Positions 1 through 64,000 are shown, numbered from the stretch's first letter. The stretch is 64,000 nt of DNA from Azolla caroliniana (GCA_043228905.1 JBHGNT010000009.1:12462001-12526000); one strand, 5' to 3'. Notes: generated by a model not told the origin, from the sequence alone. A program made the numbers and translations.

Positions 1-699
1 CTCCTCGGTACCGCCATCCATCTCCTCGATCTTATATGGGCATACGGGCCCGAATGCCGAGTTCTCCGGAATTGGGTCCGTGGGCTTTTGTCCGCTCCTA
101 CCCCGTATCGTCTCGCCGGTGATTCTTGGCCTTTCGCCGCCGCCTTCCTCCGCTTGGGACTCACGTGGGCACTCGGGCCCGACTGCCATCGTCTCGGGAG
201 TAAGTGTGGGAAGACACAAAGAATCGCCCGTCCGTTTTACGCCCTTGTCCGTAGCCACCGGCTCTCCGTGGTCGGCGGTCGTCTTCTTACCGATCGCGCA
301 AGCCCCGTCTGGGCTTCCTTCTCCAATGACCGGGATCTCGGGTTGACACGCCCGAAACCGCTGGTCCCAACGTTCTGGTTCCGCGATCGGTATCTCGGCC
401 TCGTCCTTGGTCGTTCTATCTCCGCAAGTCGAGAGGGCGTTTTGTTCCACACCCTCTCCCGTGGTACCGTGGTACCGATCTTCCGCCGTCGCGTGGGGCA
501 AGTCCATCTCCTTGGTCTCGGCTTCCGGCCTTGATCTTCCCTCTTCCTCGAGCATCGCTTTGAGAGCTGCGTACGCCTCCGCAATCCTGGCCCCAACGCC
601 GATCCTTGCCAACTCCCTTTTCCGTTCGGCCTCTTCCCGTTGTGATGGCACGCCATCGCGTACCTTCCTCCTAGCCTTCTCGGCTCGCTCGTTGTCTAG

Positions 700-1296
700 C
701 CGTTGGCACACATTTCCGACCTTCGCCCAGTCCTCCGTAAGCCCATTCGCTCCATCATCGTCTTCGAGTTCAATCCCGATGGCTTCCCATTCCGCTCGGT
801 CGATCGACCTGACGAACAATAGGACCTTGTCCGCCCCCACCAAACCTTGTTCCCGCTCCGGGAGCCGAGCAAGCCGATGCTCGAACTCTCGGAACGCCTT
901 CATTGCACCCCGGTGGGTTTTTGCCGTTGCTACCCACTGGTCGAAATCGTGTCATCCCCGGCTCTTTCGCCGTCCTCTGTATGCCTTCAAGAGCGCCTCT
1001 TCGAAGGCCTCCCACGAACTATGAGCCTCACGGAGCTCCTTCACTTCCGCATGCATCCGGACAGCTACGACCCGACGGAAGAACTCCAGCCTCAACGCCT
1101 CGTCTACGCCACACTCCTCCATTTCCGCGTTGTAGGCTTCTAGGTAAGATGGGACTTTGTCCCCGTTGAAACGGCCGACTCTTTCGACCACTCGCTCAAC
1201 CGCTTGTTGCGCTGCTTCTTGCCTCATCACCACTCGTGCCAACTCCAACACCACTTCGGCCACCATCTCCGCAAGGTCGTCGTCTTCTAACTCCAT
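700..1296 (-). pseudogene. gag: Gag of element A, frameshifted near 960
   Basis: GRFNGDKVPSYLEAYNAEM...SWEAFEEAL vs J gag GQFNGKDASRYLRDYKAEM...TWGSFEEAL. Confidence 0.75.
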
Positions 1297-1311
1297 CCTC
1301 CGTCCCCGCCT

Positions 1312-1329
1312 TTCACGTCGGGTTCACCA
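1312..1329 (-). promoter_or_regulatory. Primer-binding site complementary to tRNA-Trp 3' end (element A)
   Basis: + strand TTCACGTCGGGTTCACCA matches the 3' end of plant tRNA-Trp(CCA) plus CCA as I recall it. It lies 4 nt inside the LTR end. Confidence 0.8.
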
Positions 1330-2052
1330 AATATGTCGCGTTGTTACGTGCGTGCGTGGAGAAAGGCGGGACCACGGGGGTCTTGGGCGAGAGAGTGATG
1401 GAGCGTAGAGAGTCATGCTTCACTGTTTCTGGGGCATCCCAAAAACACACCGGAAGCAACCAAAGGGGGAGAGAGAGAGAGAGCGTGCTTAACACCGACT
1501 CACGCCTTATGTACAGAAAACGCAAGAGAGGGTAAGCACCCGACGCCAACAACGACGCGAATATACACAGACAAACATAAACGTATATGTATGTATATAT
1601 ATACGAAGAATACATTCCCGGCTTCGAGCCGGACTGAGGTGGGTTACAGTAGTCGTCTGCTACCAAGCTGCCGTCGGGGAGCTCTTAGCTCGTCGCGCCG
1701 AGCGGGGTTTTGCACAGGAGGCCGAACCAAAGCAAACCCTAAGAGAAACACGAAGCAGGAGAAGAAGAAGAACCTAACTCTAAACCTAACGGTATAGCCT
1801 CTATTGCAAAATGCGCAACCCTTTTCCAAAGGGCGTTCCCTTCCTTTTATAGAACAAGGAAGGGGATGCGCTACAATGTGGGACAAATCCCGCCTTCCAT
1901 GGGATCGTCTGCCTGGTCTTGACTACTCTTCGGCGCCATAAAGGCACCCTCGATATTCACACTAAATGTACATGGGTGCGTACACACGCTGCACCCCGCC
2001 GATGAACCCAATGTTTCCCGGTTTCCGCCTTTGGCCGAAATTCTTCACGACA

Positions 2053-4463
2053 ACGTGCTCTAGATCCGGAAATCTCCGGGGGGGCCTTCTCTCTCTGAGA
2101 GGATATCTCCGTCTTTGGCTTTCGACAACCGGCTCCTCTATTTGTTCTTCATCCAAATCCGATTTGGGGTCTTGGCCAGTTCTGGTTTCAACTTCCTCTA
2201 CTTCTGCTTCATCCGGTTCGGTATCCACAGCGTAATCGGTTGGTTCCTCAAGTGTCAACCGGCTCTTAGCTGGGTGGGTCCGAATCTCATCGGAGTTCAT
2301 TATCTCTTCTCTGACTCCCAGTCGGCAACAGTCTTGTCCTCCATGAAGATAATATCTCAACTCCGGAATACTTTTTGGTCGACCGGGTCCCACACTCGGT
2401 AGCCGAACTCATCGCCACCATAACCGAGGAATATGCATGGCCGGGTCTTCGGATCTAACTTTCCTCTCCGGTCCTTAGCTACATGCACATACACATGACA
2501 CCCGAATACCTTCAGATGCCGGTAGGACACTTCCTTACCGGTCCAGACTCTCTGCGGCGTGTCTCCGTCCAAGGGTACTGAGGGTGATCTGTTTATCACA
2601 TATGTCGCCGTTGACAGTGCCTCAGCCCAAAACGTCTTGGGTAATTTTGCATGCGCCAGCATACTCCGGACCCTCTCCATTATGGTCTGGTTCATCCTCT
2701 CGGCCAACCCATTTATTTCCAGGGTCTTCGGCACGGTAAATTCGAGCCGGATTCCCTTCGAGCGACAGTACTCCTTGAACTGCCCCCGGTATTCTCCTCC
2801 GTTATCTCCTCGAACCGCCTTCAGCTTCCGGCCGGTTTCTCTTTCCACTCTCGCATGGAGCTCTTTGAAGACGGATAGCACCTGATCCTTCGTCTTCAAC
2901 GGTGTGGCCCACAGCTTCCGGCTGTGGTCATCTATGATTGTCACGAAGTAATGCGATCCGGCATGTGACTTCGTGTCCACTTGACACACATCAGTATGCA
3001 CCAACTCTAGTGGTGCATTACGTCTCATCGGTGGCCTTGATCGGAAGGAGGTCCAATTTTTCTTACCAGCTAGGCAATCAGTCCTTCACCGGAATGAGGT
3101 TGTCATTGGCAAGCCTCTGCATCCCCTTCTCGCTCATGTGGCATAGTCTCTTGTGCCACAGCTCACCGGCAGTGTCGAAAGCCACATTCACTTCTTTCGG
3201 GCATAACTGGGCATTCATCAGGTACATCGTGTTGACCTTCCGGGCCTGCGCCACTATCAGGCTCCCTTCGCTGAATTTCATGACTCCGTTCCAGATGCTA
3301 CCTGTGTAGCCTTCATCATCTAGCCGACCGCCTGATATTAGGTTCAGTCGAACCTCCGGAACGTGTCAGACATCCTTCAGCAACAACTTGCATCCGGTTG
3401 GTGTTGTCAACCACACGTCTCCTATGCCGACAATTCGGCATGTACCTTCATTCCCCATCCGGACACAGTCGTGATCACCGGCTGTGTAGGATGAGAAGTA
3501 TTCACGGTTCGGGGTAAGGTGGAACGACGCTCTGGAATCAACAACCCACGTTGTCTCGTCGCCGACAAGGTTCAACTCACTCTCCTCGGTGATGAGCATC
3601 AACTTTTCTTCACTTGCCACGATTGTTGTCGTTCCCTTCTGGTCCGGCCCCCTCCGGTCTTTACCGTTCCAATCCGGTGTCCGCTTCGAATCGGTACTGT
3701 CGGTTTCCTTGTCTTTTCGGAAGTGCCGACAGTTCTTCTGGAAGTGTCCCGGCTTGCCGCAATAGAAGCAGGTAGGCCTTCCCCTTGACTTTGACTGTGT
3801 GCCCGACTTCTCTCGGTTCTGGGGACTACGGTTCCTTTGTCTTCCGCGTTCCGATTCGGTAATGAGCGCTTTGGAGTCGGAGTTCGTATCCTTGTCTTTC
3901 CGACGCGCCTCCTCATCTAGCAAGCTCGACTTCACTCTTGCTAGGAATAACCGTTTCCCTTCCGGCCCGGCATTGCCCAAAGTGACAACCAACGTCTCCC
4001 AGCTATCTGGGAGGGAACCGAACAGGAGTAGCGCTAGTACCTGATCGGCGAGAGGTACTTCCAATGATGTTGCCTGGTGGATCAGCCCCTGGAAGGCTTT
4101 CATGTGCTCCGCCATGCTGGAGCCATCTTGGTACCAGACTCTTACTAGCTTCCGAAATACCGAAACCTGATTAACAACATTTTTGTTCTGAAATATAATG
4201 CCAATCTTCTCCCAGAGCTCATGAGCCTTGCTCTCTTCATTGAAGTTGTTGTATAGACTCATGTCGATGAAGCACCGTATGTACGTCGTTGTCTTCATTT
4301 GCATCACCTCCCATATCGCGGCATTGATTTTGTCCGGTCTCTTGTCCCCGAACTGAACCGGAAACCAAAGATCTTTAACCACGACCATGTCCCTCATCTT
4401 TGACTTCCACATTGAATAGTTGGAGCCGGTGAGCTTGAACATGCCTCCCAATGAATCGTCCAT
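2053..4463 (-). pseudogene. Copia B gag-pol polyprotein (gag, PR, IN), disrupted by stops and frameshifts
   Basis: ORFs 3366-4529, 3078-3281, 2357-3028 and 2053-2393 follow the Copia domain order gag-PR-IN. Confidence 0.85.
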
Positions 4464-4672
4464 TTTTCTGTGTCGTTTCGCTCTGATACCACTTTGATAG
4501 GATACTTGTCTCCAACTATGCTCGGCCACAACCGAGACGTCGGATCAATCACAGAAAAACAGGGATGTGGAGAGATGTATCTACGCACGAAACACTAAAG
4601 AAGAGAGTGCACAGGTTTCGTGAGATGTTGGAAGAACATGGAAAGCATTTGCATTCACATCAAAGGAGATAG

Positions 4673-7600
4673 TGTTGAGAGACAAGCTCAACATCGGCCA
4701 GATCGGCTAAAGAAGCCGAGGACCGGATCGGTTGGGACCGATCGGTTAGGCCGAGTGCGTAAACCGGGAGGTCGTTAGGAAAGATATTCCGTGAGGAATA
4801 TATTTGGGAGTTAGTGTAGGGGCTCTTGATGAGCATTGAAGTATTGTCAGTACTTCGGTCAGTCCTTTTAGGACTTGTATAAAAGTGCTCACTGAGCACG
4901 TCTTATGTACAGAGATTGAGTATTATTGTGAAATATAGTTTTTTGTGTTCTCTCTCTTTGTCTCTCCTGCGTATACCGTGTAAGCTCAAGCTCTCCATTA
5001 AACCTGTGTTTCCTTCCTCTGTTCTGTCTTCATACCTGCTTCCGCACGCTACTTTCTACATGGTATCAGAGCGCGAGGGTTGAGAACCTCTCTGCAGCTG
5101 ACGCAGCTTGACGAAGAAGAACAAGAAGAACGATGGATAGAGGCATGGCGAGCTCGCTTCCAAGAGAGAAGCTCGACAGAACCAACTACGCGTCTTGGTC
5201 CTACAAGATGCACCAGTACCTGCTCGGGCATGGCTACTGGAGTTATGTCGAAGGAGCTAATGACGCGGCACCCGAATCGACACACAGAGACTTCCCGTCG
5301 TGGGAGCAATCAGCGAGCAGGGTACTATACTGTTTCGCGTCGTGTGTGGGCGAACATCTACTGAGCTATGTTCGGGATGCAAAGACGCTGAAGGGTGCGT
5401 GGGAAAATCTAAAGAAGATTTTCACTGCAAGCACCACAGCCAGGAAGCTTCAGCTCCGACAGGAGTTGAGCAACCTACGACAACGCGACTTGTCGGTGGC
5501 AGACTATACCTCGAAGATCAAGGATATCTGCGACTCCCTCACCTCCATAGAGGTGAACATCGAGGAGAGCGAGATGGTCCAGATCTGTCTCGGAGGTTTG
5601 GCGTCGAAGTTCGGAGCGTTCCGAACAGTTGTGTGTACCCGGGAGATGAGTCGTCCTTTTTCGACTTACAGTTGATGCTCCTAGTAGAGGAGAACCACGT
5701 GGGTGCGTCGACAAGCACGCACACCAACAGCAAGATGTTGTACACGGAGGGAGAAAGGCCCCGTGGTCGTGGCGGACGAGGCGAGTCAGTACGCAATGGA
5801 AGCAGCCGACGAGATCAAGGAAGAAGGCATCGATGTGATGCCGACAGCAACTCCGGACCCTCCGGAAACAGGGGGAGTCGAAGCGATGAGAACCGGCAAG
5901 GGAAGGCCATCGCAGAGTGCTGGTATTGTGGCAAGAAAGGCCACAGGGAAAGCGAGTGTTGGAAGAAGCGCGCCGATTTGGAGAGAACCGGTTCCGGAAA
6001 CGGCTCCAGACATACCCACAAGGGAAATCGGCAGCGATCGCACTACGCCGAAGACTCCGGGAGAGCCGGAGAAGGGACTGCCTTCGTGACGAGACACGAA
6101 GCAAACTCAATGAAGCAGACCACCCCGAGATCAGACCAGGTGTGGTACGTAGACTCCGGCGCGTCAAACCACATGACAAGCCATAAGGAGTGGTTCTCGT
6201 ACCTTGAAAAACCGATACAACCTGGAGTAGTCGCAACTAGAGACGACACTCCGCATCCGATCGCGAATGTCAGAGAAGTTCCCCTTAGCCATGTCGGGCA
6301 GAAAGGGAAACTCATGAACGTGCTGCACGTCCCGACAATCACGAAAAATTTGGTCTCGGTCGGACAGATAGTCGACCAAGGAATGGAGGTTCGGTTTACA
6401 CACCTCGGGTGCTTCATTGAGGAAGAAGGCCGTGTGATTGCGCAAGGGCGCAGAGACGGGAGGATGTTCATCCTTGACTCCACTGACAGCGACACCGCAA
6501 TGTTCGCGAAGGGACAAAAGACCGAGTCAGACATCGACTTGTGGCACAAGTGGATAGGCCACGTCAACTACCAACGGCTTCAAGATATGCAAACGAAACA
6601 GGTAGTGTTCGGATTGCCCAAATTTAGTGGCCGAAAGGCACAAATTTGTGAAGCCTGCCAGCTCGGGAAGCAACATCGACTTCCCTTCCCCAACGAACGA
6701 AACCAGAGCCGGAACAAGCTCGACCTTATACACTCCGATGTGTGGGGACCGGCACAAAACGTTAGTCTTGGCGGGAGCCGATATTTCGTCTCCTTCATCG
6801 ACGACCACACGCGGCACACGTGGATCTACCTCATTGAGAGGAAGAGCGAAGTCTTCGACTATTTCCGGGACCTCAAGGGGTTCGTGGAAACCGAAACGGG
6901 ACGAAAGATCAACTACCTGCGGTCGGATGGCGAGAAAGAGTACTTTTCCGGTCAATTCAACGGTTATCTACAACAAATGGGAATTCGGCGCGAATTCAGT
7001 TGTAGATACACGCTAGAGCAGAATGGCGTGGCCGAGAGAAAGAACCGGTCGATTGTGGAAGCGGCACGGGCAATGCTGGAGGAGAAGAGCTTGCCCAAGT
7101 TCTACTGTGCCGAGGCGGTAAGGACCGCGGTATACATCCAGAACCGGATCGGAGACAAAGTGTCGGCGCACGAGCTATATTTCGGAACGAAGCCGAACTT
7201 GCGACACTTGAGGGTGTTCGGTAGCATTGCGTATGTGCATATACCGAAGGAGAAAAGGAGGAAGCTGGACGCAAAGGCCGAGAAATGCATCTTCGTCGGT
7301 TACTCGAATGGGCAGAAGGGTTATAAGTGCTATAACCCTCACACCAAACAAGCGCGTGTCAGCCGCGACGTTGTGTTTGACGAGTCCGCGTCTTGGTACC
7401 TGCCCCCGACTACGAACCTCGACTCCAATCCGAGTTGTGACGATGAGGTCAGCGAGGCCGAGATGCCTCCTGATGAGCCCGAAATCGAGACCCACGAAGA
7501 GAGTCCGATTTCACTCCGGTTAAGTGGACCGATTGGACGACTGAGTCGGTACGACCAGTCCGATGAGGAGCCGGCGAGTAGTGGAGACTCGGCCGTGCAT

Positions 7601-10277
7601 TCCCCGCGCAGGAAGCCGAGGAGACGGCTTACGCGCAAAGAGAAAGGGAAGAAGAAGGTATCGGATTCCAACACGGAAAGGAATGAGTCAGACCGACACG
7701 AGTCCGACTCCGAGGGAACCGGTGACAGGTCTTTAAAGATGAAGACCGCATCGACCGAGAAGGCCTCGACATCGGCTAATGTGAGATTACACCGATCTAC
7801 CCGCCAAAAGAACCCAGTTGTGCGGTTCGGTTACAACGAGTACATGGCGCATCATTATGCGTACATGACCCGTGTAGCGGAAGTGCGTGAGCCGGAGAGC
7901 TACGCAGAAGCGGCTAAAGATGCGAATTGGCGTGCCGCGATGGAGGAAGAGATGCACGCATTCGTGGAGAACGAGACCTGGAACCTAGTTGACGCACCGA
8001 AGGGTGTGAAGCCGATCGGGTGTAAGTGGGTGTACAAGGTCAAGTACAACACCGATGGCTCGGTCAACCGGTACAAGGCTCGGCTAGTGGCAAAGGGCTA
8101 CGCACAGAAACACGGCATCGACTACGATGAGACTTTTGCGCCGGTCGCGAAAATGACGATCGTCCATGTTTTGCTGGCAGTAGCTGCGGCGAAGGGGTGG
8201 CACTTACATCAAATGGATGTAAAGAATGCGTTCCTGCAAGGTGACCTTGAGGAACAGGTGTACATGGTACAGCCCCCTGGATTTCACTCCGGAACGAACT
8301 CCTCGACAGTATGCCGACTGAAGAAGTCCCTTTACGGACTGAAGCAAGCCCCGTGTGCCTGGAACGCGAAGATCACGCAACAACTACGTCGGATGGGCTT
8401 CGTCACGTCAAAATCAGACTCTTCCCTATTCATCCGGAAAGGTCGACTCGGACCGATTATTATTTTACTATATGTTGATGACTTGGTCATCACCGGCGCC
8501 GACCTAGGTGAAATCGACCGCGTGAAGCTCCAGCTTGCGGCATCGTTCGACATGAAGGATTTGGGGGACCTTCATTACTTCCTCGGGATCGAAGTGATCC
8601 GTACCCCCGAAGGCATATTGATCAGCCAACATCATTACGTGATGAATATGCTCTTCAAAGTCAGGATGGCCAACTGTAAGTCCATCTCGACTCCTCTGGA
8701 CAGAACCGTCAAGCTTCGTCCCGATACGGGAAAGGTATGCGACCCGACGAGGTTCCGACAAATTGTCAGAAGCCTCATATACTTGACCATCACGTGACTC
8801 GACCTCAGTTACCCGGTCGGGGTGATCAGTCAGTTCATGGCGCGACCTACCGAGGAGCACCTTCAGTGTGCGCAACGCATACTTCGGTATGTCAACGGCA
8901 CTAAGAATCGGGGACTGCTATATCGGACTGGTGCAGCCGCGCAGTTAGTCGGCTACACTGATGCTGATTGGGCTGGCAACGCCGCTGATCGCCGATCCAC
9001 GTCCGGATACGCGTTCTCCCTCGGGAGTGCCGCGATCGCGTGGAGCAGTAAGAAGCAGCCGACAGTTGCACTGTCGAGCACCGAAGCTGAGTACCAAGGA
9101 GCGGCTGTCGCGACATGCGAAGCCATCTAGTTGAAGCGGCTACTTAAGGATCTACAAGTGGAGGTGTCAGATCCGACGACGATCTACTGCGACAACCTCA
9201 GCAGCATCCAGCTCGCGAAGAACCCCGTTTTCCATGCACGGACCAAGCACATTGAGGTGCATTACCATTTCGTCCGTGAGCGTGTCCTTTCCGGTGAAGT
9301 CGAACTTCAGTACGTTCCGACGGATTGGCAGGCTGCCGACATCTTCGCCAAGCCTCTTGGTCTGGACAAGTTGCGGCAATTCTCAGGTGCGCTCGGGTTG
9401 CGTCACCTTGACGTGCCGAACTTGAGGGGGAGAACAGTCCCGAACGACCAAGCAAAGCAGCAGGAAAGGAGCGGACACCGTGACACCGAATCAGTTGTCG
9501 AGTTTGACATCAGATCGGCTGAAGAAGCCGAGGGCAAACCCGCAGAAAGGTTCGGAAGCAGACAGAAGGGGAGCAACCGAAGGAGAGAGCCGAAGCCAAC
9601 CACGCATGAGGAGGATGACGCCATCAAGGGCGAGAAGACCGAAGACGAGTTGGAGACAGCTAACTCGGACGAGAGCGAAGACCGATCGGAGGTAGCCGAG
9701 TCGGTTCGGATGTTTGATTCAGACACGCTGAATCAACAGAGGCCCAAGCGGAAGAAAAGGCAGCAGGAGAGGCGTCAACACCGCAACAGCAGAAGAGCTA
9801 AGGGCCGCAGGAGCGCGAGCGAGGCGTGAAGCCAGGAGGAACCAGTGCTGTGAAGATCCCGAAGAGCCTCAAGTTGAGCTTGAGGGGGAGTGTTGAGAGA
9901 CAAGCTCAACATCGGCCGGATCAGCTGAAGAAACCGAGGACCAGATCGGTTGGGACCGATCGGTTAGGCCGAGTGCGTAAACCGGGAGGTCGTTAGGAAA
10001 GATATTCTGTGAGGAATATATTTGGGAGTTAGTGTAGGGGCTCTTGATGAGCATTGAAGTACTGTCAGTACTTCAGTCAGTCCTTTTAGGACTTGTATAA
10101 AAGTGCTCACTGAGCACGTCTTATGTATAGAGATTGAGTATTATTGTGAAATATAGTTTTTTGTGTTCTCTCTCTTTGTCTCTCTTGCGTATACCGTGTA
10201 ATCTCAAGCTCTCCATTAAACCTGTGTTTCCTTCCTCTGTTCTGTCTTCATACCTCCTTCCGCACGCTACTTTCTAC
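4673..10277 (+). mobile_element. Near full-length Ty1/Copia element C
   Basis: LTRs 4673-5060 and 9891-10277 (~388 bp, about 12 mismatches counted by eye). PBS TGGTATCAGAGC 5061-5072. PPT 9882-9890. Order gag-PR-IN-RT-RH. No 5-bp TSD (see findings). Confidence 0.97.
5133..9829 (+). pseudogene. Copia C gag-pol polyprotein with one frameshift (~5650) and two premature stops (8795, 9128)
   Basis: CWYCGKKGHRESEC knuckle, WYVDSGAS protease, HSDVWGP/NGVAERKN integrase, QMDVKNAF/YVDDL RT, YTDADWAG...ADIFAKPL RNase H. Confidence 0.93.
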
Positions 10278-10792
10278 GCACGAAACAGTAAAGAAGAGAG
10301 TGCACAAGATGTTAACGTGGAAAACCCAAATATGGGAAAAACCACGATAGCCCTCAGACTGCAAAATATCACTATATCAAGATTACAACAATGGGGCACA
10401 GAGGCAACGACCTCTTGCTCCCTCTCTTCGCCACCATGCGGTTACAACAGAGGCAACAACCTCTGTATATCACTCTCTCTACCTCTCTTACGCACTGTAC
10501 AGAAGTTACACCCGCAAATAACTCTATCATGATTGCTATTAAGTTTTCCCTAGGTCATATTTATACTAATATGACTTTCGGGCTATTTACAAATATAGCC
10601 CTAGTGGGCTCTCTAGAACATATTTATATATATGTCCCTTCCATCCGATGAGAGGTTCTCACCAGGCCTGCAACATCCGGTTCTCACTGGGTCTTCCTTG
10701 CCGGGTACTCGTCATCCGGTTCTCACCGGGTCTTTCGTTGCCGGGTACTCCACATCCGGATTCGGCCGAGGCCGATACACTGTTTCCTAACA

Positions 10793-13477
10793 CGAACACC
10801 GATAGGATTAGTCCGTATGTGCACACTACCACAAGGCGCAACGAACTCGGTCGCACACATGATGAATGGAATGAACAAGGTGCTTCAAGACTGCATTTTG
10901 GAGATAATGATGCCGTTCCTAGATGACATTCCGATGAAAGGATGCGCGGTGGAAGAAAAAGATGAGACTATGGATGATCGGGGATGCCGACAATTCGTAG
11001 TCGACCATATTCACGATTGCGAGAAAGAACTACGAAAGTTAGAAGATGTGCACCTAACACTTTCCGGAGAGAAATCGACATTCGGACAAGAAGAAATATT
11101 GGTAGTCAAACATCTATGTGGGCCCTACGGCCGAAGACCGTCACCAACCAAGATCGATGCGATTCAAGCTATGAAAGAAATATGCGAGTCACAATCCGAA
11201 GTCTGACAGTTTCTTGGAGCATGTGCATTCTATTAGATATGGATTCCGCACTATGCACATATTGCGGACCCACTCTATCACTTGTTGCGGAAGGGTAAGA
11301 AGTTCGAATGGAGACCGGAACACACCAAAGCCATGAAGAAGCTTAAGAAAACACTACGGAGGGCAGAATCACTTAAGAAGCCGAGCTATGACCGACGGAT
11401 CATAGTAACGGTTGACACAAGTCCAACCGAAATCGGATGGGTCATCAATCAAGCCGACTCGAATGGTTCGCGATATCCGATCCGATTCGGAGCAAAGGTT
11501 CTCAATGAAAGGCAATGCGGGTATGCACAAGTCAAAAGAGAATTATGGGGAGTTGTGTCGGCAATCAAATCGGATCTAGATTATTTGATTCGAGCCGAAA
11601 TAGTGATCAAAACGGATTGTCTTCCGATACTCGGGATAATGCGGTGTTGTACTATACCGGATGTGGCTATGCTAAGGTGGATTGCATATGTTAAGTCACT
11701 TAATCCGGAGGTACGCCACATCTCCGGAAAAGACAACACGGTAGCGGATATGCTATCAAGGGCGCGGTTCGGAGATAACATAACCGAATCTGATAATGAA
11801 GAATTTTCCGATGACTACTTTGCGTCAGAGCACATATCCCGGGTGAACGTAATCCGAGAATTCCGGGAAGAAGAATACGAGGGAGAAAACTTGCTGATCG
11901 GGAAAGTGCTACAAGAAATCGAGGAATCATCGGACAATAAAGAGAAGAGTGCTAAGATCCGAAGTAAGAAGCGGCAAGTTTGAAAGTTCTTCTTGAAAAA
12001 TGGATTAATATGGAGGGAGCCGAAAAGACCGGATGGCATACCACTTCAAGTAGTCGGGATAAAAGAGCAATGAAACAAGATAATGTCCGAATTTGATGAA
12101 TCCGATTGGGCTGGACATCGGGGAACATGGGCAACATTTGTGAAGATCAAGCAAAGATATTGGTGGAAGAATATGTACAAAGATGTCGCGGAGTTCACAG
12201 AAAGCTGCGAGAAATGCCAAGTCTACTCCGGGGTTCGACACCGAGATGAGTTACATCTGACATTCTCACCCACAATCAACTTCAAATGGATGGTCCACAT
12301 TGTAGCCATGCCAACCGGGATCGAACAAAAGAAGTACTTGGTGTTAGCTCGGGAAGATCTTACAAACCAAGTAGAAGGTCGAGCGCTACAGAGAAAAACA
12401 TGTTCTGCGGTATGCGAATTTCTTTTGGGAGAAGTGTATTGTAGGTACGGGTGCGTAGGACAAGTGATTGCGGATCGGGGAGAACTCAACTCTAATAAAG
12501 CTAGGGAATTCTTCACCAAACATGGAGTTCGGTTAACACTAACAACGGCATACAATCCGGAAGCCAACGGGAAGATCGAACGAGGACATAGTCCAATCGT
12601 CAAAGCACTTGCAAAAGCATGCGACGGAAGGGTGAAGGATTGGCTACAGATGCTCCTGTATGCACTATGGGCGGATCGTATGACGCATAGTTCCGTGACC
12701 GGTTTTATGCCAGTTGAACTCATGACCGAACAAACACTGGTAATGCCGACGGAAACCACAATTGCGACATGGATAGTGCTGCCGTGGAAGGAAGAGATGA
12801 GCCGGGAAGAACTACTAGTGGTCCGGATACGATAATTGGAGGGAAGACCAGAAGACATAGCAGAAGCAACATGCCGACAATAGGAAGCGCGATTCCGGAA
12901 CAAAAGCCGATTCAACACAAAGCATCGACTACGATCGTGGAAGATTGAAGAAGGAGATTGGGTGATTGTCTATAATAGTAGTCTGGATCATCAACATACA
13001 ACGATACAAAAGTTCGCGAAAAGGTGGTTTGGGCCATACGAGGTTCGGAAAGTTTTCGAGAACGCAACTTACCGACTATGCGAGTTGGATGGAACAGTAC
13101 TACGGGTGCCTATAGCGGGGAAACGGGTGAAGATTTTCAAGAAGCGAACTGACGAAGAACCCTATGTAACCCTAGACAAGACCGACATTGAGGAACAACC
13201 GGACAAAGATCGCGGTGATACGGAAAGCGAAGAAAGTGCACTACAATTCGTAGTCGACATAAGGGGAGAATCGGAGAGTGCTACGGATAAAGACGAATAA
13301 CATGCATCGGGAACTTCGGCACATACCGGAAGATGTGCGGTTTCAGAGGGGGTGAGTGTCATAGTGTAGTCTGCGCACACTACGTGAAAAATGTAAAAAT
13401 AATATATCCGATTTAAGTACATATATATAAATAAAAGAAAATATTAAAATATTTATTACATGCATAGGGCAAGATTC
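10793..13477 (+). mobile_element. Gypsy element D, 3' half (RT-RH-IN, PPT, truncated 3' LTR)
   Basis: RT (CTLPQGATN, PFLDD), RNase H (VTVDTS), integrase (DRGEL, YNPEANGKIERGH, WFGPY). PPT GAGGGGGTGAG 13346-13356. LTR starts TGTCATAGTG at 13357 like the J LTR at 37619 and breaks off at 13477. Confidence 0.9.
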
Positions 13478-16400
13478 CTTTGGGCGAATCGTCGGGGGCC
13501 CAAAGGAAAAGAACCCTTTAGATGCGTGTGGTGTGATAGCATGGACCACATGAGAAGGGATTGTGTGAGCCTTCGAGATGCCATTCAACAAAATATTGTA
13601 TACATGGATGGCAACATGATCTGCTCGAGTGAGACTAGAAGACCACTACGAGTGAATTTCGGAAGAGGGGGAATGAAGAAAGCTATGGAGGATGCCGAGG
13701 CGACTCATGTGGATGCGATGCAATATGCTGCGTTGACCAGAATAAGAGTCGGGAAAGACAAAACTGAAGCTGCTAAAGCGGGAGCAAAGTTCTGGTCTAT
13801 AGTTCTCGAGTATGAGAAGGAATTGGGCACGAGCGACAACGGAGACGTCGGTGAAGATCGGGGAGAAGAAAGAGACCGTGGTAGCCTTGATCGACCATGG
13901 CTCGGAGATCAACCTCGTGTCAACTGACTTCTACGAAAAAGGAAGATGGCCAATTAATACAAACCACGAATGGAAGATTCGAGCGGCAACAAAGGCGACA
14001 GAAGACTTGTACGGAGCTTGTCCAAATGTTAAAGTCATGATCAGGGATGTGGAGATGGATCAACACTTCTTCGTACAAGAATCGGCTTCGCAGCCTGTCA
14101 TCCTAGGTCAACCGTATATCACATCATCCCAGATGGAGACCAAGGTGTTCGATAATGGAGCAGCCTTCACGCGAATGAAGAGTCTTGACAATCAAAGATC
14201 TGTTCAATTCCTAACGGTGCGAGCTAATCATGAAAGAAATCGAGATAGACTTGGAGGCGAATCCTCGGATTTTTAGAGCGGACTATTGAAGCATGGGGCA
14301 CAAATAGTCCGAGCGATCACAAGTCCCTACAAGAAAGTAGAGTGTGTGGATTGCGAGGAGAAGCAACATGTGTCACACCTAGTGGCACATGTAAACTAGT
14401 ACTTCCCAAAAAGAAGGACAAGTGTCGGATACAAGACTTGGAGAAGATGCTGAAAGAAGAAAACATAATAGAAGAAGAAGAGTTCGTGACTCATATTATG
14501 GAAGAAGCCTCATTTAACGACACCATCGGCGAAATCGAGGAACTTGTGGACTTGAGCTATCTTCGCGATCAACACGTGATTTCGGTTAACTCCGTCAACA
14601 TGTATGCTATCATCGATTAATACCATCGTGGCATCTTGATGGAGGAAGTTGAAGTCAACACAAAATATAAAACGGTGGATAAGAAGATCAAGCCAGTTGC
14701 GGTTCCGCTACCGGAAGATAGCTGGCAAAAGATGAAGAAAGTTGCTAATGATCCAAGGTTAAGAGATCCAAAGGCAATAGGTCATGTCTTCACCGAAGAG
14801 ATGAAAGGAAAGCTACGATTTGGAAGGGAGGATTTCCTCCTCCCTGAAGAGGAGTGAATATTTCGTGACATGCTTGAGAGACATGGGAAGGCTTTCACAT
14901 TTTTCCCACAAGAAATCGGATGTGCTAATCCAAGGACGATAGAGCCGATGGTGATCTTCACGGTGCCGCATGTACCTTGGAATTTGAAACTGATACCGAT
15001 TCCGAGAGCACACCTACCGAAGCTAATTGAGCTCTTAAAGGAGAAGGTGAATATAGGAATTTTGGAACTATTGAATGATCCTTATTCTAATAGGTGGTTC
15101 ACGGTGCCGAAGAAGAATGGATCATTGCGATTCATCCAAGATCTTCAACCGTCAACAAGGTGACAATTCGGAATGCTGGAATTGCTCCGAGCGTGGATGA
15201 ATTTGCCGAAGCGTTTGCAGGGCGGTCCATCTACTCCATTGGTAATCTCTACTCTGGATACGACCAATTTCAGTTGGCGATTGACGGTCGTGACATTACA
15301 ACCATGAGGACTCCGATCGGGCTCGTGCGGATGTGTACCTTGCCTCAAGGTGCAACGAACTTGGTGGCTCATATGGTGAATGCCATGAACAAGGTCTTGA
15401 AGGATTACATCCCGGACATTACCATGCCATTCTTGGATGATATTCTGATAAGAGGATGTTCAGATGAGGAGAAAGATGAATCGAAAGATAAGGAAGGGTG
15501 TAGAAAGTTCATCGTGGATCATATGAAAGATTGTGAGAAGGTGCTCCAAAGGCTCGAAGATGCGAATTTGACATTTTCGAGAGAAAAATCCGCATTCGGG
15601 CAACCAAAGATCTTGGTGGTAGGTCACTTGTGCGGAGCATACGGCTGGAAGCCTTCGCCATCCAAGGTGAACATGATCCAGGATATGAAAGAAGAATGCG
15701 TAAACCAAACAGAGGTTTGAAGGTTCCTTGGAGCATGCGTGTTTTATCATATCTGGATTCTGCACTATGCTCATGTTGCCGAGACTTTATATGGATTGAT
15801 AAAGAAAAGAATGAAGTTCGAATGGCGAGACGAGCACACAAACGCGATGCGAAGATTGAAGAAACTACTTCTTGAAGCTCCAACACTAAGAAAGGCCGAC
15901 TATACTGAAGGGAAGCCAATTTATGTGACTGTAGATACGAGCCCAACCGGAATCGGGTGGGTCATCAACCAAGAAGGAGAAGATAATGCGCGGTATGTCA
16001 TACAGTTCGGGGCAAAGGTTCTCAGCGAACGACAACGAGGATACGCCTAAGTCAAGCGGGAACTTTGGGGTATTGTGTTGGTAGTGAAGACGGACAAAGA
16101 CTACCTGATCGGGTTGGAAGTGATAATTGAGACAGATTGTCTCCCAATCCTCGGGATGATCTCGAGATGTGCGACCCCAGATCTAGCTATGCTAAGGTGG
16201 GTCGCCTATATCAATTCTTTAAGCCCAGAGATCCGCCACATTGCAAGGAAGAAGAACACCATGGCTGACATGCTATCAAGGGCAAGATGTGAGAATGAAG
16301 GTGACATGGTTTCGGAAGATGAAGACGTCACCCTCGACTTCTTCAAGATGGCTCGACTATCGGCAGAAGACAAGGTCACGCTAACCCTCCACAACTTCAA

Positions 16401-16656
16401 TGAGGAAGAGTACAAATGAGAGTGGTTACTGATCGGTAGATTCTTAAGAACAATGCCGACGGATGCTTCATTGACAAAGGTGGAGGCTCTACGAATCTAG
16501 AAGAAAGCTTACCAATACTTCTTGAGGGGAGGATTCCTTTGGCGACACCCAAAAAGAAGGACAGGAATGCCACGTTGAGTGGTGGTAAAGAAAGAAGATC
16601 AAGTGACGTTGATTACCGAATTACACGACAGTCCTTGGGCAAGTCATAGAGGAACA
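13478..16656 (+). mobile_element. Gypsy element E internal fragment (gag knuckle, PR, RT, RH, start of IN), related to D
   Basis: CVWCDSMDHMRRDC knuckle, ALIDHGSEINLV protease, YSGYDQF/PFLDD RT, VTVDTSPTGIGW RNase H. Many stops. Both ends are junctions to other elements. Confidence 0.88.
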
Positions 16657-18053
16657 GATTGAGCAATGGATTCGCATATTGCACTCCACTGCGGAATGCC
16701 CCGAGTTCAAGCAAATCGTGCACCGGATTGCTTGATGAAATTGGCGTTCCTCATCCTGAGGTAACGCTTGTCGTGAGGACATAGAAAACCTTTCCTCCTC
16801 ATCATCCAACTCGAGCTGTAACACTCGTTCAATTACCATATTCGTCGTTTCCCCTTTCACGCTATTGTTGTTGAGCGTTGCCAGGATGGGCCAGCGTAAA
16901 GCTGCCAGAAATGTTTCCCGAGCCTCTTCCCCCGCGGGGCTTCGTTCCAGTTTCCGTCGTAAATTTTGGAAACATAAGCTGAAGTCCGCTATCGTCTCGG
17001 TCGGTAGTTTCTTAATTGTATAAAACTACCCGAGAATCTCGCATTGTGGAACCCTCCGATGGAAGAATCGCAAGAAAGCGGACTGCAGCTGATCGAAGGT
17101 TGTTATGGCTGGTAAATCCATCTGTGAATGCCAAAACGCCGCACGCCCATCTAGTGTTAATCCGAACTCCGTCATTTTCGACTGGTGTGCCACCGTCTCG
17201 GAGAGATTCTACGCCATGTGGTTCGCATTCCAGACATTCAGGAACATGCGAATATGAGTTGTGGCGTCGGTTTCGCCGTTAAAGCGGGGGTAGGCAAAGG
17301 CCATAGTGGGAGCTACGGCGGATCGGGAAAGACCACAAGGTGGCTGCGGTGAGCGTGGTCCCCGCGTCTCGTCGAGGTATTTGGGGAGCGAAGGATCCCC
17401 TTTGCACTCACGGCAGGTAGTACTGAGGTCGTTGAGGCGCGGCTTTTGCCGTGCGCGTTCTTCTGCCTGGCGTGTGACGGACCTTGTTATTGGTCGGTCT
17501 TGTCGTGTTGGTTCTCTGGGTCGTCTGCAGCTAAACATCCATTCGTTGTTGCTCGTTTGTGAGGAAACATAGATCACCAAGCGTGCCAAAAGTGTTGCTG
17601 TTTAGGAACACGGTCCGCGGTCAGTCCTTCAACCTAGACCTCAAAGTGGGTGTGGAACAATGAACAGGGGTTTAAGCGTAATGCGTAAGGGAAGAACCCC
17701 TGTACCCTATCAGCGTATAAGGGAAGACGGCTACAACCGAATCCCTATCAAGGGTTACACTTACGTACTTCAACGCTTAAGTATTCAAGACACCCACACT
17801 GAATTAGCCATAGCTATACACAGAAGATCAGAGAAGATAGAATTCTATTATCATGCGTTTCTTTACATTCCCAAAATTACACGCACCTCCATCAGAGGTT
17901 TTCTGCCCTTTATATATGCAGGGTCTAATTAGCCGTTCACGCTCCCTGCGTGAACAGTTACATGCGTTATGCTCTTATATAATTTCTTATTCCTACGCTT
18001 TTGTTCGTCGGTTACTATTCCGGCGGACAATACTCACAAACACATTGCCAACA
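16657..18053 (-). mobile_element. Gypsy element F, 5' fragment (LTR, PBS, decayed gag)
   Basis: LTR 17593-18053 (TGTTGC...GCCAACA). PBS-like TGGCACGCTTGGTG on -, probably tRNA-Arg type. Gag motifs YPRFNGETDATTHIRMF and CTICLNSGHSAVEC. Confidence 0.7.
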
Positions 18054-21000
18054 ATGTATATGGCGAAATGGGCACACCGAGTTTTGGGCTTTTTGATATC
18101 TTAAACGTTTAGGCCAACTATCCCATTTTGTATATGGTAGATTCACTGTAATATCATTTTGTGTCGATATCATAATCCTTGGCATCCAACCATCCCATTT
18201 TGTATATTCCCATTTTGCACATGATGTACTCTTTATATATTCACTATCCATTGTAAGAGATTCGGTGTAAAATTAATATTCATTGCCATAATGAGGAAGC
18301 AATATTTTGATGTATATGGTATCTAAGTCGGTGATGCAATATTTTGGTGTAAAAGGTGTCAAAGTGTATTTTGAAATCATGACTGAAAATAAAGTGTATG
18401 ATCAATATGGTGTATAGGTGTATATGGTATCAAAGTTTATATATGAAATCCTCTTTCAATACTATGTGTGAGGAATTAATGGTAGAATATGTGGACAAAC
18501 CCGATGTTTGACAATATATAGAAGGACAATGGTGTGGCCTGACTTGTGTTTGGAGGAATATATGGCCCAAGTTTAGTAGATTATTCAACTATGGACATGT
18601 TGATATTACTACTATTATAAAGAGACATTGACAGTTTATCAAGTACACTGCTTTGAGAGGAGGAATAAACCAATCTATTACCGATCTTGTGCATGTCTTA
18701 ATCAAGGATAGTGAAACCGACACTTGCATCAAAGGGACCATCATGAATGGTACATGTAACGGCAAGAAATATAGTAGATTTGTGACCCATGCAAATTGTA
18801 GGGATCAAAGGTCAAGACTTAAAGAGATTGAGACGATTCTCGAAAGGTATGTGGTTGATACCAAAACGATGGATAATATGGGTGAGGCCCGATATTGGTT
18901 TAGAATATTGAGCATGGCCACTCCCACTCCAATGCTCTTATTGTGATTGCCAAGACCTTGCAAGTAAGTGTAAGCATTTACTCAAAATTTGGATGATCAT
19001 TGAGAGGCATATGTCATCCCTATGTGGGTCGTTATCATTTATAGATCATATGTCCCAAATGCGAATGGATGATATCATAGAAAAAGACATGGAGAGAGAG
19101 GTAGAAGCATATGACATTGAAGTCTAAAATACAAACAACCGAGGAAGTTATTGAATGGTTCAGCCAAGGGTTAGGATCCTTTAACAAGGTTGCATTTGAG
19201 GATTGTCTGCAACAAATGGCAGATCTTCGGAAAAAGGTGTATAGTTTAAGTGTGATGAAAGTAACCAATGAGGTGTATAATTCAGAAGCAACAAATTGGT
19301 GCAAAAAGAGGAGTGAGGCTCGACATTTCACAATAACTTATTGGCAACTCCCCAAACACTTCCGAATCCTATGCCGAAAGATTTACAAAGAGGTGCAAGT
19401 CGGTCTTGGAGGTGGTTGCCAATAAGTGAGACTGAGAAGGTTTGGAGTTTGCATTGCAATCGCTTGATCTTGACTTTCAGGGACTCGAATGCTTATTGCT
19501 GCAAAAATCATGGTTGTATTTTGTTGTCATGAATAGTACTAAAGACAGAGAGGAAAATAGTATTAGAGGTAGAGGAGGATGAGTACTGTGAGTACTTAAG
19601 AGGAAAAGATGGTGTGGAACTCACGAGAGAGAGATGATGGCAATAGAAGATATATATTATAAGGAGAAAGATACAAGAACAACTAGGAGGCTTAAGACTA
19701 GCGTTGAACTAAATTGGTTCTCAATAATGCCATGTGCCTCTTTTTATAGTATGCTTAGGAGTATTCTTGACATTTCTAGAATGTTCCAAAGAAATCTAGA
19801 ATATACATGGATTTCCTAAGTGAAATAATAAATGAAAACAAATCTTTTGTATTACAGTGTATAGCTTAATGATAGGGCTTTAACCCATGTGACACAAGGT
19901 CATGGGTTCAAATCTTTTTGAAGCCATATCAGGCTATATCATGACACTACCCCCCTCTTAAGACGAGTTCCACTCGTCGTCTTAGATTGAGGACCTAGTT
20001 TGTCTGGATATTGTTGATGGAAGTCCTAAATAAGAGCTCGAGCATTTGCTACATTCTCGATTGGTTCCCAAGTACGATCGCTTGGTATATAGCCTAGCCA
20101 ATCGACCAAATAGTAGAGCTTGTTGCGAACAATCTTGGAATCGAGGATGGCGGCAACTTCATAGTCCGGTCCTGCTTCAAGCTCAATCGGGGGTGGAGGT
20201 GGTGTAATACGATTCGGAATAGTGTTGTCTTGATAGGGTTTGAGGAGAGAACTATGAAAAACCGGATGTATCCATAGTTGCGGAGGTAGATCAAGGCGAA
20301 AAGTGACATCATTGATTTTTCTAATAATACAGAAAGGCCCTAATTGTCGATAATCCAATTTATTGCATGGTCGAGTAGTCTTGATGTGTCGTCATAATAG
20401 CCATACCCGATCTCCAATGTTAAAATAGGATGGAAGCCGATGACGATCCGCATAAACCTTTTGTGTTTGTTGAGCTTGATGTAAATGGGTAGATAGGTCT
20501 GCTTGTATCTTGCGTAGCCACTCCAAATGATCCTCTGCACGAGGATTTGTGGGTAACTCCGGAGTTTCAAATCCACACCACCGGGGATGATAGCCTATAT
20601 AAGCAAATTCGTCAAAGTGGAGAATATCCGCCCTATCAACCTATTGATAGCTTAGAAAACACCGAAGATACTATTCTGGTGTTTGATTTGTTTGTTCTTT
20701 TGGTCCGTTTGTTTAAGGTTGATAGTCGAAGGAGAGGTTACAAGTGACCTTGAGCATTTTAAAGAGATGCTTCCAAAATTTCGAGATGAATGGAGGTCCA
20801 CTATCGCTGATGATACACTAGTGGATAGAGTTATTATAAGCAAATTCGTCAAAATGGAGAATATCCGCTCTATCATCCTGTTGATAGCTTAGAAAACACC
20901 GAAGATACTATTCCAGTGTTTGATTTGTTTGTTCTTCTCGTCTGTCTGTTTAAGGGTGATAGTCAGAGGAGAGGTTACATGTGACCTTGTGCATTTTAAA

Positions 21001-23369
21001 GAGATGCTTCCAGACTTTCGAGAAGAATGGAGGTCCATTGTCGCTGATGATACTATATGGGAGGCCATGATGCCGAAATACCTCACGCATGACAATTTCA
21101 ACGGTTTCTTCACTAGTGTTTTCCTTAGTACAAGGCAGGAAATGTGTCATCTTAGTATATCGATCTACTATTGTTAAGATCGCATTGAACCCCTTTGAAA
21201 CTGACAAATTTGTGATAAAATCTGTTAAGATCGCATCGAATCCCTTTGAAATGGATTGCCACATCTTGCTTGGAATTGGTAATGGTTCCAATAAACCATA
21301 TGGATGGTGTCTTGGCATCTTGGCTCTGCAACATGTATCACATGTCTAAACATAGTCTTCAATAAATCGTCGCATAGGAGGCCACCAAAATGATCGTTGT
21401 ACTAAATCCAACGTTTTAGTAATACCAAAATGTCCAGTTGTATATGTGTCATGACAATTTTGGACTACTCGAAGGCGATAAGAACCTTTAGGAACATACA
21501 AGAGTTTCTTAAAGAATAGTAATCCCTCATGACATTCGAATTGTTGATAGTCTGTATCTGGTTGTTGAGACTGTGAACAGGATGCTCGCGAGGGATCAAT
21601 TTGCACTAGAATGGCTTCAATGAAAGTGTCTATCTTCAATTCTTCACGTATCGTATCGATAATGCGGGAATCCAATGGAGTGTCAAAAACCCATGTTGCA
21701 TGTAGTTGTGTTGGTCCCAAGATTACGTGCTTTTGATTATCGAATGTTGGATCATTGGGACGAGGTGCTAGATACGAGCGCCGCGATAATGCATATGCCT
21801 TCCCTTGTTGCTTCCCAAGGTGATATGTAATTTTGAAGTCGAAACGAGTGAGGAATTGGGCCCACCGAGCTTGCCCTCGATTTAATACACGAGAATTCTG
21901 GAAGTAGGCAAGATTTTTGTGACCACCGGATACAGTGACTTGATGAGAAGATCTCTCTAAAAAATGCCTCCATTGTGCAAAAGAGTCCACTATTGCTAAT
22001 AGCTCCTTGTCATGTATCTCGTAATTTATTTCGGCGGCGTCAAACTTGCGCAAGTGGAAAGCCACAAGATGTAGTTTTTCATCATCGCCTTGTTGTGATA
22101 GAATGTTACCAAGGGCGAAATCCGACGCATCTGCCTCAATGATGAATGGTTTTTTCGGATCAACATGAGGTAGAATAGGAGCTGATGTAAATGCTTTCTT
22201 AAGACTCACAAAAGACATGTCCACTTCCTTAGACCAAACAAACGACCGCCCCTTCTTGGTAAGCTGTGTGAGAGGCAAAATAAACTTTGAGTAGTCTTGT
22301 ATAAACTTGCGGTAGAAATTTGCGAAGCCTAAAAAACATTGCACATCTTGCAACGAACATGGAGTTTGCCACATTACCACAATTTTGACCTTAGCTGGAT
22401 CCATAGAGATGCCTTCCGAAGAGATGACATAGCCTAGAAATTCCACCTGGTTGCACTCAAAACTACATTTTTCCAGTTTTGCATAAAGACCATGTTCTCG
22501 AAGTTGTTTTGGTACTAATAGTACATGAGAATCATGCTCTTCTTGAGTCTTCAAATAAACTAGTAGATCATCCAAATAGATGATCAAACAAATATCCAAG
22601 AGATCTCGGAATATATCATTTGCCATGTGCTGGAAGATTGATGGCGCGTTGGTGAGACCGAATAGCATAACCGTATACTCAAAGTGCCCATATCGGGTGT
22701 GAAAAGCGGTCTTCCATTCATCTCCCGGTTGGATCCATACGAGGTTATATGCTCCTCATAAGTCGATCTTTTTGAAGAACCTTGCACCATTAATCCGTTC
22801 TAAAAGACTCAAGATAAGGGGAAGTACATACCTATTCCTGATGGTGACCTTATTCAAGCCATGGTAATCCACGACGAGATGAAGTGAACCATCCTTTTTC
22901 TTGACAGCTGGAGATTTCAAATGTCGAATGAACCCGTTTGCAAAATTCTCCTCTATGTAGGCTCAAAGGACTTCTAGCTCAGTTGGTGACAAGTTGTAGA
23001 TCGATCCCCATGGTGGCTCTTTTCCTAGTTGTAAATCAATGGGACAATCATACGGTCGATGGTGAGGAAGAGTATTGGCTTGTACCTTATCAAACACATC
23101 AGCATAATGACGATACTTCTCTCCAAGTTCAACTATGGATTCCTCTTTAGTGGCGTTGGAAGGTTTTACTGATATTGCGAATACAAACATTGATTCCTTG
23201 CATCCTTCCTCATGCAATTGATGTAGCGAAATGGTTGAAATTCGATGAGTAGATCCTCGGGTTTGTCGCTACCGGATTTTTCTTGTTCTCCAATCTATGT
23301 CTAGGTTATGTAATTCGAACCATGGTAACCCTAAGACAATTGGATGCTCTGGACTACTAATATATTAAA

Positions 23370-23681
23370 GGGAAAAGTATCAGGATACCCCTGGAAGTTC
23401 CGCTATTTACCAGAATGTCCTTGGAAGTTCCAAATTTATCAAACTACCCCTATGTCCAAAAAATTACACTTTATAAAGTAATTATACACTCAAATCTACA
23501 AGCCCTATTTACCAAAGATGGAAGAAATGGACCCGAACTAGCCCTATTTACCAAATATTTGAGTGTATAATTACTTTATAAAGTGTAATTTTTTGGACAT
23601 AGGGGTAGTTTGGTAAATTTGGAACTTCTAGGGCATTCTGGTAAATGGACAAACTTCCAGGGGTATCCTGGTACTTTTCCC
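23370..23681. mobile_element. Mutator-type MITE
   Basis: ~125-bp terminal inverted repeats (GGGAAAAGTA...TACTTTTCCC). 9-bp TSD TATATTAAA/TACATTAAA. Inserted in the G protease region. Confidence 0.92.
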
Positions 23682-26330
23682 TACATTAAATGATACTACA
23701 CACACCAAATTATCTAGGACAACCTGAATCGGTTCTGACTCTTCTACAATATTTCCGGAAGCAATGGGGCAACCATCAATGACTATTATAGATGTTGGGC
23801 AAGGAAGCTTTCTTAGGGATATTTGATGAGCTTGGGCAAAATTCCTATCCATGAAGCAAGAATTGGCTCCGGAATCTAAGAGTGTGTGAATGTAAACGTG
23901 TGGAAGCGTTAGATAAAACCGGCTCAGCCAAATAGCAACAAAGAATAGGAAAGGTTTAATGGAGAAGCTTAATACACAGAGAGTATACGCGGGCGGGGGG
24001 GGGAGAGAGAGAGAGAGAGAGAACATAAACTCAATTCAAAATATCACTCTAAAAACCTCTATATGTACAACGTGCTAAAACAACACTATTTATACAAGTC
24101 CATAAAAGACTGACAGAAGTACGGACATGTACTTCAATATTCCTATGTGCAATTGACACTAACTACAAGACAATGATTACCTAGTAGTCTAGGTAACTGC
24201 TAGGCTTCCGGTTCCCACTCGAATCCAACTCTCCGATCCGTCTCCCCGATCCGGCCGATTGTTTCCGGATACCGATCCGACTCATCCTTCTAGATGCCGA
24301 TTCGGATCCGGTTGAGCTTGCTCACTCAACACTCCCCCTCAAGCTCAACTTGAGGTCAGATCGTGGTGTTAGTGTTTGTGACAGTCGGTTCTTCTACTCG
24401 GCTCCTTCTAGCGTCGCTCTGCCTTGCTCACGCTCCTCATCTGGTCCGGTCCTGTTTGTCGCGACCCTTCTAGTTCTGCGCACCTCGACCTCCTCGATCG
24501 GCTTGTCTGCTCAATAGGCCCATTTCAGCTCCCTTGCTGTTGTGACTCTGGTGCTTGTCGACCTGTCGGTTCCTTTGTGTTGGCGTCGACTTCCGTTGCG
24601 TCCATGTTCGCTTGGCCTTTAGTTGATCTGGCTTCTCCGAATCTTGAACCGAATCGGTTTCCTTCGATTCATTCCAGCTCTTGTCTGAATCGGTGTTCTC
24701 CAACTCATCTTCCGATTTCAGGCCCTTCACCATATCAGACCATGTCTGGGTCTTGGCCTTCTCCTTCCAATCGGCTCTATTCTTCTTGACTCTGTCGCCA
24801 TTGCCACTCGTTCCGACTTGTTCGGACGTGCCAACTTCTTTCGTCGACTCGGCTTCCTTTTTCCTTTTGTCTCCCCCTTTGTTGGTTCTTTCTTCCTCTC
24901 CGGCTCCTTGTCCGGTGCCATCCGTTCCCTTTCCTTTTCTCCCCCTCAAGTGTGGCACATTGAGATGCTGAATACCGAGCATCTCCGAAAAATGTTGCAA
25001 TTTGTCCGATCCTAGCGGCTTGGTGAAGATGTCGGCAACCTGTCGATCCGTGTGAACATACCAAAGGTCAACTTCACCGCTCAGAACCCGCTCGCAAACA
25101 AAGTGATAATGCACTTCTATGTGCTTTGTCCGAGCATAGAACACGGGGTTCTTGGCGAGCTGAATGTTGCTCATGTTGTCACAGTAGATCAGGATCGTGT
25201 CCGTACCTCAATCCGCAGGTCTTGCAACATTCGCCGAAGCCAGATGGCGTCACAAGTGGCATTGGTAGCGCCCTGGTATTCAGCCTCAATGCTCGATAGA
25301 GCCACTGTTGGCTGCTTCTTGCTGCTCCACGCAACAACCACGCTACCTAGAGAAAACATGTAACTGGAGGTAGATCGGCGATCCGATGCATCACCAGCCC
25401 AGTCAACATCGATATATCCGACTAGCTTCCCAGCTATACCGTGCCAGTATAATAGTCCCCCACCCTTTGTGTGGTTAACATATCGGAGTATCTGATGTGC
25501 GCACTGAAGGTGCTCGACGGTCGGCTTCTACATGAACTGGCTAATCACTCCGATTAGGTAACTGATGTCGGGTCGAGTGATTGTCAGGTATATGAGGCTT
25601 CTGATAATTTGTCGAAACCATTTCTCATCGCAGGCCGGTCCAAAGTTGGGACTGAGTTTTTGGTTTCGGTTCAGAGGTGTGGAGACAGGTCGGCATTCCG
25701 TCATGCCGAACTTGTACAACATATTCAAAACATAGTGTCGTTGTGAGAGCAATATGCCATCGGGGGTTCGGATCACCTCGATCCCAAGAAAATAATGAAG
25801 GTCCCCAGGTCCTTCATTTCAAATGCGTCCGACAGCTAGGACTTTACTCGGCCGATTTCAGTGAATCATCAACATAAAGTAAGATGCAAACCAGACCGTC
25901 CGTGTCAGAACCAAGGATAAAAGATAGAGTGATGGAAGAAGGATATTAGAGAACACGAGAAGAAAGGAACCAAATACTAAGAGAAGAATGGATGTATAAG
26001 ATAGAGAAAGAAAGAGAATGGATACAAGATATATAATGAGAGCTAAAGACTGGTGTTGATTCGAATTGATTTGAGAATACATGTATGCCCTTATTTATAG
26101 GTTCCTATAGAATAGCTTAGAGATTTCTAGAATGTTCTAGAATGCTCTAGGACATTCTAGAACATTCTAGAGTAATCTAGAGTTTTTACAATAATCAATG
26201 TAATACAAGAAGTAGCTTTTATTGTTTCATATAACAATAAGCTATCTTAATGGTTGAGGTTTTCAAGTATGGATTACAAGGTTTGAGGTTCAAGTCCGGG
26301 TGACGCCATAATGGTCATGTGTTCACGACA

Positions 26331-29300
26331 CTATCCCTCCTTCGAGAACGCCGAGTGGAAGTCGGCGTTAACATTGTTGGGTCGGGCTTGTTTGGATAGT
26401 GACGATGGAAGTCGTTGACCAGAGCTTCAGCATTACAAACGTTATCGATGGGTTCCCAAGTGCGATCACTCAGTGGATAACCAAGCCAATCAACTAGATA
26501 ATAAAGCTTATTGCGCACAATCTTAGAATCGAGAATAGCAGCTACCTCGTATTCGGGGCCATCCACAAGTTGTACAGAAGGCGGTGGTGGCACGACACGA
26601 TTAGGAATTAAAGAGGTGTGGCAAGGTTCCAAAAGAGAGCTATGAAAGACAGGGTGAAGCCGCATATGTACAGGAAGGTTAAGACGAAATGTTGCATCAT
26701 TAATCTGCGCCGTGATGACAAAGGGACCTAAGCGTTGATAGTCAAGCTTAGCACACAGTCGGGTAGTCTTGATGTGACGATGAAGCAACCATACACGGTC
26801 ACCAACCTTAAACGGAGACTTAAGACGATGTCGATTGGCATTGGTCTTATGGTGTGCTTGCGCTTTCTGAAGATGGGACGATAACTCGAACTGGATTTGT
26901 TGTAGTCGGTGGAGGTGATGCGCCGCACTAGGGTTTCGTGACACTTCGGGAAGATCCAGTATACACCATCGAGGGTGGTTGCCGGTGTAGGCAAAGAAAG
27001 GTGTAACTTTGGTAGAAGAGTGGACCGTGTTGTTGTATGCAAACTCGGCAAGATGTAAAATATTACTCCAATCATCTTGTTGATAACTAATGAAACATCG
27101 AAGATATTGCTCGAGCGTTTGATTTGTGCGCTCTGTTTGTCCGTCAGTTTGTGGATGATAAGCCGAAGAGAGTTTGCAAGAGATTTTGAGGCCTGCCCAT
27201 AGGTGCTTCCAAAAGTGTGAGATAAATTGAGGACCTCGATCGCTAATAATATCATTCGGGAGACCATGATGGCGAAACACTTCACGCATAATGAGATCTG
27301 CAGTTTCTTCACTATTGATGGTCTTTACACATGGTACAAAATGTGCCATCTTGGTGAACCGATCCACTACTGTTAAAATAGTATCAAAACCTTTGGAAGG
27401 TGGCAGATCCGTAATGAAATCCATAGAAATAGACTGCCATGGCTTGTTGGGAGGGGGTAATGGTTGTAGTAAGCCATAAGGGTGATGTCGGGGTATTTTG
27501 GCGTGACAGTAGGTGTCACAAGTGCAAACATAATCTTCGACAAATTTTTGCAAGTGAGGCCACCAAAACGAACATTTCACCAGCTCAATGGTCTTGGAAA
27601 TACCAAAATGTCCAGCCATGGGGGCATCATGACAATGTTCCAACACTTGAAGTCGGGTTGATCCGTCGGGGACGTAAAGGAGATTCTTGTAGAAGAGTAA
27701 ACCATCTTGCCACTTGAAGTCCTGATAATGTTGAGATGACCCTGGCTATGTGGAGCAAGATGGACGACTTGAACCACAGTGGGCTAAGACATCCTTAGCA
27801 AAATCATCCGAATGAAGTTGTTGCCGAATAGTGTCAAGAAGGGTAGAATCAAGTGATGTGGCATAAATTGTTGTTACCTGTAGCTTTGATGGCCCGAGGA
27901 GAGTTTGCTTTTGATTGTCAAAGGCTGGATCTCCAGGTCGAAGTGCTAGATACGAATGCCGAGACAGAGCATCTGCTTTCCCTTGTTGTTTTCCGGGGCG
28001 AAAAATGATCTTGAAATCGAAACGCGTTAGAAATTGGGCCCACAGAGTCGTCTATTTAATACTCGAGCTGTTTGAAAATATGTGAGATTTTTGTGATCAC
28101 TATAAATGATAATCTGATGAGGTGATCCTTCTAGAAAATGACGCCATTGCTCGAATGAGTCGACCACAGTTAGTAACTCCTTGTCATGCACCTCATAGTT
28201 TATCTCCGAAACAGTAAATTTTCTCAAGTGAAACGCGACTGGATGTATCTGCCCGTCCTCGCCTGGTTGCGATAGGATACTACCCAATGCAAAGTTCGAT
28301 GCATCCGCCTCAATAGTAAATGGCTTTTCAGGATCAATATGTGCTAGGATGGGTGCTGATGTGAATGCCTCTTTCAGCTGCGTAAAAGCCTTGTCCGCTT
28401 CGATACTCCAAAAAAATGCTTGATTTTTCTTGGTGAGTTGAGTAAGGGGCAACACAATGCTTGAATAATTATGTATCCGAGGAAACACTGGACATCCCGA
28501 ACTGAGCATGGGGGTTTCCATTCCAATATTGTTTGGACTTTTTCCGGGTCCATGAAAACACCATGGGATGAAATAGTGTATCCCAAAAATTCGACTTGTT
28601 TGCAATCAAAACTGCATTTCTCAAGTTTGGCGTAAAGACCATACTTCCTTAGGCGTTCAAGTACTTGCCGCACATGTATATCATGCTCCCCCTATGTTTT
28701 AGAGTAAATCAATAGATCATCTAGGTAGATGATTAGAAAAATATCCAAGAAATCCCGGAAGATGTCATTTGCCATATGTTGGAATACAGCAGGTGCATTT
28801 GTGAGCCCGAAAGGCATGACTATATACTCGAAATGACCATACCGAGTACGAAATGTTGTTTTCCACTCATCTCCCGACCGAATTAGAACAAGATTATATG
28901 CACTCCTTAGATCAATTTTGGTAAAATGCTTTGCCCCACCAATGCGTTCTAAGAGATTGGAGATTAAAGGTATAGCATACCTATTCCTTATGGTGACTTT
29001 ATTTAAGCCTCGATAGTCCACGACCAAACGAAGGGAGCCGTCCTTTTTCTTCACAAAAAAGATAGGAGCACCAACTGGAGACTTTGAATGTCGAATAAAC
29101 CCATGTGCAAGATTTTCCTCGATGTATTCTCGAAGAACCTCAAGCTCAGTGGGTGATAAATTGTAAATCGGACCCCACGGTGGCTCTTTTCCTGGTTGGA
29201 GATCAATAGGACAGTCGTACGGCCGATGCTTTGGAAGAACACTAGCTTTGACTTTGTCGAAAACATCAGCATAGTCTTGATATTTTTTGGGAATTTGGAT

Positions 29301-29915
29301 GTCTGAATTCCCTTGAGTGACACTAGAAGGTGTCACTGATACTGCAAATAAGAAAAGGTCCTCCTTGCCTCCCACTTGGCGCAATTGTTGCAATGTGATG
29401 GCCGAAATTTGAGGAGAAGGATATGGTGCATCGATAGAACTATATACTTTGGGAGGATAATCCCGAGTTCGATCCTTGACAATGATATTTTCTGCTAAAT
29501 GGCACCTAATTTCTCGCTTCCTCCAATCGATTCTAGGGTTATGTAGCTCGAACCATGGCAAACCGAGGACAATTGGATGCTCAGGACTACGGATTATGTT
29601 AAAGGAAACTACACATCCTAAATCACCCAAGAGTATGTGTATTGGCTTAGACTCTTCAAATAACTTCCCGGAAGCTATGGGGCGTCCATCAATCACTACT
29701 ATGGAAACTGGACAAGGAAGTGTATGCAAGGATATTTGGTGTTTTTGGGCAAAATCTCTATCCATGAAACAAGAATTGGCTCCAGTATCTAAGAGGGCTT
29801 GGACTTGAAGTTGACAACTGGGTGTCCTAACTTGTACTAGGGCTGAGAAGACTCTACTAACATGCTTGGAAGTAATGGAACCCACACTAGGTTGTACATA
29901 TCTAGGGTTGTCCAA
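26331..29915 (-). pseudogene. pol: Pol of element I (PR-RT-RH-IN-chromodomain) with a few stops and frameshifts
   Basis: ORFs 28692-29915, 28374-28673, 28027-28605 and 26315-27646. Confidence 0.9.
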
Positions 29916-29941
29916 CCAAATGGCTCCTATTTTGGCCAGAC

Positions 29942-31106
29942 TTATTCGTTTGACTCCTCTTCTAATTGGCTTAGGACTTCAAATTTATTGGACAAGGGTG
30001 GATTATTCATAATATTAGATTCACTAACTACTTCTAAAATGTTGGACTCATTTTTATTGTCATAGTGAATTTGATTTACCTGACGTCTTGGCCTACGGGA
30101 GCAATGAATGGCTATATGTCCTGGACCTCCACAATATAAGCACAGATGGTTTGCTCGACGACGTTGCTTCTCTTCGTCTGACAACGGTCCTCGTCGTTGA
30201 GTCATATCGATCTCCATGGGTGTAGGACTATCCATTGGGACTGGACTACGTGTTTGCCTTGGAGTTGGAGCAGGGCTATACATTTGCCTTGGGGATGATT
30301 GCGTCGTTACTGATGCATAAGTTGGTGTGAATCTTGATCTTGTTATTTGTTGTTGTCTCTCACATCGACGCTCAAAAAGGCGATTATCACACCGTATTGC
30401 TTAACTAATAGCTTCTGTAAGTGATCTTGGATCCTCGGGGAAGGTAAGAAGTAAGTCTTTGACATCACTACGAAGGCCTGAACGGAATTGCTCCATTAGG
30501 GCTTGTTCATCCCAAGGAATATCGCTTGCGATGAGATGGAAATTGGCAGCATATGTTGAAGCTGGTTGATCACCTTGACGAAGTGTACGAATCTTGTTGA
30601 TAGATGTTCTTGCCCCATCAGTATCTCCGAAACAAGCCTTAAATTCCTTGATAAATTCCTCGAAATTATTCAGTAGAGGAGAATTGGTCTCTAGCAATGG
30701 AGCAAACCACGACAACACTATGCCAGTCAATAAAGTGCCCACTAGCCTGACTCGTGATGCATCTGTTGGATAACGTGCGGGATGCATTTGAATCACCAAC
30801 CGTACTTGATTCAAAAAACCTCGGAAATGCGCCCTCGACCCATCAAATTTAGCTGGGAGGCTAATTTTGGGCTCCTTGATAAGTCCCTGACCTTCAACCC
30901 TTTGTTGTTGTAACACGACGATTGTCGACTCTAACTGTTGCACTCGTCGCGTGAACTCCTCTTATTGTTGTTGCTTCTCTATAGTAACCTTTTGTAGATC
31001 CCCAAGTAGACGTTGATTCTCTACTTCAAGAGATGTGAACTTTGATTTAAGGTTCTCCATTTTTGCAACAAGGGTGAGATATTCTTCTGAGTTAATGGCA
31101 GCCATG
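29942..31106 (-). pseudogene. gag: Gag of element I with in-frame stops
   Basis: EPKISLPAKFDGSR, LRQGDQPASTY, PMEID and CCHC knuckle. Confidence 0.85.
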
Positions 31107-31129
31107 GTTTCAGGATGGTTACAAAGGAG

Positions 31130-31132
<3 letters not shown>

Positions 31133-31180
<48 letters not shown>
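31133..31180 (+). repeat. (GA)n microsatellite in the leader of element I
   Basis: About 24 GA units directly adjacent to the PBS. Confidence 0.95.
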
Positions 31181-31184
<4 letters not shown>

Positions 31185-31414
31185 GAATCAAACTGTCAGA
31201 ACCAAGGATAAAAGATAGAGTGATGGAAGAAGGATATTAGAGAACACGAGAAGAAAGGAACCAAATACTAAGAGAAGAATGGATGTATAAGATAGAGAAA
31301 GAAAGAGAATGGATACAAGATATATAATGAGAGCTAAAGACTGGTGTTGATTCGAATTGATTTGAGAATACATGTATGCCTTTATTTATAGGTTCCTATA
31401 GAATAGCTTAGAGA

Positions 31415-31474
31415 TTTCTAGAATGTTCTAGAATGCTCTAGGACATTCTAGAACATTCTAGAATAATCTAGAGT
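31415..31474. promoter_or_regulatory. Heat-shock element array in U3 of the element I LTR (second copy ~26124-26183)
   Basis: Alternating TTC/GAA every 5 bp (TTCtaGAAtgTTCtaGAAtgCTCtaGGAcaTTCtaGAAcaTTCtaGAA), 25-80 bp upstream of TATAAATA (- strand, 31383-31390). Confidence 0.75.
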
Positions 31475-34400
31475 TTTTACAATAATCAATGTAATACAAG
31501 AAGTAGCTTTTATTGTTTCATATAACAATAAGCTATCTTAATGGTTGAGGTTTTCAAGTATGGATTACAAGGTTCGAGGTTCAAGTCCGGGTGACGCCAT
31601 AATGGTCATGTGTTCATGACACTCCGGACCTTGCCGGATGAACAAAAATGAGTCGGATTTAGAGGTCACAAACCCCATCTTACGCAACCGGTGTGTGATC
31701 TTCGCATTCCAAGCTCGGGGGCCTTGTTTCGGACCGTAAAGCGACTTCTTAAAACGGCACACCGCCGACTTGTTCATCTCCGACTGAAAACTGGGAGGTT
31801 GGATCATATAGACCCGTTCTTCAAGGTCACCTTGAAGAAACGCATTCTTCACGTCCATCTGGTGAAGATGCCACCCCCTTGCCGCAACACGAACCGTCGT
31901 CATCTTCGCCAGTACCACACGAACCGTTGTCATCTTCGCTACCGTGGGTCTGTGCGTATCCCTTCGCCACTAATCGGGCCTAGTACCACTTAACCGAACC
32001 TTCGGCATTGTACTTTATCTTATACACCCATTTGCAACCGATTGGTTTACAATATCGGGGAGGGTCAACAAGGTTCCATGTGTCGTTGGCATCGAGTGCC
32101 CGCATTTCTTCTTCCATAGCGGCACGCCAATTTGCGTCCTTTGCCGCTTTTGTGTAGCTCTCCGGCTCACGCACTTCCACCACTTTGGTCATGTACGCAT
32201 AGTGATGCGCCATGTACTCATTGTACCCGTACCGCGTAACAGGGTTCTTCTGGCGGGAAGACCGTTGTAACTTGGTGTCACCCGGTTTGGGGCCCTTCTT
32301 GCCCGGTTCGGACTTCGTTCTCGAAGATCCGCCTTCATCCTTTCCGAAGTCGGATTCACTTTGATCTGACTCAATGTTGTCGGTTTCATATTCCGACATC
32401 TTCTTCTTCCCCTTCTCTTTGCGTGTGAACCGTCTCCTCGGTTCCTTGCGCGGGGAGAGCACAACAGAGTCTCCACTACTCATCAGTTCCTCATCCAACT
32501 GGTCATCCCGACTCAACCGCTCCCGAGTTGTTGAAAAAGGCTTCATTGTTCTGGCTAACAGATATTTATGATGAATGGCTACAATTTGACTGGACTGAAG
32601 ACAAACATCATTTTTACTCATTCGGTCCACTTAGCCGGAATGAGATTGGACTCTCTTCTAGAGTGCCGAAGTCTTCACCTTCTACCTGGACCTCCTCGGG
32701 CTCACTAACCTCATCTTCTGGAATCGGGACTTCGTCGGGAGTTGGAGTTGGTAAGGAGTACCATGATGCCGTCTCATCAAACTCGACATCTCGGCTTACT
32801 CGGACCTGCTTAGTCCGGGGGTTATAGCACTTATACCCCTTCTGCTCATGCAAGTAGCTGACTAGGATGCACTTCTCCGACTTCAGATCCAGCTTCCTCC
32901 TCTTCTCATCCGGTACATGCACATATGCTATGCTACCGAATATCTGAAGGTGTCTCAAATTCAGCTTCCGCCCAAAATATAGCTCATGTGCTGACACCTT
33001 GTCACCGATCCGGTTTTGGATGTAGACAACCATTCGGACCGCCTCAGCTCAGTAGAAATGGGGCATGCTCTTCTCCTCCAGCATTGCCCTTGCCGCGTCG
33101 ACAATCGACTGGTTCTTCCTTTCGGCCACACCTTTTTGCTCCGGCATGTATCTACAGCTGAATTCTCTCCGAAGTCCGTTCTACTGCAGATAATTGTTGA
33201 ATTGGCTAGAAAAGTATTCTTTTCCGCCATCTGACCGCAAGCACTTGACCTTCCTCTCCGTTTCCCGTTCAACTAAGCTTTGTAAGTTCCGGAAACATTC
33301 AAAGACTTCGCTCTTCCGTTCGATGAGGTAGATCCACGTGTGTTGGTTGTAGTCGTCGATGAAGGAGACGAAGTATTGACTCCCACCAAGACTAACATTT
33401 TGTGTTGATCCCCATGCATCTGAATGGATTAGATCGAGCTTGTTACAACTTCGATTTCATTCGGTGGGGAATGGAAGCCGATGTTGCTTCTCGAGTTGGC
33501 AGGCTTCACAAATTTCAGCCTTCCGGCCACTGAATTTTGGCAATCCAAACACAACTTGTTTCAATTGCAGGTCTTGGAGCCTCTGGTAATTGACGTGGCC
33601 AATCCGCTTGTGCCACAGGTCAATGTCCAACCCGACCTTCTGCCCTTTGGCAAATATGGCGGTGCCAATGTCATTGGTGTTGAGGATGAACATCCTCCCT
33701 TCTCTACGCCCTTGCGCAATTATCCGGCCTTCTTCCTTGATGAAGCACCCTAGGTGCGTAAACCGCACCTGCATCCCCTGGTTGTCGATTTGTCCAACTG
33801 ACACCAGGTTCTTTGTGATAGTCGGAACATGTAGTATGTTCATCGGCTTCCCTTTTTGTCCGACATGGCTTAAAGGGACTTCTCCGACATGCACAATCAG
33901 GTGAGGGGTGTCGTCTCTGGTTTCGACAATCCCCAAATGTTCCGACTTCTCCAAAAAGGAGAACCACTCTTCATGGCTCGTCATGTGGTTGGACGCTCCT
34001 GAATCAACGTACCATACTTCCTCCGATTTGGAAGTAGTCTCCTTCATTGAGTTAGCCTTGTGCTTCATTACGAAGGCTGGCCTGGCCCTTTACCGTTTTT
34101 CCCAGTTCCGAATCCTTCCGATCCTTCCACGTAGTGCGACCTTTGTCGGTTCTCCCGACCGGTTTTGCCGGATCCGGATTTGTCCGAATCGGCACGTTTC
34201 TTCCAACACTCGCTTTCCCTGTGGCCCTTTTTGCCATAGTACCATCATTCCATGTCGGCCTTTCCTTACTGATTCTCGGTGCCGCTTTGACTCCCCTTGC
34301 TTGTGGAGGGTCCGGAACTGTTGTCGACACCACACCACCTCTGTGCCTCCGGTCCTGCTCTTGTCAGTCGCCTCCATTGCGTGCCGACCCACCTCGTCCA

Positions 34401-34984
34401 CCACGTCCATGGGGCCGATCTATCTCCCTATACAGCATCCAGTCGTCCGATTGAGTGGTCCTTGACCCACTCGTGTGGTTTTCTTTGACCATCAGCATCG
34501 ATTGCAAGTCGAAGAAAGACGGTAGTTTCTCCCGGGTGCAGATCGCTGTCTGGATTGGCCCATACCTTTGCGCTAGACCACCGAGGTAGATTTGTACCAT
34601 CTCGTCTTCATCCACTGTCACATTGATGGACCCGAGTGCGTCGCAAATCTCCTTTATCTTGGTGGTGTAATCCGTAACTGACATGTCTCTTTGCCAGATG
34701 TTGTTCAGCTCTTGCCAGAGCTGCAACTTATGGGTTGTGGTACTCGCGGCGAAAAACTTCCTCAGATTTCCCCAGGCCTCCTTCGGCGTCTTTGCATCCT
34801 TGATGTAGCCGAGCATCTAATCGTGCACACAGGACGCGAGGCAGTACAATACTCGGCTCGCTCTTTGCTCCCATACCGGAAAGTCACTGTGTGTCGGCTC
34901 CGGTGCTACCTCATTCGTTCCTTCCACGAAGCTCCAATATCCATGCCCCAACAGGTACTGGTGCATCTTGTATGACCAGGACAC

Positions 34985-37900
34985 ATAGTTAGAGAAAAAG
35001 CATGGATTACTTTTAGAAAAAGCATGTTAGAGAAAGCATATAGTCTATAGTTAGAGAAAAAGCATGGATTGCTAAGACTCTCTCATCACTATATAAGGAT
35101 GTGGAGCACAATGTAATAAGGGGGGGGAAAATAAAAAAATAATGAGGTGATTATTAGAGTCTAAATATTGATTAATATAATACTCATGGGATTCGCGAGT
35201 TTTTGATCTCTCTTTTCCAATCTATTCCAATCAATTCCAATCGAATCCAAAGTATAATTAGGGTTAAATATTAATAAAACTAAACAAAACTATATTCGTG
35301 GGATTCACGAATTTCTATCTCTCTTTCTTATAATCTATTCATAACTAGACTCATCTCAAATTCTTCCTCCGCCTAGTCCAAAACCCCAATGGTTCCCACC
35401 CGACTCACGCAACGATCCGACGCCGAAAGGCACGACACAATTTGGTGAACCTGACATGAAGACGGATGACAAGGAGATGGAGAATCAACAAGAGGCGATG
35501 AACACGATGATGATGATGTTCGAGCGGATGCTACAAGAACAACAAGCGATGTCGGAGATCACAGTGGTAGTAAAGCGGCTCGTACAATGAAACGGACAAT
35601 TCAACGGAAAGGATGCATCACGCTATCTACGTGACTACAAGGCGGAGATGATACGATGTGGGATACCGGAAGGATTGCAAGTGATATCCTTCAATCGGGT
35701 AGCCACCGATGAGTTACAAGAGAGAATCTACAAGATACGGCAACAAAACCCAACATGGGGGTCCTTTGAAGAAGCTTTACGAGAGGCATATGACTACGAG
35801 AGATCAAAGGGACAAGATCGACGCGAGTTTCACCAGTGGGTGGCATCAACGAAGACCCACCGAAGCGCAACACAAGCATTCCTAGAGTTCGAGCATCATT
35901 TTGCTCGACTCTCGGAGCGGGAACAAAGATTGGTGGGGGAGGATAAAGTCCTAATGTTCATAAGATCGATTGATCGAAAAGAAAGGATAGACATCAGGAT
36001 CGAACTCGAAGATGATGACGGTACAAATGGTCTTACCGAGGATTGGGTTGAAGTCGAAAGAGTATGCCGAACACATGATAAGAGGAAGACGAGAATCTCG
36101 TCGGCAACAACATGGCCTATAAGGGATGATCGATTGAGGATGAATGATGTGTCTGAGACAAAGGCCGAAGTACGATACATCAGTACCACGAGAGAGGGTA
36201 TAGAAGAAGGCATCCTCTTGTCTTGCGAAAGAACGATGGCTAAGGATAAGACCGATAACTTGAGAGTGGCGAACACCACTTCAAGGGTGGAAGAAGGTTT
36301 CGGGATACGAGTGTTTGAAATATCAAGAGAGAAAGGGGTAAGCATAATCGATGCTTGCATGATCAAGGGAGATAAAGAGTGCGAGGCGGACATGATTAAG
36401 GAGGTAGACACGAAAGATGACATCGAGTCGGAGGTGGCTATGGACGAGTCAATGGCGAATGGCCGTGTCGAGACTTTCCCACCACTAATTCCAGAGACTT
36501 TGGCGGTTGCGTTCGAAAGGCAACGTGAGACCGAAGAGATGGAAGGTGGCGGAGAGAAAACGAAGGTCGAAGCCGATTCATACAATGGAGAGATAGTCGA
36601 GAAGGTGGCTATGGGTGAAACGACGGGGGACGATAATACCGAGTATTCCTGCCCACTAATTCTAGAAACTTTGGCGGTTGTATCCGAGAACCAACGTGAG
36701 ACAAGAGAGACGGGAGATGGCGACAAGGAAGGTAAAGTCGAAAGTCAGTTCGAATGGAAGATGATCCCGTCCGAAATTCCAATCTAAACGAAAGCCAAAC
36801 GAAGCAGAAGTGGATTCAGCCGAAATCTGATCGGTCGAGCTCGACCCAGATGGAAATCGTTCCAGCCGGAAGCCGATCGGATGAGACCAATCCAGAAAGA
36901 AGCTAATACGACTCAATCGGAGGTTGAACCGGTCAAGGCAGGTGAACACGAGGAAAAGGAATCCAACCCAAACCAAAACCGATCGGTCGAACCCAAACCA
37001 AAAGGGGGCCAACTCAGTTGAAACCGATCAACCGAGTCTGATTCGGCCAAACGCGAATACGGATGGAAGCCGACCTAACTGAAAGCCAATCAAACAAGAC
37101 CGTTCCGGAAAGAAGCTAATACGACTCAACCAGAGGTCAAAACAATCGAGGCCAGTGAACACGAGGAAGAGGCCAAGCAGGCACACTACCACAGACGACA
37201 AGGGCAAAGCAGATTTGAAGGGTGTTACTGAGGATGAGATCTCGACAAAGAAGGATGGCTCTAACATGAAAATTGTCAACTCTAACGCGAGATTGTACGA
37301 CGAAGGTGGACGAAGTGCGGAGTGTCTTGACTAAGGAGACAGTCGGAACGAAGGTGGCACAAGCACGAGACATGAAGGATTATGCTCAAGAGGAGCACAA
37401 GGAGTCATGACAACTAGTCATGGCCATGCAAAGAGTGAATGAAGAATATGGTGGATCAGATGGCGACAATGGTTTGGGTGGAAGGAATGGACATGCTCAA
37501 AATGGAGAGACAAAGTCAACATTGCGAGAGAAATTGAGGATATTACGGATGAAAGAGAATATCGAGCTCCAACAACTTCGGCACATACCGGAGGATGTGC
37601 AGGTTTGGAGGGGGTGAGTGTCATAGTGTATTTCGTACACTACGTGAAAAACGTATAAAGTACCAGATTTAATAAATATGAAGAAAACGAAGAAAATATG
37701 AGACTACATGTTACATGCACAGGGCAAGATTCAAACCTTGTACCTCCATGTTAATAATTTGAAGCATTACCATTGCAATAACACATCATGCATGTCAAAA
37801 AAGCAGATATCCCACATCAAAAGGTTTAGTTAGATGAAAAACGCATGATAGAAAAAAGCTACACATGTATAGTCGATAAAAACGCATGAGGTTAGAAAAA

Positions 37901-38344
37901 AAAAGCATGTTAGAGAAAGCGTATAGTCTATAAATAGAGAAAGCATATAGTTTATAGTTAGAGAAAAAGCATGGATTGTTAAGACTCTCTCATCACTATA
38001 TAAGGATGTGGAGCACAATGTAATAAGGGGGAAAAAAACAAAAAAATAATGGGGTGATTATTAGAGTCTAAATACTGATTAATATAATACTCATGGGATT
38101 CACGAGTTTTTGATCTCTCTTTTCCAATCTATTCCTATCGATTCCAATTGAATCCAAAGTATAATTAGGGTTAAATATTAATAAAACTAAAAAAAACTAT
38201 ATTCGTGGGATTCACGAATTTCTATCTCTCTTTCTTATAATCTATTCATAACTAGACTCATCTCAAATTCTTCCTCCTCCTAGTCCAAAACCCCAGTGGT
38301 TCCCACCCGACTCACGCAACGATCCGACGCCGAAAGGCACGACA
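34985..38344 (+). mobile_element. Non-autonomous gag-only Gypsy element J (D-family LTR), inserted in G gag
   Basis: Truncated 5' LTR 34985-35437 and full 3' LTR 37619-38344 (TGTCAT...CACGACA). Degenerate tRNA-Trp PBS 35443-35460. PPT ~37608-37618. Gag-like frame 35456-36787. No PR, RT, RH or IN motifs. Confidence 0.88.
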
Positions 38345-40314
38345 ACGTAAGTAGAGGCTGGACAATCACCTTGACGTAATCATCGGATTTTGTTGATTTC
38401 CGTCCTTATGCTATTAGTATCTCCAAAACAGGCTTTAAACTCGCTTATAAACTCCTCAAAATTATTTAGTAATGGAGATCTTTTCTCTAACAACGGAGCG
38501 AACCATGCCAAAGTTGAGCCGCTCAACAACGGAACCCACTCGTGATGCATCCGTGGGATATTTGGAAGGATGCATTTGAATGACTAATCGTACATGATTA
38601 AGGAATCCTCTGAACTGTGATCGCGTTCCATCGAATTTCATAGGAAGGCTAATCTTGGGCTCTTTATGAATCCCTTGAGTACTTGGTCCTTATTGTTGCA
38701 ATGCTACAATGGTTGCTTCAAGTAGTAGCACGTGTAACGCTAGCTTCCCATGTTGTTGTTGCAACTCCTTGTGTTGTTGTTGCGTTTATTGCTTTTCTAA
38801 AGAGATTTGTTGAAGATCCCCTAACATCTGTTGATTTTCTTGTTCCAATGCAACAAACCTTTCTTTCAAGCATTGCAGCTCCGAGAAAACGGATTGATAT
38901 TCTTGAGCGCTAACAATTGTCATAGTATTGGAGGAAGGAGGGATAAGAGGATTAGTATGAAGGGAGGGAGGAGTAAGAAGATAGAGAAAATTGGTTCAAA
39001 CTATCAAGAATAGTATGAAAGACGGAGAGGGAATTAGTACTAAAGGTAGAGGAGGATGCCTACTATGGGTACTTAAGAGGAAAAGATGGTGTGGAACTCA
39101 CAAGAGAGAGAGAGAGAGAGATGATGGCAATAGAAGATATATATTATAAGGAGAAAGATACAAGAACAACTAGGAGGCTTAAGACTGACGTTGAACTGAA
39201 TTGGTTCTCAATAATGCCATATGCCTCTTTTTATAGCGTGATTAGGAGTATTCTTGACATTTCTAGAATGTTCCAGAGAAATCTAGAATATACATGGAAT
39301 TCCTAAGTGAAATAATAAATGAAAACAATATTTCTCATATTGTAATGTATAAACTTAATGGTAGGGCTTTAACCCATGTGACATAAGGTCATGGCTTCAA
39401 ATCCTTTTGAAGCCTTACCATGCCATATCATGTCATTTGCCAATCTCCCCACATGATCTCAACTTTTGTATGGATTCAATTTTCATGTCTAGGTTTTGGG
39501 TATTTGATTTTTGAGATTTTTGGTCTCCGAAATCAACATTGGATAACTTATGATCTTAAAAACTTTTTATGGCTCGAAATTTGAAGTTTCTAGTATGTTG
39601 AAAACATATTTTTGGTTTTTTAGTGGCCGAACTTTTAATGCCGTGGCAAAATCTAAGATGGAACGATGTTTGGAATGATCTCTAACTTTTTGTTGTACAT
39701 TGGGAAGAAGATTTGCGTGTGTTTTAATTTTAATGGTGGAAGTTTTATATATCAAAAACTCTGTGATCTTGATGTCATATATATTTTTTGGACTTACACA
39801 AGTTTTTTGAAGTTTTTGATGTCAAGCTTTGAGTCGGGCCATTGCCTTGAAGTAGTTGTTCTATTGCTTTGAGTCGGGCGACTACCCTGAGTCGTCAATC
39901 GGGCTATTGCAGTCAAAGAGTCAGGCAATCGAGTGACAGATGAGACGACGGCGTGGCACATATCCTCGGAAACGCATGGCCCAACATTCCCTCCCTCCCT
40001 CCCTCCCTCCCTCGGGAGCCCAACCCAACCCAACTTTTGATTTTGGTAGCAATGAGACACACGAGAGCCTTTCTAAACGACTTAAAATTAATTCACTACA
40101 TATTCCTTCTTCTTTTATTTTAATTATTCCTTCATCATTCAATGAAATTCCTCGCCATCGCCAAAACACACACAGAGAAGACAGAAATTCTCTGTGAATG
40201 AAGACATTCGGATAGCTTCGTGTTTGAAGGAGAAGAAGTAAAAGTTTTCTTTGTACGTTTGCTTGTTTCAAATCAGAACAGAGGAAGAACAAGGTCCAGG
40301 TCTTTGAGATCGGA

Positions 40315-40354
40315 AGAAGAAGAAGAAGAAGAAGAAGAAGAAGAAGAAGAAGAA
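40315..40354 (+). repeat. (GAA)n microsatellite in the putative 5' UTR exon of NPC1
   Basis: About 13 GAA units just before the donor AAG|GTAAGA at 40365/40366. Putative 5' UTR intron 40366-~40661. Confidence 0.85.
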
Positions 40355-40717
40355 GGAAACGAAAGGTAAGAGATGAAATCCAATTCCTATATTTTTAACC
40401 TGATTCTTTCAATCAAGGAAACGGGCCCCTTTGCTGAATTTAGGAATGAATCCTTGTTCTAAAGGTCTAGAAAAAAGGTTCAATTTAGGGATGAATCTTT
40501 GGTCATCTGTTTAATTCAGAAAAGGGATTCCTTTCGTTTATTGTTTTGATTCCCCCTCGAAATATCATAAACACATAGTTAAAGAAAATTTAGTTCTTCC
40601 TAATTGTTGTTTTGATTTCTCCAAACATCTACTGTAAAATTTTACATTGAGTTACTATCAGACCAGATGTGCCGAAGGTGGACCAATTCAATGTATTACT
40701 TCTAATTGATTGAGGAT

Positions 40718-43700
40718 ATGGCGCTACATTCGGGGCTCATCAGTCTGCTTTTCCTGCAGGTAAAATAAAGTATCTATGTGCTCATCTTCATCTCCTTAAA
40801 GTTAACACAAATAATCATTTATAGCCAAGGGAAATGTAGTTAGTGAAATTCAGATGATATTAGACAAAGCATATGTTTATGGAAAAAATTCAGACGACAA
40901 CTTAATGTGATCTACAAGAAATACGCATGGAAGCAATCTAGGGTTTAGTAAGCCATGACATGTTCCCAATTTACTCAGAAACATTTTTAGTACTAAAACT
41001 ATGCATGAAATGTTGAAAAAACCATTGCTTATGACAGAGGAAGAACAAGGTCCAAGTCACATCTCTTCATTTCAATATATTGAAACTTTAGGTTATACTT
41101 GACATTACAAAGTGTTTCCCTCTAGCTTTTCTTTACTGATAACTAATGTTAAAATACCATTAACCTTATGACATTGAAAACTATACATCTGAACCTAACC
41201 CTCTTCTTTCTCATACATTAGTTTGGGGATAATTACTCTAATATTAGAATTGTATACCAATTTCAGTAGAAAATCATTTAATAAAAATATTTGGCCACAT
41301 TAGGATGATGATATGATTATGTAGGATTAAGCATCTTGCATTGTTAGATGATAAATTTATCATCATTAAAAAGGAAAGTTTTGTTGGGAGCTAATTGCAG
41401 TCTCATCTTAATATCTCTAGAGGAGTGGGGGGAGATTCAAGAGGCAGAAAACATGGTTAATGTTTGTGGAAAATGAGAGGAACTCATAGAAAATTACTTA
41501 AAGTATCTTGGGTAAAGGGAGGATATGAACAAACGGAAGAAAAAGAAAGATATATGGAAATGGCGGAGTTTTCTTTGTGAATTAGTCACGACATAACAAG
41601 CATTTGGAGGAGATAGAGATATGCCAATACTATCATAACTTGCACAAACTCTAATTGAAGGATTTGAACGTTTTGTTCACGAAAAGAAGAGATTAAGGGG
41701 TTTCCAAAGATTGAAGATACAGGTAAGGAAGTTGAATCTTGATCTGTTGGTAACCAATACCAAATGGCGGAACCTTCAATGGAAGAGAGGGATGTTGCAT
41801 ATGAATGTGCCGTCAGATTCTTAGTATCTATGACTTCCACCGGTTCTGCATCTAAGATAAGTGCTATGTGAAGGAACTCAAAATGATTTAACATGAGTTC
41901 ATTTCATCAAGCTTCCCCTTGGTAATTATGGGAGGCTATGATCTCAACCTGCCAGGTGACCAACTACTTCCACTTGTTGACATCTTCTGTTGTGCTGCTC
42001 AAACAACCACCAATCGTGTTTAATTGCCGCTGCCTTATAACCAAGGTTGTTAGGTACGTTAGGTATGGTACGGATACCATACGTATATAACGTATTAATA
42101 CCCGTATAGTACCTCCCTATTTAAAAATACGTTAAATACGTTTTCTTAATATGTTAAATACTTATAAAATACGTATTTTACGTATAGTACGTTAAATACT
42201 TCTAGAATTTGAAAATTATTTACCTTTCTAAAAAATATCTATAATATTGTAAAAAACATCTATGTTTACACAATTTTGTGATGTACAATATACTTCTATA
42301 TCCTAAAATGCATATGAGACATTTGAACATTTCACATCCTAAAATACTTGTAGTAATATGGATGTCGACATTCCCTTATTCTATAAATCACTGTAAGTGT
42401 GTATCACGATGTTCTATTTCAAATTGTAATTATTTACAATTATGCCTTCACAGATTGAGGAATCGTCTACGATTATCACACTCATGATAGTTTCTCTTTT
42501 CTTCATTTTCTTCTTCTTCTTCTTCTATCTTCTGCGATTATCACACTCATAGTCAGGACAGGTTTATGTATTCTTTTCTCTCTTCTTCTTCTTCTTCGTC
42601 TTCTTCATCGTCGTCTCTTCTATTCTTCTTTCTTCCTTCCTTTGGCTTCTTTTTCACTAAAATCTTTTTTTTCTTTTGCTTTTTGTTGGGGTTTTACTTA
42701 CATTTTCTTTATAAATACGTATTATACCTGTTTTTTTATAAATACGTTAAATACTGTATTGGACAAATGTACATGATATTTGATTGAACAACATTGAGGT
42801 ATAGTACGTACTATACAAATGATGAGGTACTACCCGTATTTAAACGTTAAATACGGGTACGTAAACAACCATGCTTATAACTGTCTCCTCTTCTTCTTGG
42901 GTTGAGCAAAAGGTGGCATACACACGTTCGTACGCATACCTAGGAGTAACATTCACAAGGCCTAGGTTCTCCTTATGGGAGGCTGCAGGTGCTTGACTTT
43001 CTCATGGATATGTAGCCCTTGGTACTCTCGAAAGACAATGTGCACATTTGTAGTTCCAAGAGCTATGAACTAAATCGTGGCTATTTGACATAGTTGTCAA
43101 ACCAATGCTTCTTTGTGGAGTAGATACGTGGGAACTGAGTCTAAACAAGGCAAATAATTGGATTCATTGGGAACTTTACTCTCAATGATTGCCCATGTGA
43201 TAAGGAACTAAGCATTGGTGCTCCATGATATAATTGTTGGGTCTTCTTTTAAGAGTAGACCAAAGTAAGAAAAACAAACACAAGAAGACCTAAGGAAAGC
43301 AAGACAAACAGAGGGAAGATGGAGGCTGGAAGTGCGTTCTCTATAGATGTTCTCTTACATAGAAGAAGCTGAATAATGATCATCCCTAAGTACTATGTAC
43401 CACCACATATATGAGTGAATCCAATATGTGGTAACATGGGTCAAAAACCTCTAACCACCTCTAGAGTAAAAAGTGCCCATGTATAGGGAAAGAGTTCACA
43501 TCAAAGCTACCAAAGGGAACAGGTAAGTGTAACAATAATTTGGATAGAGATGGGAGCAGCCCCTATAATTATCGAAAACATGGATCGACCTCTAAACATC
43601 ACTTTGTAGGAAGATTGCACACTATAAATTGCTTTTTACACATATCGGAGGATGTATTCATCATCATACCATCTTATAGGGACATACATTTATCCTATGC

Positions 43701-46700
43701 ACTACGCAATGTGATAGGGCTGGGTAAAGGTAAAGAGGGATGTTTGACAAATCAGCTATTGAGAGATGACATTCAGCAAATAGGACTGTAGTAGAGATGA
43801 GAGTAGAGACACGTAGATCTTTGGTGTACCCAACCGCCTTGATTGATACCCACGAATCCGGTAAAGTCATAAGTAGGAAGATAGCTTTGAGCTTGTCATC
43901 AAAAGCTGGTAATCCTGAATCTTGTAGTTGGGAGAGAGTACCTGTGAATAACGATAGATGCTCTGTTGCACCTTTCGACTCATCAAGCCTCATACTGACA
44001 AGTTTTCTCATCAAATGCACCTGATTCACAGGAGTAGTATTCTCGTAAGTTTTCTTAAGTTTCTCCCAAACTTGATGGGCAGTAGTCAAGCCCTTTACAT
44101 CTACAAGAATTTCATCAGAAACAACCATTTTAATATATGTAATGGCCTTCTTATTCAGAGTGTTCCAAGCATCATTTTCCATCCTCTCTGGTTTCTTTTC
44201 TACGAGAGCATCTTCACAATCTCTTAGAAAGAGGATGCCCAGCATACTCTCTTTCCACAATTCGAAACCTTTTCCATTAAATCTCTTGATTTCAAAGAGG
44301 TTTTTCACTTCAGCTGAAGTGGAGGCCATTGCTCCCAAGATTTATGACAGATGCCTTCAGAAATTGAGCAGAATACCAGTAGGAAAGGGTCTGACAGATT
44401 TTTTATTTTTTAAATTTGTGTTTTCTGCTGATTCTGAATCTAAAGAAAAACAGCAAAGCAGAGGAAAGAGATTTGGCTTTGATACCAGTTAAAGGTAAAG
44501 AGGGATGTTTGACAGATCAGCTATTGAGAGATGACGTTCAGCAAACAGGACTGTAGTAGAGATGAGAGTAGAGACACGCAGATCTTTGGTGTACCCAACT
44601 GCCTTGATTGGTACACAAGAAAAAAAGGTTATTATATTAGTTAACCTTACAAAGAAAGTGGTGTGTTCACATTACAAAACGAGGTGTCCTGTCCAGGTGA
44701 ACAATGTGTTAACATATACCTAATTTGTGAACTACGGGCCTTTACATCTAACAGCTGGGAACTTCATCACATCAGTTAGAGATTTAGGTAGATATGCATG
44801 AATACCTTAATACCTCTAGAATTTGCGAATTGTGTCATCATGGAGTGAAATTTGACGAACACTATGTTTGTCACTGTAGCATTCAAATAAGAGGGTGATA
44901 TAGTTGCCTCTTTAACCAAGGGTTTGGCCCACTAGCCAAGGTAATGGAATGTGGGATTTTTCTTGTAGAACTGAAAAGACACAGGGGAAAGTTTTTGAAG
45001 GATAATAGTATAACAACACAAGCTCATCAACAAAGAACAATCACAACTTTCTTTATCCCCATCACTCCGACTCATGCTACAAGTCAATCAAGGGCTACTC
45101 AAATGGGCTCTTGAGCAGGACAAATAATAGAAGTATGTGGGTCATCTAGGTAAGTATGTGATATGGGCATCCCCGGTTACCTAGTGTGTTTGGCACTTCC
45201 ACATCTCCAGTCTCCTATACTTACTGAACAATTGAACATGCTTGGCCTTGGCTATGCCTTCTATAATGTTGCTCACATGTGATAACCATCTAAATGTAGA
45301 AGCTCAAAGATAAGCTCCTTCAAGTTAGCAAACCTTATGTCCTCCACAAAAGATTGGTGGTTGCCATCTTGATGCAGCAGCAGTAATCAGCATATCACGA
45401 CCTCAATATTTTTCCTTGGAAAATGAGATCAATTTGCATATCTGAATCCCCATGTATCTTTGTACGACACATATACCCTTGATAGGCACTTGTTCTTGAC
45501 GTAATACGTTCTTCTATTGGAAGCTCAAGTATTAACATTATCATAGGAGTGGTGACAAATGAGGATTGACTCAGTTCCACCATGTCATTCTCCTTCGAAG
45601 TTTCTTCGAAGTTTCCCAATGGTTCCTTAGTACATGCACTCTGATTGATTACGAGGGGATTGAAAATGTATCCATCTGTGGAATTTTTAGCTAATGGGCG
45701 AAGAATATCTCAAGTGGACAAGAGGGCAACTGATTCTTAAGCAAACATTCTGACAGTTGCAGAGATATGGCAGAGCGAGTTGGTAGGGATATGATAAACT
45801 GTTAAATAATGAGAACAATCGTGGATCGCAGGCTTTATTTTAATGGCTAGCACACTTATGTTTTTTCTCCACACTTGTTTTGTTATTCAATCTTCATTTC
45901 GGAATTTTGTTGCAGGTAATCATACTTGGATCAGACGGTGTATACACATCATCAGAGTATGTGTCCAGTTAATGATTGATCTATTTTGAAAAGCTTCCAA
46001 AAAATTCTGTTTTTTTGTTTTTGTCAATTTAGTTGACATTGTTTTCTACCTGCATTATGTGGTTTTCAGCGGAATTCTACTTTAAAGATTGTAGAACTCA
46101 GTCATTGTTGGGGGATTCTTCTTCTTGTAGTATTATTAGATGTAAAATATTTGAGATTCTATATTACTTAATTTTCTTAAGGTTTTGTTTTGGCTGGTGC
46201 TTGTTTTATACTGGCTAAGCTTTATTTCAATGGAATCTCGACCATTTTAAAGTTTGCTGTCCTTAGATTCTGTTATAGGAGCCATTGTAGATTCAGACAG
46301 TAATCTTGTTTTTTGAGATCATGCAACATCCCACATTTTCTTCACACAAAATTCATTAATCATTCTGGTCATGGGAATACTGTTTCCCCTATTGTTATGC
46401 AATGCATATATAGTCAATTGAGGATTTTTGCCCATCCATCTGTTTCCACAGCAGCCAAGTTGTGCAATTATTTTATCCTGGAAAGGACTATTTCTTTCAT
46501 TCTTGAGCAGGCAGAAACATGAATATAATTACTGTGCAATGTATGGAATCTGTGGGGCTCGGGAGGATGGAAAAGCGTTGAACTGTCCAAACTATGTGCT
46601 GGCAACAGAGGTAGTTTTGTCTTACCATTTCATGTGAATGGAAATTGATTGAGTGTGTCAGTTGATGTTCTCGGAGATTTATTTCAAGTCTATATCTTTC

Positions 46701-49700
46701 TAGTTATTTATTTAATAAAAAATTTCTAACTTTCTGTTTACATGTTTTCAGCCTGATTTGTTGCTTTCAGCCAAGATCCAGAGTCTTTGTCCAACTCTTA
46801 CAGGGAATATATGTTGCACAGCAGAACAGTTTGGTATTTTGCGTACTCAAGTGCAGCAGGTATATATGTATCTCATGAATTGAAAAATGCCCTTCTAAGC
46901 TCAGTTTTGCGCAAGTTTTGATTGAGTTGAATTCTTCAAATTATCTTTAACTGACTTATACAGGCTGTACCTTTCCTTGTTGGATGTCCAGCCTGTTTAC
47001 GCAATTTCTTGAATCTTTTCTGTGAACTTTCTTGCTCTCCGAATCAAAGTGTTTTTATTGACATAACATCTGTATCAGAGGTATGAATCTTTTATCTCAC
47101 ACCTTAGATGAGTTGAAAAAACATTTATTTTCCTCGTATTCTTTATCCTAAGATGCACAGCTAATATAGTTGTTTGCCATGCATATCATAACTATTGATA
47201 CTGCAGGGACCTGGCAATTCAACTGTTACTGGTATTGACTTTTTCGTAGCAGAAGAATATGGCAAGGAACTATATGAGTCATGCAAGGATGTAAAATTTG
47301 GCGCAATGAACACTAGAGCCATGGACTTCATTGGAGGTGGCGCCAATAATATCAAAGGTGATCATTAACGATGAATATAGATGATTTTTGCTCAATCAGC
47401 ATTGGTAAGAATTGTTTTTTCTATATGCAGAATGGTTCACGTTTATCGGCAAGAAAGCGGAAATGTTTGAACCTGGTTCTCCATTTGCAATCCAATTCAC
47501 ATCCTCTGTTGAAAATTCATCCTCCATTGAGCCTCTCAACATGTCAGTGCATCCTTGTTGGGATACTTCATTGTCATGCTCTTGTGGAGATTGCCCATCT
47601 GCAAATTCCTGTGCTGATGTATTACCACCTTCATCACATGATGATGAAGGTTATTGTTTAATTGAAGTTGGTCACAAACAGGTTGCGTTTTATCAACTAG
47701 ACTTTCCACTAGCTCTTTATAATATACATTAATATAATTTTATATTAATGCAGTACTTTCTTCTGTATACTGTATTCTGAATGACAGGTGCGATGCATTG
47801 ATCTGACTATGAGCTTTTTATATATTTTGCTCATCTCTGCTGCAGCTTTTTTTTATTCTTCTAAGAATAAAAGGAAAGGGTACCAAGGCCAAAGTATTCG
47901 AGAACCTCTCATCAAATTTGAAGAGGAGAGTGAACTGCATCCGGTCAGCAATTATGTAGAAACCACAGATATACAAGTAATGTGACCTTGTGGGTTGTAT
48001 AATTCAAGGAAAACCTTATTATCGTTTACTATTTGTCTGTTCATTGCCAGGTGCTGGAAAGTGAAGAAGAAGCTGAATACAAAGAGGACAATCACAGATC
48101 TTTTGTACAATCTTTCCTATCAAAATTCTTTAGGTTTTTCTCCTGCATTCAAGTTCTTTTTTTGTCAAAGAAAGATATAAAAGTAAATAAGATAAAAAGA
48201 GACGAGGGAATCTGGTTTTCGGCACATGTGAGATTCTCAAGTTAGATATATTGTAGCGTTTGTCTTCAAAAGATCTCAAGCATAGGTTGATCCAGAATGG
48301 AAAGGTCGCTGAAGTGAGGGAAGCACATGCGATGGTGGGAGATAATGGCCTTTATCTGTCGATGACAAGGGTGTTGAGGTCGTGGTTCATGGGGCTAGGG
48401 CCTACATGCACGACAAATTGCTATTGCCTGATCAATTGTAACCCCTTTGTTATGTCTTGGTCGGTAGCCCATTTGTGTATCCCTTGTTTGACTTGTAGCA
48501 TTAGTAGGAGTGATGAGGCTAAAGAAAGTTGTGATTGTTCTTTGTGGATGAGCTTGTGTGGTTGTATCCTTCAACAACTTTTCCCGATGTCTCTTGAGCT
48601 CTAGCAGGAAAAGTCCTAGGCACCGTTGGTCCTCATTTTCCATTACCTTGCGTAGTGGGCCAAAGCCTTGTTTAAAGAGGCAATGATATCTCCCTCTGAT
48701 TTCATAAAAGACACTATAGTGACAAACATAGTGTTCTTTGGATTCCAGTCCTTGATGACACAATTGGCAAATTCTTTTTTCTAGAGGTATTTGTGTATAT
48801 AAGCCTACCTCAATCTGTAATTGATGTGATGAAGTTCGCAGCTGCCCCTATCACACTTCGCAGCGCATAGGATAGATGTATGTCCATATAAGGTGGCTTG
48901 ATGATGAATCCATACTCCAATGTGTGTAAGAAGTATGTCTTATAGTGGGGAGAATCAAGCTCAACTTGTGTGAACATGTGCTTATGAAGAAAAGGACGAT
49001 GTGTGAAAAAGTGTGTGAGCACATTTTATTGTAATCCATGTAGTTGTCGAGTGTGTGAGAGCACATTTTATTGTAATCCGTGTAGTTGTCGAGTGTTAGT
49101 GTGGTCAAAGAATATTAGATACTCTTATAACAAAATCGTACTCAAGTGGATATCTTGGTTAGATTCCACCAACACATTTAATAGGGAAGTCCCTTGAGGA
49201 CTTGTATATAAAACCCCCTTTGGCCATTTAGTTTAGTTGATGATCTTTAGTTAATTAATATAGCTCTCTTCAGTGCATAAGCTGTCATCCCCCTACTGTG
49301 TATTTTCTTATTATTTTCTGGTTATTCTCTTTGATTTCTTCTCTTGCTTATTCACCCACTCTCACACAAACACACTACGCTTCTGAATACTCAACTCTAA
49401 TAGAGTTAGATTCCTTACATGGTTATTTTGGGGCTGATGCATGTTATCTTGTTTTCCAAGTTAATAATATCAGTTCGGGTCTCTCTATTCTTTTCCACGT
49501 TGGTCATATTTAGATGGGGACAGTCCAAGCTATATTGGAATGGGGGTAGTGCATTTATACTCATGCCATGTGACTCTAACCATTGCTGCATTTCAGCATA
49601 CCAACAATGAATGTCTCCATTTTCAGCTAGTTGTCTTGATGACATAAGTGACAACCTTTGGTATCTTCATTTAGGGAGCTCCCAAAGTCATTGGATAAAT

Positions 49701-52700
49701 GTCACTAATCGGAACAATGCCTCGGTGATTATAGGTGCTGCTCCCATCTTTGCCTGGATTATATCATGGGGCACCAATGCTTTGCTCCTTATCAAAATAA
49801 ATGTAACTAAGTAAATAAGCAAATAAAAATAGAATTAAGATGTGACCGAAGAATCTTGTCATCTATACATGTAAGATTCTCAAGTCAGATATATTGTAAT
49901 TTTTGTGTTTGGAAAATCTCTAGCATAGATCGATCAAGAATGGAGAGGCCTTTGAAGCAATGGAAGCACATGTGATGGCAGGAGATAATGGCCTTCATCT
50001 TTTGATGACCAGGATGGTGCGGTCATGGTTCACAAGGGCGGGGCCTACGTGCACGACAAATTGCTGTTGCCTAATCTATTGTAGCTCTTCTGCACGTTTT
50101 GGTTGGGAGCCCTTGATTGGCTTGTAGCATAAGTAGGAGTGATGGGGCTAAAGAAAGCTGTGACTTGTTCTTTGTTGATGAGTTTCTGTGGCGGTGTTTT
50201 TGTCCTTCCACAACTTCTCGGTGTCTCTTGAGTTCTTGCAAGAAAAACCCCAAGCACCGTTGGTCCTCTTATTCTATTACCTTGCATAATGGACCAAAAC
50301 CTTTCTTAAATAGACAATGGTATCTGCTACTTATTTTATGGAAAATAGTACAATGACAAACGTAATGTTCTTCAGATTCCCCTCCATGATGACACAATTG
50401 GCAAATTCTTTGTTCTAGAAGTATTTGTGCATATTTTCCTTCTTCAATCTCAACTGATGTGAAGAAGTTCACAGCTGCCCTATCACATTGCACATCGCAT
50501 AGGATAGATGTATGTCCATATGGATAAGGGGACTTGAAGATGAATCCATCCTCTAATGTGTGAAAAAGTGTCTTAAAGTGGGCCACCCTCCAACTTGATT
50601 ATGTCACTTGGGACCTCTCTACTCTTTTCCACCTTGGGTCATGTTCTGATTGTTGGGTTCTTGTTTTGAATCACAAAAACTTACCCACTTTAGGGTTATG
50701 AGAGTATTTATAGACAGGGGGAAAAAACCTCCTAAAGAGGGAAAAAATGCCCCTGTTGTCCTAAGTGTATTCACACGCATCATTGTCCTAAGTGTGTTCA
50801 CACACATCACTATCCTAAGTGTGTTCACACACCACTACCGAAATATGTCAACAAATTCCCCTTGGGAGTGATGCGGTGAACAAGGAGCTAGCACTCATGG
50901 CTAAGCAAGTGCCAAGCTATGTGGATACAGATAAATCCACAAATGGAAGTAGGCCTAAAGCTTTGCGGAAAGCTTCAAACTTCTCCCTAGGCAGAGCCTT
51001 TGTGAAGAGGTCTGCAATGTTCTCTTGCGTGGGCACATAAGGCAAACTGATCTCACCAGTGGAGAACCTTTCCCTAACATAGTGATAATGCATGTCAATG
51101 TGCTTAGTGCGAGCATGGAACACAGGGTTCCTCACAACTGCCATTGCGCTTTGATTGTCAGTGAAGATGGTGGTGGCAGAAGATTGACCAACACCCAAAT
51201 CAGCTAAAAGGCGTCTGAGCCACACACACTCAACTGTAGCTGTGAAAGCTGCCCTATACTCAGCCTCACAACTGGAAGTGGCCACAATAGGCTGCTTCTT
51301 GCTCAACCAAGATATGCATGAGCTACCAAGCATGAAGCAAAAACCACTTGTGGACACATGAGTGTCATAACAACCAGCCCAATCAGAGTCAGAAAAAGCA
51401 TGCAGGTCTGGCGGTAGTGATCCCCCCTTGGGATAAAACAACCCAAGTGACCGGGTACCACTCAAGTAGCGAAAGATGCGCTTAACTGCCTGCCAATGCT
51501 TTACTCCTGGGCAATGCATAAACCTGCTCATTTGAGAGACAGCAAACTGAATATCAGGTCGGGTTACGCATAAGTAAATCAAGCATCCAACTGCCTGGTG
51601 ATAGAGAACAACATCAAATGCATCTCCAACATCATGAAGGCTCAAACGTAAACCTGTCTCCATGGGAGTGGCAATAGGTTTACAGTCTTCAAGGCCAAAA
51701 CACTGCAATAATGTGTCAATGTATTTCGATTGACGCAAAGCTATTCCACCATCAACTTGCATAAATTGAATGCCCAAATAAAGATGCAAATGCCCCAAAT
51801 CTGACATCTCAAAAGAGGCATGCAAATCAGCATTAAAGTCAGCAATGTGCTTCTCATTGGGACTAGTGAGCAACATATCATCGACATACACAACCATGAT
51901 CAGAAATACATCATCAGCACGCTTAACATATAAGGTGCTTTTAGTTGGACTATTCTCAAACCCAAATGCAATCAAATAGGCATGTATCTTTTCATACCAA
52001 AAACGTGGTGCTTGCTTCAAGCCATATAATGCCTTTCTCAACCTGCACACTTTATGTTCATGACCTTTCTGCACAAAACCACTGGGCTGAGTTACATACA
52101 CCTCCTCATGAAGATCACCATTTAGAAATGCTGTTTTAATGTCAAATTGATGCTGTTCAGACACATCACTGTCCTAAGTGTGTTCACACACATCACTATC
52201 CTAAGTGTGTTCACACACATCACTATCCTAAGTGTGTTCACACAGCACTATCCTAAGTGTGCTCACACACATCACTATCCTAAGTGTTTTCACACAGCAC
52301 TGTCCTAAGTGTGTTCACACATATCACTACCGAAATATGTCAACACTGATGGGGACAATCCAACCTATATTTGAGTGGGGGTAGTGCATTTGTGTTTATG
52401 CCATGTGACTCAAAACATTGTTGCATTTTAACATACCCACAATTAATATCTCCATGTTAAGCAAGTTGTTTTCATGACATAAGTGCCAGCCTTGAATACC
52501 TTTGTGTAGTGAGCTTCAAGAGGTGTTGGATATTGGCCGCTAACCTGAATAATGCCTCGATGATTGTTGGGGCTGCTTCCATCTCTGGTAGGATTATATC
52601 ATGGGACACTAATGCTTTGCTCTTCATCATTGGGACAATTATTGAGATTAAAGAACTCTCTAAACCTTTTGATTTATGTGTAGAAAGTTGTAAAGGTTCC

Positions 52701-55700
52701 CATATTAAAGCAATTCCATCTCTGGTAGGATTATATCATGGGACACTAATGCTTTGCTCTTCATCATTGGGGCAATTATTGAGATTAAAGAACTCTCTAA
52801 ACCTTTTGATTTATGTGTAGAAAGTTGTAAAGGTTCCCATATTAAAGCAATAGTATGTTAAAATAGTGATGCATTTGCTAAAAGAAAACCTTCTGTAAAT
52901 TTCAAATCTTAGAAAGTTGTGAAGGTTCCCATATTAAAGCAAATAGTATATTTAAATAGTGTTGCATTTGCTAAATAAAAACCTTCTGTAAATTTCAAAT
53001 CTATCTAATACTGATTATGTGTTCTACCAATCCTCATGGTAATATATACTGGAATTTATGTCTTATACATGGGAAGAAAGGGATGTTTGATAATGTAGGC
53101 TAAGATTGGGGTTGAGAAACCAGACAATGGAGTCTGCAATTTGTTTAAACAGCTCAAATTTAGGGACAAATACACGTCTTATTGTAATCTGAACTCCGTA
53201 GCTGAGAATGCAGCAACAAATTCAGACTAACGATAGTCAGCAAAGAGGGGAAGAAAGAAATATATATTAACATCTCTAGAAAGGGCCGTAATTTGCCCAT
53301 GAGACGTAAATAAGTTTACAACTAATGTTAATTTTTGAATTTTGATAGCAAGAATCTTTCTAATATTGATTCCTAAAACTAAGCAGGGGAAATTGAATAT
53401 TGACAAGAAAATAGTTCGAAATTAATTTGATTTCATATATAGAACTTGCTATTAGGCCAAACCTTAAAAAAATCAGAACCTTTTTCTTTCACATCTTTAG
53501 CCCAAACCTTGTGCACGTAGGCCCCGAACCCATGGACCATGACCTCACCACCCTTGTCATTCACAGATAAAGGTCATTATCTCCCGCATCGCAGGTGCTT
53601 CCCTCGTTTCAGAGGCCTCCTATGCTAGAGATCTTTCAAAGAAAAAAGTTATAATCTGTGTAACTTGTGAATCTTACATGTGCCGAAAACCAGATTCTTT
53701 AGTCTTGTTTTATATTATTTACTTAGTAATATTAATTTTATTTTGATTTGTTGTCCTCAAAGATGAGACAACACTTAAGATGTAATCTCTTGTTTGGTCT
53801 TATAGGCCATTTTGGCCTGTAAAAAGATTCATTTTAAGGACTGCTTTATCCTGCATTGCTTGGCATATCTTCTGTGTTTAAGTTGCTGATCATGTCCACT
53901 TTGTGTGGGCATCTTTAAAAGCATAATATATTGCCAAAAACTTTCCAAGCACTGTAGGGCCTCTAGTTTTAAAGCCTATTTCATAGCCTTGTATATTTAA
54001 TTAGGGCTTTAAAGGCAAGGCATAATGCAAACTAGTATAATTCATAGGTGGCTTGGTATTGCTGTTGCGAAGAATCCTGGGCTTGTTTTGTCAATAGCAG
54101 TCGGCATCATGTTTATTATGTGCTTGGGCTTGTTCTTTTTGAAGGTGGAAACTGATCCAGAGAAGGTAATTTAAAGCCATGCTTACTATGTACAACATAA
54201 GATGACCAGTGCCTTGTAATGAAAATAATATCTTCATTTTCCTTTCCAGCTGTGGGTTAGTCCAGGTAGTCAAGCAGCAACAGAAAAGGAATTCTTTGAC
54301 ACACATTTGGCTCCTTTTTACAGAATTCAGCAGGCTAGTTAGCGAGATATAATATTCGTCAATGCCTTTACTTTTTCTTATGTTCTGTGGGTATTTATAG
54401 AAGTAATAAACCCTTTTTTAATCCTTTTTTACAGCTTATTTTGGCAACAATCCCAAAACCAGGGGATACAGTTGCTTCCACCATTGTCACAGACAAGAAT
54501 ATTCTGCTTCTATTTGATATGCAGAAGAAGGTAAATAATTAATTTCCCTAGTCCAACATTAAGAAAGTGAAAATACCCTTATCAGCAATAGGATGGCTTA
54601 TTTTTGTGTCCCTAAATTAATGATCTATGATCAGACTTTGTACCCTATGGGGATACATAATCATTCTTTGATGAGTCGTCTTCATCCTGGTTTAGAAAAA
54701 TATTATTATCAGTTTGTTTATTTTTTATTGTACACAATGCTGAGCTTGTAATGTGCATTTAAAGCTATTATATATTTATCATGTTCAATACCGTTGCATC
54801 TATCAAATACATACCTATTCATTCTTTTTATGGGGTTCCTCTACATTATGATGCAAAAAAAAAGAATCAAAGAACATGCACCTTGGAAGTAGTTAAGAAG
54901 TAGAAGGGACACCTATGGACAAAGTTGGAGTTGTGAGTGCAACATCAGATGGCAAAAAAAAGAAAGAAAGTGTGTGCCATTCATTTAAGTATCAGTTGTT
55001 GGATCACAGGAGTATGGAACCCCTCAGAGGGATGTAAAGGCATTGGGAACAAAGTTGGGATATCAGAGATCCCCATTACACCAGAATGGATAGTTGAGAA
55101 ACATGAATCGTGAAGCCAAGCATTGATTTTAAATGATAGTAAACCCTGAAAGGTGAAAAAAATATCCTTGAATGAGAATCTTACATTGGCACAAGATTTA
55201 TGCCTATCTTCCTACCAAAAGATATTGGGGGCCTCTTGTTTGGTCTTATAGGACATTTTGGCCTCCTAAAAGACGTTAACATATCTTTCTTTATTTCATT
55301 ATCCAATTTAATGGTATCATTTCCCAATTGTTTGTTAGTGGATGATTAATTATGAATCACAACCAATTAAAAAGGGTACCAATAAAACAAAGAACAAAAT
55401 ATCAGTTTTTTATTTCAAATAATAAAAATGGAAAAGAGTGAAAATAGGATATAGTAATCCTCATCATATATTGTAGATTTTTAAGTGCCAGTCTTGAGTA
55501 TCTTTGCTTTGGGAGCTCCCAAATGCATTGCATACCAGTCACTGATCAGAATAATGCCTCAATCTCTGATTGGGCTGCTCCTACCTCCATCCAGATTATA
55601 GCATGGGGCATCCTTGTTTTGATCCTAAACATACAGGCAATAATGGAGACCAAAGTTCTCTTCAAATCTGGCTAGTTATGGGCCTAGAAGGCCCGGTCTT

Positions 55701-58700
55701 CAAATCTACTCCGTCGTACAAGTGTGTTAACAACCAGAATTGAGTTCGTGTTTCTTGGAACTGTATATGTGCACATCATCTTTTAAGGGCACCAAGGGCT
55801 GCATATCCACGAGTAAGTTGAGCACATGTGGCCTCCCTTAGGGAAAACCAATTCCTCTTTTCATACAAAATGACTTTACAGCATTTAGATCTCTTTCTAG
55901 ATCCCTTGGAGGGTTTCAAATAAATGGCGTCATTGCATATAATAATTTAAGTATGGATTCCTTGCACCAACAATATATTTTCCTTTTATGGGCTCTTCCT
56001 ACGAAGGGCTCTGAGGGTCAATATGTGATCCAAAGTTGTCAACCCCTTTCATGAACCTGCCTCTCTGGCTGAATGTCAGCCATTTCTCTCACCATCATAA
56101 GTGATTTCATTTCTTCTGATATCCCTTCATTCTAGATTGACCCATGCTAGATATATTTTGAAGACAGAAATTACAATCTATCTGACTTGAGAATAGTACA
56201 TGTATAAATAACAGGGTTTCTTAGTCACATTTATTTTTATTTACTTTCTATTTAGTTGTTTCTATTTTGGTTTGTCTCTAAGATGAGACAACATTTTAAG
56301 CTGTAATCTCTTTTCTGGTCTTATATGTGTGATCAATAGAGATGCCTCGAACCTATCTGCATGGACGTTTACTATTTTTCAACTGCGTCCTCAAAGATCC
56401 TACCTCCTAGGAGTGATCTATCTACCATCATCACAAGGCATTGGAGACAACCTTCTTGTCCCACTGAACTGTCCATATTAGATCACTCCATGATGGACAT
56501 CTTCAGATGGCCGTATTTTTAGTTACAATTGTGAGGCACCGAACCTTAATCATAATTACATTTAAAGCCATTTATTATAGGGAGCTACAGTAGAAATCCA
56601 CTTTTCTTTTGTTAGTCTCATTCATGAGATGGTAAAACTAGTTGGAGTATTTGTCATGTGTCATTGGCCATTATAGTCTTTTATAGACGTTTATATATCT
56701 TTCTTTTGTTCTTTCTTGGTTTTCTTCAGAAGATCCAAAGTGTACCTTTATTCATCTTTATCAGCTGCTAAGTTCCAACGATGCATATTTATTGAAGTTT
56801 GATAATGCAGTTGGTACAATCATTATTATCAAATATTATCCTTTGTATGTACAGATTGATGCAATAAGGGGGAACAACTCAGGGGTTTCTGTTGCCTTTG
56901 AGGACATATGCTTGAAACCAGTTGGCTCTGCCTGTGCTAGTCAAACTGTATTACAGGTATGATTTGACTTTGCAAGGAAATTCACATATATTCAAACACC
57001 ATTAAGGTACAACTGCTTCTATGTCTGTATTTCAGTATTTCAAAATGAATCCTGAACTTTTTGAAGATTATGAAGGTGCTTCCCATGCCCTATTTTGTTT
57101 TGAGGTACTCAACTTTTGCCTGCTACATTATTTAGCTAATGCCTTATAGTTGAGGAAAATCCAAGGACTGGAAAACTGATGGGAAAAAATTATCATTGTC
57201 TTGCCAGCATTTTTCTTCATCTGAACCATGTCTCAGTGCTTATCAAGCACCGGTTGATCCAAGCACTGTGCTTGGCGGCTTTACTGGGAATAATTACTCT
57301 CAGGTTTTTCTTAAATTCAGATGATAAATATTTGAATAATAGCGGCAAACTATTTAGCTCTTTACTTTTGACTATAATTCAGGCAACGGCCTTCATTGTG
57401 ACATATCCTGTCAACAATGCAGCAGGGAAGTTCACTGAAGCAAATAAAGCAGCTATTGCATGGGAAGAGGCTTTTGTGACTTTAGCAAAGGTATTTATTT
57501 AATGCATTAAACATTTAGTGTTTTAGTATTGTTAAAATAATGGATATTTTTGAGCAGGAAGAGCTTACACAAATGGCGCTTTCTCATAATCTGACTCTCG
57601 CATTCTCCTCTGAGAGTTCTATTCAAGCAGAACTAAGCAGGGAGAGTACAGCTGATGTTATGACAATAATGGTAAATGAAGTCAACAACATATTATTTAT
57701 TTATCTCTCATAATACTTGGAAAGTAATGCTGAAGTGATATTTTTGTATGCAGATAAGCTATTTGGTAATGTTTGCCTATATTTCCATCTCTCTTGGTGA
57801 TTTTTTGCCTTCCAAAGCTCCCTTTTATGTCACATCAAAGGTATTCAGGAACAAACTTATTGATCATTTACTTCAGCTAGCTATGTTTACAATATGTGCA
57901 TTTTAATGAGGGTTTTGTTAGAAGGTTTCTATTATGTAAAACTTTCAAGAATACCTTATGAGCAAAAATAAGTAATGAATAAAAATATATTGTCCAACAA
58001 CGAGTCCAAACTGTCTGTTTCATACAAAAGGATTCAAGTTGATCCAATTTCCACGTGTATAGTACCTATTCTAGGATCATAGGTATCATTTGGTTGTAAC
58101 TTTGGTCTCATTCGTCATGCACATTGGAATAGGTACTAGAATAGGTACTTTGGTCTTTCTGGATAATTGAACGCAAGAAAGGAAGGCAAATGGGCAGTAA
58201 ATAGAGATTTGAGATCATTAGTACAGAGAAGAGAGCTGCATGAATCTGCATGGCTTATGAGACTTTATGCATCACTATTTGGATCACCATGGCTCTCTAA
58301 GGACATACACTAATTATTTTGAAGATACCTTCAAGAACACAGATATACTGTCTATATAAAGACACCACTGCATTGCCATAAACTCCCAATGTGCAAAGAT
58401 ATAGATGGGAGTTGGTATGTCATCCCCAACCATAGATACCACACAGTAGTAGAAGCTCCAGAGGAGTGGCTATATTTTGGAAAAAGGAGCTCCATGAGAG
58501 TGCATCTTGTGCAAGGATATAGATACGAGTTATATGTGGATACAAATAAAAAAGTAGGGATCTTAGAGAGCTATGTATTGCAATTTTCTTCTTTCCACCT
58601 GCCTACTTGAAGTTTGTACCACTGGAAGAATCACCATTTGCACCATTATATGATGATATCATAAGGTTTTCTAGTATGGGGGATATAGTACTATTAGTAT

Positions 58701-61279
58701 GGAGAAGTTATGGCAGGCGAAGTTGGTCTAAAGCGACAAGCTCAAGAGATGAGTGCAGTAACAAAATATGATAAACACTTTCTAGCCTTGAGAAGTGCTG
58801 ATGGATTTGTGATGTATAATAGTTTGTCGCGATGGTCCGTATCAGATGCTTTGATATGTTGGAACATCAAGGGAAGTGCAAGCACAATCGATTACCTGAT
58901 GGGATCTGTAAAGAATCTAACTCTAGCATGTACTTTCTGCAGGTATCATTGGGTTTAGCAGGCGTTTCAATTGTAGCATTGTCTGTTCTTGGATCCGTAG
59001 GCCTTTTCAGTATATTTGGAGTGAAATCAACTCTAATAATTGCTGAAGTGATACCTTTCCTTGTCTTGGCTGTAAGTAAATTCTGTCATTTATTATGGTT
59101 GCATGTTAGCCACTTCTAGAAGACATGAAAAATTAATGTGGTAGTGGTAAAACAGTGCTCTTGCTAATTATCGTTGTTATAAGTAAATTTAGCAATTTTG
59201 AGACAAGCAAGTTGCTGCATTAAAAGATAAATAATCCATGCATACTACATTAACGCTCAAAACTCACACATGCAGTTAACACTATTGAGAGAATAAAAAT
59301 TTGCTCATCACAATTGTCACAGTTTTATTTATAATCTTCACATTTCTTGAGCTTAGGACTAGCTTTTGCATATTCCCAATGTATGTACATGTTTGCTTTC
59401 CTGTTTGGAACATAAAATATATTCCGTTTTGTCCACCAACCGTTCCATATTGGATTACATCATGTTGAATTTTTTCGGAGTGCAGAAATTTTGGTTCCAA
59501 TGGTGTGGCTTCAAATCTGTTTGTTTAATTTTGTTCCACAATTACATTTCAAGTCATTTAGTTTCAGGAAGCTAGCATAGAAATACATTTTTCTTTTGTT
59601 ATTCTCTTTAATTCCTCGCATTGGCAAGTTAACATAAACAGTTGCAGTCTTTGACCATTATGATCATTTAGAGATGTTAATAGTCTTTTTTTCTTTCTTC
59701 TGTTTTGGATATTTATTTATTGTAATATGAAAATTCAAATTGGGGCTTTCAATGAGAAATATCTTACCTTTTGACAGGTTGGCGTTGATAACATGTGCAT
59801 CATAGTGCATGCGGTGAAGCGGCAAGATATACACCTTTCCTCAGAGGTGCGAGTTGGTAATGCTTTAGCTGAAATAGGGCCTTCCATAACACTTGCAAGT
59901 TTGGCGGAGAGTCTAGCCTTTGCGGTTGGGATCATGACCCCAATGCCAGCATGCCGGGTGTTTTCTATGTTTGCAGGTAGCTCCAGTATGGGTGTTACTT
60001 TTTTCGTTCTCTGTTTTAGAAGACTGACATGTATTTATACTTTTGCATATTTAGAAGACTGACATGTATTAAGCTGGCATGTATTTATACTTTTGCAGCC
60101 ATGGCAGTGTTTTTGGATTATTTGCTACAATTGACAGCTTTTGTTGCTCTTCTTACTTATGATCTGAAAAGGACAGAATCGAAACGGGTGGACTGCTTCC
60201 CGTGCTTCCCCACTACTGTGCATGAAGATGATTCAGCAGGTTCAAGGAACTCCTTTCTATGTATTGCGAATTGAACTTATCTAGATGCCAATGCATGTAA
60301 CAATATAATGTGAATGCCATTTTTCATTTTTCTTTCTGCTCTTTGAAGAAGGCACGATACCCAGCACACGCCAAGAACCTGGTCTTCTTGTCACCTACAT
60401 GGAGGTATTCTGAACTCACATCTGATAACCTTGTTTGCTCAGGATGGCAGGCTTTTTATGACTCAGAAAATTCAAAATTTTGGTATTTTTCCAAATTGCT
60501 CCCTTTTGGTTGCAGATGTTTCATGCTCCGTTTCTAGAGATACCATCAGTCAAAGCTTTTGTACTTGCGGGATTTATTGGATTAATGTTTGCCAGCATTG
60601 TGAGTACCGTATTTCATATGCTCATTCTAGTTATCATGGCTTGGTTCATGTGAGTTTGGATCTATGAATGTGTGTCCAGCAAAGATGCCATACTAGTTTT
60701 ACTATGGTAACTCAAGTTAAGCTATCATGTTTTACAGAAAGTTTATTTTATGTATTAGATTCAATTTTTTTGATAGATCAGGATCCGCTGCCGATATTAT
60801 TGTAATGCATCAAAAAGCAATATATTGTCTGGCTAATTCTGATCTGATGTAAATAATGTATTTGATACAAACTTACATTTTAAGGATTGAAGAAATTAAG
60901 GGATACATTACTCAGTGCCAAATGGTTGCAGCATTAAGGTTTAAGAAGAAGCAGAATTATCTTACATAAGTGGAATCCATCAAGAAAGAATGATATGCAT
61001 ACATAAAGACCTATCACATACAATCATACACATGAAACTGATTCAGCACTGTTTTTTGTAAACAAAAGAAATTGAGATAACGATAATCCAAGAGCCAAGA
61101 TGGTTTTAGCTCAGCTAGTAGGGTTGCCTTTCAGAAACCAAAAGGCCATACATCAAGTCCAAACACTCCACAATGGCATCTAGTAAAGTAGTGTATATAA
61201 AACAGCTGCATGGGTTAGTAAAAACTTGGCTTACCGTTAGGATATGGCTCTAATATGAAAATATATATACATATATGAA

Positions 61280-61314
<35 letters not shown>

Positions 61315-62463
61315 GTATATATGCACTCTAGAGAAGTAGTTGGTTTATCAATAGGGTAGAAGTGGTAGTGAGGAATCTAATTGTCTACACATCTTTATAG
61401 GCTTGTATAACACGCGTATCACCTGGTTTGGAACAGCAAGTAGTTCTTCCTCGAGATTCTTATCTTCAGGTTTATTGTCATTTATTCTCTTGAATGAAAA
61501 CAAAATTTTGGATGCCTCTAGGTTGGCCTAATATTGGGACAATCTTGGAATATGTGCAGGGTTATTTCAACAATATCACAGAATATCTTCAGATTGGGCC
61601 ACCTTTGTATTTTGTTGTGACAGATTATAATTACAGGTAACCTGCCCCATTTGACACAACATAAGAACTCATGACCCCTTTAGAGTTTGGTAGTAAATTC
61701 TTCTATATTGCAGTGTTTCAAGTAATCAAACAAATTTATTGTGTTCTATCAGCCAATGCAATCCTAAGTCGCTTCTGAATGAGGTTAGTGGCCTATTTTC
61801 TGTGAAATTGACCAGTTGATTAAGATTCAGTAAAAATCAGTTTGATGCTTCTCCTCTCCACAGATTTCTCGTGCTGCAGGATCACCAGAAAGTAGCTATA
61901 TTGCGAAGTCAGCTGCTTCATGGTTAGATGATTTCCTTGTTTGGCTTTCTCCAGATGCATTTGGGTGCTGTCGGAAGTTTACAGATGGCAGCTATTGTCC
62001 TCCTGATGATCAGGTAGATGTTGAGAATCAAAACATTTGAAATAAATGCTTAGTGTTGATGCTGTGAGAAAATCATTGACAAGAGATTTAACAAGATATC
62101 ATTTGTAACGATCACTCATTGAGTTTTTGAGGCATTGAGATATAATTCAAACTAAGTCATTGTTATTTTATCCAGCCTCCTTGCTGTGCTGAAGGTGAAG
62201 AATTTTGTGGAGTTAGTGATGTCTGCCAGAACTGCACAACAGTATGTCAGCAGTAAGCCCTAAATTCTTCCTATTGTGCATATGTTCCATTAAAAGCTTT
62301 GTTTTAATTTGTGAGCAGTGTTTTCTTCCTTCTGAGCTACATGGTGGACGACCATCCACGAACCAGTTCAAAGAAAAACTCCCATGGTTTCTGAATGCTT
62401 TGCCTTCTGCAGACTGCAGCAAGGGTGGCGTTGGTGCCTATTCAAGAAGTATTGATCTCAATG
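40718..62463 (+). CDS. NPC1: Niemann-Pick C1-like sterol transporter (Patched/SSD family); multi-exon, 3' end beyond the window
   Basis: Phase-consistent exons: 40718-40759, 45916-45956, 46511-46610, 46752-46859, 46964-47080, 47207-47357, 47431-47681, 47788-47976, 48051-48133, 54048-54165, 54250-54333, 54435-54530, 56855-56956, 57036-57104, 57208-57303, 57383-57490, 57558-57671, 57754-57840, 58943-59071, 59778-59976, 60099-60239, 60352(or 60349)-60404, 60516-60599, 61401-61469, 61560-61636, 61714-61783, 61864-62013, 62176-62241, 62319-62463. Motifs: [84 protein letters not shown] (sterol-sensing domain), [24 protein letters not shown]. The first two exons (signal peptide) are less certain. 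Confidence 0.95.
42042..42873. mobile_element. Non-autonomous hAT element in an NPC1 intron
   Basis: TIRs CAAGGTTGTT / AACAACCATG. Perfect 8-bp TSD CTTATAAC (42034-42041 and 42874-42881). TACG-rich subterminal repeats. Confidence 0.85.
43235..43534. mobile_element. Solo LTR
   Basis: TGTTG...TAACA termini, 5-bp TSD ATAAT on both sides, 300 bp. Confidence 0.75.
43725..44753 (-). mobile_element. Internally deleted Copia K (5' LTR, iMet PBS, gag N-terminus, partial 3' LTR)
   Basis: Repeat 43725-43849 matches 44490-44614. PBS TGGTATCAAAGCC ~44475-44487. Gag ORF 43850-44338 ([11 protein letters not shown]...LPDSW). Flanked by GCTGGG on both sides. Confidence 0.85.
48170..49800 (-). mobile_element. 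RTE/RTEX-like LINE 3' fragment with an LTR-like insert (~48966-49419)
   Basis: C-terminal Zn-finger [19 protein letters not shown] (ORF 48395-48763) and [18 protein letters not shown] (49415-49654). The insert has a TATA at ~49205 and ends in TTACA. Confidence 0.7.
50600..52345 (-). mobile_element. Internally deleted Copia L (RT-RH remnant between LTR pieces)
   Basis: 3' LTR 50600-50853. PPT-like 50854-50863. ORF 50917-52164 ([28 protein letters not shown]). 5' LTR piece 52160-52345. TSD TTGAT/CTGAT. Confidence 0.88.
52163..52329. repeat. 25-27-bp tandem repeat in the Copia L LTR
   Basis: About six units of CACTATCCTAAGTGTGTTCACACACAT, versus about three in the other LTR (50752-50838). Confidence 0.85.
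52579..53002. repeat. Overlapping tandem duplications (~138 bp x2, then ~92 bp x2)
   Basis: 52579-52713 matches 52717-52850, and 52818-52909 matches 52910-53002. Confidence 0.85.
53500..53760 (+). mobile_element. LINE 3' end fragment
   Basis: Reverse-complement match to 48200-48410 (e.g. CACATGTGCCGAAAACCAGATTC). A further + copy lies at ~56090-56320 and a - fragment at ~55485-55950. Confidence 0.7.
61100..61322 (+). mobile_element. Probable tRNA-derived SINE
   Basis: A-box TAGCTCAGCTAGTAG (61107), decayed B-box CATCAAGTCC (61151), and an (ATAC)n/AT tail. No TSD found. Confidence 0.45.
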
Positions 62464-62789
62464 GTATATCTTCCTGTGCTTTTTTGTTGAGTCTTCTTTG
62501 AATTGGTTTTTGCATCCTTTTCAAAGAAAAGAAGACTTATATTAAGAGTAACAGTTTTGTGTCATAGAACATTATTTCTTACATCCATAGACCTCTATTA
62601 ATCATCCACATAACAACCATGTACTTTTTCGAATGTGCATATAACTCATCTCTTCTGTGTCAAAGTCATTGCATAAAGCAGCCACAAATTTTCCCACGCA
62701 ATGGGCAATGCCCCCAAACTTGGTAATCATACGAAATAGTTCATATGATGAGGAATAGTCACAAGGAGATGCTTGCAGTGCAAAATAAC

Positions 62790-64000
62790 TCAGGGTATTT
62801 ATACACACAAACAAGCAAGAGCAACCTTCCAATGCCTCGTGAGCAAGAAGAAGAGATTGTATTTAGCTAGATCTAAAGATCATGTGCATTGCTTGTTTCT
62901 AGGACAAGAAAGTAAAAGAGCATGGAAAATGTTCATGAGAGGCAACCTACCACACAAATGACCTCACCTCAGGTCTGGCATGCAGATGCAAAGGTACTAT
63001 CTGATATCCCGGGGCAGCCTCCACCTCTCCACCCACATGGCTTGGGCCCACATAAATCCACCTTTTTTACTCCAGAAAATGTAAGAAATGCCATTCATCA
63101 ATTACAATTTGGAAGGCTCAGGATCATGATGGATTGGTGGGTGAGCACTTTATCTATGCCCATGACATCTTGCTCCCCTTGCTAGCACACATCTTTAATA
63201 GAACTATGTGTAAAGGTTTCCAGATCCATGGGTTTGTTAGAGGCAGTGGCTAGCACAATTGGAGTGAAACAGGGATGCCCACTATCGCCCATTCTCTTCT
63301 GTCTTTACATAGATGAGGTATCACATTACAAAGAAAGGTTTGGGGGTTCAGGAGCCAAATATTACTATACATATGCTGATATTGTGTTGATTTTTCACTC
63401 TCCGGAGGGACTATAAAGACATCTAAATGTCTTTAAACTATTTTGTATGGACAAAGATTTTGCGATAAACATGGATAAAATTAAAGCGACAGTGTTTAAC
63501 ACCAGTCAGGCATGGGTAACAAGATCAGAACCAGATTTCTTCTTAGGAGAGGAAAAGGTAGAATACACACGCTCCTACACATACTTAGGAGTAACATTTA
63601 CAAGGCCTAGGTTCTCCTTACGGAAGGCTGCTTGTGCTTGAGTTTCTTGTGGATATGCAGCCCTTGGTGCTCTCAAAAGACAATGCGCACATTTGTAGTT
63701 CCAAGAGCCACAAACTAAATTGTGACTATTTGATACACTTGTGATTCCAACTCTTCTCTATGGAGTAGAAACGTGGGGACCGAGTCTTCAAGGCAAATTA
63801 CTGGAAAGATTTAGAGATCCCTTTAGTGTAAATGAATGTCTGCATTGTAAGTAGCAAAGCATCGGTGCCCCATGATACAACCTGTATCCAATGTCTTTGG
63901 GAGCTTCCTAAAGGAAGGTACTCAAGTTTGGCACTTATGTCATCAAGACAACTGGCTGAACATGACGACATTCATTGTTGGTAGGCTGAAATGCAGCAAT
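62790..64000 (+). mobile_element. RTE/RTEX-like LINE with decayed RT, in an NPC1 intron
   Basis: GVKQGCPLSPILFCLYID, YADIVL and YTYLGVTF motifs (ORFs 63228-63416 and 63447-63641). Confidence 0.85.

Follow-up and report, generated by a model that had tools for sequence, protein, structure and literature searches.

The LTRs of H, a chromovirus of the Tcn1 type, carry at the outer edge of U3 a tRNA-derived pair of Pol III promoter boxes that faces out of the element, and on comparison of sequences this module is real and conserved. Pol III boxes in LTRs are already known, but their antisense arrangement in an autonomous element is apparently new.

The window, i.e., the complete 64-kb stretch of DNA that was analysed, consists in its left 39 kb of nested LTR retrotransposons. 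Its right part is occupied by a Niemann-Pick C1-like gene (45900-62500) with long introns that are filled with repeats and contain a copia fragment. One exon of this gene is closest, among named sequences, to those of ferns (Ceratopteris 84%, Adiantum 78%), so that the host is most likely a fern. Element H (25903-31621, minus strand, 5.7 kb) lies within a copia element, which together with element J lies within element G. H is bordered by a 5-bp target duplication with one mismatch (GTCCG/CTCCG). Coordinates of all features are compiled in Table 1.

Table 1 Features of elements H, G, J and D in the window.
Feature	Position	Strand	Remarks
5' LTR of H	31194..31621	-	428 bp, TG...CA; 4 differences from the 3' LTR
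tRNA-derived module, tRNA positions 1-73	31527..31599	+	register from a host tRNA-Pro gene and family comparison
A box TATCTTAATGG	31534-31544	+	1 mismatch to TRGYNNARYGG
B box GGTTCAAGTCC	31578-31588	+	44 nt from A box, start to start
AGGT(C) variable-loop motif (44-48) and B box (52-62)	31570..31588	+	
AT-rich spacer upstream of module	31476..31526	+	predicted TFIIIB site
Heat-shock element array	31414..31465		two runs of 4 perfect nGAAn units
TATA box	31383..31390	-	32-33 nt from self-primer, fixed in families
Self-primer, 12 nt	31347..31358	-	at predicted transcript start; exact PBS complement
PBS for self-primer	31180..31191	-	
gag of H	30404..31106	-	interrupted by a stop in the window copy; Retrotrans_gag and Ty3_capsid in 30404-30961
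pol pieces of H	26318..29978	-	protease, RT, RNase H, integrase, SH3, chromodomain
3' LTR of H	25903..26330	-	preceded by polypurine tract, about 26331-26344
A box to B box, 3' LTR of H	26243..26297	+	A 26243, B 26287
5' LTR of G	39002..39435	-	88% identity to 3' LTR of G
3' LTR of G	19525..19946	-	same Tcn1 clade as H; with HSEs, TATA box and module
Module in 3' LTR of G	A 19862, B 19905	+	43 nt apart
3' LTR of J (Gypsy)	37619..38344	+	TGG-type PBS, no chromodomain match
Antisense A/B module in U3 of J	37727..37780	-	43-nt spacing; B box about 108 nt from LTR start
Boxes of J	A about 37770-37780, B 37727-37737	-	profile score 26.7
Truncated LTR of D (J family)	13357..13477	+	78% identity to J; ends inside B box

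H is a young, self-priming Tcn1-type chromovirus. It exhibits the domain order gag, protease, reverse transcriptase, RNase H and integrase with a C-terminal chromodomain that is a feature of the Tcn1 clade and, likewise as in this clade, H and its relatives possess a self-priming PBS and not a tRNA PBS. According to the available parts of two descriptions, Tcn1 chromoviruses of non-seed plants share with H the domain order, the chromodomain and self-priming along with LTRs of about 430 bp and a 5-bp target duplication; a Pol III module is not mentioned in these parts (PMC2864245, PMC6317226). The self-primer pointed out in the preliminary description is thus present, but it is no novelty, self-priming being a known trait of Tcn1 (PMC6317226, excerpt). 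In the relatives it comprises 11-12 nt, lies 32-33 nt past the TATA box and occurs in four compensated variants. By eye, the LTR segment following the TATA box of Selaginella SM-Tcn1 matches the PBS over at least 12 nt in the same layout as in H; the available part of the source paper for SM-Tcn1 reported no evidence of self-priming. In the R region of many families (L014, L018, L020, L023 and L024), the end of the self-primer together with the bases after it reads GGTTCAACRCC in sense, a perfect B-box match that lacks an A box, is missing from H and L038 and is probably coincidental.

The pol gene of the window copy is split over several frames. Its relatives are protein-coding: 15 of 31 rows have a pol frame of 1183-1302 aa that is free of stops, and many of the remaining rows are cut by contig ends. 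In three DNA runs, 2242, 1399 and 895 contigs fell on the H LTR, a depth expected of an abundant family. Contigs guessed to be RNA (unstranded) numbered one on the H LTR and none on J and are uninformative for expression, and a search of viral contigs yielded nothing useful.

The A and B boxes that had been proposed for the 5' LTR of H with a spacing of 44 nt were recovered there, and a copy resides in the 3' LTR. The distance equals that from position 8 to position 52 of a tRNA. Since H is on the minus strand and the boxes are on the plus strand, the module is antisense and faces out of the LTR; its B box ends 33 nt short of the U3 end. A search of the window for A/B pairs with at most one mismatch per box and a spacing of 41-46 nt gave three matches, all of them in LTRs of H and G. 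The order of parts was likewise described correctly: from the outer end of the H LTR the antisense module is followed by an AT-rich spacer, heat-shock elements (HSEs), TATA box and self-primer, with the PBS thereafter, and the LTR of G has the same order. The claim that G carries a tRNA-like sequence different from that of H needs correction. The two modules are most likely the same by descent and not separate captures, because both elements fall into one clade, starred in our trees, in which identity between the boxes tracks integrase identity. In the 5' LTR of G the module has decayed (B box at 39394, G53 changed, profile score 29.9).

Alignment of integrases retrieved 77 metagenome loci, 44 with an ERZ and 33 with a Ga prefix. 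The ERZ loci include close relatives of H with integrases that are 82-89% identical and LTRs that are near-identical, and we infer that they stem from the same host as H or from related ones. Four were dropped, two because they end before the chromodomain (L029, L049), one joined to other DNA (L032) and one that was too short (L036); the remaining 40 together with H and G formed 24 families at 90% DNA identity. Note that the surveyed contigs are short-read assemblies of repeats and possibly mosaics of many copies. For each family, the first 170 nt of U3 were searched in antisense for the best A+B match, which was compared with 200 dinucleotide shuffles. The match beat the shuffles in 22 of the 24 families (p<0.05) and did not do so in L031 and L045, and the typical module score was never equalled by the sense strand, the next 170 nt or integrase DNA. 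All 22 families have the module in antisense orientation close to the U3 end, and 10-59 nt separate the end of the B box from that of the LTR. The two boxes are 43 or 44 nt apart in a search that allowed 40-48; this spacing came from the automatic best match in 21 families and from manual anchoring in L037. The conjecture of a common LTR design is therefore borne out insofar as the module is enriched and fixed in position and orientation across families; it also recurs in a distant Gypsy lineage.

The survey yielded several side observations. In L029:1300-1600 a module-bearing Tcn1-type LTR with a third enhancer type (tandem 22-nt repeats) is nested in the U5 of an H-type LTR. At L014:1-470, a tRNA-Asp copy and partial tRNA-Asp repeats adjoin Tcn1 pol, which may reflect a tRNA-bearing insert or an assembly join. 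L041-L044, L047 and L050 encode chromodomain integrases followed by an extra ORF in place of a recognisable LTR. In a second host group, L055:3380-3440, L068:4830-4890 and L058:3190-3245 contain a repeated A/B module that is AT-rich upstream, scores 23-29 and is not associated with an LTR, possibly a SINE or other repeat. A second weak A/B match in the pol of L003/L005 (score 19-20) was discarded as likely due to chance, as it lies in coding sequence and is absent from the matches of H.

Conservation within the module is highly uneven. G46, T47, G53, T54, T55, C56 and A58 are invariant in 22/22 families, T8 and A14 are kept in 21 and the D-loop TGG in 20. Positions 44-48 were outside the search pattern, and their conservation is thus independent support. 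While C56 is kept throughout, G57 of the same CpG is changed in 6/22 families, as the B-box consensus allows, and positions 9-11 and 59-62 vary freely. Across 208 distant pairs the boxes are 71% identical, a value that arises partly by construction of the search, compared with 33% between the boxes, 30-33% in the flanks and 26% at random. Coding constraint on the module was rejected because pol frames terminate no more than about 25 nt away from the LTR start; that of H crosses the polypurine tract and stops 14-16 nt into the 3' LTR (26315-26330). The module might be neutral, left over from the insertion of a tRNA or SINE and simply copied with the LTR. Single copies do decay, as in L053, L059 and the 5' LTR of G (in L021/L022 C56 is changed). 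However, boxes kept amid near-random flanks and inter-box sequence, fixed spacing, invariant bases and recurrence in J largely refute such a relic, which is exceedingly improbable.

The same pattern bears on a Ty3-like role, in which the sense genomic RNA would anneal to the D and T arms of a host tRNA and thereby be packaged, dimerised or circularised. The U3 of Ty3 pairs with two arms of the primer tRNA, T-psi-C and D, and such pairing leaves tRNA-arm complements where the module is found (PMC5371799, available part). The bipartite PBS of Ty3 matches one primer tRNA, whereas the modules studied here follow promoter rules in elements that prime themselves (PMC5371799, available part). Moreover, annealing would tolerate G-U pairs, of which there are none at G46, T47, G53, T54 and T55 in 22 families, it would not require a spacing of 43-44 nt, and it sits poorly with the freely varying positions 9-11 and 59-62. 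We consider annealing of tRNAs very unlikely.

An RNA fold is not what has been kept. ARAGORN found no credible tRNA in the modules at normal or relaxed thresholds, and the Rfam tRNA search had no match in the H module and only a T arm of 13 bits in that of G; an Rfam scan of the window returned just hairpin and repeat noise. The H module does not fold better than its shuffles (z +1.18). Stems are mostly no better than swapped partners (p 0.33 for Watson-Crick pairs of the acceptor stem, 0.13 for the T, 0.38 for the anticodon and 0.02 for the D stem), and the value of 0.04 for the acceptor stem with G-U pairs is likely owed to L038. A pairing test on 13 rows exceeded shuffles (2/500), but two of these rows were a real tRNA gene and L038. 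We therefore reject both a conserved cloverleaf and a functional tRNA gene with an anticodon arm, while residual pairing of the T arm may persist. tRNA ancestry is still visible in L038, with 7/7 pairs in the acceptor stem and an Rfam tRNA score of 27.8 bits (E 5e-4, cut-off 29), though of the stems only acceptor and T are retained.

What has been kept are features of a type 2 Pol III promoter, namely A and B boxes at tRNA spacing and AT-rich sequence upstream (mean A+T 82% over 40 nt, 20 families). A T-run terminator at a fixed place was not found: the first T4 lies anywhere from position 25 to 1088, and in H a T4 run resides between the two boxes. CAA near the start is not enriched (7/22 families vs a background of 0.24 per window). 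Such a promoter could belong to a Pol III gene that makes an antisense RNA, as the preliminary description had also considered. From the 3' LTR this RNA would cross the polypurine tract into the integrase tail and tune expression or copy number. Boxes, exact spacing, single orientation and the AT-rich upstream sequence are all kept, and orientation matters more to an RNA than to a chromatin barrier. On the other hand, neither fold nor inter-box sequence is conserved, and transcription from the 5' LTR copy would enter host DNA that differs between insertions. The missing conserved fold and terminator weaken the antisense RNA role, and we regard it as unlikely. Conservation of bases and spacing without that of fold and T runs instead indicates a protein-binding DNA site with promoter geometry, and loss of most of the tRNA fold and the terminator suggests that selection acts on a DNA site for TFIIIC/TFIIIB. 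Judged by these comparisons, the module is very probably a working TFIIIC-type site.

Outside the Tcn1 clade, a module was found in J, whose lineage is distant: the integrase of D is 24% identical to that of H. J yielded no chromodomain match and no self-complement over 7 nt. A profile built from the 22 modules gave five matches with scores of at least 12 in the window, two in H, two in G and one in J; the highest score in 15 shuffled windows was 15.2, against 26.7 for J. The antisense U3 module that had been reported for the LTRs of both D and J thus stands for J, whereas the LTR of D breaks off inside the B box at 13477. Among J copies from three DNA runs, variation affects 2 of 38 sites around the B box (37721-37758) vs 21 of 59 in 37652-37710. 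At the A box, the letters most frequent among the copies agree with the consensus more closely than those of the window copy. C56, the canonical base, accounts for only 29-37% of depth, a reference-biased figure, and is changed in about two thirds of the depth. The evidence from J concerns one family and is weaker than that from the Tcn1 set.

The module is not a general property of Tcn1 elements. None of the 24 scored Ga loci, which represent about three families with tandem-repeat U3s from a second host group, contains it (4-8 mismatches), and it was not seen by eye in SM-Tcn1, so that it is dispensable for the clade. None of the eight scorable loci among 17 from a genome collection exceeded the profile threshold in U3. 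In the window, the copia-type LTRs (pairs at 4.7/9.9, 43.7/44.5 and 50.7/52.2 kb, single LTR at 24 kb) are devoid of it. The U3 of L081 and L083, fungal-like relatives from prokaryote bins, contains an antisense sequence resembling a B box, 86-103 nt away from the LTR end; there is no good A box, and these B-box-only matches are below the profile threshold.

With regard to origin, a tRNA gene or SINE head would have been captured in antisense. Twenty-two families, H and G among them, fall into the starred clade (99/99; trees without a named Tcn1 reference). Identity between the boxes follows that of the integrases (Mantel rho 0.27, p 0.003), which argues for one old capture that was inherited within the clade. 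L038 is placed with the Ga families, which lack the module (98/96), a grouping that hints at another, more recent capture in its lineage; the alternative of a single clade is not rejected (p-AU 0.053). No SINE tail or target duplication is visible around the tRNA head in the 22 aligned modules, the flanks of which are too diverged.

Perfect HSEs of at least three units occur in the window only in the four LTRs of H and G (9/9 matches), and the HSE array had been taken as part of the fixed design. This part of the claim fails across families, as HSEs are present in only 11/22. In their place, 8/22 families have CATGC-rich and G-box-like motifs, known as RY and ABRE motifs, and three are too short to type. 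The neighbouring enhancer is thus exchangeable between families, and all typed enhancers look inducible. Yeast tRNA genes dampen nearby promoters. By analogy, a Pol III complex on the module might damp the adjacent Pol II promoter until stress shuts down Pol III and frees it; together with the HSE or seed/spore-type enhancer this would form a two-key switch. The predicted TFIIIB site adjoining the enhancer and the inducible look of every typed enhancer agree with damping; we hold it to be distinctly unlikely.

We favour, with just under even confidence, a function in which the module binds TFIIIC/TFIIIB and provides the Pol II promoter with a portable barrier or nucleosome-free anchor. Its location between host flank and enhancer, the lost RNA features and its independence of enhancer type all favour this reading. 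TFIIIC would bind the A and B boxes at the outer edge of U3 and TFIIIB would sit on the AT-rich stretch adjoining the enhancer, so that enhancer and TATA box would be shielded from silencing that spreads out of repeat-rich landing sites. Selection on the module would work through transposition, and any Pol III RNA would be a by-product. According to the parts available of the sources, a full Pol III complex needs both boxes and AT-rich upstream sequence (PMC13578239), and TFIIIB/TFIIIC limit silent chromatin in yeast (PMC9540200). Chromoviruses of the H type are thought to target heterochromatin (PMC7466625, excerpt), which would create the need for a barrier. Two points speak against a barrier: it need not have one orientation, yet all modules face outward, and the element's own transcript runs across the module of the 3' LTR. 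Of all the facts, the constant outward orientation is the one that the barrier model accounts for least.

The module could also act at integration, either tying the end of the cDNA to chromatin or offering a landing pad to elements that target Pol III genes. In Tcn1 families the cDNA end is 10-59 nt away, and Ty1 targets Pol III genes (PMC12786077, available part). H and J have, however, inserted into coding regions of other elements and not beside modules, and the only nested LTR seen in an H-type LTR (L029) is about 200 nt from the module. A role at integration seems decidedly improbable. Extending the barrier reading, several fern Gypsy lineages may independently have domesticated a tRNA gene as an outward TFIIIC/TFIIIB insulator at the LTR edge that would allow heterochromatin-seeking elements to keep a swappable stress or developmental enhancer usable at any landing site; we offer this broader scenario as a tentative possibility.

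Further analogies are the Pol III units in foamy-virus U3 and the Drosophila gypsy insulator. Works on tDNA/TFIIIC barriers and boundaries reportedly include Simms 2008, Scott 2007 and Noma 2006. The TRIMs of the Helenus/TRIMp3 type come close in that their LTRs contain tRNA-derived sequence that is conserved around the A and B boxes, as it is in H, and mostly yields no working tRNA (Kojima 2024, PMC10886601, in part). Helenus elements are short, non-coding and non-autonomous and have a tRNA-type PBS, while H has gag-pol and primes itself (PMC10886601, in part); J, unlike H, has a TGG-type PBS. In the supplementary entries available, the tRNA-like part of Helenus lies in sense within the 3' half of the LTR, as a proposed source of the genomic RNA, whereas the H-type module has the antisense orientation and sits at the outer edge of U3, in LTRs that, unlike those of Helenus, have Pol II promoters with HSEs and TATA box (PMC10886601). 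The same excerpt considers long LTR sequence shared with autonomous partners unlikely and states that 'not a few LTRs' in Repbase show tRNA similarity, LTRs over 1000 bp not having been studied. Cassandra TRIMs, too, have a Pol III promoter inside a plant LTR, ferns included, but it is derived from 5S, belongs to a non-autonomous element and drives the element's own sense transcript (PMC10886601, PMC12786077, both in part). ONSEN shares with H an HSE array in U3; it is a Copia element, for which the available text mentions no Pol III module (PMC12786077). Like tDNA/TFIIIC barriers and SINE boundaries, the A/B-box DNA described here is a candidate boundary, one that moves with a retroelement (PMC9540200, PMC8136502, both in part). 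Those barriers were demonstrated in yeasts and mammals on host genes or SINEs, whereas the present one is a prediction from DNA sequence; the accessible portion of the source gives no plant example of a tRNA-gene barrier (PMC9540200). In mouse, the B2 boundary was linked to CTCF and restricted open chromatin (PMC8136502, excerpt). In a recent review of plant LTR host factors, Cassandra is the sole Pol III case within the sections available, and the accessible text of a plant LTR motif study contains no Pol III-box terms. We found no report of antisense A/B boxes in autonomous plant LTRs in a literature that was covered in part.

Autonomous LTRs are usually taken as pure Pol II promoters, and Pol III boxes are known from tiny TRIMs, where they are in sense. 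A constrained antisense pair across an autonomous clade and in a distant lineage needs a function different from that in TRIMs. The module bears on how chromoviruses stay expressible in silent chromatin and offers a small, mutable test of tRNA-gene-type barriers in plants. Abundant LTRs of this kind would scatter many TFIIIC sites over fern genomes. If the insulator reading is true, the module would be a new anti-silencing device of transposons and the first mobile, testable tDNA barrier in plants.
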